Assembly: GCA_047602745.1 (NCBI GenBank)
Contig: JBLKOJ010000005.1
Span: 1 to 41,384, forward strand
Source: Candidatus Woesearchaeota archaeon
GTDB lineage: Archaea; Nanobdellota; Nanobdellia; Woesearchaeales; UBA583
Length of the DNA: 41,384 bases
Direction of reading: 5' to 3'
Part shown: piece after piece, positions 1 to 41,384 of the stretch
Layout: each line of letters opens with the position of its first letter
How positions within the stretch are numbered: the first letter of the stretch is position 1
Notes under the pieces: model-generated
What the model saw: the letters and a program-made list of their open reading frames with translations, nothing else
Database searches by the model: none
Told to the model about the DNA's origin: nothing
Position numbers and translations under genes: made by a program

Positions 1-1
1 G

Positions 2-760
2 ACAAATTCATTACTCATAAAAGATTCAAACGAAGAAATAGTTGCAAGTTTTAGCAGTTCTAATAATAATATTTATTTAAAAGGAAAAGCTGCAGTTCAA
101 GGAGAACAAGCGGGGTGTTTACCAGATGGAAATTATTGTAATGATAATAATAACGACATTCTTGAAAGTAGAGATTATTTTTGCAACCTCATTGGGTATA
201 AAGAAGGGAGTTGTGAGTATACTGTATTATCAACTCAGAGTTGTAGTAGTAATGACTATTTTTTTTGTTCAGGAAATAATAGACATAAAATGGAATATTC
301 GTGTTCAGGAGGAAGTGGTTCTGCAAGTTGTGTAGGTAGTCCTCGTTTTATTCAAACTTGTACATATGCCCCTTCTACAAGAACTAGTAGTTGGTCTTGT
401 TCAAGTTCTTCAACTCGTTCTAGAACAATAACTACTTATAGTCCAACATGTTCCTCAGGAAGTTGTTCTTACACCAGTTCAAGAAGCACTCAACGTCAGA
501 ATTGTGGTAGTGGAAGACATTGTAGTAGAGGAAGTTGTGTTAGAAGTAGATTTGCTTACGAGGCTGAATGGAGGTACGTAGATGGACCACATGCAGGTCG
601 AGGAGTTAGGGGATCACATCGAACTCATACTGCGAATGCACCATTTTCTAATGCAGTATGTTATACAAGTACAGGTGCTTTTAGAAAAGGATGGATAAGA
701 TGGTGGCCTCCAGGTGGTGCACATGTGAGATGCTACATATGGGGACATAGATACATATAA
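2..760 (+). CDS. C-terminal fragment (252 aa; 5' end lies outside the window) of a cysteine-rich, probably secreted protein
   Basis: Frame 2 is open from nt 2 to the TAA at 758-760 (nt 2-289 translated by hand, no stops). The listed 290..760 ORF is therefore only the Met-started tail. 17 Cys, S/T/R/G-rich, no TM segment in the visible part. Confidence 0.6.
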   Translation, partial: TNSLLIKDSNEEIVASFSSSNNNIYLKGKAAVQGEQAGCLPDGNYCNDNNNDILESRDYFCNLIGYKEGSCEYTVLSTQSCSSNDYFFCSGNNRHKMEYSCSGGSGSASCVGSPRFIQTCTYAPSTRTSSWSCSSSSTRSRTITTYSPTCSSGSCSYTSSRSTQRQNCGSGRHCSRGSCVRSRFAYEAEWRYVDGPHAGRGVRGSHRTHTANAPFSNAVCYTSTGAFRKGWIRWWPPGGAHVRCYIWGHRYI

Positions 761-1204
761 ATTAATCTATATACAAATTAGGTATCTTCTAACTCCCAGA
801 TAAGAAGATTTAGACCTTTAAAAATTATTAATAAAAATTAATCAGAAAAGAAATAACTATTATTTAAAGGAGACATTAGTGTGAAGGTGGTATTAAATAC
901 GAGTAAAACTATTTAATTAAATCAGTATTTAGGGAGTTTTACCTTTAATTGAGAGAATATTTCAATTAATAAAGAGAGATGTGAGCCAGTTTCAATTCAT
1001 AAATAGTAATAAAATAACAATTTTTGTAACTTCTCAAATCAAATAAAAGCTGTATCATGTTGAAATACATTCAAATATATTTTAGTTTTAGTTTATTAAC
1101 AAATTCACATGTGTCTAATTCAAACAAGAATTGCATACATAAAAGAGATTTAAAATAAAAATAATAATAGATATTAATTATATTATTAATTATCTTGTGG
1201 ATAA

Positions 1205-1555
1205 TTATTTCCAATTACATAATGATTCTTCAACTCGTAGAGAAAAGTTTTCAAAGTTTTTCATGATAATATTTTTTATATGTTCATGACTTGTACACTC
1301 ATAGAATAAAATATATCCTCCTTGTTCAAGGTTTTTTTGAGTTTTTTTAAGTACACCTTTTGTTGTTAATTTTTTAACTGCTTTTTGAATAGTCGTAATA
1401 TCAAGTTTAAGAGATGTACTTAATTCTTGTGTTGAAAATTGAGTATGTTTATGACTTACAATAAATCTAAATATTTCTAATTCTGTTTTAGTGAGTCCAA
1501 AACTACATTTGATAATATTATCAATTGAAATATGAGTGCATGCAAAATCTACCAT
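1205..1555 (-). CDS. winged-helix transcriptional regulator (TrmB/MarR-like)
   Basis: N-terminal FGLTKTELEIFRFIV...FSTQELSTSLKLDITTIQKAVKKLTTKGVLKK matches the TrmB-type HTH pattern. 116 aa. Confidence 0.6.
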   Translation of the reverse strand: MVDFACTHISIDNIIKCSFGLTKTELEIFRFIVSHKHTQFSTQELSTSLKLDITTIQKAVKKLTTKGVLKKTQKNLEQGGYILFYECTSHEHIKNIIMKNFENFSLRVEESLCNWK

Positions 1556-1621
1556 TTTTATATGTATTCTATTATTATATTTTGATTTTTTATGTAATTT
1601 TCGATTTAATTCTTAAACTAT

Positions 1622-1855
1622 TCATTTAATAATCCTCTTAAGTATCATTTCAAGTGGACAAAACTTAGTAAATGAATACTGGAATATGTTTAGTCCTACA
1701 AATGCTGTAAATAGCACCCAATATTTTGAATGAAAAAATGTAAGGACTGCACTAATGAGTAAAAATACTCCTGCAAATCTCATCACTAGTCTCAATAATC
1801 GAACTTGTCTTTCTTCTTTTTGATTTTGTTTCATGTAGTGTTTAGTATGTTCCAT
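1622..1855 (-). CDS. DUF2892 (YgaP-like) small membrane protein
   Basis: Two TM helices and the C-terminal FVGLNIFQYSFTKFCPLEMIL motif (conserved CP) typical of DUF2892. Confidence 0.6.
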   Translation of the reverse strand: MEHTKHYMKQNQKEERQVRLLRLVMRFAGVFLLISAVLTFFHSKYWVLFTAFVGLNIFQYSFTKFCPLEMILKRIIK

Positions 1856-1888
1856 TTTTTAATTTATTATCAAGTTATTTTCTACTTT

Positions 1889-3214
1889 TTATTTCTTACT
1901 TTTCGAACTATTTTTTGTACTCTTAGATACTAGTGCAACTACAAACATAATTAACACTAACACAATAACTACTCCTCCTACAATGATGAAGAAATTTGGT
2001 GCTTGTCCACTCACTTCAAATTCTGCTCTTTCATGAAATGTGTAAATACTAGTGTCTCCCTTTTCTCTATCTCCTTGTGCTCTTACAAGTAATTGGAACT
2101 GGTGCATTTTTTCTTGTGCAGAACTTAATGTGTCAAATTCGAAAATAGCAATTCTACTCTCATTAGGTTTTATTTCTCCAATATAATTTGAACGTAAATC
2201 AAAAGCAAAAGGTTGAGTTGCATCTCTTATAATTCTCACGTCAACAACATTTGCAGAATCTTCTCCAATATTAGTAATTTCAACTCTAAGTTGAGCCTTT
2301 TCTCCTGCTCGTGATGAACCTTCAACATTAGTTACAACTAAATGGGGTCTAGATTCAACCATAATTGGAAGAGTAGTATTTTTAGTATATGAATTACCAT
2401 CTAAATCTCTATAATTAAGAGTGAAGTGCAAATTATGAACTCCACTAGGAACTGAATTTCTCACATCAATATAAAAGGAAATAGGTTTTGAAGTACTCTC
2501 TTCAACAAGTCCTACCCAATTTCTATTATTATCACTAAATGAAGCTACAATTCCTTCATGTTCAGTTTCCATTAACACTTCTACACTTTGAGCTGTTTTA
2601 AATCCGGAGTTTTCAATGAATGCTTGAAGTTGAATTTCATTATTACCCGGTCTAATTTTACTAGGGTGAGAGTTTAATCCTGCAATATCTAAAATGATTC
2701 CTTCTTTTTTAACAGGTAAGTCAAATCGCACAAACTCAGAACTTCTTTGAGCAACATTATTTTTATACCATTGACCCTCAAGTTTAAGAGGCATATTTAC
2801 ACTAGGTGCGTTAGTATCAATTTTTACTCTAAATACTTTATTATATGTAACTCCTTGAAGTATTCCACTTCCTCCTCCTATAATTCCTGATTCAGTTCCT
2901 CCTTTTAGATTTTTACCTGTTGAGTCTATAATTGTTAAATGTTCTTGTGCAAGTTCACTATCAGGCATTAATCGTACTTGATACGTATATTCTCCTGAAC
3001 CTATTTGAGATGATTCAAAGGGAATGTTTCTTGCTCTGTATTCAATAATTACATCTACCTCATCTCCTGCTGTAACAATTGCAGGGTCAAAGTATACATT
3101 TACTAATTCTAATTGGGAAAAACTTAGAGGAGTTACTATCATTATGAGCATAACTCCAAGTAAGACTTTCATCCAATTATTTGTGTGTACTAATTTTTGT
3201 TGTGTTGTTTTCAT
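1889..3214 (-). CDS. surface protein with S-layer-domain/CARDB-like repeats, N-terminal signal and C-terminal TM anchor
   Basis: Signal-like MKVLLGVMLIMIVTPLSFSQ (the true start may be Met15, about nt 3172). Contains beta-rich repeats of the type LRVEITNIGEDSANVVDVRI. C-terminal FFIIVGGVVIVLVLIMFVVALV is followed by a K/S tail. Confidence 0.6.
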   Translation of the reverse strand: MKTTQQKLVHTNNWMKVLLGVMLIMIVTPLSFSQLELVNVYFDPAIVTAGDEVDVIIEYRARNIPFESSQIGSGEYTYQVRLMPDSELAQEHLTIIDSTGKNLKGGTESGIIGGGSGILQGVTYNKVFRVKIDTNAPSVNMPLKLEGQWYKNNVAQRSSEFVRFDLPVKKEGIILDIAGLNSHPSKIRPGNNEIQLQAFIENSGFKTAQSVEVLMETEHEGIVASFSDNNRNWVGLVEESTSKPISFYIDVRNSVPSGVHNLHFTLNYRDLDGNSYTKNTTLPIMVESRPHLVVTNVEGSSRAGEKAQLRVEITNIGEDSANVVDVRIIRDATQPFAFDLRSNYIGEIKPNESRIAIFEFDTLSSAQEKMHQFQLLVRAQGDREKGDTSIYTFHERAEFEVSGQAPNFFIIVGGVVIVLVLIMFVVALVSKSTKNSSKSKK

Positions 3215-3308
3215 TTTTCAATATGTAATATGTTAATATTCTAGGTGAAATATTTTTGTGATATTTTCATTCTATTTTTCTTTTTGTTAATAGTATATTT
3301 GATACAAT

Positions 3309-4439
3309 TTATTTTGTATATACATTGTTTCTATCATAGAGATAAATAACAACGGGAAGCAAGAATACTGCTCCGATAAGTGTGATAAAAATTCCAATTG
3401 CTAAGATTCCTCCAAGCATCTTCATTGCAGGAAGTACTCCAAACAATAATGCTAAAAATCCAGCCATAGTGGTAAGAGAAGCACCTATTAATGCTCGAAG
3501 TAATTCTTGAACTACTTGTGAAATACTCTCTTGAGCACTGAGTAAATCTTCTTCTCTTTTTCTAAAATATGTTTGTATTAAATGAATTCCAAAATCAATT
3601 CCTAACCCCATAATCATTGCAGCTGCAACCATTGAGACAACAGTTATTGTCCATCCTAAATATCCTACAATTCCCATTGTCCAAATAAGAGCGACCATCA
3701 CTACAAGCATTGGAAGCATTCCTCTAACTAATGATTTAAAGGTAACCCAAACAATTAATCCTACAATTCCCATAGATACAAATGTAATAAGTAAAAAGTC
3801 AGTCATAATAACTGAAAATGTTACATAATCAATTGCACTAAATCCGGTAATTTGAGCTTGGGTTCCAGGATTGATTTTCTCAGTTAAAGCAATATCCTCT
3901 TCAAGAGATTCAATTAAAGTGCTAATTGCCTGAGCAGATGAACCCACTGTTGTTTGAAGTTGAATTATGGAGAATGAGTATTGGTAATTAGTGAAATCTT
4001 GAATTGTAGGATGAGTTTTAAATATCTCTTCAATTTCATATGCAGAGTTAGGAAACGTTTGAAATTCATTCATCTCTTGGAACTGCATAAGTTGTGTTGA
4101 AACAGATTCTACTCCTACAACATATTCTCGTGTTTTAAATTTCTCACTAAGTGCATGAACATATTCAAGATACTCAATATCTCGAACATCTTGTACACCA
4201 TCATCAATATGAACTAGTACATACACCATATCAACTCCAAATTCTCCTCTCACATAATTCATGGTTCTAATCTCTTCTAAATCGTGAGGAAGAACTTTTT
4301 CAAGACTAGGTTCTACATTTCCAACGAGTTGAACAATTCCTGGGATCATTAACAAAGTTATAATACCAAATATCCATAAAAAAATTGAGGGGTTCTTAAT
4401 TTGAAGTGAACTAAGTTTTTTAGCAAATGCTTGAATCAT
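3309..4439 (-). CDS. RND/MMPL-superfamily exporter, second half (1 TM + extracytoplasmic loop + 5 TM)
   Basis: Topology and sequence parallel the upstream half (FAKKLSSLQIKNPSIFLWIFGI vs ILQHITKLQVKYPIFVLLFILGL). Its ATG overlaps the upstream stop (ATGA at 4436-4439), and GGAGGTGA lies 8 nt upstream. Confidence 0.75.
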   Translation of the reverse strand: MIQAFAKKLSSLQIKNPSIFLWIFGIITLLMIPGIVQLVGNVEPSLEKVLPHDLEEIRTMNYVRGEFGVDMVYVLVHIDDGVQDVRDIEYLEYVHALSEKFKTREYVVGVESVSTQLMQFQEMNEFQTFPNSAYEIEEIFKTHPTIQDFTNYQYSFSIIQLQTTVGSSAQAISTLIESLEEDIALTEKINPGTQAQITGFSAIDYVTFSVIMTDFLLITFVSMGIVGLIVWVTFKSLVRGMLPMLVVMVALIWTMGIVGYLGWTITVVSMVAAAMIMGLGIDFGIHLIQTYFRKREEDLLSAQESISQVVQELLRALIGASLTTMAGFLALLFGVLPAMKMLGGILAIGIFITLIGAVFLLPVVIYLYDRNNVYTK

Positions 4440-5647
4440 ACTTTTTCACCTCCTTCTAAATGATATTCTTTATCAATTCCAAATCGAGCTTTTTCTTTAA
4501 TAAAATAAAGAATCCTCTCTTCTACAATTAATAACGCTGGAAGTCCAACAATTGAAAATGTTAACGCGTAAAATATTCCAATAGCCATAAGAAGTCCAAA
4601 ACTTCCCATCTCAGGCATCACTCCTGCAAAAAATGCTAAAAATGCACCAATTGTTGTAAGTGAAGTTGCAATTAAAGCTGAACCGGTTTGAACAACTGCA
4701 AGTTCAATAGAGTTTGAAATAGAGTTTCCATTTTTTCTCTCAAGTTTAAACTTATTCATAATATGAATTGCAAATGCTATTCCAATTCCAACAACCATAG
4801 CAGCTACTCCTCCTGCAAGTGTGGAGATAGGTAAGTCAAAATATCCCATCGTTCCATATAACCAGTTCACACTAACAAATACCACCAGTAGAGGCATAAT
4901 TGCAGTTGTAAAACTTCTAAACACAAGACTTGTAATAATAAATACTAATAATAGAGATACGAGTTGCGTATTTTCTCTATCTAGATTTACTAAATTTCCA
5001 AGTTCTTGTTGAATAACAGGAGTTCCTGTGTAACTTACTACGATATTGCTAGGAAGTCCACTATTTTGAACAATTGCTTGTACTTTTTCAATAAAGAGTT
5101 GCATTGAAGAATCATCTCTTCCAATATCAGTTTCAATAAAGAGAATTACTCTTGAATCATCTTTTGAAATAAATTGACTCTTCAACTCTTCTACTTGCTC
5201 AAAAACTTGAGGGTTTGAAATAAATGCTTCAAACTCTTCTTGAGAAGATATTGTTATATTTTCTTGTTCAAAGTTAAGATAATTCACAATACTTTCAACT
5301 CTAATAATTGCACTTTCTTGTTCTAAATTTTGTTGCAAGAATTGAAGGTATTGTAACACTTCATAATTAAATACATTCGTATTTCCAAACATATTTTGGG
5401 AATTTTCATCAACACTGAGCAGAATTACAAGACCATCTTTACCTAAATGTGCGTCTCTTAGAGTATTAATAGCTTCAATTTCACTAATTGTTGAAGGCAT
5501 CATTAATTCAAGAGATGCAACTGTTTGTACTTTTGAAACTCCTCCTAGTACCATAATTGTGAGTCCTAATATAAATAGGAGCACAAATATAGGATATTTA
5601 ACCTGAAGTTTTGTTATATGTTGTAAAATGGGTTCTAATAATTTCAT
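4436..5647 (-). CDS. RND/MMPL-superfamily exporter, first half (1 TM + extracytoplasmic loop + 5 TM)
   Basis: COG1033-like organisation. The TM bundle GGVAAMVVGIGIAFAIHIMNKF...LTTIGAFLAFFAGVMPEM is typical of MMPL/RND exporters. Confidence 0.75.
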   Translation of the reverse strand: MKLLEPILQHITKLQVKYPIFVLLFILGLTIMVLGGVSKVQTVASLELMMPSTISEIEAINTLRDAHLGKDGLVILLSVDENSQNMFGNTNVFNYEVLQYLQFLQQNLEQESAIIRVESIVNYLNFEQENITISSQEEFEAFISNPQVFEQVEELKSQFISKDDSRVILFIETDIGRDDSSMQLFIEKVQAIVQNSGLPSNIVVSYTGTPVIQQELGNLVNLDRENTQLVSLLLVFIITSLVFRSFTTAIMPLLVVFVSVNWLYGTMGYFDLPISTLAGGVAAMVVGIGIAFAIHIMNKFKLERKNGNSISNSIELAVVQTGSALIATSLTTIGAFLAFFAGVMPEMGSFGLLMAIGIFYALTFSIVGLPALLIVEERILYFIKEKARFGIDKEYHLEGGEKV

Positions 5648-5668
5648 TTTTTGTTTTAATTTTACTCG

Positions 5669-5712
5669 TATTTTTTGTTTATTTTTTGTTTATTTTTTGT
5701 ACTTTTTTGTTG
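5669..5712. repeat. four tandem copies of an 11-bp unit TATTTTTTGTT (phased A/T tracts) upstream of the exporter operon
   Basis: Read directly: units at 5669-5679, 5680-5690, 5691-5701 and a degenerate one at 5702-5712, about 20-65 bp upstream of the ATG at 5647 (minus strand). Confidence 0.8.
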
Positions 5713-6158
5713 ATTTACTCAACCATTTTAAGTGTTGATAAAAAGTATCAGTAGTGTTATATATATAAAGAAAACGAAGAACTGATATAAAAAGACAAAT
5801 TATATCGGTATTGAGATCCTAATAATATAAAAATTTGAAAATACTAACAAAATAATAGAGGTTATAAAAATATTTTTATTCTTTTCATAAACTTTTATAA
5901 AGTGATATCTGTTTTCTTTAAGTATTACTATGAACGCATGAACGTAGTGATCCCTTGAAATAATGTAGAAATTTAGGGCAATGTAGTTATATATTATAGT
6001 TGTTACAATTTTATATAGTTAGAATCCCCAAGGGCAATGACAACTAAGTTTGTAAGTTGTGGTGTTTTGTTTGGTGTACACACTTACAATTATTCATGCA
6101 TTAATTATACTCAAGTGTTGAGTTGAACATAATTGAGGTATAATATTTAATGTAAAAA

Positions 6159-7157
6159 ATGGCAAGTCCTAGTACAAGAAAAAGAGGAAGTAAACAATTT
6201 TGGCCAAGAGTGAGAGCTAAGAAACTCATAGCAGTGGTTAATAGTTGGGCTTCAAAGCAACTTCCAAAAGAAACAAGTTTGCTCGGTTTTCCGGGGTATA
6301 AGGTAGGTATGACAAATATCGGGATTATTGATAATTTTTCACATACTAAAACAAAAGGTCTAGAAGTAAATGTACCAGTTACAATTATTGAAGTGCCTCC
6401 TGTAAAAGTATTGTCAATGAGATTATTTGCTCTTGATGAATATGAAAATCTGCAAGTTGCAAAAGAATATTCAGCTTCAATTAAAGATAAATTTTTATCA
6501 AGAAAAGTAGATGTTAGTAAAAAAGCAACTTTAACCCCTAATGTTGATGAAATTATTGCTCAAGCTAAAGAGGTAGTAGCTCAAGAAGTAAGAGTAAAAG
6601 TAATGACTCAACCCTCTCAGACTACTATTGGTAAGAAAAAACCTGAAATTCTTGAAATTGGAATTAGTGGTTCAATTGAAGAAGCAATTACATACGCACA
6701 TTCAATTTTGGGAAAAGAAGTAAAAGCAAGCGAATTATTCAAAGGGGGAGAGTTATTTGATGTACATGGTATTACAACAGGTAAAGGACATCAGGGAGCT
6801 GTTAAAAGATTTGGAGTAAAATTAACTTCACATAAATCCGAAAAACAAAGAAGACATGCGGGTAATGTGGGTGCTTGGACTCCTTCAAGAGTTCCTCACA
6901 CAGTACCACTTCCAGGACAACATGGACTTCATGAGAGAACCCAGTGGAATAAATGGTTGTTAAAAATAGGAGATAATGCTGATGAAATTAATACTAAAGC
7001 AGGATTTAGACACTATGGATTAGTTAAAGGAGAATATTTACTTATTAAAGGAAGTGTTCAAGGACCAGTTAAAAGATTAGTGACACTTGTACGAGCTACA
7101 AGACCTAATAAGAGATACCCTAAAGTAGCACCTCAAATTACATATATCAATAACTAA
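6159..7157 (+). CDS. rpl3: 50S ribosomal protein L3
   Basis: Archaeal uL3 signature regions (FWPRVRAKK..., GITTGKGHQGAVKRFGV, HAGNVGAWTPSRV). First gene of the conserved cluster. Confidence 0.95.
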   Translation: MASPSTRKRGSKQFWPRVRAKKLIAVVNSWASKQLPKETSLLGFPGYKVGMTNIGIIDNFSHTKTKGLEVNVPVTIIEVPPVKVLSMRLFALDEYENLQVAKEYSASIKDKFLSRKVDVSKKATLTPNVDEIIAQAKEVVAQEVRVKVMTQPSQTTIGKKKPEILEIGISGSIEEAITYAHSILGKEVKASELFKGGELFDVHGITTGKGHQGAVKRFGVKLTSHKSEKQRRHAGNVGAWTPSRVPHTVPLPGQHGLHERTQWNKWLLKIGDNADEINTKAGFRHYGLVKGEYLLIKGSVQGPVKRLVTLVRATRPNKRYPKVAPQITYINN

Positions 7158-7167
7158 CGTAATAAAA

Positions 7168-7983
7168 ATGGCACAAGAAACAATAAAAATTCCAATTTTA
7201 GATGCATCGGGTAAAAAGACCGGTGATATAGAAGTGGCTAGTTTGGGTTATATTAGAGATGATATTTTCAAAAAAGCTACATTAGCAGAGAGCTCTTGGG
7301 GAAGACAAGGGTATGGAGCAGACCCTCAAGCAGGTAAAAAACAAGTAATTCATATGTCTAGAAGAAGAAGAAAATCAAGAACTTCATATGGTCGTTCAAT
7401 GTCTAGAATTCCTAGAAAAGTGATGTGGTCAAGAGGAACGCAATTTAGTTTTAAAGGTGCGTTTGCGGCAATGACTGTAGGTGGAAGAAAAGCTCACGCC
7501 CCTAGTGGAGATAAAAACTGGATTAAGCAAATGAATAATAAAGAGTGGCAAAAGGCTCTTGAAACAGGATTTATGGCGAGTTTAGATTCTCAAAGAGTTA
7601 CAGCATTAGGTCAAAGAGTTCCTAAAACCTATCCATTTGTACTTGATGATTCAGTTGAAACCTCAATTATGAAAACAAAAGATGCAAAAGAGATGTGTTC
7701 AAAGCTAGGTCTAGGAGATGAAATAGAGAGAACTTCAGTTGTTAAAATTAGAGCTGGTAAAGGAACTATGAGAAATAGAAGATATACTGTAAAAAGAGGC
7801 CCTTTATTTGTAGTTTCAAATATGGATGCACCGCTTCTTAAAGCAATTAGAAATATTAAAGGATTTGAAGTCATCACTCCTGAATTTTTAATGGTTCAAG
7901 ATTTTGCAATGGCTCAAAAACCAGGTAGAATGGTTATTTTTACAAAATCAGCACATGATGAATTTATGGAGGTTTTGAATTAA
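7168..7983 (+). CDS. rpl4: 50S ribosomal protein L4
   Basis: Position after rpl3. Has uL4-like RAGKGTMRNRRY motif. Confidence 0.9.
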   Translation: MAQETIKIPILDASGKKTGDIEVASLGYIRDDIFKKATLAESSWGRQGYGADPQAGKKQVIHMSRRRRKSRTSYGRSMSRIPRKVMWSRGTQFSFKGAFAAMTVGGRKAHAPSGDKNWIKQMNNKEWQKALETGFMASLDSQRVTALGQRVPKTYPFVLDDSVETSIMKTKDAKEMCSKLGLGDEIERTSVVKIRAGKGTMRNRRYTVKRGPLFVVSNMDAPLLKAIRNIKGFEVITPEFLMVQDFAMAQKPGRMVIFTKSAHDEFMEVLN

Positions 7984-7984
7984 A

Positions 7985-8305
7985 ATGGCTAAAGCAGGAG
8001 CATCTAGTACAAATCAAGATAAATTATTTGAACAAGAATTATCTAAACAATTTTATGATGTTGTAAAATCAGTTATTATGACCGAAAAAGCAACACGACT
8101 TTCTGAATTTGAGAATAAATTAACATTTGAAGTTGTAAAATATGCAACAAAACCATTAATTAAAGTGTTAATTGAAAATGAATATAAAAAGTCAGTAAAA
8201 TCAGTAAATATGATTAATGATCATAATGGTAAAAAAAGAGCAATTGTAACGTTTAAAGATGAAAATGTTGCAAGTGATTTATCAGCAGAAATTGGAGGAA
8301 ACTAA
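7985..8305 (+). CDS. rpl23: 50S ribosomal protein L23
   Basis: Conserved order. VIMTEKATRL...LTFEV...KRAIVTF pattern. GGAGG at 7968-7972. Confidence 0.9.
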   Translation: MAKAGASSTNQDKLFEQELSKQFYDVVKSVIMTEKATRLSEFENKLTFEVVKYATKPLIKVLIENEYKKSVKSVNMINDHNGKKRAIVTFKDENVASDLSAEIGGN

Positions 8306-8316
8306 GGAACTGAAAA

Positions 8317-9048
8317 ATGGGAAAAAGATTAATTCAACAAAGAAGAGGAAGAGGAACTTCAACATATAGGGCTCACTCTTTTAGATTTGCTGGTAAATCA
8401 GCATATAATGCATATGAAAAAGATGCAACATTACAAGGAACTATTATCGATTTAGTTCACTCAAGAGGCCATAGTGCACCTTTGATGAAAATTAAATATG
8501 AAAATGGTAGAGAAGCATTAGTTCCAGCTTATGAAGGGGCTAAAATTGGAGATAGTTTTTCAATTAATCAACAACAAGATGTAAAATCTGAAGATGTAAA
8601 AAAAGGTTCAGCATATATGCTCAAACATATTCCAAATGGAACTTCAATTTATAATATCGAGTTAAAACCTGGAGATAGTGGAAAAATGGTTAAAGCGGGT
8701 GGTTCATATGCTGTTGTAGTAGGACAAGCTAAAAATATGACAAGAGTACTGCTTCCTTCAAAAAAAGAAAAATTGTTTAATTCAAGCTGCAGAGCAATTG
8801 TTGGAGAAATTGGAGGAGCAGGAAGACTTGAGAAACCATTTTTAAAAGCTGGACTTAAAGCAATGTACAAAGCTAAAACAAATAAATTATTTCCAGTTGT
8901 AAGTGGAGTTGCGATGAGTGCCTTTGATCACCCTCATGGTGGTACGAGATCGTTAAGAAAAGGAAGACCAACTATTGCACCAAAGAATGCACCACCTGGT
9001 AGAAAAGTGGGAATGCTTAGACCTAAACATACGGGGAGGAACAAATAA
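8317..9048 (+). CDS. rpl2: 50S ribosomal protein L2
   Basis: uL2 motifs GSYAVVVG, SAFDHPHGGTR, GRPTIAPKNAPPGRKVG. Confidence 0.95.
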   Translation: MGKRLIQQRRGRGTSTYRAHSFRFAGKSAYNAYEKDATLQGTIIDLVHSRGHSAPLMKIKYENGREALVPAYEGAKIGDSFSINQQQDVKSEDVKKGSAYMLKHIPNGTSIYNIELKPGDSGKMVKAGGSYAVVVGQAKNMTRVLLPSKKEKLFNSSCRAIVGEIGGAGRLEKPFLKAGLKAMYKAKTNKLFPVVSGVAMSAFDHPHGGTRSLRKGRPTIAPKNAPPGRKVGMLRPKHTGRNK

Positions 9049-9050
9049 GA

Positions 9051-9398
9051 ATGGAAAATGAAGTATTGTATAGAGGAAAATCAATTTCTGATTTGAAATC
9101 AATGGAAAAAGAAGAGTATATTCAATATTTGCCTTCATCTCAAAGAAGAAAAGTAATGAGAGGATTTACTCAGCAAGAAGAAAAGTTACTTAAAAAAATT
9201 AGAAATAATGAAAAGAATATTAAAACTCATTGTAGAGATATGGTAATTATTCCAGAGCTTTTAGATGTTAAACTCTTAGTATATAATGGTAAAGAGTTTA
9301 TTCAAATACATCCTACTATTGAAACATTTGGAATGAGACTAGGAGAACTAGCTCCAACAAGAAAAATTGGTGTGAAACACGCAGGAGGTAAGAAGTAA
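9051..9398 (+). CDS. rps19: 30S ribosomal protein S19
   Basis: uS19 core LVYNGKEFIQI...GMRLGELAPTRK..KH. GGAGG at 9035-9039. Confidence 0.9.
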   Translation: MENEVLYRGKSISDLKSMEKEEYIQYLPSSQRRKVMRGFTQQEEKLLKKIRNNEKNIKTHCRDMVIIPELLDVKLLVYNGKEFIQIHPTIETFGMRLGELAPTRKIGVKHAGGKK

Positions 9399-9399
9399 A

Positions 9400-9900
9400 A
9401 TGGCATATAATTATGCGTTTGAAGGATTTAACCCTGAGATTATGGCAAGAGCTTCAAGAGTTAATTCAAGAATTTCATTAAAAAAGTCAGTTGAATTAAG
9501 TAGAGCAATTAGAGGTATGAAAGTATCAAGAGCTAAACAATACTTAATTGCTGTGACAAAACAAGAAGAGTTAGTTCCATATAGAAGGTTTAATACAGAA
9601 ATGCCTCATAAAAGAGGAAAAGGTGTAATGGCTGGAGGGTATCCGGTAAATGTTGCAAAAGAGTTTTTAATTATTTTACATAATGCTTTGAAAAATGCTG
9701 AAAATTTAGGACTTGGAGAAGTAGATGAGCTTAGAATTAAGTCAGCTTCAGTAAGACAAGGAGCTTCAAGATATAAAATGAGTAGACTTAGTGGTAGAAA
9801 AATGAAAGCTACACACATTGAAATTATTCTTGTTCAAGATACAAAAAAAAAGCAAACTCACAAAAGTTCATCTAGTAAAAAAGGAGGAGATAATAAATGA
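9400..9900 (+). CDS. rpl22: 50S ribosomal protein L22
   Basis: Conserved order and uL22-like core. GGAGG at 9384-9388. K/S-rich C-terminal tail. Confidence 0.9.
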   Translation: MAYNYAFEGFNPEIMARASRVNSRISLKKSVELSRAIRGMKVSRAKQYLIAVTKQEELVPYRRFNTEMPHKRGKGVMAGGYPVNVAKEFLIILHNALKNAENLGLGEVDELRIKSASVRQGASRYKMSRLSGRKMKATHIEIILVQDTKKKQTHKSSSSKKGGDNK

Positions 9901-10610
9901 TTGAGAGAAAAATTGTAGGAGATAGATTTTTAGAGTTTAAAATTGATACATATATTAGAGAAACTCTAAAAGATGTTCCAATTGCAAGTGTAGCATATGA
10001 AAAAGTACCACAAGGAGAAAAAGTAACAGTATTTACAACGGCTCCAGGACTTGTTATTGGAAGAGAGGGAAGTAATATTAAGCAACTCACTAAAGATTTA
10101 AAAGAAGTATTTGGTCTTGAAAATCCTCAAATTAAAATTGGAGAAGTAGATCAAAGATATTTATCAGCTCCTATTGTTGCTAAAATTATTTGTAACAACT
10201 TAGCAAGTTTTGGTCCACAAAAATTCAAACTTACTGCCTTTAAAGCAATTCAAAATATTATGGTCTCAGGAGCAATGGGATGTGAGATTAGAATTACTGG
10301 AAAAATTCCTTCAGCTCGTGCAAAATCATGGAGATTTTTTAAGGGGTATTTAAAAAAGACTGGGTATGTAAGTGATTTTGTAATTGATTTTGCAGTCGAT
10401 GCTGTAACACTAAAATCAGGAGTAGTTGGGGTTAAAGTTAAAATTATGAAGCCTAACACACCACTTCCAGATAAGGTACAATTTGTAGAACAAGTATTGC
10501 CTCAAGAAGTAAAAGATTTGGTTGAAAAAGCTACTCCTAAAGCAGGAGATGAAGAAGCTGAAATCGAAGCAGTTAAAGATGAAATTGCAGTAGAGGAGGA
10601 TAGAAGATGA
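9897..10610 (+). CDS. rps3: 30S ribosomal protein S3
   Basis: KH-domain region VFTTAPGLVIGREGSNIKQLTKDL. Start overlaps the rpl22 stop (ATGA). GGAGG at 9883-9887. Confidence 0.95.
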   Translation: MIERKIVGDRFLEFKIDTYIRETLKDVPIASVAYEKVPQGEKVTVFTTAPGLVIGREGSNIKQLTKDLKEVFGLENPQIKIGEVDQRYLSAPIVAKIICNNLASFGPQKFKLTAFKAIQNIMVSGAMGCEIRITGKIPSARAKSWRFFKGYLKKTGYVSDFVIDFAVDAVTLKSGVVGVKVKIMKPNTPLPDKVQFVEQVLPQEVKDLVEKATPKAGDEEAEIEAVKDEIAVEEDRR

Positions 10611-10801
10611 AATTAGCAGATTTACAAAAATTAAGTAAAGAAGAGCTTGAAAAACAGTTGGTTGAACATAAAAAACAAATGTTCAACTTAAGTTCAGTGA
10701 CTCTAACAGGAGAGGATTTTATAAAAAAAAAAACAAAAAGAAAAAGTGTTAAAATCACTATTGCAAGAATAAAAACACTTTTAAATCAAAAAGAGGGTTA
10801 A
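10607..10801 (+). CDS. rpl29: 50S ribosomal protein L29
   Basis: uL29 pattern LSKEELEKQL...ARIKTLLNQ. Start overlaps the rps3 stop. GGAGG at 10595-10599. Confidence 0.85.
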   Translation: MKLADLQKLSKEELEKQLVEHKKQMFNLSSVTLTGEDFIKKKTKRKSVKITIARIKTLLNQKEG

Positions 10802-10815
10802 AAATATATAAAAAT

Positions 10816-11136
10816 ATGTCAAAAGATTTAATGGGAGGTTTGCCTGATGAATTGCAGGAGTTGATGAGTGATGTTGATAAGGCTTCAACTACTGTTAGAA
10901 TTAAAGTTGAGAGAAGAAAATATGGGAAGTTTTGGGCAATTATCTCAGGACTTGATTTATCAGATTCTGAACTAAAAGATTTAATGAAAACCATTAAGAA
11001 TAAAATGGCGTGTGGAGGAACTATTAAGGGAAGAGATATTGAAATTCTTTTAGGAAGAACTGATAAACACAAAGAAATTATTAAAATTTTAATTCAAGAA
11101 GGATTTAATGAAGAGAGCATACATATTTCTTCTTAA
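10816..11136 (+). CDS. translation initiation factor aSUI1 (eIF1 homologue)
   Basis: SUI1 core RIKVERRKYGKFWAIISGLD...KNKMACGGTIKGRDIEILLG. Its position after rpl29 matches many archaea. Confidence 0.9.
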   Translation: MSKDLMGGLPDELQELMSDVDKASTTVRIKVERRKYGKFWAIISGLDLSDSELKDLMKTIKNKMACGGTIKGRDIEILLGRTDKHKEIIKILIQEGFNEESIHISS

Positions 11137-11154
11137 TTTTTTAGGATTTTTTTT
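11137..11154 (+). terminator. oligo-T tracts (T6 and T8) directly after the aSUI1 stop; likely archaeal terminator of the r-protein operon
   Basis: T6 at 11137-11142 and T8 at 11147-11154 read in the sequence. Archaeal RNAP terminates at oligo-T. Confidence 0.45.
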
Positions 11155-11239
11155 AACAATCTAGTAATTCAGTTTAAATATTTCTTAACACTAAATAATA
11201 GTATAAAATATATAAATATTTTCAAAATATAAATAATTT

Positions 11240-11788
11240 ATGTCATTTGTAGAAATTATATATGTTAATACTCCTCTTACAAAATTAGAAGAAAATGGAG
11301 AAATTTTAGGTAATTTTAACTCAGTTTTAAGCTCAAAAGGAAAATTACAAACAAAAGAATTATCACAAAGACTCACAGGAATTAACATTGATGTAATATT
11401 TACTTCATCCCTTACACATTCTAGAGAAGCTGCAAATTTATTATTTGTAAGAGATTTTGAAATTATTTCAGAGAGTTTACTTAATGAATGTAATTTTGGA
11501 GAATTTAATAATTCAACATTGAGTTATTGGAAAAAAGAAAATTATATTACTAATGGGTATAGTAATGGAGAGAGTTATATGGATGTAGGTCTTCGAGTTG
11601 AGAAATTTTTAGATTTTTTACGTAACGAGTATAAGTCTAAAAAAGTATTAATCGTGGGACACGAGAGCATTAGGTGTGCTCTGGAGGTGAGTATTAATGA
11701 GCGTTCATTCAGAGAAGTATTAGAGGAGAGTCAATCAAAAGAATTAGATAAGAAAAAGAATATTATTTATAGATATCATCTTTATTAG
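11240..11788 (+). CDS. histidine-phosphatase (phosphoglycerate-mutase-like) superfamily protein with a degenerate N-terminal catalytic motif
   Basis: Family landmarks are present: FTSSLTHSREAA, NECNFGEFNN, LIVGHESIR. The RHG(E)T motif position reads VNTPLT instead. Confidence 0.65.
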   Translation: MSFVEIIYVNTPLTKLEENGEILGNFNSVLSSKGKLQTKELSQRLTGINIDVIFTSSLTHSREAANLLFVRDFEIISESLLNECNFGEFNNSTLSYWKKENYITNGYSNGESYMDVGLRVEKFLDFLRNEYKSKKVLIVGHESIRCALEVSINERSFREVLEESQSKELDKKKNIIYRYHLY

Positions 11789-12420
11789 TCTATAATTTTA
11801 TTTGTTGCTTTGGCAAATTCATGAATTAAAACATTGTCACCATTTTTCATAGAGTAGGTGTAATTATCAAATTGTTGCTTTATAACCCATTTAACAAATT
11901 CTCTTCTTTGAATATCATTAAACTTAGCATAGTATTTAAATGTAGCACATTCATAATTCATATCACAATATCCAAATCTTGGGTCTCTTTGTCGAGAAGA
12001 ATGTTTTTGTTTATTAAAAGGAAAGTTATACTTTTTTTTCTCTATAAGCTTATTGATAAGAGGATGAAGAGGGCAAGCAGTACAAGTTGAGTTAAATTGA
12101 ACTACATTTGAACATAATCCACTTGGAGTTACAACATCAGGGTTGGGATTTAGTCTATCTCTAAAGAGAAGCATTTTATACTGAGTTGGATGTTTTATTG
12201 AATTAAAGTCTTTAGTATTTATTTTTAAATCTCTATTAACTTCTTCTTTACTTTTAAAATTTCTTCCACAACATCCATAGCAAGAAATTTTTAACTCAGG
12301 AATCTGACATGGAGTAAGAGGAAGGGCCCAAGTTGAAGAAGATATCGAGGTGTGAGAAAATGTGGGTAGAGAAAAATTATTGTCTTTTGATGTTTTCATA
12401 TTAATGAAAAATATATTCAC
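11785..12420 (-). CDS. hypothetical cysteine-cluster protein (possible metal-binding, distantly YkgJ/CxxCxxCC-like)
   Basis: Nine Cys in clusters: C-x8-C-x2-CC, C-x8-C-x2-C, C-x5-C. 211 aa with no TM. Convergent 4-nt overlap with the phosphatase-like gene. Confidence 0.45.
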   Translation of the reverse strand: MNIFFINMKTSKDNNFSLPTFSHTSISSSTWALPLTPCQIPELKISCYGCCGRNFKSKEEVNRDLKINTKDFNSIKHPTQYKMLLFRDRLNPNPDVVTPSGLCSNVVQFNSTCTACPLHPLINKLIEKKKYNFPFNKQKHSSRQRDPRFGYCDMNYECATFKYYAKFNDIQRREFVKWVIKQQFDNYTYSMKNGDNVLIHEFAKATNKIID

Positions 12421-12617
12421 ATTTAATAAAATATGGGTAGTAATATCAATATAAACTATAATACGAGTTTATTTAAATTATATCTAAATCACATATTAAT
12501 TATACTTGAGTGGAATAGCAATTAAGTGTGATTTCAATCTCACTTTAAAAAAATTTCTTCTTGTCATTTGTTGTTTGAACAAAAAGTTTAAAGGTAAACT
12601 TACATTTTACTATGTAG

Positions 12618-14753
12618 ATGAGTGAAGTTAAAAAAATTGCACAGATGCATGGAAAATCTGATGTGTATGAATGTAAAATTTTAATTTTTGGAGATATTAA
12701 AACATTTGATTTTTTAAAAATTGAACATGAAGAGCATGGAAGTATCTTAACTCAAGTAAAAAATATAATCAGAGATGACGACAAATTAATTGGAGATGTT
12801 AAAATTATCGGATTTAAACAAAGCGGAGTTTTAAAAAATATCAGAACTCCATTTTCCAATGATGCACACATAGAGATAGCCAAAGATATAGATATTGAAG
12901 AAATTGTAGGACTTTTTAAAGATGAGAGTTCATGTCTTGGAAAGTTAGAACATCATCCAAATTTAAATATTTCTTTAGATTTAAAAAAAGTAATTACAAA
13001 ACATATTGCAGTTTTAGCTAAATCGGGGGCTGGAAAGTCATACACAGTAGGAGTTATTTTAGAAGAGATTATTAGAAAAAAAATTCCAATTCTAATTTTA
13101 GACCCTCATAATGAATATTCAACTTTAAAATTTCCAAATACTGATAAAAAAGATATGAAGAGGCTTGAAGCGTTTAATTTACAACCAAAAGGATTTATGA
13201 ATCAAATAATTCAATTTTCTCCAGATACTAAAATTAATACTCAGTGTCATCCTATAACTCTTGATTTAAATAAAATGAAACCTCAAGATCTCGTAGAATC
13301 TCTTCCTCAAAAAATTACTCCTGCTCAACAATCATTAGTGTATAATATGCTTCAAGCAGCAAATAATAGAGTAGATTTTGATGAATTAATTTTTAACCTA
13401 TCTAATGAGGAGAGTAATTCAAAATGGTCTTTAATTTCACTTATTGAGCAACTCAAACAATTAAAATTGTATTCAACAAATCCAACTCCTTTAAGTTTAA
13501 TTATTAAACAATCTCAAGCAAGTATTGTATCACTTAAAGGGGTTGAACCTTATGTACAAGAAACATTTGTTGCAGGACTCTTAAGAGATTTATTTGAGGC
13601 AAGGAAAAGAGAAGAAATTCCACCTTTTTTTTTAGTTCTTGAAGAAGCACATAATTTTTGTCCCGAAGCGAGTTTAGGTAAATTAAAGTCATCTTCAATT
13701 ATTAGAACATTAGCAGGAGAAGGACGTAAATTTGGAATTGGTTTGTGCGTTATATCTCAAAGACCTGCTAAGATTGATAAAAATGTTATCTCTCAATGTT
13801 CCACTCAAATACTTTTAAAAATTACCAATCCTAATGATTTAAAATCAGTTATTTCAAGCAGTGAGGGAGTAGATTCTACTTCAGAACAAGAAATTCAACG
13901 ATTAAATATTGGAACTTGTTTACTAACAGGTGTACTTGATATACCTCTTAAAGTAAATGTGAGACCTAGAATGTCAAAACATGGAGGAGAAACCGTTGAT
14001 ATTACACTCCCCTACGATTCACCTGAGATTCAGACAATGACTTCAACACATCAAGAATCTTCTCAAACACATCCAAATGAAAATTCTTTTAGTACTCATA
14101 CAAGTCTTCATTCAACTAAATCTCTTAATTCTTCTTCAAAGCCTACTACTTCACAAACACAACCTCATAAAGATTTTATTGAGCATGTTAAAGCTGAGAT
14201 TTCTTTTGAAGATACAAAGGTATTACATAATGGAAAAGAAATTCAAACCGATTTAATTCCAGGAGTACTTGTAAAAATTCAAGATACAAAAGGAGAAGAG
14301 AAACAAATTTTAGTTGAGCTTTTAGAAGGAAATACCATTCAATCAATTATTCCTTTTAAAGGAGTTCCATTACCATTAAGTTTAAATGCACTAACACATT
14401 CTGAAAAAGAACTTCTAGGACAAATTTTAAATGTCAAAGAACAATTCACATCAGCAGAATTGCTGTTAAATTCAAAAATGACGTATACTGAAATTACAAG
14501 AATCTGTGAGAGTTTAGTTCAAAAAAAGATTATTGAAAAAGATAATCAAAGCGGTTTCTCAAAAGCTAACTTACAATCATTTTCAGATGTCAATTTAATA
14601 AGTTTTTTAGGTCAACAACAATTTGAGGAAATTGAATATACAAATGTACATTCTGCAAAATTACAAGTTGAACAAATAACAAAAGTTTTGGAATTGTTTG
14701 GAACTGTAAAAAATGTTAAAGAAATTAAAATAGCATATTATGTTCAGAAATAA
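12618..14753 (+). CDS. HerA-like (DUF87/FtsK-HerA superfamily) ATPase with low-complexity linker and about 190-aa C-terminal extension
   Basis: Walker A AKSGAGKS (aa 134-141). Walker B FFLVLEEAH (aa 337-345). GRKFGIGLCVISQRPAKIDKNVISQCSTQILLKITNPND is typical of HerA. The N-terminal beta-barrel-like region precedes an S/T/Q/H-rich linker (aa about 465-518) and a tail holding a wHTH-like stretch (TYTEITRICESLVQKKIIEKD). Confidence 0.8.
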   Translation: MSEVKKIAQMHGKSDVYECKILIFGDIKTFDFLKIEHEEHGSILTQVKNIIRDDDKLIGDVKIIGFKQSGVLKNIRTPFSNDAHIEIAKDIDIEEIVGLFKDESSCLGKLEHHPNLNISLDLKKVITKHIAVLAKSGAGKSYTVGVILEEIIRKKIPILILDPHNEYSTLKFPNTDKKDMKRLEAFNLQPKGFMNQIIQFSPDTKINTQCHPITLDLNKMKPQDLVESLPQKITPAQQSLVYNMLQAANNRVDFDELIFNLSNEESNSKWSLISLIEQLKQLKLYSTNPTPLSLIIKQSQASIVSLKGVEPYVQETFVAGLLRDLFEARKREEIPPFFLVLEEAHNFCPEASLGKLKSSSIIRTLAGEGRKFGIGLCVISQRPAKIDKNVISQCSTQILLKITNPNDLKSVISSSEGVDSTSEQEIQRLNIGTCLLTGVLDIPLKVNVRPRMSKHGGETVDITLPYDSPEIQTMTSTHQESSQTHPNENSFSTHTSLHSTKSLNSSSKPTTSQTQPHKDFIEHVKAEISFEDTKVLHNGKEIQTDLIPGVLVKIQDTKGEEKQILVELLEGNTIQSIIPFKGVPLPLSLNALTHSEKELLGQILNVKEQFTSAELLLNSKMTYTEITRICESLVQKKIIEKDNQSGFSKANLQSFSDVNLISFLGQQQFEEIEYTNVHSAKLQVEQITKVLELFGTVKNVKEIKIAYYVQK

Positions 14754-14838
14754 TATTTAAAATAAAAAGAGAAATCAACTTTTTTTGATATTTATACTTA
14801 GCAATTATTATTTATCATCTTTTAAGTTTCACTAAAAA

Positions 14839-14846
14839 TTTATAAA
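14839..14846 (+). promoter_or_regulatory. TATA-box-like TTTATAAA 22 nt upstream of the ATG at 14868 (leaderless-type promoter)
   Basis: Read in the sequence. The spacing fits an archaeal TATA-to-TSS distance, so the TSS falls at or next to the start codon. Confidence 0.4.
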
Positions 14847-14867
14847 TCAACTTTAGATAAAAATAAC

Positions 14868-17012
14868 ATGAATTCAATACTTAAATATTTGCTTAAAGGT
14901 CAAATATCTATTTTTGTAATTATTGCAGTTATTATTTTAATAGTTGGAATTTTAGCGTTGATGTTATTTTCGTCTTCTTCAATTTTTCAACAAGAAACGC
15001 CCGGATTTAGAGTTCAAGAGTTCACCCAACAATGTTTACTTCAGCAAGCGGAGTTTGCAATTAGTGAGGTTGCAAAAAAAGGTGGTTGGTATTATAAAAA
15101 AGGAACTCAGAGATTTGCAAGGCCTAACGATTTTAACCTTTTAATCAGTAGAGCTCAAGGTTTTGAACATAATTTTTATGGAAATTTAAAATACTGGGAT
15201 TATTTTGATGAAAACTCAAATGAATTTGAAAATCAAATACCCTCTCTAGATGATTCACAAGACCCTTATTCAATTAAAAATCAAGTAATACGGCTAATGG
15301 AAGAAACTATTAATGATCATTGTCTACAAGATTTTGCTTCTTTTACAGAAGTCTATGAGATTGATAGAGACCTTACAAGATTGCAAATTTCTTCAACTTC
15401 TTTTGATCAAAATAGAATTATTTTTGATTTATATTTACCAGTTCAAGTTAGAACTTTTGAGGGTGATTCTTTTGAGAGTTTAGATAGATTTAGAGTAGAT
15501 ATTGAAAATAAAATTAGAGTCCCTTATTATATTGCTAACGACATTGTATTAGCACAACAGGAGTTAAGTTTTATAGAACAAGCTTATTTAGATTTTATAT
15601 ATATCTACCAAGATGCAGATGATTCAAATCTATTACCACCTTTTTATGATTTTAGATATGGAGTTACTGATTATTCAGTTATTTATGCTGAAGATAAAAA
15701 ACCACTTCTTCAAAGAATTTTTAATACTCATTCAAGAGAAGTTATTGTTACAGATTTAGCCTTAGACCTCGTACAAGAAGAGTTATTACAACAAACTCAA
15801 ACTTTACTTTTTAGAAATATTCAAACTCATCAAAGTCCTTTATTTTCAGAACTAGATGGTACTATGTTAAGAACTCAGCGTTTAAATCGAGAATATTCAA
15901 ATTATGTTGGAAATTTACATTATGAACCTTTTTTTCCAATTTCATTTTCTTTTTCAAATGGAAAAGGAAGTGGACAGGTTTTAACTCATAGCGTATTTAA
16001 TGAAGTTTTATTGATTGTTCCAGTTCAATATACAACATATCAGGCTGGATATGACGTTACACTACCAGTAATTTATGAAATTAGAGATAGTTCTGCAGTT
16101 AGAGATAATTTTGTATTTAATTTACCTTTGGAGGTTAATATTAGAAATAATAATCCTCTAAGAGCACTAATTGAAGCTGATTATAGATTAAATTCTTTAG
16201 AAGTTCAAGATTCATTTACTCCAACGTTTTGTAATGCTAATCACTTTATTTCTCAAGATGTTTCAATTGAAGTTAGTAAATTAAATGAGTTTGATGAAAG
16301 AGAACCTTTGAATAATGTTTCATTTATGTTTTATTGTTCAACTCAGCCTTCTGTTGCTTGTCAAGTTCCAATTTCAGATACAATTGAAAGATTTAATTCA
16401 AATCAATATGTCCTAAATCTCCCAATTAACTGTCCAAATTCTGAACTTGAAATTATTAGAGATGGTTTTATAAATCAAAGAGTTGAAGTGAGTCCATCTC
16501 TTGAAGAAGGAATTGACAAAAGAGTTACAATGATTACTCCAATTACTTTAGATTTCCATTTCTTTGTCGCTGGAAGAACAATTAATGTAGACCAAGAAGC
16601 AATAATTTTATTTGAGCCTAAAAATAATCCTGAATTTATTCAAGTTGTAAATATTAATTCAACTACTGATTTAAATAATCTAAATATAACTTTAGTTCCT
16701 GATGTGTATGAAATTACAGCATTTGTAATTGATAATAGGCAAGACATAATTCCTAAAGAAGAGGGGGAGAGAATATGTATAATTCCTGCTTTAAGAATTG
16801 GTTGTAGAACAACTCCAGACCTCCCTCAAATTGATTTGGAAGGGTGGATTATAAGTAGTTTTGAACTAGATAACTACATCATAACATTTAATGATTTACA
16901 ATTTGCAAGAAGAGTTGTAGCTGATATTCCTGGTGTCACATATCCTACATCTTATGATGACTTTAATCAACAAATGCCTAGATCTGAGAGAAGAAATATT
17001 AGGATTCAGTAA
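14868..17012 (+). CDS. large (714 aa) extracellular protein with class III (type IV pilin-like) signal peptide; function unknown
   Basis: N-terminus MNSILKYLLKG/QISIFVIIAVIILIVGILALMLF has a short basic head, a KG|Q prepilin-peptidase-type site and a hydrophobic helix. The rest has no motif I recognise. Confidence 0.55.
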   Translation: MNSILKYLLKGQISIFVIIAVIILIVGILALMLFSSSSIFQQETPGFRVQEFTQQCLLQQAEFAISEVAKKGGWYYKKGTQRFARPNDFNLLISRAQGFEHNFYGNLKYWDYFDENSNEFENQIPSLDDSQDPYSIKNQVIRLMEETINDHCLQDFASFTEVYEIDRDLTRLQISSTSFDQNRIIFDLYLPVQVRTFEGDSFESLDRFRVDIENKIRVPYYIANDIVLAQQELSFIEQAYLDFIYIYQDADDSNLLPPFYDFRYGVTDYSVIYAEDKKPLLQRIFNTHSREVIVTDLALDLVQEELLQQTQTLLFRNIQTHQSPLFSELDGTMLRTQRLNREYSNYVGNLHYEPFFPISFSFSNGKGSGQVLTHSVFNEVLLIVPVQYTTYQAGYDVTLPVIYEIRDSSAVRDNFVFNLPLEVNIRNNNPLRALIEADYRLNSLEVQDSFTPTFCNANHFISQDVSIEVSKLNEFDEREPLNNVSFMFYCSTQPSVACQVPISDTIERFNSNQYVLNLPINCPNSELEIIRDGFINQRVEVSPSLEEGIDKRVTMITPITLDFHFFVAGRTINVDQEAIILFEPKNNPEFIQVVNINSTTDLNNLNITLVPDVYEITAFVIDNRQDIIPKEEGERICIIPALRIGCRTTPDLPQIDLEGWIISSFELDNYIITFNDLQFARRVVADIPGVTYPTSYDDFNQQMPRSERRNIRIQ

Positions 17013-17079
17013 TTTCTCGTTGACGATATAATTTAATTTAAATACTAAAATTTAAATATCTAGATTTATTAAGTTTAGT

Positions 17080-17559
17080 ATGAAATATTTATCAGGAAAA
17101 GATAAAAAAAATCTTCAAAAATTACTCATTAGTTTAAATCTTAATGTTACAATTGATAGAAAAGATGAAATCATTGAATTTAGAAATATATTATTTAAAA
17201 ACAAAGTTCCTCTTTTTATTTATAATAAAGCGTTTAAACATATTGAAGAGTATAGTGCTATTAAATTAGTACCTCACTTAAAATCTCAACAAGTTAAAAA
17301 TTTAAAAACAATCACAATTGATGTTGGAGCGGTTCCTTTTTTATTAAAAGGAGTTGATATGATGAGACCTGGCATAACTTCAATACAGCAGGGAATTGAA
17401 AGATTTGAATTAGTTAGAATTGTAGATGAAGTTAAAGGTTTAACTATAGCTGTGGGAGTTAGTTTATTTGATTCAAATACCTTAAAATCTATGCAAACTG
17501 GAAAGTCTATAAAAATATTGCATTATTTTAAAGATTCTTTTTATAATGTTTCTTTATAA
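17080..17559 (+). CDS. PUA-domain RNA-binding protein (archaeal Tma20/MCT-1-like)
   Basis: C-terminal PUA pattern GAVPFLLKGVDMMRPGITSI...VRIVDEVKGLTIAVGVSLFDS. Confidence 0.7.
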   Translation: MKYLSGKDKKNLQKLLISLNLNVTIDRKDEIIEFRNILFKNKVPLFIYNKAFKHIEEYSAIKLVPHLKSQQVKNLKTITIDVGAVPFLLKGVDMMRPGITSIQQGIERFELVRIVDEVKGLTIAVGVSLFDSNTLKSMQTGKSIKILHYFKDSFYNVSL

Positions 17560-17669
17560 TTATAAATTTATTCAGAAGATTTTGATATCTATTTTAACTA
17601 TACAACTAAGTTTATTAATTCAAGATTATTATTAATAAATAAGATATTAATTTTAAGAGGTTATATTAA

Positions 17670-18005
17670 ATGAAATTTAAAAGAAAATGTTGTGAATGCG
17701 GTGCTTTAAGTTCAATTCTTATTGATGGAAAATGTGAAAAGTGTCACAGAATAGAATTTCCACCAATTAAAGAATTTAAGCCAATTGTATTGCATTTTTG
17801 TAATGTAACTAAAAAAATTGCTTATAATAATATTTATTACAAACAAGAAGTTTTATTTAATAAGTTGCCAGAGATTGTTGCTAGTAAAATTGAACTTAAT
17901 GAGGGTTATGAGCTAAGGCAAATTGAAATTGATGACATTGAATTAGACGGCCATAAAGTTCGATTTCAAATTAATGTTGAATGTGAATTTGAAAGTTATA
18001 ATTAA
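17670..18005 (+). CDS. small zinc-ribbon protein (CxxC-x11-CxxC), possibly NMD3-N-terminal-like
   Basis: CCECG...DGKCEKCH at the N-terminus. 111 aa. No further recognisable motif. Confidence 0.4.
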   Translation: MKFKRKCCECGALSSILIDGKCEKCHRIEFPPIKEFKPIVLHFCNVTKKIAYNNIYYKQEVLFNKLPEIVASKIELNEGYELRQIEIDDIELDGHKVRFQINVECEFESYN

Positions 18006-18025
18006 TTCTAAAATAGTTGTTAAAA

Positions 18026-20500
18026 TTAATTTTTTTTATTTTTTAGTTTAAGTTCGTTTCTAATTAAATTTTTAATATATTTATCTATATTTGAATGTTG
18101 AGATTTTATATAATAAATTATACAGTTAGGATGTTTGAATATCGAAATTGAATTATTTAAACGTTTAGGAAGATAGCCATTTCTAGAATTGTTATAAACT
18201 ATTTCTCCAATAATCTTTAAATTTTTCAAAAGAAATTTAGTTTGAATTTTTGTTTTTTCTTTAGGGAATTCATTTTTCTTAATTGAATTTATTAAAGTTA
18301 ACTCATTGATAAGATTTTTTTGAATTTGAATTACATCTTTTTCAATTTCTTTTTTAATTTTTTTATATCTTGACGATAATTTTTCTAACTGAAATATTGT
18401 TTTATATTTAATTTCTTCAGGAAGAGTTGAGATGAAATTTTGATTAATTGTACCATCTTTTTGAATATATTCCAATAATTTATTAGAGTTTACTCCCAGT
18501 GAAATTTCAACTAATGAATTATATGAGTGAGATTTCACTTTAACTCTAAGTCCATTTTTAAATCTAATTACTACTCCTTCAAATGTATTGTTCCAAATTT
18601 TTTGTTGAGCTACAATTTCTTCAATTGAGGTGAAATTAGATATTTTTTTAATTATTTCAAAATTAGTTTTCACTGCTTCTTCTTCTAATTGAGAGTATGT
18701 TAATTCTTCTCCGCTTTGAGTATTTATACAGCTTAAAAGGATTAATTTTTGTTCATTTTTATAGTCAATTATAACTTTGCAGTTTGGATGAATAATTTCA
18801 CAAATATATGTAAAATTAGGATTCATTTTAGAAGTATTTATTTTAGATTTTAAAATATTTTCTCCAATCATTGCTTGCATGGAGTTAAGTTCTCCTCTAG
18901 TTGAAATATTCCACCTATTGTTATGATAGAAAATTATTCCTAAAACTCCATCTATTTTTTCAAATACTTCAAAAGATTCTTGTAATGGCAGTTTTTTTAG
19001 TTGTGTTGATTCATTTTCATTTATATTGAAAAATTTTCCAAATGGTCTTGCTACAATTTGATTTGTCAACCTATCAAAAATAATTCCTCTTGCTTGCATT
19101 GTATATGTATTCCAATATTCTTCATATATTGTTTTTTGAGTATAATTAAATAAAATAAGGTTATTTCTTTGAGAAGATTTTACATAACCCTGGCGTTCTA
19201 AAATTTTAAAATGATTAATTAAATTTTCTACAAGATTTGAACTTAAAAATTCATCTCTTTGATAATATGTTTTTTTAGCGGGGGTTGAAATAATTTCAAT
19301 TTTTTCAATTTCACAATTTAGAGTTTGAACAATTGCACCTCTAAGTTCTCCTCCAAACACACAGTAACCATCAAGTCCATAAAGATTTTTAGTGATTTGG
19401 GTATTTTGAACTTCTTGATGTCCAAAAAATAATCTTGGTTTTTCAGAAGTATAGTATTCATACCACTTTTTATCTCCAATAGTATTAAATGAATGAGTTA
19501 TAGGATTAAATGTTCTTGCAAAAAGAAGGTATTCTTTAGGTTGCCTAAATAAAGATTTTTCAGGATGAACTCCTGCATGAAGAACATAGTTTTTTTTAGC
19601 AATTTGAATCATAAAAGGTAGGGAGTCTAAATTTTCAAGTAATTTTTGATTATAAGTGAAATCGTATTTAGGAGATTTTTTGTCTAAATTGCAGTCTTTA
19701 ATGGTAACTTCTAAACCATGCGATATAATAATGTTATTTCCTCGTAAATATTTTTGTATTTTAAGTTCATGATTGCCTCTTACACTATAACAATGAGGAG
19801 AATATTTTGAATTGAAAAAAAATTCTAATACTTCTTTAGATTTAGGTCCTTTATCAACTAAATCTCCAACACTTACAATTGCTGTATTTTCAAGAGAATA
19901 TCCTTTAGATTCAAACTTATTTAGTAGTTCTTGAAATTCATCAAAACAGCCATGAATATCTCCAATAACTAAAAATTGAGAGTATTTATCACTAATATCT
20001 AAACAATAGGGATCAAAATCATGAATATTTATTAGAGAATGACATTCATCTATAAGTGGGGGTTCATACTCTTGTAGTGTTCTATATAGAACTTCTGAAG
20101 CTTCTTGATATGTTGTAGGATTAAATGTTAGATGTTTAGATTTTTCTTTGACTCTTTTTAAAATATTGTTGACACACTTTTTAAATGTAATATTTAAGTT
20201 AATCACTATTACATGATATTTACTATTAAAACCAATTGTTGTATAGTTTTCTCTTTGTTTTTGAGTATGATTAGTTCTATCTATTATAATATTTTCATTT
20301 TTATCGATTAATTGATTAAAAAGATCTAAATGTTTTTTTCTTCCTAAATTATCTTGGGAAATGATGGTATATTTTTGATTTGATATTTTTATCAACTGAG
20401 TTGCAAAAGTTGATTTGCCACAGCCTTGTAAACCTACTAGAATGATTAAAATGGGTTTTTTAATTGATTGTAAAAACATATTTAATTCCGAGATTTCCAT
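18026..20500 (-). CDS. trifunctional polynucleotide kinase / metallophosphatase / RNA-ligase-like protein (Pnkp-like RNA repair enzyme)
   Basis: P-loop GLQGCGKST (aa 23-31). Metallophosphoesterase motifs GDIHG (180-184), GDLVDKG (212-218), GNHE (242-245), HAG (308-310), GH (360-361). Ligase motifs KIDG (515-518), FTYICEII, EGVVI, RVKVKS, preceded by RGIIFD..ARPFGKFFNINE. Confidence 0.75.
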   Translation of the reverse strand: MEISELNMFLQSIKKPILIILVGLQGCGKSTFATQLIKISNQKYTIISQDNLGRKKHLDLFNQLIDKNENIIIDRTNHTQKQRENYTTIGFNSKYHVIVINLNITFKKCVNNILKRVKEKSKHLTFNPTTYQEASEVLYRTLQEYEPPLIDECHSLINIHDFDPYCLDISDKYSQFLVIGDIHGCFDEFQELLNKFESKGYSLENTAIVSVGDLVDKGPKSKEVLEFFFNSKYSPHCYSVRGNHELKIQKYLRGNNIIISHGLEVTIKDCNLDKKSPKYDFTYNQKLLENLDSLPFMIQIAKKNYVLHAGVHPEKSLFRQPKEYLLFARTFNPITHSFNTIGDKKWYEYYTSEKPRLFFGHQEVQNTQITKNLYGLDGYCVFGGELRGAIVQTLNCEIEKIEIISTPAKKTYYQRDEFLSSNLVENLINHFKILERQGYVKSSQRNNLILFNYTQKTIYEEYWNTYTMQARGIIFDRLTNQIVARPFGKFFNINENESTQLKKLPLQESFEVFEKIDGVLGIIFYHNNRWNISTRGELNSMQAMIGENILKSKINTSKMNPNFTYICEIIHPNCKVIIDYKNEQKLILLSCINTQSGEELTYSQLEEEAVKTNFEIIKKISNFTSIEEIVAQQKIWNNTFEGVVIRFKNGLRVKVKSHSYNSLVEISLGVNSNKLLEYIQKDGTINQNFISTLPEEIKYKTIFQLEKLSSRYKKIKKEIEKDVIQIQKNLINELTLINSIKKNEFPKEKTKIQTKFLLKNLKIIGEIVYNNSRNGYLPKRLNNSISIFKHPNCIIYYIKSQHSNIDKYIKNLIRNELKLKNKKN

Positions 20501-20699
20501 TTTTTTGAATATATATTTGAAGTAGGATATTTTATAGATTGAACCTAGTATTAAATATTTTAGTTTTTATTATAGTTAATATATTTCCATTTAAAATTTA
20601 ACTAACAAATAACAAACAGGTGTTGTTTTTAAAAAGTGGGGGCTAAGTTTTTTTATTTTTGAGTAACAATATAGTCAATCTATAAGAAGTAACAAAACA

Positions 20700-20708
20700 T
20701 TTATAAAT
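20700..20708 (+). promoter_or_regulatory. TATA-box-like TTTATAAAT 27 nt upstream of the ATG at 20735
   Basis: Read in the sequence. It argues against the GTG start at 20711 listed in the ORF track, which lies only 3 nt after the TATA. Confidence 0.4.
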
Positions 20709-20734
20709 GTGTGTATACTACTATATGTAATAAC

Positions 20735-20899
20735 ATGGGAGATTTGGACTATGAAAATGAGTATTTGGCTCGTAAAAAAAAATTAAGGAAATTGCATTCT
20801 AGCTTGAAAAATTCCAGAGAAATACAGGAAATATACCACAAAATTATGGGTTCTCCTGAAAGTGGTGAAAGTGGAGATGATATTGATTTAGAAGATTAA
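20735..20899 (+). CDS. small (54 aa) hypothetical protein with acidic C-terminus
   Basis: ORF with an in-frame ATG at 20735 placed at leaderless distance from the TATA. No recognisable motif, so its coding status is uncertain. Confidence 0.35.
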   Translation: MGDLDYENEYLARKKKLRKLHSSLKNSREIQEIYHKIMGSPESGESGDDIDLED

Positions 20900-20968
20900 A
20901 AGAATGTAGTTTGTTTTAACTTTCAAGTTACTCGAAAATTATATTATGAATTATTTTAAAATAATCTT

Positions 20969-23900
20969 ATGAATTATTTAAAAAGTTTAATTATAATGAT
21001 AATTATTTTATTATTATTATCATATAGTTATTCTCAATTTGCTTCTACTCAAACAGTATGTTGTTACCAGAGTCAAGATAGCGACCAAAGTGGTGTCATA
21101 AGAACTGCATTTCATTCTAATTGTCAAAGTAGTGGTGGAATTAGTTTAGGAATTCCAAGTTCAGAACATTCTCTAGAAACAGGAAATGTGCAAGGAATAC
21201 CTACTAATTGTGGACAATTAGTGGTGGATAATGGAAGAGAGTGTGTTCTTAGCACAGGTGAATTAAACTCCAACAGATTTTTTTTTAATTTTAACGGTCA
21301 AAATTATCCTTCTGTAAATAGCTGTGTAGAATTTAGAGAATGTTCAACACAAGGATGTAGTTGGCAAGGAATAACTCCCTCAACTCAACAACCCACTATT
21401 GGGGATGCAAGACCTAGTATAGGCGGAGATTTAGATTTCGATATGGTTGATGGAGATTTTATAGAAGAGGGTGGTATTAATTTAGGATTGAGTCCTTTTT
21501 CCACAAGTTCTATGAGCAGTTGTTATGAATCTATAGGGCCTTTTAGAGGATCTTTAATGTCTCGAACCATGTGTGAGAGAATAGGCACTGATTGTGTATA
21601 TGATCCATTAAGAGTTGGGATTTTAACTCAAAAAGTTGGAGATTATGATGAAACAGAAATTTTTTCAGATTTTAATAGAGATACGATGTGTGTTTCAAAA
21701 ACAAGTTCTATTAGGATGTGTGAGGGAATTAATTCAAGAGTTGTCTGTGAGAATTATCAGTCTAGACTAAATCCAAATGAGGGTTCTCTCATGCAAATTT
21801 ATGGATGCGAATGGAGGGAATTAAATCAATTGCAGGGAACTTGTATTACAAAAGATTTGTATTTTGAAAATTTAGGGGATGTAAAGAGTAAGTCTATTAA
21901 TGTTACAAGTGCTATTAGACGAGAAAATTTTGTTAAAAATCCTGTGTTTCAAGTAAGAAGTGGTTCAACTCTAGATTTTTGGAATGGTTCAGGTTATCAA
22001 ATTAGGTCTACTCAAAATTTTAATTATTTCTTAGGTGAAACTAGTGTGTTTTTCCCACAAGAAGCTGGTTTTATTGAACAACAAATCTCAGCAATACCCG
22101 TAAATTCTAATTTAGAATTGAAAGTATTTGTATCGGGTTCTGTTGTGAATGTATTTTTTGACGAAGAGTTTATACCTAATTTAGAATATGAAGAGGGAGA
22201 TTTTAACCCTTATTTAGTTTCAAGGGGAGAGTTTAATTCAGATATAAAAGTATTAAGATTTGAAGTGCCTAATTCTGTAGAAACTGCCAATAGAATTTTA
22301 AGAATTGAACCTACTGGAAGAACTAAGATTTTTGGAGTGAGTTTAGCACTTATGTCTGGAGATTTGAGTTCAACACTTCAAAATCCTGTTCAAGATATAA
22401 ATCACTTCAGTTCTTTTCCTCCAAATTCATTTAATTGTAACATATGTTCACAAGGAATTTTTGCGGGCCTTTGTAGTGAACAAACAATGAGTCAATTTGG
22501 AAATTGTGAGTTAATTTCTCAATCTTTTGATACTCCTTATAGAACTGGACTTGAGAGCTCCATTAATCCTTACACCACTTCAAGGGGGATGGCCAATATA
22601 TTTTTAGAGGAGGATATGGTGTTTTGCGGCTTGTATACTTCAAGAAGTAGATGTGAAGGAGACAACAAATTAAATTCTCAAATATCTAAGTATCACTTAA
22701 ACCAAAATGGACTTTGTAAATGGATATCTAATCCCTCCTACCCCAACGGAGGGACTTGTGTTAAAGATTCAACAGGAGATGGTAATCCCGATACATTTAA
22801 TAATGGTGGGCGTTTATCATTTATTTCGTCTTCAAGTGGAGCATCAATTATTGACAATTATAATTTTCAAACTGAACATACGTCATTAAATGATTTCCAG
22901 TTAAGTTGTGATTCTTATCCACCATCAATATACATAGAATTATATAAATCTTACATAGGAGATGACGCAGAGTTGAGAACCGATAGAACTTCACTTCCTT
23001 TAGTTTCAGAAAAACCTGGAGTTATAAGATATGCAGTTGTAAGAATTGAAAATCAAATCTCTCCTGCATGTAATGTGTTTGAAAATTTTAATTCAACAGT
23101 CAGATTAATATTAGAATTAGATGGACAGAGAATCTTGACTCCTTTAGCAACTTCTCTGTTTCCAGAATATAATGGTGCTGAGTTTTTTCAAACAGTTTAC
23201 ACAAACGAAGAGTTTAGAAGCAAATTTGGTGCTATAGATTTAAATACTCTTGACAATTTTATTTCAAGAGGTACAATTAGGGCAATTGATAGTTCAGGAA
23301 ATGTTCAAAAAAACAGAGTAAGTTTAAGAGGAGGTAAAGGGATTGAAGATTTTATGTTTGAATTAAAGACTGAACCTCAAACATATGAATTATATTCTTT
23401 CTCTAAGTTGTATTTAGATAACATTCAAATGCCTATTGAAGTGAGTGATTTACGTGAAACGTGTTCAGTAATTCTTGCAGATTTGGACAATGATATGATA
23501 ATTGGTCAATTTGATAACATATCTCTTTTAGATCTTAGAGATGAAGGATTTGAAATAGGAGCTAAGTATAGTGCCTACGCTAATCAAGAGAGAAGATCCG
23601 ATTTTTTTAATATTTCTTACCAAGTTTCTTGTCAAAATATTTTTGACCAACATCATTCAGTTGCTCAAAATAGGATTTTTTCAACTAGAGATGAGTTAAT
23701 TATTTTATCTTTTGGTTCTGAGGAATTACGAAATTCTGATAATGTTCCTTTTTTTGATTTAAATTCTTATGAATTAAACTTAGAGTTTAGGGCTTTAGAA
23801 GGAGTTTCATGTTCTCTTATGACATTGGTAGGAGACTCCTCTGTTGAAGCATCAGTTGATGCAATAATTAAAGAACCTGTAGAACTTAGTTCTCAAATAT

Positions 23901-26896
23901 CGCCTAATTATAGTACCCATCCTCTGTACTTCAATAAAAATTTAAATTTAGAACCATTTTTACAAAGAGGTGATTCTAGTTATGATGGAACATACAGACT
24001 TACTTTAGTATGTAATTTGCTGAACGATAGACCTTTTGAAAAAGAATTATTTTTTGAATTAAATAGTTATATCCCCGATATAAGTGAGTTTATAATTACG
24101 CACATTGATGATAAAAAGTGGGTTGAAATAAATAATCAAATTTATATTGATGCATTAGGAGAAAATCTACTTTCTTCTGACAACAGCCCTATAAATGAAA
24201 AAATCAATAACTATATTAGAAACAACTTAAAATTAAATTCTCAGGATAGTCAAATTGACTTTGATACTATTAGAGAGATTAAATTGTGTGATATTGAGAT
24301 TCCTAAAAATACTTTAAGAATAAATCAAAATTTATTTTCTTTAACAGAGTCTGCGAATTGCAATGTTTTTTATGATTCTGAACTCTCTTCGATAATATTG
24401 GAAACTCGTTTAGAAATTCAGACTAACTGGGGAACTCTTAATAGTAAAGTAATTCGAACAAATTTAGAGACTAAAGAACCAAATATTAATATAAGAACAA
24501 GAGATGGAACTTCATTTGGAAGATTAATTGAAAATAATTTGTATTATAAAGGAGATAATCCTGAAATTTTAATTGATTTAGGCTTATCTGAATTTAGAGA
24601 GTTTAGTTGTGATATCACACCTATTGTAAATGGATTTTATCTAGATTCTTCCTCATTTGAATCCTCAAGTTCTTCTATGAGATTTACTCTTGCACAAATT
24701 CTCACCTCTGATGCTATGAATAATCTAGATAATATTGATATTCAAATGGAATTAGAATGTATTGAGCATATATTTAATAAAAAATTAAATCTTGAAGTCT
24801 CTTTGATTAAAGATGAGATTATACCAGAAATTGAGTCCATTGAATTTATAGGTTTAGGGGATAATTGGGTTTATCCTTCCCATGGAACGCCTCAAATAAA
24901 TAGTGATATTCAAATAGATTTTTCAAGAACAAATAATTTTGTAAGTTGTCAAGTTTTACCAGTTTTTGATTCAAATCCAATTGCTCAACATGTAAATATT
25001 AAGTCAGTTAAAGGTAGAGATACAAGTTCTTTGGTTTTAGAAGATGTATTGACTTTAGTAAGAAGAAATAATGATTTATCTCCTTTAGTCTCATTATCAA
25101 ATTCAAACGTTATAAATAATGTAGATTTTTATGTAAGTGTAAGATGTGAAAATGGGGCAGGAGGAGTTGGCAAGAGAAATTTCTCACAGTATTCATTAAA
25201 CTTGTTTGATTTTGGAAGTGTTAATGTTAGAGGCAAATTAAATAATGATAAGAGGTTAAATCTTGAAATTGATACGTTAGCAAATTTAGGTTCTTCAATT
25301 ATTACTATTAGAGATAGAAATTCAGATTCCATCCTCTTTAACGGGCCTTTGAGTTCTTTGAATTCTGAAATCTCAACTACTGGTTCAATTAACAGATATT
25401 TTATAAGGGGGATTGATATTGAAGCTCAAGATTTAGAAGATTCTCCCTCATATCCGTTAAATATTGAGTTTATAATTGGAGAACAATCACTAAGCACAGA
25501 TTTTAATATTTTAGTAGATAATACAAATCCTGAAGTTTTTATTAATTTAAACTCTAATGATGATTCAGTAGTATTTGAAAATTTTATTTCTGGAGAAATT
25601 ATAATTAGAGAGTCCCCCGAGTTTTCAAAAGGAATTTCTGAATTAAGTATTCAATTTAGAAAAGGCTCTGAGGTAATTTCAGAAATTATAGAGATGAATT
25701 ATAATGATCTATCTTACTCTATAGCACTTAATGAAGTTGAAGGTTTTCAAGAGTTAGAGGTAGGTTCATATTCAATTAGAGTTTCTGCAAGAGATTATTT
25801 TGGAAATCTAAATATATCGACTAAAGAGTTTGAAGTTAGTGATGAAATATTTATAAGTTTACTCTCAAGTATAAATGTGGGACTTTATGATTTTGATCCA
25901 AGTACTTGGTATACAATTAGTGAGTTTCCTGTTTTATCATTTGAATCGACTCGAGATCTTCAAAGTTGTTCCTTAATGCCTGGCTCATCAAGAGGCTATA
26001 TAGGAGGAGTTATTCCATTTGAAAATTTAGGTTCAAATGTTTTTGAATTAAATACGAGTGATCATAGGGAACTTTTTGAAATAATTGATGGTAAAAAACT
26101 TACACTAATTTCATGTCAAAGGTCAGATAGAGATGAAGAGTTTAGAGTTGGAGTTAATTTGTATAAAATGAATATTTTACCAGATTATGTTTTATCATTT
26201 GATTGGGGAGTAAATCAAATTATTCCACCAAATAGAAATTCAAGAACCGTAAATTTTTCAGTTATTCAAAAATCTGATTTTAGAGATGTGAGTTGTAAAG
26301 TCAATGTTAGAGGACAATCGATAGATAAAAATCTTGACTTAGTTTCTTCAACAGGCATTGGAAATTTTAGAGGTTCTGTTGACCTACCTGCTGGAGATTA
26401 TATGTTCTTTTTAGAGTGTATGAATCCTGTTGAGCAAAATGGAATTGTAAAATCTTATAATGTAAATATTGCTCAAGAAGCATTTAGAATTGATATTATA
26501 TCAGTTGAACACACAGGACTAGGATTTAAAAATGATAAGTTAAATTCAAATGTTGTTGAGATTCCAAGTCAAATTTCAACTCAACCGAATAAAGATTTAA
26601 AAGTTAGATTTACAAATAATAATCAAGCTGAAATGATTTGTACTATTGATACTACTAAGTCTGGAGTTGTAAATTTCCTCATTTCATTATTTAGAAATAC
26701 TAGAACTGCAACTAATGTTATATTGCAGGGTGTTTACGAGGGCATTGTTGAAATTGATGAAACTACAAATGAAATCAGAATTGAATGTAGAAATGAAGAT
26801 GGAAGATTTTCAAGTAGAACGTTTAGATTTCCTATTGAATATATAGACTCTTCCCAATACTCGATTGGACAAGTAAATGTTGAGGGTGAGAGATAA
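20969..26896 (+). CDS. giant (1975 aa) secreted/surface protein with repeated Cys modules and a possible CBM-like jelly-roll; function unknown
   Basis: Uninterrupted 5.9-kb ORF in an AT-rich genome. N-terminal signal/anchor LIIMIIILLLLSYSYSQ. Two similar Cys modules at aa 251-296 and 553-600. No C-terminal TM. Confidence 0.8.
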   Translation: MNYLKSLIIMIIILLLLSYSYSQFASTQTVCCYQSQDSDQSGVIRTAFHSNCQSSGGISLGIPSSEHSLETGNVQGIPTNCGQLVVDNGRECVLSTGELNSNRFFFNFNGQNYPSVNSCVEFRECSTQGCSWQGITPSTQQPTIGDARPSIGGDLDFDMVDGDFIEEGGINLGLSPFSTSSMSSCYESIGPFRGSLMSRTMCERIGTDCVYDPLRVGILTQKVGDYDETEIFSDFNRDTMCVSKTSSIRMCEGINSRVVCENYQSRLNPNEGSLMQIYGCEWRELNQLQGTCITKDLYFENLGDVKSKSINVTSAIRRENFVKNPVFQVRSGSTLDFWNGSGYQIRSTQNFNYFLGETSVFFPQEAGFIEQQISAIPVNSNLELKVFVSGSVVNVFFDEEFIPNLEYEEGDFNPYLVSRGEFNSDIKVLRFEVPNSVETANRILRIEPTGRTKIFGVSLALMSGDLSSTLQNPVQDINHFSSFPPNSFNCNICSQGIFAGLCSEQTMSQFGNCELISQSFDTPYRTGLESSINPYTTSRGMANIFLEEDMVFCGLYTSRSRCEGDNKLNSQISKYHLNQNGLCKWISNPSYPNGGTCVKDSTGDGNPDTFNNGGRLSFISSSSGASIIDNYNFQTEHTSLNDFQLSCDSYPPSIYIELYKSYIGDDAELRTDRTSLPLVSEKPGVIRYAVVRIENQISPACNVFENFNSTVRLILELDGQRILTPLATSLFPEYNGAEFFQTVYTNEEFRSKFGAIDLNTLDNFISRGTIRAIDSSGNVQKNRVSLRGGKGIEDFMFELKTEPQTYELYSFSKLYLDNIQMPIEVSDLRETCSVILADLDNDMIIGQFDNISLLDLRDEGFEIGAKYSAYANQERRSDFFNISYQVSCQNIFDQHHSVAQNRIFSTRDELIILSFGSEELRNSDNVPFFDLNSYELNLEFRALEGVSCSLMTLVGDSSVEASVDAIIKEPVELSSQISPNYSTHPLYFNKNLNLEPFLQRGDSSYDGTYRLTLVCNLLNDRPFEKELFFELNSYIPDISEFIITHIDDKKWVEINNQIYIDALGENLLSSDNSPINEKINNYIRNNLKLNSQDSQIDFDTIREIKLCDIEIPKNTLRINQNLFSLTESANCNVFYDSELSSIILETRLEIQTNWGTLNSKVIRTNLETKEPNINIRTRDGTSFGRLIENNLYYKGDNPEILIDLGLSEFREFSCDITPIVNGFYLDSSSFESSSSSMRFTLAQILTSDAMNNLDNIDIQMELECIEHIFNKKLNLEVSLIKDEIIPEIESIEFIGLGDNWVYPSHGTPQINSDIQIDFSRTNNFVSCQVLPVFDSNPIAQHVNIKSVKGRDTSSLVLEDVLTLVRRNNDLSPLVSLSNSNVINNVDFYVSVRCENGAGGVGKRNFSQYSLNLFDFGSVNVRGKLNNDKRLNLEIDTLANLGSSIITIRDRNSDSILFNGPLSSLNSEISTTGSINRYFIRGIDIEAQDLEDSPSYPLNIEFIIGEQSLSTDFNILVDNTNPEVFINLNSNDDSVVFENFISGEIIIRESPEFSKGISELSIQFRKGSEVISEIIEMNYNDLSYSIALNEVEGFQELEVGSYSIRVSARDYFGNLNISTKEFEVSDEIFISLLSSINVGLYDFDPSTWYTISEFPVLSFESTRDLQSCSLMPGSSRGYIGGVIPFENLGSNVFELNTSDHRELFEIIDGKKLTLISCQRSDRDEEFRVGVNLYKMNILPDYVLSFDWGVNQIIPPNRNSRTVNFSVIQKSDFRDVSCKVNVRGQSIDKNLDLVSSTGIGNFRGSVDLPAGDYMFFLECMNPVEQNGIVKSYNVNIAQEAFRIDIISVEHTGLGFKNDKLNSNVVEIPSQISTQPNKDLKVRFTNNNQAEMICTIDTTKSGVVNFLISLFRNTRTATNVILQGVYEGIVEIDETTNEIRIECRNEDGRFSSRTFRFPIEYIDSSQYSIGQVNVEGER

Positions 26897-26898
26897 TA

Positions 26899-27714
26899 AT
26901 GGTCTTAAAATCAAAAAAGTTTAATCAAAAAAATAAATCTTCTTCTAATTTACATCTCTCTTCTAAAATTACTTCTTTAATCAAAGTAGATAATATTATT
27001 AAAGAATATAAAATAGGGAAAAATACTCTAAGAGTATTAAAAGGAATTTCTTTTGAAATATTTGAAGGAGAATTTCTTGCAATTGTCGGGAAGTCTGGTT
27101 CTGGAAAAACTACCTTAGTAAACCAGATAGGTTGTCTAGATACCCCTACAAAAGGAGAAGTATATATAAAAGGAAAAGGAATTAGAAAATTAAGTGAGAG
27201 TGATTTAGCAGTCTTAAGAAGAAGAACTATAGGGTATATTTTTCAAAAGTTTAATTTAATTAAATCTTTGTCAGCTCAAGAAAATGTTGAATTACCAATG
27301 ATATTTTTTGATAAGTCTAAACGATATAGAGCAAAACGAGCAAGAGATTTATTAGAACAATTTGATATGGGTGAAAGATTACTAAATAAACCTACGGAAC
27401 TCTCGGGTGGACAGCAGCAAAGAGTAGCTATTGCAAGAGCATTATCAAATAATCCAAGTATTATTTTAGCAGATGAGCCAACAGGAAATTTAGATTCAAA
27501 AACTGGAAAAATTGTAATGGAGTATTTACAAAAACTCAATTCTCAAGGAAAAACAATCATTCTAGTAACACACGATGATTCTTTAGCTAAGCAAGCACAG
27601 CGAGTAATTACTCTGCATGATGGAGAAATTATTAGTGATGTTAAGAATTCTTCAAAAAAGGTTCTTAAAACAGTTGATGAGAGAATAGAAGAAGAAGTTA
27701 AACATCAAAACTAA
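26899..27714 (+). CDS. ABC transporter ATP-binding protein, MacB/LolD/FtsE-like (COG1136 type)
   Basis: Walker A GKSGSGKTT, Q-loop IFQKFNL, signature LSGGQQQRVAIARAL, Walker B IILADEPTGNLD, H-loop LVTHD. The ATG lies 2 nt after the giant gene's stop. Confidence 0.9.
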   Translation: MVLKSKKFNQKNKSSSNLHLSSKITSLIKVDNIIKEYKIGKNTLRVLKGISFEIFEGEFLAIVGKSGSGKTTLVNQIGCLDTPTKGEVYIKGKGIRKLSESDLAVLRRRTIGYIFQKFNLIKSLSAQENVELPMIFFDKSKRYRAKRARDLLEQFDMGERLLNKPTELSGGQQQRVAIARALSNNPSIILADEPTGNLDSKTGKIVMEYLQKLNSQGKTIILVTHDDSLAKQAQRVITLHDGEIISDVKNSSKKVLKTVDERIEEEVKHQN

Positions 27715-27732
27715 ATAGTTAATAAAAAATCA

Positions 27733-28323
27733 TTATTCTAAAATAGAATGTTTTTCATTTCCTAGACACACTTCTCTTGCGAAATCTCTTCTCCAGTTAT
27801 GTTCTTGAGTACTTCTAAATTCTATTTCTAATAAGTTTTGTTCTTCTAATTCAATAAGTTCTTCATTTCCAAATCTTTGAGGATAGAGCATATATTCAAT
27901 AGTTTTAGTTTGACCAGCTGAGATATCCATATATTGGATATTACTAAATAACCCATACTCAATGTCATATAGAATTTGAGGTTCAAGTTTTGATGAAAAT
28001 ATGAGTTCTTGATTTTGTGAATTATTTATACAAATAAATACATGTTCAATTTTAACTTTTGTAGGAAGTAATGAATTCATGTTTGTGAATTTTATTTCAG
28101 CGACTTTTTGACCTTGCCAATTTATATCTTCTAAAGAAGTATTGATTTGAAACTTAAATGATGTAAATTCTCTATCTACATTTGAAACTGAGCTTATTGA
28201 GATTAATATTATAATTAAAATTATAACTAAGATAAGTAATATTAAAGGAAATATTATGGGGGAATTAGTCAAAAATTTATCTTCAACTTTATCTGATGTA
28301 ATATGACTGTTTTTCTTATTCAT
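27733..28323 (-). CDS. single-pass membrane protein with about 150-aa extracytoplasmic domain, hypothetical
   Basis: TM IIFPLILLILVIILIIILISI near the N-terminus. Its start overlaps the upstream stop (ATGA). Confidence 0.5.
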   Translation of the reverse strand: MNKKNSHITSDKVEDKFLTNSPIIFPLILLILVIILIIILISISSVSNVDREFTSFKFQINTSLEDINWQGQKVAEIKFTNMNSLLPTKVKIEHVFICINNSQNQELIFSSKLEPQILYDIEYGLFSNIQYMDISAGQTKTIEYMLYPQRFGNEELIELEEQNLLEIEFRSTQEHNWRRDFAREVCLGNEKHSILE

Positions 28324-28625
28324 TTTTGTTCAAACTTAACTTTCAATGATTCTGAATCAGGTTTAACTTTTTCGTAAACTATATTTTTAAAGTACTTTCC
28401 TAATACATAAAATATTATTGTTGAGAGTACTAATGTTAAAAGTACTAAATGTCTATTAAAATCAAATACATCAATCATATAAAATATTGAAAATATGAGT
28501 GTTGCAATACTTGCACTATATACTACAATTGAGAGTTTTCTATATAATACAAACCAAATAATAGCTACAATTACTGTGATAAAATATACTAATATTCCAA
28601 CTCCTATTGACCATGTTGCCCCCAT
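28320..28625 (-). CDS. small 3-TM membrane protein, hypothetical
   Basis: Three hydrophobic helices. AGGAGG lies 9 nt upstream of the ATG. Confidence 0.5.
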   Translation of the reverse strand: MGATWSIGVGILVYFITVIVAIIWFVLYRKLSIVVYSASIATLIFSIFYMIDVFDFNRHLVLLTLVLSTIIFYVLGKYFKNIVYEKVKPDSESLKVKFEQK

Positions 28626-28626
28626 T

Positions 28627-28803
28627 TTATAAATTCCTCCTCTTTAAAATATCTGCAATTAAAAATAATGCAGCACTTGCTAAAAAACTTAGCACTACTT
28701 TAATTTCACTTGGAATAAATGCTAAGTATGTTCCAACGAAATATCCTATTGTAATTATTAAAAATATAATTGCAACAGCAGTAAATATTTGTTCAATATT
28801 CAT
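28627..28803 (-). CDS. unlisted 58-aa 2-TM membrane protein (MNIEQIFTAVAIIFLIITIGYFVGTYLAFIPSEIKVVLSFLASAALFLIADILKRRNL)
   Basis: Hand translation of the minus strand. ATG at 28803, TAA at 28627-28629, one nt before the next gene's ATG. Its last codons supply that gene's GGAGG. It falls below the apparent 60-aa cut-off of the ORF track. Confidence 0.45.
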   Translation of the reverse strand: MNIEQIFTAVAIIFLIITIGYFVGTYLAFIPSEIKVVLSFLASAALFLIADILKRRNL

Positions 28804-28825
28804 ATCTGTATTATGATATTAAGAT

Positions 28826-28835
28826 TTATAAATAT
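28826..28835 (+). promoter_or_regulatory. TATA-box-like TTTATAAATA 20 nt upstream of the ATG at 28855
   Basis: Read in the sequence, inside the 51-bp divergent spacer between the 58-aa ORF and the methyltransferase gene. Confidence 0.4.
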
Positions 28836-28854
28836 ATGTCAGTTGATTTTATAG

Positions 28855-29958
28855 ATGAATAAAAGAATTTTTGATAAAAATGATGAACATAATCATTATA
28901 GGGCTTCAAAAAAGTTTAAAACTCAAAAATTCAAGCCAAATGTTTCCAAATTTAATTTTCTAGAACACTACTCAAAACAATTTAAAGATTCTAACAACTT
29001 ACTTAGTCTTCAAAAAGAAATTTTTAGAAAAAAATTTGTAAGATTCAATATTTTAAACGATATTTCAAAAACTAATTCAATTAAAGAGGAGGAAGAATTA
29101 GTTCAACTCTTTAAAAAATCGTATAGAACTACTCTTAAGCAAACTAATATTCCTCATTGTTATGAAATTGAAAAATCTCATTTCTCGTTAAGTGGAAGTT
29201 TTCCAATGATAAGTGGAAGAGCGTATCTGCAGGATTTTCCTTCTCAAATTCCTGTATACTCAATTGATTATTCTCAATTTTCAAACAAAGATTCTCTTAA
29301 GATTATTGATATGTGTTCATCTCCAGGTTCTAAACTGACACAACTTTTTAATGTATTAATTGAGCAAATTCAAAAGGGAGTATTAAAAAAAGATTGCCAA
29401 ATTGAAATAGTAGCTAATGAACTTTCAAAAACACGATTTTCAAGACTTATTAATAATGTTCAAAAACAATTTTCAAGTGAAATTCCAATTACTGTAAAAT
29501 TCATACAATTAGATGCACTTCAATTAGGTAAGATAAAAGAGTTTGAAGAATATTTTGATATAGTATTTTTAGATGCTCCTTGTTCAGGTAATTTTTTGCA
29601 AGAAAGAAATTGGTTTAATAAACGTGATAAGAAAGGAGTTCTAAGAAATTCTCAAATTCAAAAACAACTCCTTGAAGTTGGTAAAAAAGTATGTGCTAAA
29701 TCAGGAGTAATTGTATATTCAACATGTTCAATGGAGGTGGAGGAGAATGAAGAAAATGTTATTTATGCTCAGAAAAATTTAAACTTAAAGTCAGTAGCAG
29801 TGGAGGAGAATCTTTATAATTCATTTTCATATTCAATTAAAAGTATTGAAATTTTAAAAAATATAGAGCATAAAAAATTAATCCAAGACTCAATTAGAAT
29901 TCATCCTCCTTATTCAAAAACTCAAGCATTTTTTGTGAGTATCTTTAAGAGGAAGTAG
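28855..29958 (+). CDS. NOL1/NOP2/Sun-family RNA (cytosine-C5) methyltransferase
   Basis: SAM motif IIDMCSSPGSKLTQL, catalytic motifs FLDAPCSGNF and VYSTCSMEVEENE. Confidence 0.85.
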   Translation: MNKRIFDKNDEHNHYRASKKFKTQKFKPNVSKFNFLEHYSKQFKDSNNLLSLQKEIFRKKFVRFNILNDISKTNSIKEEEELVQLFKKSYRTTLKQTNIPHCYEIEKSHFSLSGSFPMISGRAYLQDFPSQIPVYSIDYSQFSNKDSLKIIDMCSSPGSKLTQLFNVLIEQIQKGVLKKDCQIEIVANELSKTRFSRLINNVQKQFSSEIPITVKFIQLDALQLGKIKEFEEYFDIVFLDAPCSGNFLQERNWFNKRDKKGVLRNSQIQKQLLEVGKKVCAKSGVIVYSTCSMEVEENEENVIYAQKNLNLKSVAVEENLYNSFSYSIKSIEILKNIEHKKLIQDSIRIHPPYSKTQAFFVSIFKRK

Positions 29959-30014
29959 TCGATAAGAGAATTTAGATTTTTATAAGAATTATTATTAATA
30001 TAAATTTAAAAAAA

Positions 30015-30680
30015 TTATTTTTGAGTTTGAGGAGTTTTTAATTCTTTAATCTCAATTGTATATTCTTTAATTTCATCTTTAAGTTGTTCTTTAAGTGCAC
30101 CTTCAAGCATTTGTTGCATTTGAACTAATTGAGCGGGTACTTCAAGAGTAATTGTTTTATCTTTAAGAGTTACTTTGCACATTTCTGGACTTAAACCAAT
30201 TAAAACATAGAGAGTTGTTTCAATTTTTTCTTGTAAATCTTCAATTTTTTTAACAAGTGAAAATGTTACATCAATTTCTTTTCCTGCAAGTGGGTGATTA
30301 AAATCAACCATAACTCTTCCTCTTGATGCTGATTTAACTTTCCCATAATTTCCATCAAAGTTATATACTTGCCCCACTACAATTCTCAAATTTTGTTCTT
30401 TAAATACTTTTTCGGGATATGTTTGATACATCTCTTTTCTTTTTTCTCCAAATGCATCTTTAACATCTAAATGCATTGAAAACTCTTCTCCCATTTTTGC
30501 AGTTACTAACTTTTCTTCAATTTTAGGAAGAAGCATATTATTTCCAAATACTACTTTTTTATTTCCTGTTCCTTTAAGATTATTCTCTTTTGCAATTTTT
30601 TCATCTGTTGTATCAAATACTTTACCTTCACTTGAAATTGTAAGTGTAACTTCTATCATTTCACCATTTTGTAATGTCAT
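30015..30680 (-). CDS. FKBP-type peptidyl-prolyl cis-trans isomerase (SlyD-like, archaeal long form)
   Basis: EGKVFDTTDE..., the insert-in-flap region, and DFNHPLAGKEIDVTFSLVK characteristic of archaeal FKBPs. Confidence 0.85.
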   Translation of the reverse strand: MTLQNGEMIEVTLTISSEGKVFDTTDEKIAKENNLKGTGNKKVVFGNNMLLPKIEEKLVTAKMGEEFSMHLDVKDAFGEKRKEMYQTYPEKVFKEQNLRIVVGQVYNFDGNYGKVKSASRGRVMVDFNHPLAGKEIDVTFSLVKKIEDLQEKIETTLYVLIGLSPEMCKVTLKDKTITLEVPAQLVQMQQMLEGALKEQLKDEIKEYTIEIKELKTPQTQK

Positions 30681-30852
30681 ATCAATATTTAATAAAAAGT
30701 ACTTTATAAAATTTAGTAGAAAATTAATATTATTTAATTAGAAAAATTTACGTTGGCGTTTATATACTTTATCTATTCTGGGCTGAGCCTTAAAAAAAAA
30801 ATGAAATGACATAAATGTTTAAATATCTTTACATATTAGTATAAAATATATA

Positions 30853-31866
30853 ATGGATGATAAAATTTCTAAATCTTCAAAAGAGTATGTGTTAAAAAAA
30901 TCAAATTCTCTTGATAATTGGCCTGAAATTAGAGGATATAACGCAGAAGAGGAGTTTAATTTAGAGAATTTTCTAAAATCACTGACTACAACAGGCCAAC
31001 AGGCAACTGAACTTGGAAAAGCTATTGAAATTACTAAAAAAATGCGAAACGACAAAGCTACAATTTTCTTAGGATTTACTTCAAATGCTGGGACAAGTGG
31101 GATTAGAGAATATATTACGTATTTGTTTAAACATCAAAAAGTGCAAGTTGGATGTGCAACAGTTGGTGCAATTGAAGAAGATATTATTAAATGTTTTAAG
31201 TCATTTGTAATGGGAGATTTTAGAGCAAATGGAGCTCAACTCAGAGAAGAAGGTATTAATCGAACAGGAAATATTTTTATTCCAAATGATAGGTATGTAT
31301 ATTTTGATAAGTTTATGAGAATATTTTTAGAGCGTTTATTTAAACTTCAGAAAGAAACTCAAACAATTATTACATGTACAAAATTTGTGTATGAGTTAGG
31401 AAGAGAATTAGAATTACAACATGTTGAGAATAAAGAGGAGAGTTTTACGTATTGGGCGTATAAAAATAATTTACTCTTTTTTTGTCCCGCTCTTTTAGAT
31501 GGAAGTTTAGGAGATATGGTATATTTTTTTAAAAAAGAACCTCAATTCAGAGATTTTAAAATTGAAATGAGTGAGTATATTGTTGAACTTACAGATTTAG
31601 CTCTGAATTGTGAGAAAATGGGAATTATTGCTTTAGGAGGTTCAATTCCTAAACATGCTCTTGCCAATGCGGGATTATTTAGGGATGGAGCAGAGTATTG
31701 TATATATTTAAATTCAGGGTTAGAGATGGAAGGAAGTAACGCTGGTGCACCAATTGATGAAGCTGTGAGTTGGGGAAAAGTCTCTTCTTCTGCTCAGCGT
31801 GTAAAAGTAGAAGCAGATTTTAGTTTAACATTTCCCTTACTTGTTCTAGGAGGATTTAAAGATTGA
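30853..31866 (+). CDS. dys: deoxyhypusine synthase
   Basis: GFTSNAGTSGIRE...VGCATVGAIEEDIIKC, GGSIPKHA, EAVSWGK motifs of the DHS family. 337 aa. Confidence 0.9.
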   Translation: MDDKISKSSKEYVLKKSNSLDNWPEIRGYNAEEEFNLENFLKSLTTTGQQATELGKAIEITKKMRNDKATIFLGFTSNAGTSGIREYITYLFKHQKVQVGCATVGAIEEDIIKCFKSFVMGDFRANGAQLREEGINRTGNIFIPNDRYVYFDKFMRIFLERLFKLQKETQTIITCTKFVYELGRELELQHVENKEESFTYWAYKNNLLFFCPALLDGSLGDMVYFFKKEPQFRDFKIEMSEYIVELTDLALNCEKMGIIALGGSIPKHALANAGLFRDGAEYCIYLNSGLEMEGSNAGAPIDEAVSWGKVSSSAQRVKVEADFSLTFPLLVLGGFKD

Positions 31867-31883
31867 TAGTTGCTCTGCAACTA
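31867..31883 (+). terminator. hairpin TAGTTGC-TCT-GCAACTA immediately after the dys stop codon
   Basis: Perfect 7-bp stem read in the sequence. A second copy (loop TTT) lies at 32055-32071 in repeat unit 2. Confidence 0.4.
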
Positions 31884-31940
31884 GAATTCTTTTGGCTTAC
31901 TTTTCTTAGCGATTCGTAGATGAGTGTTAAAGAAAAGGAA

Positions 31941-32054
31941 GGATGGAGCATGTTTGGTTGGGGAAAGATTAAGGGTAATTCAATGTCAGTTAAAGTAGAA
32001 GCAGATTTTTCATTGACTTTTCCAATGTTAGTACTAGGAGGATTTAAAGATTGA
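31941..32054 (+). pseudogene. relic 3' end of a diverged deoxyhypusine synthase gene (about the last 38 codons, frame broken upstream)
   Basis: 31956-32054 translates to GWGKIKGNSMSVKVEADFSLTFPMLVLGGFKD*, versus SWGKVSSSAQRVKVEADFSLTFPLLVLGGFKD* in the live gene. Most differences in the last 21 codons are synonymous. Confidence 0.65.
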
Positions 32055-32194
32055 TAGTTGCTTTGCAACTAGAATTCTTTTGGCTGTCGTTTTCTTAGTG
32101 ACTTGAAAAGGAACGTTAAAGAAAAGGAAGGATGGAGCATGTCTCATGGGGTAAAGTATCTTCTTCAGTTCGGGTATTGAAAAAATAGCAATGC

Positions 32195-32202
32195 TTATAA
32201 AT
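32195..32202 (+). promoter_or_regulatory. TATA-box-like TTATAAAT 21 nt upstream of the mntA ATG
   Basis: Read in the sequence, directly after the repeat stub. Confidence 0.4.
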
Positions 32203-32222
32203 TTTCAAATCATTAGTATTAT

Positions 32223-32531
32223 ATGGAAAACCTCAATAAAGAGATAATTTTGAAAACTTTACATGAACATAGAGACTTAATTAGAAAATTTGGAGTTAAG
32301 AAATTAATTTTATTCGGTTCATATGCAAGAGATGAACAGAAAGAAACATCTGATATCGATTTTTTAGTTGAATTTGGAGAAGGAAAATACAACATTGATA
32401 ATCATTTAGGTTTATTATATTTATTAGAAAACTTATTTAACAAAAAAATAGATTTAGTAAAACCTCATTTAGTAAGAAGTGAATTAAAAGATGATATTTT
32501 AGGTGGAATCCAACATGTTGCGGAAATATAA
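32223..32531 (+). CDS. mntA: MNT-type nucleotidyltransferase antitoxin (type VII TA)
   Basis: Minimal nucleotidyltransferase motif LFGSYARDE...SDIDFLVEF. Overlaps the downstream HEPN gene. Confidence 0.85.
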   Translation: MENLNKEIILKTLHEHRDLIRKFGVKKLILFGSYARDEQKETSDIDFLVEFGEGKYNIDNHLGLLYLLENLFNKKIDLVKPHLVRSELKDDILGGIQHVAEI

Positions 32532-32883
32532 TCTATTTTTAAAGGATATATTAGAGAATATTAATGATATAAAGGAGTTCATTAAAGATTATACATTTGA
32601 AGAGTTCATAGAAGATAAAAAGACAATTAATGCTGTTACAAGGAGTTTTGAAATAATCGGAGAAGCTGTTGCAAAACTTCCAGATAATTTGAAAAGTAAA
32701 TACAATTATGTTCCATGGAAAGATATTAAAAATTTTAGGAATATAATAATTCATCAATATTGGAGTGTGGATTATGAAGCTGAATGGAGTATTATTAAAA
32801 CAAAATTGGATATACTAGAAAAACAGATTAAAGAAATAATTGAAAAGGAAAAAATAGAAGAAACAGAAGTAAAATATAAGTAA
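32503..32883 (+). CDS. hepT: HEPN (DUF86) RNase toxin
   Basis: Rx4H motif FRNIIIHQY. Canonical pairing with an upstream MNT. The true start may be the Met at 32515. Confidence 0.85.
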   Translation: MESNMLRKYNLFLKDILENINDIKEFIKDYTFEEFIEDKKTINAVTRSFEIIGEAVAKLPDNLKSKYNYVPWKDIKNFRNIIIHQYWSVDYEAEWSIIKTKLDILEKQIKEIIEKEKIEETEVKYK

Positions 32884-33308
32884 ATGAAATCACCTCAAAT
32901 CGTTCCTTTCAGTCACTCGTTTCAAATTGGCTGTCGCAATCTCTCTATTTTACCCTCCTTACAGTCGGGAGAACTCAAAAACATCTCCAAGAAATTTGCT
33001 TAGCAAACTTCTCTTCGATAACGACTTGCAGTCTCTCGCTTATGCTCGGGCAATACAACAAATGGTTTAACAGAAATTCCTGCCGAATTTTCCCAAATTT
33101 TTCCTACGGCAAAACTTCTCTAAATTCCGATGTTGTATCCAATAAAAGCGAATTTTTGAAGTAATTTGAAATAAGGCTAAGTAGTAAGAAAAGTTTTTAT
33201 AATCAGTTATCTTTTCTTAAGATCTGGAAATTCCCAAAGAAATTAAAATTGTAAACGATACTATTTAAATTACTTCTCAAAGTAATAATTATGAGATTTT
33301 TCAATTTC

Positions 33309-34166
33309 TTATTCAATCTGTTTTAAATACTTTTTAGCAATGTAATCTACAAATTGATAATTCTCTAGTTTGCTATTTGCTCTTTCAAGTGCATCATAGT
33401 ATTGTTTTCTTTTCTTGTAATCAATATCTAACATTGGATAATCATTTTTATGTAATATATAATTCATTAATAATCTTGAAATTCTTCCATTTCCATCACT
33501 AAAGGGATGAATTGTAACAAATTTTAGATGACTCAGAGCAGCTAATCTTACAGGATGAATATTGTTTTTATTGTTATCATACCATTTAAAAAATTCATTT
33601 AATTCTTCTTCAACCTTTGAATAATGGCAAAAAACTGTTGAAGCACTCAAAACTTTGACATTATGATTTCGAATTTTACCTGAGATATCAGGATAAGTCT
33701 CTTGAAATAATTTTTTATGCCAGTTTAAAATACTTTTCAAACTAATTTCTTTTTCTTGTAATATCTCAAAAAAGACTTTGTAATGAGTTTTTGAAAGCTT
33801 AATATCATTTAAATCTTTATTTGGGTTTATATTTTCTTCAATTAAATGAACTGTATCTTTGAAATTTAGACTAGAACCTTCAATTGCTTGTGAATTGTAT
33901 GTAAATTTAATAGCAAATTGGGATAAATACTTATTTTTATAACTCTGAGGCATATTCTCAATCTCTTTTTTATTTTGTTTTCGCTTTTTTTCAATTGCAT
34001 TCTCAAATCTTTTTCTAAATACCTCCTCTTCAAACTCTTCTTGCATCATTGTAATATTTTTTGGAACTTCTTTTCCTACATATTTTTCAAAAGTTTTAGT
34101 ACTAGAATTTTCTCTAAAAGAATACTGAAAGTAATAATATTGATTCTTTTCAATAATTTTAACCAT
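33309..34166 (-). CDS. Fic/DOC family protein, class II (intramolecular inhibitory helix)
   Basis: Fic motif HPFSDGNGRISR. N-terminal SQAIEG matches the [ST]xxxE[GN] inhibitory motif. Confidence 0.9.
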   Translation of the reverse strand: MVKIIEKNQYYYFQYSFRENSSTKTFEKYVGKEVPKNITMMQEEFEEEVFRKRFENAIEKKRKQNKKEIENMPQSYKNKYLSQFAIKFTYNSQAIEGSSLNFKDTVHLIEENINPNKDLNDIKLSKTHYKVFFEILQEKEISLKSILNWHKKLFQETYPDISGKIRNHNVKVLSASTVFCHYSKVEEELNEFFKWYDNNKNNIHPVRLAALSHLKFVTIHPFSDGNGRISRLLMNYILHKNDYPMLDIDYKKRKQYYDALERANSKLENYQFVDYIAKKYLKQIE

Positions 34167-34370
34167 AATATGTATTGTCTGACATTATTAATAAATTTAT
34201 GTATTTTGATAAAAATGTCAGATAAAGAATATAATCAATTAACATTTCTCATAGATCATCTACAGTTCTTAAAAGTTTAAATAATATTATCTAAACCATC
34301 TCTTAGAGAATTAACTATCAAATATTCCAATAACTTTATAATACTATAATTCATAGTAATATATAGTAAA

Positions 34371-34616
34371 ATGGTTCAAACAACAATTAATTTAGGAGAA
34401 ATTGAAAATGGATTTGTTGAAATGTTTAAAGCTCAAAGAAATTTGAGTAATAAAAATGAAGCAATAAACAAAATTATTGAAGAATTTAAAGCACTCAAAA
34501 AAGAAGAGTTTCAAGAGAAAATGTTATCTTTTGAGTGTTCATTATTATCTGAAAAAGCTCTTGCAGAAGACTGGTTATCAAAAGAAGATGAGGAGGCTTT
34601 TGCTTATTTACAATGA
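34371..34616 (+). CDS. putative antitoxin of the downstream PemK/MazF-like toxin
   Basis: 81 aa. Its stop overlaps the toxin start (ATGA). The acidic C-terminus LSEKALAEDWLSKEDEEAFAYL resembles archaeal antitoxin tails. TATA-like TTTATAAT lies at 34335-34342. Confidence 0.5.
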   Translation: MVQTTINLGEIENGFVEMFKAQRNLSNKNEAINKIIEEFKALKKEEFQEKMLSFECSLLSEKALAEDWLSKEDEEAFAYLQ

Positions 34617-34930
34617 GCAGAGATATTTACTTAGTTGAATTTCCATTTAGTAATATTTCATCTACTAAAAAAAGACCTGCATTATTAGTTAGTAATTTAA
34701 AAGGTGAAAATGATATATTTATTCAAATATCAACTAAAGAAAAATTAACTAAAGACTATCAAATTAATTTATTAAAAACAGATTGTGAGGGAGAAATTAA
34801 ATTTGATTCATATATCAATTGTGATATGATATTTACATTACATAAAGATTTAATAATTAGAAAAATAGGTTCAATATCAGATAAAAAATCAAAAGAAGTT
34901 GAAAATATATTACAATCTTTATTTAAGTAA
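34613..34930 (+). CDS. PemK/MazF-family endoribonuclease toxin
   Basis: N-terminal DIYLVEFPFSN...KKRPALLVSN pattern and a size (105 aa) typical of MazF/PemK. Confidence 0.75.
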   Translation: MSRDIYLVEFPFSNISSTKKRPALLVSNLKGENDIFIQISTKEKLTKDYQINLLKTDCEGEIKFDSYINCDMIFTLHKDLIIRKIGSISDKKSKEVENILQSLFK

Positions 34931-34949
34931 TGATTCAATAAAAATATTC

Positions 34950-34969
34950 AAGTTTTGTATACAAAACTT
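34950..34969. terminator. perfect 20-bp palindrome AAGTTTTGTATACAAAACTT between convergent genes (bidirectional hairpin)
   Basis: Read in the sequence. It lies in the 46-bp gap between the MazF-like stop (34930) and the tfs stop (34977). Confidence 0.5.
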
Positions 34970-34976
34970 AAAACAA

Positions 34977-35294
34977 CTACATATAATCACGCCATTGGTG
35001 TCCACATTTTTCACATTTGTAAAACTGAGTTTCAGGTTCATCTCCAGCTCTCATCTGTTTAGTCCAGAAATATGCTTTATTGTGTTCACATTTAGGACAA
35101 GTTGCATCAGCGAGAGGATTAACTTCAGCTTCTGCGTCATCTCCTAATACTTCAAGCACTTTTTTTTTTTCAACTTTTTGAGATAAACTCATATCAGTTG
35201 TTGCCTTATTTACATGTCCACAACTAGAACACTTTATATCTTCTCCTGCTTTACCCATAATCAAAGCTCCACATTTTTCACAAAAATCTACCAT
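34977..35294 (-). CDS. tfs: transcription factor S (TFIIS/RpoM-like transcript cleavage factor)
   Basis: N-terminal Zn ribbon CEKCG...CSSCG. C-terminal TFIIS ribbon CPKCEH...QMRAGDEPETQFYKCEKCGHQW with the acidic DE loop. Confidence 0.9.
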   Translation of the reverse strand: MVDFCEKCGALIMGKAGEDIKCSSCGHVNKATTDMSLSQKVEKKKVLEVLGDDAEAEVNPLADATCPKCEHNKAYFWTKQMRAGDEPETQFYKCEKCGHQWRDYM

Positions 35295-35308
35295 TTTAAT
35301 TAACCTTT

Positions 35309-35695
35309 TTAATTTAGTTTGAGTTTATTTTTAAATTCTTCCATTTCACTTTCTTCGTATGATTGTGTATTTGAAAAATTAAATACTCTAATATCGTCTT
35401 TTATTGGAAAAATATGAATATGTACATGAGCAACATCTTCTCCATAAATAACACTACCTATATTTGTGTTAAAAATCCCCTTATAATGTTTAGAGAGTTT
35501 TTGAACTACTCTTTGCAGTTCACAATATTCATCTTCAGGCATATCTGTAAATCGTTGATACTCTTTTTTTGGAATTATAAGTGTATGTCCTTTGGTAAAT
35601 GGTGATATATCTAAAAATGCCATGTGTGAATTATCTTCATATACAACTGAAGCCGGAATTTCTCTATTAATTATTTTACTAAATATGGTTGACAT
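35309..35695 (-). CDS. HIT (histidine triad) family nucleotide hydrolase/transferase
   Basis: HVHIHIFP histidine triad and the N-terminal IFSKIINREIPA pattern. Confidence 0.9.
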   Translation of the reverse strand: MSTIFSKIINREIPASVVYEDNSHMAFLDISPFTKGHTLIIPKKEYQRFTDMPEDEYCELQRVVQKLSKHYKGIFNTNIGSVIYGEDVAHVHIHIFPIKDDIRVFNFSNTQSYEESEMEEFKNKLKLN

Positions 35696-35770
35696 AACTA
35701 CTTTGAGATTTTTATTTTTAAAAATGTTTGTTGTAATTAGAAATTAGTTTTTAGCAGTCAAAACAAATTA

Positions 35771-35778
35771 TTTTAAAT
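35771..35778 (+). promoter_or_regulatory. TATA-box-like TTTTAAAT 24 nt upstream of the ATG at 35802
   Basis: Read in the sequence. Confidence 0.35.
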
Positions 35779-35801
35779 AGTCTTACTATATCAATTTCAT
35801 A

Positions 35802-37544
35802 ATGAGTAAGATTACATTAGTCCCCACATTATTCTCAACTTCATTTGAAGAGATGATTGAACAATATCTTAACATTAACAAGTATTCTAATTTTTATTTT
35901 TCTTATTTTCATATTGACATAATGAGAGATGATTTTGTATCTTCAACTAATTATGATGCTCAGAAATTAGAAAAATTATGTTCCTTATTACATAAAAATG
36001 AACATAGAGCTGAAGTTCATTTAATGGTTAAACATCCTCTTGAATTTATTGAGGAAATAATAAGAATAAACTCAATATATAATAATTGTATTTCAAGCAT
36101 TATCATTCATTATGAAAGTTTTGATTCTAAAGAAGAGTTAGAGTTTGTAGTTGAGCAAGTAACATCTAATTATTCATCAATTTCTTTTCAATTAGCAATT
36201 AATCCTAACACCACTGTTGAAGACATTATTACTTTACTTTCATCATTTTCAAACATAATGGTTATGGGAGTAGTTCCAGGAAAGCAGAGGCAAAATTTTA
36301 TTGAAAATAGACTTAGTGTAATCATGTTACTTTTAAAACTTGGAGTTAATGTAAGCATTGATGGGGGATTAAATGAGAAAACTATATCTCAAATACTTCT
36401 AAAGATATCTCCTCTACTAGTTCAATCACAACTCCAATTCAATATTGGCTCATATTTAAATAATATCCATACTTCTAAAAAAGAATTTAACACCAAACTT
36501 ACCACACTACAACATCAAATAAAAAACCACTTACATCTCTCTAACCTTACTCATCAAGAACAGCTTTCAAAAAATCCATACATTGTACTCATTGATGTAG
36601 GAGGGACACACACTAAAATATATATAGGTTCATTTGAGGAATTCTCAGTAAAACACATTCAAGTAATTCAAACTTCCTCAATTAAAACATTTGGAACTAA
36701 ACATCCACAAGAATTGTTTACATCAATTATTAAAAAAATAGGAATTCATAGTAAAATTGATTTTTTAATTTTAGGAGTTGCGGGAGAAAAACACGATTCA
36801 ACTATCTTGATGACTCATCAAGAATTAGAATTTGATATGAAATTTATTAAAGAACAATTTCCTCAATTTAAAGAAGTTTTCTTATATAATGATTGTGAAT
36901 TAGCAGGATATGGAGTTCAAAGTTCACAGGAATATTTAGATAATACGGTTCAAAAATATAAACGTACACATAACAATCTCTCTCACATTCAAAATAATAC
37001 TTCTTTAGATTCACATTTTTTAGAATTATTAATTATTATTGGAACTGGAGTAGGAATTGCACATATTTCAAATCAGGGTATTTCATATAATTCTCAAGGA
37101 GGTCATATTATTACTCAACTTGATGATATACTTTACTTAGAATATTTACGTTCAAATTTAGAAAAAAATACAATTTCTTTTGATGATATTATTAGTGCAA
37201 GAGGGCTTGAAGCTAGATATCAGTATGATACAGGAGAGTATAAAAGTACGTATGAAATTTGTAAACTTGCGTTTAAAAAAGATGTAAGAGTTACTAAAAC
37301 AATAGAATTTTATTTACAAGAATTATATTATTTTTTACTTGATTGTATGTATTTTGATAATATTGTAACTAATATATATTTAGGAGGAGAGTTTTCATAT
37401 AAAATGGTTGAACTATTTAAATTATATAAACCTAAAGAATTTCAAGAGTTGCAACAAAAATGTACCATTATTTGTATCTCTAATGATTATTTACAATTCT
37501 CAGGAGCTCTGCAAATTATTTATTCAAAAATATTTGAGAATTAA
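35802..37544 (+). CDS. fusion protein: ribulose-phosphate 3-epimerase-like TIM barrel (N) + glucokinase (Glk)-like sugar kinase (C)
   Basis: N-terminal half: FHIDIMRDDFV, EVHLMVKHP, MGVVPGKQRQNFIE, SIDGGLN (RPE family landmarks). C-terminal half: LIDVGGTHTKIYIG, ILGVAGEKHDSTILMTHQELEF, LYNDCELAGYG, IIGTGVGIA, QGGH (Glk family landmarks). Confidence 0.7.
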   Translation: MSKITLVPTLFSTSFEEMIEQYLNINKYSNFYFSYFHIDIMRDDFVSSTNYDAQKLEKLCSLLHKNEHRAEVHLMVKHPLEFIEEIIRINSIYNNCISSIIIHYESFDSKEELEFVVEQVTSNYSSISFQLAINPNTTVEDIITLLSSFSNIMVMGVVPGKQRQNFIENRLSVIMLLLKLGVNVSIDGGLNEKTISQILLKISPLLVQSQLQFNIGSYLNNIHTSKKEFNTKLTTLQHQIKNHLHLSNLTHQEQLSKNPYIVLIDVGGTHTKIYIGSFEEFSVKHIQVIQTSSIKTFGTKHPQELFTSIIKKIGIHSKIDFLILGVAGEKHDSTILMTHQELEFDMKFIKEQFPQFKEVFLYNDCELAGYGVQSSQEYLDNTVQKYKRTHNNLSHIQNNTSLDSHFLELLIIIGTGVGIAHISNQGISYNSQGGHIITQLDDILYLEYLRSNLEKNTISFDDIISARGLEARYQYDTGEYKSTYEICKLAFKKDVRVTKTIEFYLQELYYFLLDCMYFDNIVTNIYLGGEFSYKMVELFKLYKPKEFQELQQKCTIICISNDYLQFSGALQIIYSKIFEN

Positions 37545-37590
37545 TAGTTAATATAAAAGTTAATAAGTATAGAAAATACCAATTCAAAAA

Positions 37591-38307
37591 TTAATCATCT
37601 TTTTGAAGATGATAACTTGCACTTCCTTTAGTTTTATTCTTCAAGAATTCAATTGTTTCATCAACTCTTCCTGTTGGAACTTTAAGATGCATGTGTAGAT
37701 TTCCACTATCATCATAAAACTGCTTCTCAATGGTTCCAAACTCTCTTACAGGTTTAATTAAAAGTCCAGCATATTGAGATTCAACTTGTAAAATAATAAT
37801 AGTAGAGTCAAATTTAATTGGTATTTTATGTTTTAATTCTTTAAATACATCTTCTGCTTGTTTGATATGATTTCTAAATGGAAGAATTGAAATTTTTAAA
37901 TTTTCAATTTCATCTTTTAACATTGTAGTTGTGTATCTATGTTTAGTTTGTGGATTTATAGTTTGATTTGTTAAATAATTTACTATTAAATCTTTTTTTC
38001 TCTCTCTAAGTTCATTTAAATAACTTGTTGGAATTTGAGCATCTCCATTTTGTGCAATTTCTTTAAGTATTTCTTCTTCATTTTTATTAGGAAATAATTT
38101 TTCAAGTGTATCAGAGTCTACAACAAGACCTTTTTTAGAGTCTGAAAATATTTTAGTGTCTGCAAAAATATCATATATTGAAACTTCTTCTCTTTCTTTT
38201 TCTTCTTTTTCTAAATACTTTGCAAGAGTTTTATATTCAACAAGAGCTTCTACTTCTAAATTTCCTTTTTTAAATCTAATAATACAAGATTCATCTACTT
38301 TTGCCAT
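37591..38307 (-). CDS. SBDS-family ribosome maturation protein
   Basis: N-terminal FYSH-domain pattern IIRFKKGNLEVEALV...IFSDSKKG. 238 aa with the typical archaeal three-domain length. Confidence 0.8.
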   Translation of the reverse strand: MAKVDESCIIRFKKGNLEVEALVEYKTLAKYLEKEEKEREEVSIYDIFADTKIFSDSKKGLVVDSDTLEKLFPNKNEEEILKEIAQNGDAQIPTSYLNELRERKKDLIVNYLTNQTINPQTKHRYTTTMLKDEIENLKISILPFRNHIKQAEDVFKELKHKIPIKFDSTIIILQVESQYAGLLIKPVREFGTIEKQFYDDSGNLHMHLKVPTGRVDETIEFLKNKTKGSASYHLQKDD

Positions 38308-38460
38308 GTAATAGAATAAAGAATTGATATATTATAAACTTTAATAACTTTTTATTTAGAAACAGTAAAGAAATTCTATTATCTACTAAATCTGACTCCT
38401 TTACCACTTAAATTAAATCAATAAATATTAAAATTAAACATTTTATTTACAAATTAGTGA

Positions 38461-38697
38461 ATGGAAAGAGGTCTTTTATTTTTAATGTTTAGTATTTTTG
38501 TTGTTGCAGGAGCCTTACTTTTTGTATCAATTCCTGGAACTGCTGATTTGAAATTATTAAAAGAAGAAATGACACTAGGAAAAGAAGGAGAGTTATGTAG
38601 AAGTCCGACATTAGTTAGAGATTGTGAAAGAGGTCTTGAGTGTGTAATTTTAGAGCAAGATTTTTATACCAAAGCATATTGTTTGAGAAATGATTAA
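38461..38697 (+). CDS. small signal/anchor-bearing protein with four Cys, hypothetical
   Basis: N-terminal hydrophobic LLFLMFSIFVVAGALLFVSI, then CRSPTLVRDCERGLECV...YC. Confidence 0.4.
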   Translation: MERGLLFLMFSIFVVAGALLFVSIPGTADLKLLKEEMTLGKEGELCRSPTLVRDCERGLECVILEQDFYTKAYCLRND

Positions 38698-38887
38698 AGT
38701 TAAATTATTTTTAAAATTTTAGTTTAATTACTTTAGTTATTAAATTCTAAAATTCAATTAATTAGGTGATTATAATTGTTTTCAACTTTATTAAAATATT
38801 TTTCTTCTCTTTATATGAGTAAATTTTATAAACTAAAAAATTACCTATTAATTTAAGTTAGAAAATTTGAACTGAAATAATGTAAAA

Positions 38888-41338
38888 ATGGTTGATGTAA
38901 AATTAAAAGTAGCAGAAGCTCATCAAGATGATGTTAATAAAGGAATTGTTAGAGTCGATAGTTCTATTATTAGATCTCTTGGTTTAAATATCGGAGATGT
39001 AATTGGAATTAAAGCAGAGCGAGAGACAGTAGGAGTAGTCGAGAGAGCATATCCTAGCGATTTAGGTCTTGAAATTATTAGAATGGATGGGACAGTTAGA
39101 AAGAATGCAAGAGTTGGAATTGGTGAGCACGTCACAATTTTTAAGCCAAAACTTGAAGAAGCCACTAAAGTAACACTTGCTCCAATGCAAGAATTTATAA
39201 TGCATCCTGCAACATTTGCAAATTTAAAAAAAAGTTTATTTAAAAAAGCATTTGCTTCAGGTGATGTCATAACTATAGGTTCAGGAGTTGAGAGAAATCC
39301 TTCTTTTGGTTCAGGAAACCCATTTGCAATAGATTTAGTAAAAGCATTTGAAAATGAATTTTTAGGATTTAATCAAGGTTCTTTAAAATTTAAAGTTGTT
39401 GGTGCTAAACCTAGAGGTTTTTTATATATTTCACAGCATACACAAGTTGAAATTACCTCTCAAGAAGGAGAGGAAGAAGTCGGAGGAGGAGTAAATTATG
39501 AAGATATCGGAGGTTTAAAATCACATATTGAAAAAATTAGAGAATTAGTTGAATTACCTTTAAAGCATCCAGAATTATTTACAAAATTAGGAATTGAACC
39601 TCCTAAAGGAATTTTGTTGTATGGGCCACCAGGGACGGGTAAAACACTTTTAGCAAGAGCAATTGCTAATGAAACTGAAGCGAGTTTTTTTTCAATCTCA
39701 GCTCCTGAAATTATTAATAAATTTTATGGAGAAAGTGAGAAGAAATTACGTGAATTGTTTGAAAATGCTCAAAAAGAATCTCCAGCAGTTGTTTTTATTG
39801 ATGAAATTGATGCGATAGCTCAAAAAAGAGAAGAAGTTCAAGGTGAAGTTGAGAAGAGAATTGTTGCTCAACTTTTAACATTAATGGATGGACTAAAAAA
39901 ATCAAATAAACTAATCGTAATTGCTGCTACAAATAGACCTGATTCATTAGATGAAGCTTTAAGAAGACCTGGTAGATTTGATAGAGAACTAGAAATAGGA
40001 GTTCCAAAAGAAGACGATAGACTTGAAATTTTACAAATTCATACTCGTGGAATGCCTATTGCACTTCCAAAAGATTTTTCTCCATATGAGTCTCAACTTA
40101 ATGCATTTTTGAAAAAATATCCTGATATTAAACTTAATACTGAGGAAATTAAAAAAGCTTTTGAAGATGATAAAGAAGAAGGTACATTAAAAGGGTTATT
40201 AAAACTTCCTGAAGAAGTAGTTGAGAAGATTAGAAAAAAAGAAACAAGTAAATTACTCAAAGAAATGTCAAAAAATACACATGGATTTGTAGGTGCAGAT
40301 TTAGGAGCTTTAGTTAAAGAAGCTGCTTTTAATGTTTTAAGAAGAACATTTCCTCAACTAAATGTAGGAGAAGATGATGAAATTCCTCAAGAAGTATTAC
40401 AAAAGTTAGAAATTACACAAGATGATTTTGCACAAGCATTAAAGATAATTAGGCCTTCTGCTATGAGAGAGTTATCAGTTGAGGTTCCAAATGTAACTTG
40501 GGATGATATTGGAGGTCTTGGGAGTATTAAGCAGCAAATGATTGAAATGGTAGAGTGGCCTCTAACTAATGCTGATGCTTTTAATAGATTAGGTGTAAAT
40601 GCACCAAAAGGAATTTTAATGTATGGTCCTCCTGGAACTGGAAAAACTTTGTTAGCAAAAGCAGTAGCAACTCAGACAAGTTGTAATTTTATTTATATTA
40701 AAGGTCCTGAAATTATCAATAAATATGTTGGAGAGTCAGAAAAGATGATTCGAAAAATCTTTGAAAAAGCAAGGCAAAATTCTCCAAGTATTGTATTTTT
40801 TGATGAGTTTGATGCAATTGCTGGAACTAGGATGGGGAGAAGTGAAGGGAAGAGTACTGACACTATTGTAAATCAAATTTTAACCGAATTAGATGGACTT
40901 GAAGAATTAATGAATGTAAAAGTTCTTGCTGCAACTAATAGACCTAAATTTATTGACCCTGCTCTTTTAAGACCTGGGAGATTTGATAAACTAGTCCTTG
41001 TAGATGTTCCAGACGTAAAAGCAAGAGAAAGTATTTTAAAAGTTCATTGTAAAAATGTGCCAATTAGTAATAAAGAAGATTTAATTACAGATATTGCTGA
41101 AAAAACGCACGGATATGTTGGAGCAGATTTACAAGCAGTAGTAAGAGAAGCAGGATTAATTGCCTTAAGAGAAAATATTAAAACTAAAGAAATTAAAAAA
41201 GAGCATTTTGAAAAAGCACTTCAAGTAATAAAGCCATCAGTCACTGAAGATTTACAAAAATTTTACTCAGAAGTTGAACAAGAGATGAAAAATCCCAAGA
41301 AGATGCAAGAGAGTTTAAGTATGAGCAGTTATATGTAG
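38888..41338 (+). CDS. cdc48: Cdc48/VCP/VAT-type AAA+ ATPase (N domain + D1 + D2)
   Basis: Two full AAA modules (GPPGTGKTLLA twice; DEIDAIA / DEFDAIA; ATNRPD.. twice; PGRFD twice). VAT-like N domain VRVDSSIIRSLGLNIGDVI. Confidence 0.95.
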   Translation: MVDVKLKVAEAHQDDVNKGIVRVDSSIIRSLGLNIGDVIGIKAERETVGVVERAYPSDLGLEIIRMDGTVRKNARVGIGEHVTIFKPKLEEATKVTLAPMQEFIMHPATFANLKKSLFKKAFASGDVITIGSGVERNPSFGSGNPFAIDLVKAFENEFLGFNQGSLKFKVVGAKPRGFLYISQHTQVEITSQEGEEEVGGGVNYEDIGGLKSHIEKIRELVELPLKHPELFTKLGIEPPKGILLYGPPGTGKTLLARAIANETEASFFSISAPEIINKFYGESEKKLRELFENAQKESPAVVFIDEIDAIAQKREEVQGEVEKRIVAQLLTLMDGLKKSNKLIVIAATNRPDSLDEALRRPGRFDRELEIGVPKEDDRLEILQIHTRGMPIALPKDFSPYESQLNAFLKKYPDIKLNTEEIKKAFEDDKEEGTLKGLLKLPEEVVEKIRKKETSKLLKEMSKNTHGFVGADLGALVKEAAFNVLRRTFPQLNVGEDDEIPQEVLQKLEITQDDFAQALKIIRPSAMRELSVEVPNVTWDDIGGLGSIKQQMIEMVEWPLTNADAFNRLGVNAPKGILMYGPPGTGKTLLAKAVATQTSCNFIYIKGPEIINKYVGESEKMIRKIFEKARQNSPSIVFFDEFDAIAGTRMGRSEGKSTDTIVNQILTELDGLEELMNVKVLAATNRPKFIDPALLRPGRFDKLVLVDVPDVKARESILKVHCKNVPISNKEDLITDIAEKTHGYVGADLQAVVREAGLIALRENIKTKEIKKEHFEKALQVIKPSVTEDLQKFYSEVEQEMKNPKKMQESLSMSSYM

Positions 41339-41345
41339 AGATACT

Positions 41346-41366
41346 AAGTGTTGCTTCGCAACACTT
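41346..41366 (+). terminator. hairpin AAGTGTTGC-TTC-GCAACACTT 8 nt after the cdc48 stop
   Basis: Perfect 9-bp stem read in the sequence. It shares the GTTGC-N3-GCAAC core with the dys hairpins. Confidence 0.4.
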
Positions 41367-41384
41367 GAAGTTTAAGTTTGAATA

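Follow-up and report, generated by a model that had tools for sequence, protein, structure and literature searches.

Does the gene at positions 18026..20500 (minus strand) of this stretch of DNA, the whole of which (41,384 nucleotides) is called the window below, encode a Pnkp-type RNA repair enzyme, and what might such an enzyme do in a Woesearchaeota/Nanoarchaeota archaeon, a tiny organism of the symbiotic DPANN type, RNA ligation in DPANN archaea being normally ascribed to RtcB and Rnl3? The initial annotation had described the product as an unusual bacterial Pnkp lacking its Hen1 partner and extended by an extra C-terminal tail. The results presented here indicate that the product is fairly probably an autonomous enzyme which heals and seals broken RNA (probably tRNA), and that it adds a new archaeal branch to a fusion family already known and does not constitute a new kind of system.

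Overall Features of the Fusion Gene

The ORF extends from an ATG to a TAA stop codon (18026-18028) and encodes 824 amino acids, as previously reported without the strand. No relative has an equivalent of residues 2-13, and Met8 is therefore a possible alternative start. The motifs on which the earlier description was based are present at residues 23 (GLQGCGKST), 48 (SQD), 72 (IIDRTN), 180 (GDIHG), 212 (GDLVDKG), 242 (GNHE), 308 (HAG), 471 (RGIIFD), 484 (ARPFGKFFNINE), 515 (KIDG), 563 (FTYICEII), 641 (EGVVI), and 652 (RVKVKS). The order of the three catalytic modules, kinase, metallophosphoesterase and ligase, was confirmed by both the Pfam profiles, the curated cut-offs of which were exceeded by AAA_33, Metallophos, and RNA_lig_T4_1, and the AlphaFold model of the whole protein (mean pLDDT 89.1). 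The top Foldseek matches of this model were T4 Rnl1, the phosphatase of Clostridium thermocellum Pnkp (CthPnkp), the fungal Trl1 ligase, and the Mucorales and mammalian polynucleotide kinases. Judging from the sequences compared, the three-domain assignment is far beyond chance, since the 36 relatives, which show 22-62% identity with the query, share 30 invariant positions, among them the catalytic residues of the three modules. This invariance implies that selection has acted on all three activities.

Kinase Domain

The putative polynucleotide 5'-kinase domain (aa 15-165; 20006..20458, minus strand) matches the AAA_33 profile at aa 18-119 (35.6 bits, cut-off 27), as well as the kinase parts of TIGR04075 and TIGR01663. 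Among the solved structures, the Mucorales RNA 5'-OH kinases 9d8a/9drz match it with E-values of 1e-13 by sequence and 1e-9 by fold, and the mammalian PNKP kinase (1yj5) with an E-value of 4e-9 by fold. The P-loop consists of G23-T31, with the codon of Lys29 at 20414-20416. Residues Lys29, Asp50, Asp74, and Arg116 are invariant among the relatives; Asp50 (codon 20351-20353) is a candidate for the general base, and the catalytic roles of the kinase residues, including Asp74-Arg75 and Arg116, are assigned by analogy.

Metallophosphoesterase Domain

The central domain (aa 170-415; 19256..19993, minus strand) is a binuclear metallophosphoesterase predicted to be involved in the healing of 2',3'-phosphate ends. 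It matches the Metallophos profile at aa 176-362 (67.9 bits, cut-off 21.5), and both the profile and the model place it in the lambda-phosphatase/CthPnkp type; the CthPnkp phosphatase structure 4j6o matches it with E-values of 7e-19 by sequence and 2e-14 by fold. When the functional residues were mapped from the 4j6o alignment and the published data (PMC3675462), the predicted metal ligands were found to be D181, H183, D213, N243, H308, H361, and D377, the first six of which are invariant among the relatives, while D377 is present, and the predicted phosphate contacts were H244 and K217. The His244 equivalent, which marks cyclic-nucleotide phosphodiesterases (PMC2190708), is carried by this domain, whose closest module is the 2',3'-cyclic-phosphate-specific one of CthPnkp.

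Lys217 (codon 19850-19852, within the GDLVDKG motif) occupies the position of CthPnkp Arg237. Lysine was found at this position in all 11 members of the archaeal clade and in only four other members of the Rnl1-type fusion family, and arginine in every classical Pnkp sampled. In CthPnkp, Arg237 is necessary for the 2'/3'-phosphomonoesterase step, which was not restored by the R237K substitution, and it is dispensable for the cyclic phosphodiesterase activity, the kcat of which is increased threefold by R237K (PMC2190708; PMC3675462). Because Lys217 replaces this monoesterase-critical arginine, whether the phosphate is fully removed by the enzymes of the archaeal clade is uncertain, based on the analogy with CthPnkp.

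Ligase and C-Terminal Domains

The third module (aa 430-660; 18521..19213, minus strand) is a predicted Rnl1-type adenylyltransferase. The RNA_lig_T4_1 profile (PF09511) is matched over its full length (model positions 1-227 of 227) by aa 469-660, with 88.5 bits against a cut-off of 28.3. In profile comparisons, the domain aligned with T4 Rnl1, motif by motif, with an E-value of 3.6e-32, vs. 1.6e-8 with Trl1, and a similar ranking emerged from Foldseek, where T4 Rnl1 (1.2e-17, TM 0.53-0.58) was followed by Trl1 (8e-11) and Rnl3 (about 3e-10). The landmarks of the domain are R471, K489-F-F-N, motif I K515-I-D-G (the codon of the predicted nucleophile K515 being located at 18956-18958), E568, motif IV E641-G, and motif V K654-x-K656. 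The residues which we take to be essential in T4 Rnl1 (Arg54, Lys75, Phe77, Lys99, Gly102, Glu159, Glu227, Gly228, Lys240, and Lys242) all have equivalents here: R471, K489, F491, K515, G518, E568, E641, G642, K654, and K656 align with T4 Rnl1 and show no variation within the family. The domain is predicted to seal 3'-OH/5'-PO4 RNA ends in an ATP-dependent manner via a lysyl-AMP.

The remaining part of the protein (aa 661-824; 18029..18520, minus strand) forms an all-helical domain, which is shared by the clade A relatives, with Y660, G683, P694-E-E, and Y712 conserved. Residues 700-824 are indeed rich in K (20%), I (16%), and N (13%), as previously stated, but they do not constitute an extra tail: the domain is the family's own and occurs in all the clade A relatives, and the lineage-specific part amounts to only about 33 residues, inserted as K/N-rich segments between nt 18149 and 18304 (aa 733-740, 750-761, and 772-784), where the AlphaFold model has low confidence. 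The sequence alignment with T4 Rnl1 ends at Rnl1 residue 294, presumably about 40 residues into its C-domain, so that firm C-domain homology is limited to the first 40 residues or so; the whole-chain structural alignments showed high rmsd values (10-18 A).

Comparison with Known RNA Repair Systems

The bacterial Pnkp identity proposed initially holds for the N-terminal half of the protein only. The kinase and 2',3'-phosphoesterase of C. thermocellum Pnkp (TIGR04075) are homologous to those studied here, in the same order and with conserved metal ligands, and the third module is a ligase in both cases; the ligase belongs, however, to the Rnl1 type (PF09511), whereas that of bacterial Pnkp is PF16542, for which no match was obtained in the Pfam profile search on the fusion protein. 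The equivalog bacterial Pnkp (TIGR04075 in NCBIfam) was rejected, since the score was 121.9 bits for a cut-off of 750 and aa 13-420 aligned only with positions 5-425 of 851. The classical Pnkp proteins cover just 45-49% of the query, and they differ from it by the presence of arginine instead of lysine at the Arg237 position.

Hen1 installs a 2'-O-methyl mark at the repair junction (PMC6097658). The absence of its gene from the window was borne out among the ORFs scanned, no Hen1-like protein being found among those of at least 80 aa; the scan covered neither short ORFs overlapping longer ones nor a 1975-aa ORF, which has no Pfam match on record. Contrary to what had been assumed, this absence is not an anomaly: no Hen1 gene was found in any of the 16 contexts of the fusion family examined (the window and the flanks of 15 relatives), and it is to be expected because the ligase is of the Rnl1 type, which acts alone and therefore does not need Hen1, and not the Hen1-partnered PF16542. 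Unlike the bacterial system, the fusion enzyme has no Hen1 partner and would therefore leave no 2'-O-methyl mark at the junction.

The T4 Pnkp + Rnl1 pathway shows the same expected chemistry (5'-phosphorylation, 2',3'-phosphate removal, and sealing by an Rnl1-family ligase), and T4 Rnl1 is the closest solved relative of the ligase domain in terms of both sequence and fold. The T4 activities are carried by two proteins and those of the archaeon by a single chain, the C-domain of which, beyond its first 40 residues or so, does not demonstrably resemble that of T4 Rnl1 in sequence. The T4 3'-phosphatase is a DxDxT acylphosphatase and not a metallophosphoesterase (PMC3592404).

Trl1 of fungi and plants is also a single trifunctional heal-and-seal chain, in which an Rnl1-family ligase is combined with a P-loop RNA kinase; the kinases of the split Mucorales system are the best solved matches of the kinase domain, and the Trl1 ligase structures match by fold. 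In Trl1, the order is ligase-kinase-CPD, the 3'-healing cyclic phosphodiesterase being presumably of the 2H type, whereas the archaeal protein shows the order kinase-phosphoesterase-ligase and a Metallophos healing module. The Trl1 CPD leaves a 2'-PO4, on which the ligase depends through a His-Arg-Arg triad and which makes a subsequent Tpt1 step necessary (PMC1920235; PMC11404444).

In split bacterial versions, stand-alone Rnl1-like ligases are located beside Pnk-HD, RlaP, or other repair genes (for example, Priestia iocasae L025 and Emticicia soli L010). Their ligase and C-domain are 34-40% identical to the ligase half encoded in the window, but each module has a gene of its own, and an HD phosphoesterase may take the place of the metallophosphoesterase in healing. 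Many ligase-only (340-390 aa) and kinase-phosphatase-only (350-400 aa) relatives also exist.

Distribution and Ancestry of the Fusion Family

The kinase-metallophosphoesterase-Rnl1 architecture, which had been thought unusual, also occurs in cultured phages, deposited from 2005 onward (Staphylococcus phage Twort ORF008), in SPbeta-like phages, in PHROGs, in many IMG/VR contigs, and in many bacteria, including Lachnospiraceae and Planctomycetes. One archaeal copy is already present at NCBI, where it is named simply "RNA ligase"; no paper characterizing any member of the family was found. Aa 57-726 of the query match positions 63-725 of 737 in phrog_8238 (E 1.4e-51). Twort ORF008 (YP_238673.1, 754 aa, "RNA ligase") and the other proteins of this type, which are encoded by SPbeta-like Bacillus phages, Fusobacterium phages, and chromosomal genes of Lachnospiraceae and Gemella, carry AAA_33, Metallophos, and RNA_lig_T4_1 in the same order and stand alone without Hen1. 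They are only about 22% identical to the query, however, and form a well-supported separate clade B, the sister of the query's clade A; they lack the long C-terminal domain of clade A and have Arg at the CthPnkp-Arg237 position and KxNG as motif I, whereas the query has Lys and KxDG.

The query belongs to a small archaeal clade, the nearest non-archaeal relatives of which, in all five cases where the context was checked, are located on phage-like contigs. The tree does not suggest the direct bacterium-to-archaeon transfer envisaged previously. On two phage-like contigs, one of which also carries a Macro gene, the fusion gene is only one or two genes away from a member of RlaP, a family which owes its name to its occurrence together with RNA repair ligases (PMC12776372). 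The archaeal-type clade comprises 11 clusters at 90% identity and two representatives at 50%, and ribosomal protein L3 of the same lineage gives more than 100 clusters at identities of at least 59%. The fusion gene looks like an accessory gene of viral origin which, once acquired, was retained in a single sub-lineage of the Woesearchaeota/Nanoarchaeota.

Genomic Context

The archaeal housekeeping backbone reported previously was found again among the neighbors, which include the L3-L4-L23-L2-S19-L22-S3 ribosomal protein genes, SUI1, PUA, NMD3-like, deoxyhypusine synthase, SBDS, and CDC48 genes, and a gene encoding a HerA ATPase lies near the fusion gene. With a GC content of about 0.22-0.27, the latter does not fall outside the range found in the window. 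The conserved neighbors encoding a PUA-domain protein (17080-17559, plus strand) and a short NMD3-like zinc-ribbon protein (17670-18005, plus strand) constitute its context and are not established functional partners; the NMD3-like gene and the fusion gene are convergent, with a 20-nt gap. The PUA/NMD3-like arrangement recurs in the genomes L084 and L086, the fusion proteins of which show identities of about 50 and 48%, respectively, with the query. Three genomes in which this identity is only 48-50% retain the junction with the NMD3-like/PUA/HerA block, which shows that it is stably inherited. In another related genome (P0009), where L3 is 78% identical, the fusion copy is only 39% identical and occupies a different locus, beside an rve integrase gene and a HicA toxin gene.

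The HEPN and MazF-type RNases to which the initial annotation had drawn attention are present in the window, as an MNT/HepT pair (32223-32883) and a MazF gene (34613-34930), but the only link between them and the fusion gene, located 12-14 kb away, is their co-residence in 41 kb of DNA. In the syntenic relatives, the 8-kb flanks contain neither the HepT nor the MazF gene. The contexts examined revealed no nuclease or toxin gene as a conserved partner, and no PADLOC model matched the fusion protein.

Proposed Mechanism and Alternative Functions

The heal-and-seal role suggested initially is supported by the identities of the domains and the intact catalytic residues, the activities being those which the sequence predicts and the substrate and biological role being putative as well. 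[quoted passage not shown] Lys515 would then take AMP from ATP and hand it to the new 5'-phosphate, and attack by the 3'-OH on the adenylylated 5' end would restore the phosphodiester. The T4 Rnl1 C-domain holds the tRNA anticodon region, and the helical C-terminal domain is likewise proposed to bind the RNA substrate, most likely at the anticodon region of a tRNA. A single polypeptide, with a healing module of the bacterial Pnkp type, would thus carry out the reactions for which phage T4 employs Pnkp + Rnl1. The combination of healing by CthPnkp and sealing by T4 Rnl1 splices broken tRNA in vitro (PMC1920235), and these modules are therefore chemically compatible. The most likely role is to restore tRNAs, or other RNAs involved in translation, after their cleavage by metal-independent ribonucleases, the candidates being toxin-antitoxin RNases, toxins of competitors, and virus-triggered nucleases; by analogy, the enzyme may therefore have an anti-ribotoxin function.

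The T4 enzymes can perform tRNA splicing in yeast, and the fusion protein might likewise be a housekeeping tRNA-splicing or RNA-circularizing ligase, replacing or backing up RtcB in this sub-lineage of archaea and joining the exon halves released by the splicing endonuclease. This is unlikely, although the gene is chromosomal and lies beside NMD3-like, PUA, and ribosomal protein genes at a position conserved in relatives about 50% identical, endonuclease-cut pre-tRNA is spliced in vitro by CthPnkp-type healing and Rnl1 sealing (PMC1920235), and the solved structure which the kinase domain matches best by sequence, 9d8a, is that of a tRNA-splicing kinase of fungi (PMC11571804). The patchy spread of the gene, as compared with the number of L3 clusters, argues against it, as does the divergent P0009 copy at another locus, which is in keeping with an accessory gene.

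Repair in the archaeal clade might alternatively follow a yeast-like course, where the phosphoesterase stops at 3'-OH,2'-PO4 ends, the Rnl1-family ligase seals them, and Tpt1/KptA cleans the 2'-phosphate junction. The distribution of Lys at the Arg237 position speaks in favor of this process, as do the properties of Arg237 and R237K in CthPnkp described above, the sealing by yeast ligase of the 2'-PO4 ends produced by the diesterase-only CthPnkp mutant H189D (PMC1920235), and the widespread occurrence of Tpt1 homologues in archaea and bacteria; for bacteria such as E. coli, a pathway making 2'-PO4 RNA is stated not to be known (PMC6097658). We nevertheless consider it quite improbable: the similarity of the ligase to T4 Rnl1, an enzyme sealing 2'-OH ends, far exceeds that to Trl1, two of the three His-Arg-Arg residues sit in a C-domain described as unique to the fungal ligases (PMC11404444), the Tpt1 gene was absent from all the flanks examined, and lysine may still permit monoesterase activity in this active site.

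It is very improbable that the gene is the cargo of a provirus or mobile element, serving that element as a counter-defense against host anticodon nucleases. The phage-like contigs of the nearest non-archaeal relatives, the frequency of the fusion in phages, and the integrase and HicA genes beside the P0009 copy are compatible with such an origin, but no capsid, portal, terminase, or integrase genes were found among the window ORFs scanned, housekeeping genes flank the gene, its junction has outlasted considerable divergence of the protein, and its GC content is unremarkable in the window. A DNA end-processing and nick-sealing enzyme resembling mammalian PNKP plus a ligase is scarcely credible, despite the fold similarity between the kinase domain and 1yj5, the phosphorylation of DNA ends in vitro by related polynucleotide kinases (PMC11571804), and the nearby HerA gene, because the ligase belongs to the Rnl1 family, DNA ligases scoring far lower by fold (about 1e-4 vs. 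1e-17), and the phosphoesterase is closest to that of CthPnkp, including the His244 equivalent (PMC2190708).

Significance of the Fusion Protein

Three RNA heal-and-seal designs with a 5'-phosphate ligase have been characterized: T4 Pnkp + Rnl1, bacterial Pnkp/Hen1 (and Pnkp1-Rnl-Hen1), and eukaryal Trl1 + Tpt1. The fusion protein is a fourth arrangement, in which Pnkp-type healing is fused to Rnl1-type sealing and Hen1 plays no part; phages and gut Firmicutes carry it in abundance, and it extends to the DPANN archaea. The natural Arg-to-Lys change would make it possible to test the published idea that the repair pathway can be changed by a single residue of the active site. If the 2'-PO4 reading were true, archaea would have an RNA ligation process of the yeast/plant type, the archaeal clade would be a naturally "reprogrammed" Pnkp, and the Tpt1/KptA enzymes, which are widespread in prokaryotes, would find a natural substrate in the 2'-phosphate junctions. 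If the protein is merely an ordinary virus-derived accessory repair enzyme, the outcome is a corrected annotation and another case of virus-to-host gene capture. The characterization of a member of the family would provide a compact single-chain repairer of 2',3'-cyclic-phosphate/5'-OH breaks, useful for RNA work, and would show whether archaea with small genomes protect their tRNA pool from ribotoxins.

Domain organization of the fusion protein

The fusion gene (18026-20500, minus strand) is an open reading frame of 824 codons running from ATG to TAA, in which each of the motifs quoted in the initial annotation was found at the residue given there. The proposed kinase, metallophosphoesterase, and nucleotidyltransferase domains were all recovered in Pfam searches, as AAA_33 (aa 18-119), Metallophos (aa 176-362), and RNA_lig_T4_1 (PF09511, aa 469-660), each above the curated cut-off, the last with 88.5 bits over the full 227-position model. 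At the start of the ORF (residues 1-12 at 20465-20500, minus strand), residues 2-13 have no counterpart in any of 35 aligned relatives, whose sequences begin 3-5 residues ahead of the first beta-strand; translation may in fact start at Met8.

The C-terminal half can be assigned by its sequence to the Rnl1 family. A profile of the aa 430-824 region, made with 13 members of the family, matched T4 RNA ligase 1 (T4 Rnl1) with an E-value of 3.6e-32, in an alignment which extends to Rnl1 residue 294 and pairs the elements RG, KFFN, KxDG, E, EG, and KxK; the next match was the fungal Trl1 ligase (E 1.6e-8). T4 Rnl1 was also the best PDB match of the whole-protein AlphaFold model (mean pLDDT 89.1; E 9e-17), the Trl1 ligase being listed as well, and it came first again (E 1.2e-17, TM 0.53-0.58) with a separate model of aa 430-824, comprising the ligase and the C-terminal domain. 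The last 125 residues (aa 700-824) are K/I/N-rich, as claimed initially, but they do not form an extra tail: since aa 661-824 can be aligned in all 25 relatives from clade A (the clade containing the query and its archaeal and phage-context relatives) and the insertions with respect to most relatives are confined to aa 733-740, 750-761, and 772-784, where the model confidence is low, this segment corresponds to the family's own C-terminal domain plus a lineage-specific low-complexity expansion. Y660, G683, P694-E-E, and Y712 are conserved, and the domain is predicted to be all-helical in both models. T4 Rnl1 likewise has an all-helical C-domain, which confers tRNA specificity.

The N-terminal half is a homologue of the part of bacterial Pnkp that heals RNA ends, judging from the alignment of aa 13-420 with positions 5-425 of the 851 in TIGR04075, the NCBIfam equivalog for bacterial Pnkp. 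The best PDB fold matches of the whole-protein model included the phosphatase of the Clostridium thermocellum enzyme (CthPnkp; E 2e-14), the putative diadenosine tetraphosphatase 2qjc, and Mucorales and mammalian polynucleotide kinases. The protein cannot be regarded as a bacterial Pnkp which has lost Hen1, since only the N-terminal half matches and the ligase is of the Rnl1 family, and membership of bacterial Pnkp was rejected because the ligase module comes from another family and the equivalog score (121.9 bits vs. a cut-off of 750) is far too low. Alignments with classical Pnkp proteins, whose ligase is of the PF16542 family, span only 45-49% of the query.

Conserved residues in the three modules

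The conservation of the catalytic residues was analyzed by aligning 36 full-length relatives, which show 22-62% identity to the query. The residues found to be invariant include the P-loop Lys29, Asp50, Asp74, and Arg116 in the kinase, D181, H183, D213, D216, N243, H244, H308, and H361 in the phosphoesterase, and R471, K489, F491, K515, G518, E568, E641, G642, K654, and K656 in the ligase. The fact that these positions are unchanged in all 36 relatives argues that the three predicted activities are all under selection.

In CthPnkp, Arg237 of the GDLVDRG motif contacts the scissile phosphate. It is essential for the phosphomonoesterase activity, whereas the cyclic phosphate can be opened in its absence; with the R237K substitution, the kcat of the cyclic phosphodiesterase rises three-fold but the nucleotide monoesterase is not restored (PMC2190708, PMC3675462). 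The protein studied here has Lys217 (GDLVDKG; codon 19850-19852, minus strand) at this position. The lysine is present in all 11 members of the archaeal clade and in four other clade-A proteins, whereas arginine occurs in the other 101 Rnl1-type family members carrying the motif and in the 17 classical Pnkp or other non-KFFN sequences carrying it (17/17). Since a CthPnkp mutant restricted to the diesterase step produces a 2'-PO4 end, redirecting repair to the yeast ligase (PMC1920235), the replacement of this monoesterase-essential arginine might mean that junctions with a 2'-phosphate are made in the archaeal clade. This is improbable, however, as T4 Rnl1 is a much closer relative of the ligase than Trl1 is, and no Tpt1 was found in any of the flanks examined.

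Distribution of the fusion

The architecture turned out to be common, with members in phages and bacteria and in the PHROGs and IMG/VR collections. A word-indexed search yielded 796 homologues, and among the best 120 the majority have this set of three Pfam domains in 720-810 aa. An exhaustive search of 1.84 billion representatives gave 682 proteins at E <= 1e-30, including about 35 full-length proteins of the clade-A type, along with many ligase-only (340-390 aa) and many kinase-phosphatase-only (350-400 aa) proteins, which shows that the modules also exist as separate genes. In Priestia iocasae (L025, 7926-9983), a stand-alone ligase of 353 aa, similar to Rnl1, directly precedes a 328-aa fusion of a kinase with an HD phosphohydrolase, and this pair is a split heal-and-seal version with a different 3'-healing module.

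The full fusion is present in named genomes of Gemmatales, Myxococcota, Lachnospiraceae, Lachnoclostridium, and Gemella, and apparently in a fragmented form in a Flavobacteriaceae MAG. In the GenBank phage collection, 18 records span at least 80% of the query, including Staphylococcus phage Twort (ORF008, 754 aa, annotated as 'RNA ligase') and S. epidermidis phages, while the coverage is 78-79% for SPbeta-like Bacillus phages and for Fusobacterium phages. The PHROGs family phrog_8238 'RNA ligase' (737 positions) was matched over positions 63-725 (E 1.4e-51). IMG/VR contains dozens more fusion proteins: the matches listed show only 21-32% identity, are mostly full-length and similar to clade B, the Twort-type sister clade, and none is near the query. 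NCBI already lists one archaeal member (MFP4402479.1, 'MAG: RNA ligase [Candidatus Nanoarchaeia archaeon]'), and no close archaeal orthologue occurs among the at least 600 matches listed from the GTDB species-representative genomes. No paper characterising any member was found, though an earlier computational mention of the architecture may exist, and nothing relevant was found on RNA repair or RtcB in DPANN archaea.

Phylogeny and origin of the archaeal gene

Neighbour-joining trees with 100 bootstraps were built on each half of the protein separately. Clade A, which contains archaeal, phage-like-contig, and Planctomycete sequences, was recovered in both trees (bootstrap 97 and 100%), and clade B consists of Firmicutes and Twort sequences. 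The agreement between the two trees indicates that the fusion is older than the split between clades A and B and has evolved as a unit. All 11 sequences of the archaeal type form one group in the kinase-phosphatase tree (78%), as does a core of eight in the ligase tree (98%), where the positions of P0009 and P0010, two archaeal-type copies outside this core, are unstable.

A direct transfer from a bacterium to an archaeon, raised initially as a point to test, was disfavoured by the trees, as the archaeal sequences fall with phage-context and Planctomycete sequences in clade A. The nearest non-archaeal relatives whose context was checked are all located on phage-like contigs (5/5), recognized by a portal, terminase, or faint capsid-protein match and by long runs of small co-directional ORFs; these contigs also carry NAD-salvage genes and, in two cases, RlaP. 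A virus was the likely donor of the archaeal gene, but the inner branching of clade A is weak: with an internal support of just 20-49%, the donor cannot be named.

Genomic context and inheritance

The archaeal nature of the surroundings was confirmed: the neighbours include the ribosomal genes L3-L4-L23-L2-S19-L22-S3, SUI1, a HerA ATPase, and a PUA protein, as well as a short NMD3-like protein, deoxyhypusine synthase, SBDS, a TFIIS-type zinc ribbon, and CDC48. The named relatives of the window's L3 (67-72% identity) are 'Nanoarchaeota archaeon' and 'Candidatus Woesearchaeota archaeon', which indicates that the host is a DPANN archaeon. No tRNA genes or Rfam families were detected anywhere in the window.

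A block on the plus strand (12618-18005) encoding the HerA (DUF87) ATPase, a protein of about 700 aa that matches no Pfam family and has a membrane segment at its N terminus, the PUA protein, and the NMD3-like zinc-ribbon protein (111 aa) converges on the fusion gene. This block (also seen in L084 and L086) is kept in three genomes whose fusion proteins are only about 48-50% identical to the query, while the opposite flank differs in each syntenic relative. In the window, this other side is occupied by a divergent ORF of 1975 aa (20969-26896, plus strand), separated from the fusion gene by a 469-nt AT-rich spacer; with its N-terminal hydrophobic segment and no Pfam match on record, it resembles the giant surface proteins that are typical for archaea of the DPANN group. 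In a related archaeal genome (L083, on a 1.09-Mb contig), whose L3 is 78% identical to the window's, the fusion copy is only 39% identical and non-syntenic: genes for an rve-family integrase, a DUF7387 protein, and a HicA toxin lie immediately upstream of it (region 5706-7251 and 8001-10271), which suggests relocation or a second acquisition. The archaeal clade forms 11 clusters at 90% identity, as compared with more than 100 for the L3 of the lineage. Taken with the conserved block and the non-syntenic copy, this indicates that the gene is accessory and patchy but stably kept in one sub-lineage. A provirus in the window was rejected as the main reading, since the scanned ORFs include no virus hallmark genes and the synteny is conserved.

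Partner genes and other genes in the window

No Hen1-like protein was found among the scanned ORFs of the window, in line with the initial annotation, or in nine archaeal or phage-like metagenomic contexts, phage Twort, and five bacterial chromosomal contexts, in the last of which the fusion gene stands alone amid unrelated genes (e.g., hydrogenase, ilvN/ilvC). Hen1 is required to activate the Pnkp-type ligase, whereas the Rnl1-type ligase works alone. The absence of Hen1 is therefore to be expected and, being shared by the 15 related contexts, is not an anomaly. In the window and these 15 contexts, no other conserved partner was found apart from RlaP (PF10127, 'RNA ligase-associated Pol-beta'), encoded one or two genes after the fusion gene on two phage-like contigs (L088, 9226-10791; L091, 9473-10207), on one of which a Macro-domain gene also follows. 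In Emticicia soli (L010), an RlaP gene follows a stand-alone Rnl1-like ligase. PADLOC gave no match with known defence systems for the fusion protein.

The HEPN and MazF RNase genes mentioned initially are present, but they lie 12-14 kb from the fusion gene. They belong to a cluster of toxin-type genes (32223-34930) consisting of an overlapping MNT (32223-32531) and HepT (32503-32883) pair, a Fic/DOC protein (33309-34166, minus strand) matching the PADLOC SoFic and PDC-S04 models, and an 81-aa ORF (34371-34616) overlapping the MazF/PemK gene (34613-34930). A 580-aa protein (35802-37544, plus strand) combines an N-terminal ribulose-phosphate 3-epimerase domain with a weak C-terminal ROK (sugar kinase/repressor) match, a fusion which is unusual for a reduced genome. 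A HIT-family protein of 128 aa is encoded at 35309-35695 (minus strand). Some HIT enzymes take the 5'-adenylate off aborted ligation intermediates; this gene is 15 kb from the ligase, and nothing in the window ties the two together.

Proposed function

The view that an archaeal genome encodes a heal-and-seal enzyme holds, and the protein can be described with good confidence as a trifunctional RNA heal-and-seal enzyme. The kinase would phosphorylate the 5'-OH end and the metallophosphoesterase would hydrolyse the 2',3'-cyclic phosphate; Lys515 would be adenylylated, the AMP would then pass to the 5'-phosphate, and attack by the 3'-OH would reseal the chain. That module types of this kind are able to work together has been demonstrated by the in vitro splicing of endonuclease-cut tRNA by CthPnkp healing combined with T4 Rnl1 sealing (PMC1920235).

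As to the biological role, we lean slightly toward repair of the kind of damage that ribotoxins cause, rather than housekeeping splicing. Undoing tRNA cleavage is the classical role of Rnl1 systems, and it fits both the abundance of the fusion in phages and the RlaP and Macro genes located nearby on phage-like contigs. The protein represents an archaeal branch of a family of kinase/metallophosphoesterase/Rnl1 fusions which is widespread but apparently uncharacterised; the branch is probably of viral origin.

Follow-up and report, generated by a model that had tools for sequence, protein, structure and literature searches.

Integrated mobile elements of archaea target the 3'-distal parts of protein-coding and tRNA genes and re-use their sites in tandem, as in the Thaumarchaeota iMGEs (PMC6563490; PMC8371274), and the att sites of crenarchaeal elements measure 29–69 bp (quoted in PMC6563490). 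The locus presented here lies at the end of dys, the essential gene for deoxyhypusine synthase (DHS) of a tiny DPANN archaeon, in a window of 41,384 nucleotides (the whole stretch of DNA analyzed), and no report of dys as an integration target was found in the literature. 'Gene capture' in Sulfolobus has reportedly been treated by She et al. in 2001.

The array behind the dys end is made up of one further complete unit of 188 bp and a third unit that is cut short. It resembles archaeal attL/attR in that the direct repeat includes the 3' end of a gene, the first copy completes the open reading frame, bringing a replacement end with a stop codon of its own, the displaced end lies downstream, the units are stacked at one site, and empty sites occur in relatives. 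In contrast to archaeal integrated elements, the dys array has neither an integrase nor an element body, and only 61–95 nt lie between copies; the repeat is ~110–145 nt long, as against 29–69 bp for crenarchaeal att sites (PMC6563490), and its crossover positions appear variable, unlike those of archaeal att sites. With the Neisseria pilE/pilS system and the IncI shufflon the array shares promoter-less partial gene-end copies beside an expressed copy, replaceable by recombination. However, the dys cassettes give a near-identical peptide of a housekeeping enzyme rather than diversification, and neither a dedicated recombinase nor within-population switching was seen at the array. Integron cassette arrays offer a further likeness, namely small hairpin units in one orientation, the newest nearest the fixed site, with toxin-antitoxin genes nearby; unlike integrons, the dys array has no IntI or attI, its units bring no gene with them, and its repeat, unlike attC, corresponds to a chromosomal gene's 3' end.

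In a Campbell-type single crossover, known from suicide plasmids, a circle with a gene fragment integrates by homologous recombination and pops out afterwards. The dys array is like the product of such an event in that the homologous segment is duplicated around an insert and the position of the crossover decides which copy is live; pop-out regenerates the circle, as is proposed here for the dys module. Unlike suicide-plasmid events, the dys case would be natural, repeated, and apparently lineage-crossing, with an insert of ~70 nt and no circle observed.

Architecture of the dys end and its array

The dys product matches the Pfam DS family at 1.6e-87, and 1273 dys homologues are found at E<=1e-30. 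The parts of the array and its neighborhood are listed in Table 1. The first-pass annotation had described a 188-bp unit phased on TGGGG anchors, and this geometry is confirmed: the anchors stand at 31771, 31959, and 32147, and direct repeats of 104 nt (85% identity) and 67 nt (81%) recur at a spacing of 188/189 nt. These are the sole repeats of at least 40 nt above ~75% identity in the window; the best block has a blastn E of 1e-22, the longest exact stretch common to two units is 29 nt, and the array escaped TRF at its thresholds. Homology with the live gene begins ~15 nt to the left of the anchor first chosen, at GATGAAGC (31756), and the same left edge is found at the same place in a distant lineage (L044). 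The GTTGC-N3-GCAAC hairpins are present as described (31869–31881 and 32057–32069), and unit 2 does translate to WGKIKGNSMSVKVEADFSLTFPMLVLGGFKD plus stop, against WGKVSSSAQRVKVEADFSLTFPLLVLGGFKD plus stop in the live gene; the stub of the third unit is likewise readable as a dys end, EHVSWGKVSSSVRVLKK plus stop.

Table 1. Coordinates of the dys gene, the parts of the array and the adjacent island in the window.
Feature	Position	Strand	Description	Basis
dys (deoxyhypusine synthase) CDS	30853..31866	+	337 aa; cassette 1 is its last 32 codons	
Left homology edge in live gene	31756..31770	+	GATGAAGCTGTGAGT; codons D-E-A-V-S before W-G-K	five-lineage alignment of live and relic units
Cassette 1, V-type, live	31771..31866	+	WGKVSSSAQRVKVEADFSLTFPLLVLGGFKD plus stop	
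Hairpin 1, terminator-like	31867..31897	+	TAGTTGC-TCT-GCAACTA, then AATTCTTTTGGCT	inverted repeat
Spacer A	31898..31941	+	44 nt; second stem-loop (TTTTCTTAG...TTAAAGAAAA)	inverted repeat
Relic left edge	31942..31958	+	GATGGAGCATGTTTGGT; D-G-A-V-S-like counterpart of live D-E-A-V-S, with 1-nt indels	
Cassette 2, I-type relic	31959..32054	+	WGKIKGNSMSVKVEADFSLTFPMLVLGGFKD plus stop	
Hairpin 2, terminator-like	32055..32085	+	followed by AATTCTTTTGGCT	inverted repeat
Spacer B	32086..32130	+	45 nt	
Second relic left edge	32131..32146	+	GATGGAGCATGTCTCA	
Cassette 3 stub, older V-type	32147..32188	+	WGKVSSSVRVLKK plus stop	repeat, 84% over 25 nt
TATA-box-like candidate	32195..32202	+	TTATAAAT; ~21 nt upstream of mntA ATG (32223)	sequence resemblance
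Variable island, outside array	32223..34930	.		Pfam for gene content
mntA	32223-32531		MntA	Pfam
hepT	32503-32883		HepT	Pfam
Non-coding stretch in island	32884-33308			
fic	33309-34166	-	Fic	Pfam
Presumed antitoxin mazE	34371-34616		81-aa ORF	precedes mazF
mazF	34613-34930		MazF, PemK-like toxin	Pfam
tfs	34977-35294	-	TFS; comes after island	Pfam

A unit is composed of the 32-codon dys end from the W-G-K motif, whose lysine we take to be the catalytic residue of DHS, followed by its own stop codon and terminator hairpin, a spacer of 44–45 nt, and the edge GAT-GGR-GC. In all arrays examined only the terminator hairpin and the spacer, 61–95 nt in total, separate the copies. The terminator hairpin is retained through compensatory changes across module variants, and the spacer of each full unit contains a second hairpin. 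Spacer B is 76–77% identical to spacer A and finds its closest matches in the spacers of two other lineages (L055 and L015). The relic left edge GATGGAGCATGTTTGGT is the tail of a 28-mer, GTTAAAGAAAAGGAAGGATGGAGCATGT, that occurs twice in the window and not once in 100 shuffles. The VSSSAQR loop of cassette 1 is live in this genome only and is found elsewhere only in relics. Homology of the cassette 3 stub is clear to ~32171, and the stub is cut where the island DNA starts.

Cassette 2 sits within a 44-aa ORF (31920–32054) that is not conserved elsewhere. The relic was considered as a small protein and this was rejected, the sole database match of the ORF being itself. Similarly, derivation of the spacer from a fragment of dys was rejected on local alignments that are not significant (p 0.15–0.74); no significant likeness of the spacer to dys, and none in Rfam or viral contigs, points to its source, and neither spacer nor array has an Rfam match at the gathering score or at E<=1. 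By eye, the motif GTTAAAG in the spacer is only a partial fit to the attC core GTTRRRY.

The first-pass annotation had placed the array next to a toxin-antitoxin island; the adjacency stands, and the island is found on the far side of the last copy rather than enclosed by repeats. Searches with tblastn and blastn found no dys-like repeat on the tfs side that would close the island. The dys–tfs interval has different content in each relative compared, and in four lineages variable cargo abuts the last cassette. A cargo shared behind the last cassette was sought and rejected, in that proteins of 1055 aa (L015), 1064 aa (L044), and 184 aa (L003) are unrelated. On the reading preferred below, the island is a separate insert that varies independently of the array. 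Its left end is marked by the TATA-box-like TTATAAAT. As had been noted, no integrase is left in the window, no such Pfam domain being present in any ORF of at least 90 aa; the window contains no tRNA.

Allelic gene ends and arrays in related lineages

Over the last 21 codons, unit 2 and dys show the seven synonymous codon differences, AGT/TCA among them, and the single L/M change that had been read initially. The 12 nucleotide differences with 1 amino-acid change correspond to a dN of 0.10 and a dS of 0.82, values that do not agree with neutral decay of an extra copy. If all 12 differences were random substitutions, the probability of at most one amino-acid change would be <1/20000, and if only half of them were neutral it would be 0.003; the proposal that the copy diverged under protein-level selection thus holds for both gene ends. 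The peptides of the two cassettes of the window differ by a 7-residue loop and the L/M change; in lineage L057, which has two relic cassettes that are both fully open, L/M and a terminal N are the only differences among the cassette peptides. Live ends of the clade are canonically of the I-type, and the serine and threonine codons of the V-type end are present in live genes of L051 and L053. The relic does come from another dys allele, as had been suggested, for the same end is live in a 93%-identical sister strain (L003).

Comparison loci were all drawn from metagenome assemblies. Arrays are present in six lineages of the window clade and in one lineage of a more distant clade (L044). Six arrays have their distal end on the contig (window, L003, L015/L036/L058, L055/L056, L057, and L044), and in 6/6 of these, spacers lie between cassettes only and the last cassette has no spacer behind it; in L059 the contig stops inside the second spacer. 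With no spacer behind any last copy, the topology belongs to a Campbell-type insertion and not to slippage. This topology matches the earlier view that a new gene end was supplied and the old one displaced, the last copy abutting the flank. Empty sites, also foreseen in that view, were found in L013, L051, L052, L053, and L037–L043, which have no relic or spacer-like DNA after dys. A second-clade pair (L039/L037) was considered and rejected, its dys-adjacent changes being ordinary indel turnover without dys repeats.

The order of the cassettes is V, spacer A, I in the window and I, spacer A, V in L003; the relic of the window is the live end in L003, and the live end of the window is the relic there. 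The coding nucleotides of cassette 2 are identical to the L003 live end until the last codon. All segments compared between the two strains are orthologous and at baseline divergence (dys body 94%, V with V 94.5%, I with I 96%, spacer A 95%). In a comparison of spacers across lineages, spacer A is 97.7% identical to the spacers of L003 and L057, which are themselves 100% identical. Any history that connects the window (V, I, V') with L003 (I, V) involves two events or more. The A-type module is first in every array with B-type modules behind it, the order to be expected were new modules to come in at the live gene. Mosaic cassettes occur in L055 and L057, and dys too is a mosaic when lineages are compared; adjacent spacers are identical in L057, and identical patches are shared between cassettes. 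Each of two sample sets has a single cassette order in its consensus assemblies (4/4 and 13/13 contigs). In L044 the copies are identical at every comparable base over ~113 nt, the first copy being interrupted by a scaffold gap, and the spacer has only marginal similarity to those of the window clade (p 0.009–0.02).

The 69-nt non-coding backbone formed by the terminator and spacer A is 95.7–98.6% identical among the window, L003, L057, and L059, whereas their dys bodies are 82–94% identical and third codon positions 68–88%. Between L059 and L003 the backbone has 2 differences, versus ~21 expected at the third-position rate. The backbone is conserved beyond its host gene. Every relic edge reads AAGGAAG-GAT-GG(A/G)-GC, and in L044 the edge is GAT-GGG-GC and borders the repeat. 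The A-type and B-type backbones are homologous across the junction of terminator and spacer.

Explanations for the stacked gene ends

The reading we prefer, and hold to be about evenly balanced between right and wrong, is that the repeat consists of stacked small gene-end replacement modules that arose by Campbell-type recombination into the dys 3' end. The module of ~188 bp would comprise the D-E-A-V-S-W-G-K dys end, stop codon, terminator hairpin, hairpin-bearing spacer, and GAT-GGR-GC edge. In circular form, which is presumed here together with the enzyme acting on it, the module would recombine with the resident dys end anywhere in a homologous stretch of ~145 nt. Such a circle might be a unit that popped out, a multimer, or all that is left of a formerly larger element; the small size of a 188-bp circle counts against this reading. 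A crossover at the left edge would make the incoming end live and displace the resident end downstream, giving the arrangement of the window with V live and I as relic, and a crossover at the right edge would leave the resident end live with the incoming end behind it, as in L003 with I live and V as relic. The swap could also come about through pop-out and pop-in within one array. The swapped order around one spacer and the mosaic cassettes suggest crossovers at several positions over the homology, and the variable crossover points, together with the lack of cargo in the modules, favor homologous recombination; between homologous recombination and a dedicated integrase, the evidence leans towards the former.

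Classical site-specific integration was the original reading: full-size plasmids or viruses that encoded an integrase, and whose attP included a fragment of the dys 3' end, would have entered repeatedly at a fixed core, and their interiors would later have been deleted with ~70 nt of arm DNA remaining. Its topology, the allelic origin of the ends, and the empty sites were borne out; an integrase and an element body were not, and a fixed att core has the conserved left edge in its favor and the order swap and mosaic cassettes against it. In the absence of an integrase, cargo between units, or a free element, that reading is only partly supported, and we consider it possible but rather unlikely. 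It would explain well the sharp left edge GAT-GGR-GC conserved in every array, which lies within the most conserved dys motif and would suit a broad-host attB, and, in L044, an edge bordering a repeat that is identical wherever comparable (~113 nt); the conserved backbone with its two hairpins and the known archaeal elements stacked in tandem at 3'-distal parts of protein genes (PMC6563490; PMC8371274) fit as well. Backbone and edge could be the site of a sequence-specific recombinase, which would favor this rival. However, no integrase was found in the window or among the called genes flanking array-bearing loci, and no array has cargo between terminator and spacer. The predicted element carrying a dys 3' fragment beside an integrase was found neither in viral contigs, which gave 0 matches for spacer, cassette, backbone, or DHS itself, nor in a metagenome scan with the pattern AATTCTTTTGGCTN{3,5}TTTTCTTA; the 19 matches of that scan are regarded as chance since none of these loci matches the dys 3' end. 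The module was seen in neither circular nor free form, which tells against the preferred reading as well. A single fixed crossover is hard to reconcile with the order swap and the mosaic cassettes, and because the A and B backbones are homologous across the terminator–spacer junction, any deletion of element interiors would have had to happen only once, before the module spread.

Tandem duplication in an ancestor through slippage or unequal crossing-over, with vertical inheritance and copies kept alike by gene conversion, would account for units in register at a period of 188, and the identical adjacent spacers of L057 and the identical patches between cassettes show that conversion or unequal exchange does occur. 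This explanation is weakened by the array topology, with a spacer on the last unit in 0/6 arrays whose end is on the contig; array-less relatives have no spacer in the dys flank, the cassettes stand at a dS of ~0.8 and a dN of ~0.1, and between-lineage conservation of the backbone is far above that of the preceding gene. We judge it very unlikely. A functional system appears improbable, whether the silent cassettes were a reservoir for switching the DHS C-terminus, or the spacer or relic were the source of a small RNA or peptide or gave the neighboring defense island its landing pad or insulator. Both cassette types are used as live ends in nature, relics stay intact (both relic cassettes of L057 being fully open), the backbone and its hairpins are conserved, and in four lineages the last cassette is bordered by variable cargo; however, the cassettes encode almost the same peptide, the 44-aa ORF present in the window and L003 lacks an in-frame start in L055, L057, and L044, many relatives are array-less, no Rfam match exists, and the single cassette order throughout each sample set gives no sign of switching. 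That assembly strung two strain alleles in tandem is scarcely credible. V and I are indeed alleles live in different strains, but the spacers are unique DNA that single-copy alleles lack, four independent assemblies (SRR28154543, 44, 47, 48) agree on the array at 100% identity, and arrays come from several assemblers and projects (Logan, SPAdes NODE, MEGAHIT k141, and NCBI MAGs).

Diversity-generating retroelements are common in DPANN archaea. A TR/VR arrangement was considered and rejected, as no reverse transcriptase domain is present in the ORFs of the window, the mismatches are of all base types and not adenine-specific, and the L044 copies are identical.

Implications for dys and for gene flow among DPANN archaea

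Mobile elements and gene flow have, to our knowledge, been little charted in DPANN archaea, and we know of no integration target described at dys. Most probably the array is a by-product that is either selectively neutral or selfish. More tentatively, and with greater doubt than confidence, the 188-bp unit might be a minimal cargo-less mobile module, a selfish essential-gene end that spreads among DPANN archaea through pop-out and re-entry into dys; such a module would survive since the first copy must remain functional. Such a module may also create a recombination hotspot that gathers defense or toxin-antitoxin cargo, and even chromosome rearrangements.

For annotation, the short ORFs behind dys should be treated as relics and not as genes. 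The locus records cleanly, in nature, how an essential gene can have its end replaced time and again without breakage, and two sister strains preserve one pair of ends in reversed order. If the array is a scar only, it still marks dys–tfs as a variable hotspot, useful for finding defense and toxin-antitoxin cargo, for binning, and for strain tracking. If the module is self-mobile, it would be among the smallest gene-targeting mobile units known and would offer, in addition, a marker for recombination among uncultured lineages.

Structure of the repeat and its relatives

The window is chromosomal DNA of low GC content (~28%) from a DPANN archaeon and carries a ribosomal protein operon and genes for SUI1, TFS and Cdc48. 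The deoxyhypusine synthase (DHS) encoded by dys matches Pfam DS (1.6e-87), and its nearest named homologues come from Nanoarchaeota and Woesearchaeota MAGs. A direct repeat that begins within dys recurs every 188 nt: blocks of 104 nt (85% identity) and 67 nt (81%) are spaced by 188/189 nt, and a partial third copy matches at 84% over 25 nt. No other repeat of 40 nt or more exceeds ~75% identity anywhere in the 41 kb. The coordinates, anchors, translations, codon list and hairpin of the first-pass annotation were all correct when re-read from the sequence. The assembly artefact that it proposed to exclude is ruled out, since the array is base-for-base identical in four independently assembled runs and no exact stretch shared by two units is longer than 29 nt.

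Each unit comprises an edge (GATGAAGCTGTGAGT, codons D-E-A-V-S, in the live gene; GATGGAGCATGT... in the relics, the spare copies downstream), a 32-codon cassette that begins at W-G-K and runs to the stop, a hairpin resembling a terminator (TAGTTGC-N3-GCAACTA, then AATTCTTTTGGCT), and a spacer of 44–45 nt with a second stem-loop, TTTTCTTAG...TTAAAGAAAA, that is kept in all eight spacer variants examined. The order in the window is dys body, live V cassette, hairpin, spacer A, relic I cassette, hairpin, spacer B and a V' stub encoding WGKVSSSVRVLKK and a stop, with the TATA-like TTATAAAT and then mntA downstream. The 28-mer GTTAAAGAAAAGGAAGGATGGAGCATGT, spanning the spacer and the relic edge, is the same in both window copies, although spacers A and B are overall only 76–77% identical; the A and B backbones (hairpin plus spacer) inside the window are only 83% identical. 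Every relic edge reads GAT-GG(A/G)-GC, with Gly replacing the conserved Glu of the live gene.

Arrays were found in six lineages of the window's clade: the window; its sister strain (L003); L015/L036/L058, in which a live I-like end is followed by a spacer and a V-like relic that has degenerated; L055/L056, with two units and a stub; L057, with three units, all fully open; and L059, with at least two units before the contig runs out in the next spacer. One further array, L044, belongs to a clade with only 69% DHS identity and has two copies 63 nt apart, identical over the comparable ~113 nt with the GAT-GG(A/G)-GC edge as the sole difference beside them; a scaffold gap lies within the first copy, most likely caused by the repeat, and the unit number is uncertain. 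In L013, L051, L052, L053, L037–L043, L045 and L046, dys has one end only and spacer-like DNA is absent behind it, which supplies the empty sites for which a search had been proposed. The last cassette of L057 ends ...AAGGATTAA TTTTT, as in its array-less cluster mate L013, and the pair looks like an occupied and an empty site, the L057 flank being only 49 nt long. At L038, an 18–24-nt motif begins right after the dys stop and recurs three times within the next 1 kb, in or near an opposite-strand 540-aa gene.

Coordinates of features in the window and at related dys loci (L-numbers)
Locus	Positions	Feature
Window	30853-31866 (+)	dys
Window	31898-31941	Spacer A, 44 nt
Window	32086-32130	Spacer B, 45 nt
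Window	32223-34930	Toxin-antitoxin island between array end and tfs
Window	32884-33160	hepT-fic gap, non-coding, ~41% GC vs ~25% around
Window	33245-33305; 34271-34331	Diverged ~60-nt direct repeat flanking fic (68-77%)
L015	14988-15048	mazE upstream region corresponding to this repeat
Window; L015	34279-34930; 14996-15647	mazEF
L039	11708-12246	mazEF, 75% identical
L051; window	14811-15031; 34005-34225	fic 5'-end relic, 77% over 221 nt; its match
L003; window	11989-12081; 34843-34935	Last 93 nt of mazF (86%)
L038	2064-2087; 2469; 2883; 3093	Motif copies
L044	9224-9323	~100 N inside first repeat copy
L055	4666-8514	dys array, then 422-aa gene and rpl3-rpl4-rpl23 operon
Window	6159-10610	rpl3-rpl4-rpl23 operon, 25 kb upstream
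L057	160-1176	dys
Window	20969-26896; 14868-17012	1975-aa ORF; 714-aa ORF; both without Pfam match, an ABC ATPase following the 1975-aa ORF
Window		18026-20500, 824-aa ORF in which kinase, phosphoesterase and RNA-ligase domains are fused, resembling RNA repair enzymes of the Pnkp type

Alleles of the dys end

Over the last 21 codons the V and I cassettes differ at 12 nt in 8 codons and in one amino acid (L/M), with dN 0.10 and dS 0.82 (Nei-Gojobori). Of 20000 simulated sets of 12 random substitutions, none had one amino-acid change or fewer; with sets of 6 this happened in 0.3% of trials. Both synonymous codon sets (AGT TTA ACA; TCA TTG ACT) are used by live genes in relatives. In the 7-codon loop that follows W-G-K, differences are saturated (VSSSAQR vs IKGNSMS); the loop consensus among all live DHS of the clade, (V/I)KAN(A/S)x(S/K), indicates that the I type is the canonical end, and among these VSSSAQR is live only in the window genome. 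Judged by their sequences, V and I are alleles, in agreement with the earlier proposal that the relic stems from a different dys allele that diverged under protein-level selection.

The sister strain, represented by 13 contigs from other samples (L003–L012), has a DHS 93% identical to that of the window. Its live dys end is the I cassette, whose coding nucleotides match the window relic exactly until the last codon, and its V cassette is a relic 94 nt downstream, 94.5% identical to the window live end; spacer A sits between V and I in both strains. Because divergence is equal throughout (dys body 94%, V 94.5%, I 96%, spacer A 95%), the two strains must have inherited the same parts and differ in how these are ordered.

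The variable dys-tfs interval

The interval between dys and tfs differs in every relative, holding mntA/hepT, fic and mazEF in the window, a DUF2321/DpnII-like gene in L013, a 1055-aa protein, an S51 peptidase and mazEF in L015, and a methylase/HinP1I restriction-modification pair, EamA and an IS in L051. In a second clade, insertions lie beside dys without any dys repeat, and the island is a hotspot in its own right. The hepT-fic gap has no consistent ORF on either strand, no Rfam match, a fold z-score of only -1.5 and no counterpart at related loci. The repeat flanking fic looks as if fic had inserted upstream of mazE with target duplication, and the fic relic in L051, a 76% relative in which a DDE transposase adjoins it, suggests that fic is an old resident of the interval. 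In the sister strain an unrelated 184-aa ORF has the mazF remnant fused to its end, which marks the right-hand limit of a cargo replacement in which mntA, hepT, fic and most of mazEF were lost. The mazEF genes of the window and L015 are 88% identical in nucleotides and the flanking core genes 68–80%; L039, from a clade without tfs synteny, has mazEF directly after dys and inverted, and the module seems to travel. The position of the rpl3-rpl4-rpl23 operon in L055 suggests a chromosome rearrangement breakpoint at the array end.

Origin and significance of the array

Plain tandem duplication of cassette plus spacer leaves a spacer after the last cassette, equal to the native dys flank. Six arrays have their distal end on the contig; none of these carries a spacer after its last cassette, and the array-less relatives have none behind dys. 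Plain tandem duplication is disfavoured on both counts. From gene body through new end and inserted DNA to old end and native flank, the order corresponds to the topology of a Campbell-type insertion. The first-pass reading of stacked site-specific integration (att-like) scars thus stands in the broad sense that a new end is supplied and the old one displaced, but fits poorly with a classical element, which would have an integrase and cargo. Hairpin and spacer alone, 61–95 nt, lie between cassettes in every lineage, and no integrase domain was found in the called genes beside dys at related loci or, as already reported, in the window (ORFs of at least 90 aa). The suggested search for elements carrying a dys 3' fragment found no module copy in the viral contigs searched. 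The toxin-antitoxin island does adjoin the array but lies past the last cassette with no dys-like repeat closing it, and the cargo in this position is unrelated between lineages. The closest known counterparts are those archaeal integrated elements whose att repeats lie in the 3'-distal part of protein genes and form tandem stacks (PMC6563490; PMC8371274). The dys array resembles such elements in its replacement gene end, its displaced old end and its stacking with empty sites in relatives, but it is without integrase or cargo, its homology is much longer, its crossover points appear to vary and dys is not reported as a target; the literature searched does not link dys with an integrase and attachment site. 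Campbell integration and pop-out work likewise, whereas silent-cassette systems and integron arrays are similar in layout only.

The 69-nt hairpin plus spacer A is 95.7–98.6% identical among the window, L003, L057 and L059, against 82–94% for their dys bodies and 68–88% for third codon positions; between L059 and L003, 2 differences are observed where ~21 are expected at the third-position rate (binomial P ~1e-8). This is the behaviour of a backbone that is mobile or under constraint. The A module always occupies the first position in an array, with B-type modules after it, an order that entry of new modules at the live gene would produce. The cassettes are mosaic: those of L055 agree completely in their left halves and have diverged in their right halves, and in L057 the loop of unit 1 is that of unit 3 and its ends are those of unit 2. 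The dys gene itself is mosaic between lineages. In L057 its first 150 nt are 92–94% identical to the window and L003 and 81–85% to L013, and the identity ranking flips around positions 500–650, which points to frequent homologous exchange between lineages. Homologous recombination is favoured because crossover positions appear to vary and cassettes are mosaic. The incoming molecule would be a circle made up of edge, cassette, hairpin and spacer, recombining with the resident dys end across ~145 nt of homology. A left-edge crossover would place the incoming cassette in frame and displace the resident, giving the window order, V then I; a right-edge crossover, within a 52-nt nearly identical block of cassette end and hairpin, would keep the resident live with the incoming cassette behind it, the sister order, I then V. 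Either would leave spacer A between the cassettes, as observed, and pop-out at one homology end with re-entry at the other could also reverse the cassette order in a single lineage. Conservation of the edge and the backbone nevertheless keeps a site-specific enzyme in play, and the first module may have arisen, most obviously, as what remained of a true integrative element.

The array is unlikely to act through a peptide, since the 44-aa ORF present in the window and L003 is framed by a 1-nt insertion, lacks database relatives and is without an in-frame start in L055, L057 and L044. The near identity of the peptides encoded by the cassettes also makes a diversifying system unlikely. The array matches no RNA family. 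The observation of the repeat is confirmed and its interpretation as an integration scar is partly supported. The array is regarded as a neutral or selfish by-product, although backbone conservation is the one observation that this view explains poorly; a more novel and less likely reading is that it is a minimal, cargo-less module spreading among DPANN lineages via the end of an essential gene.
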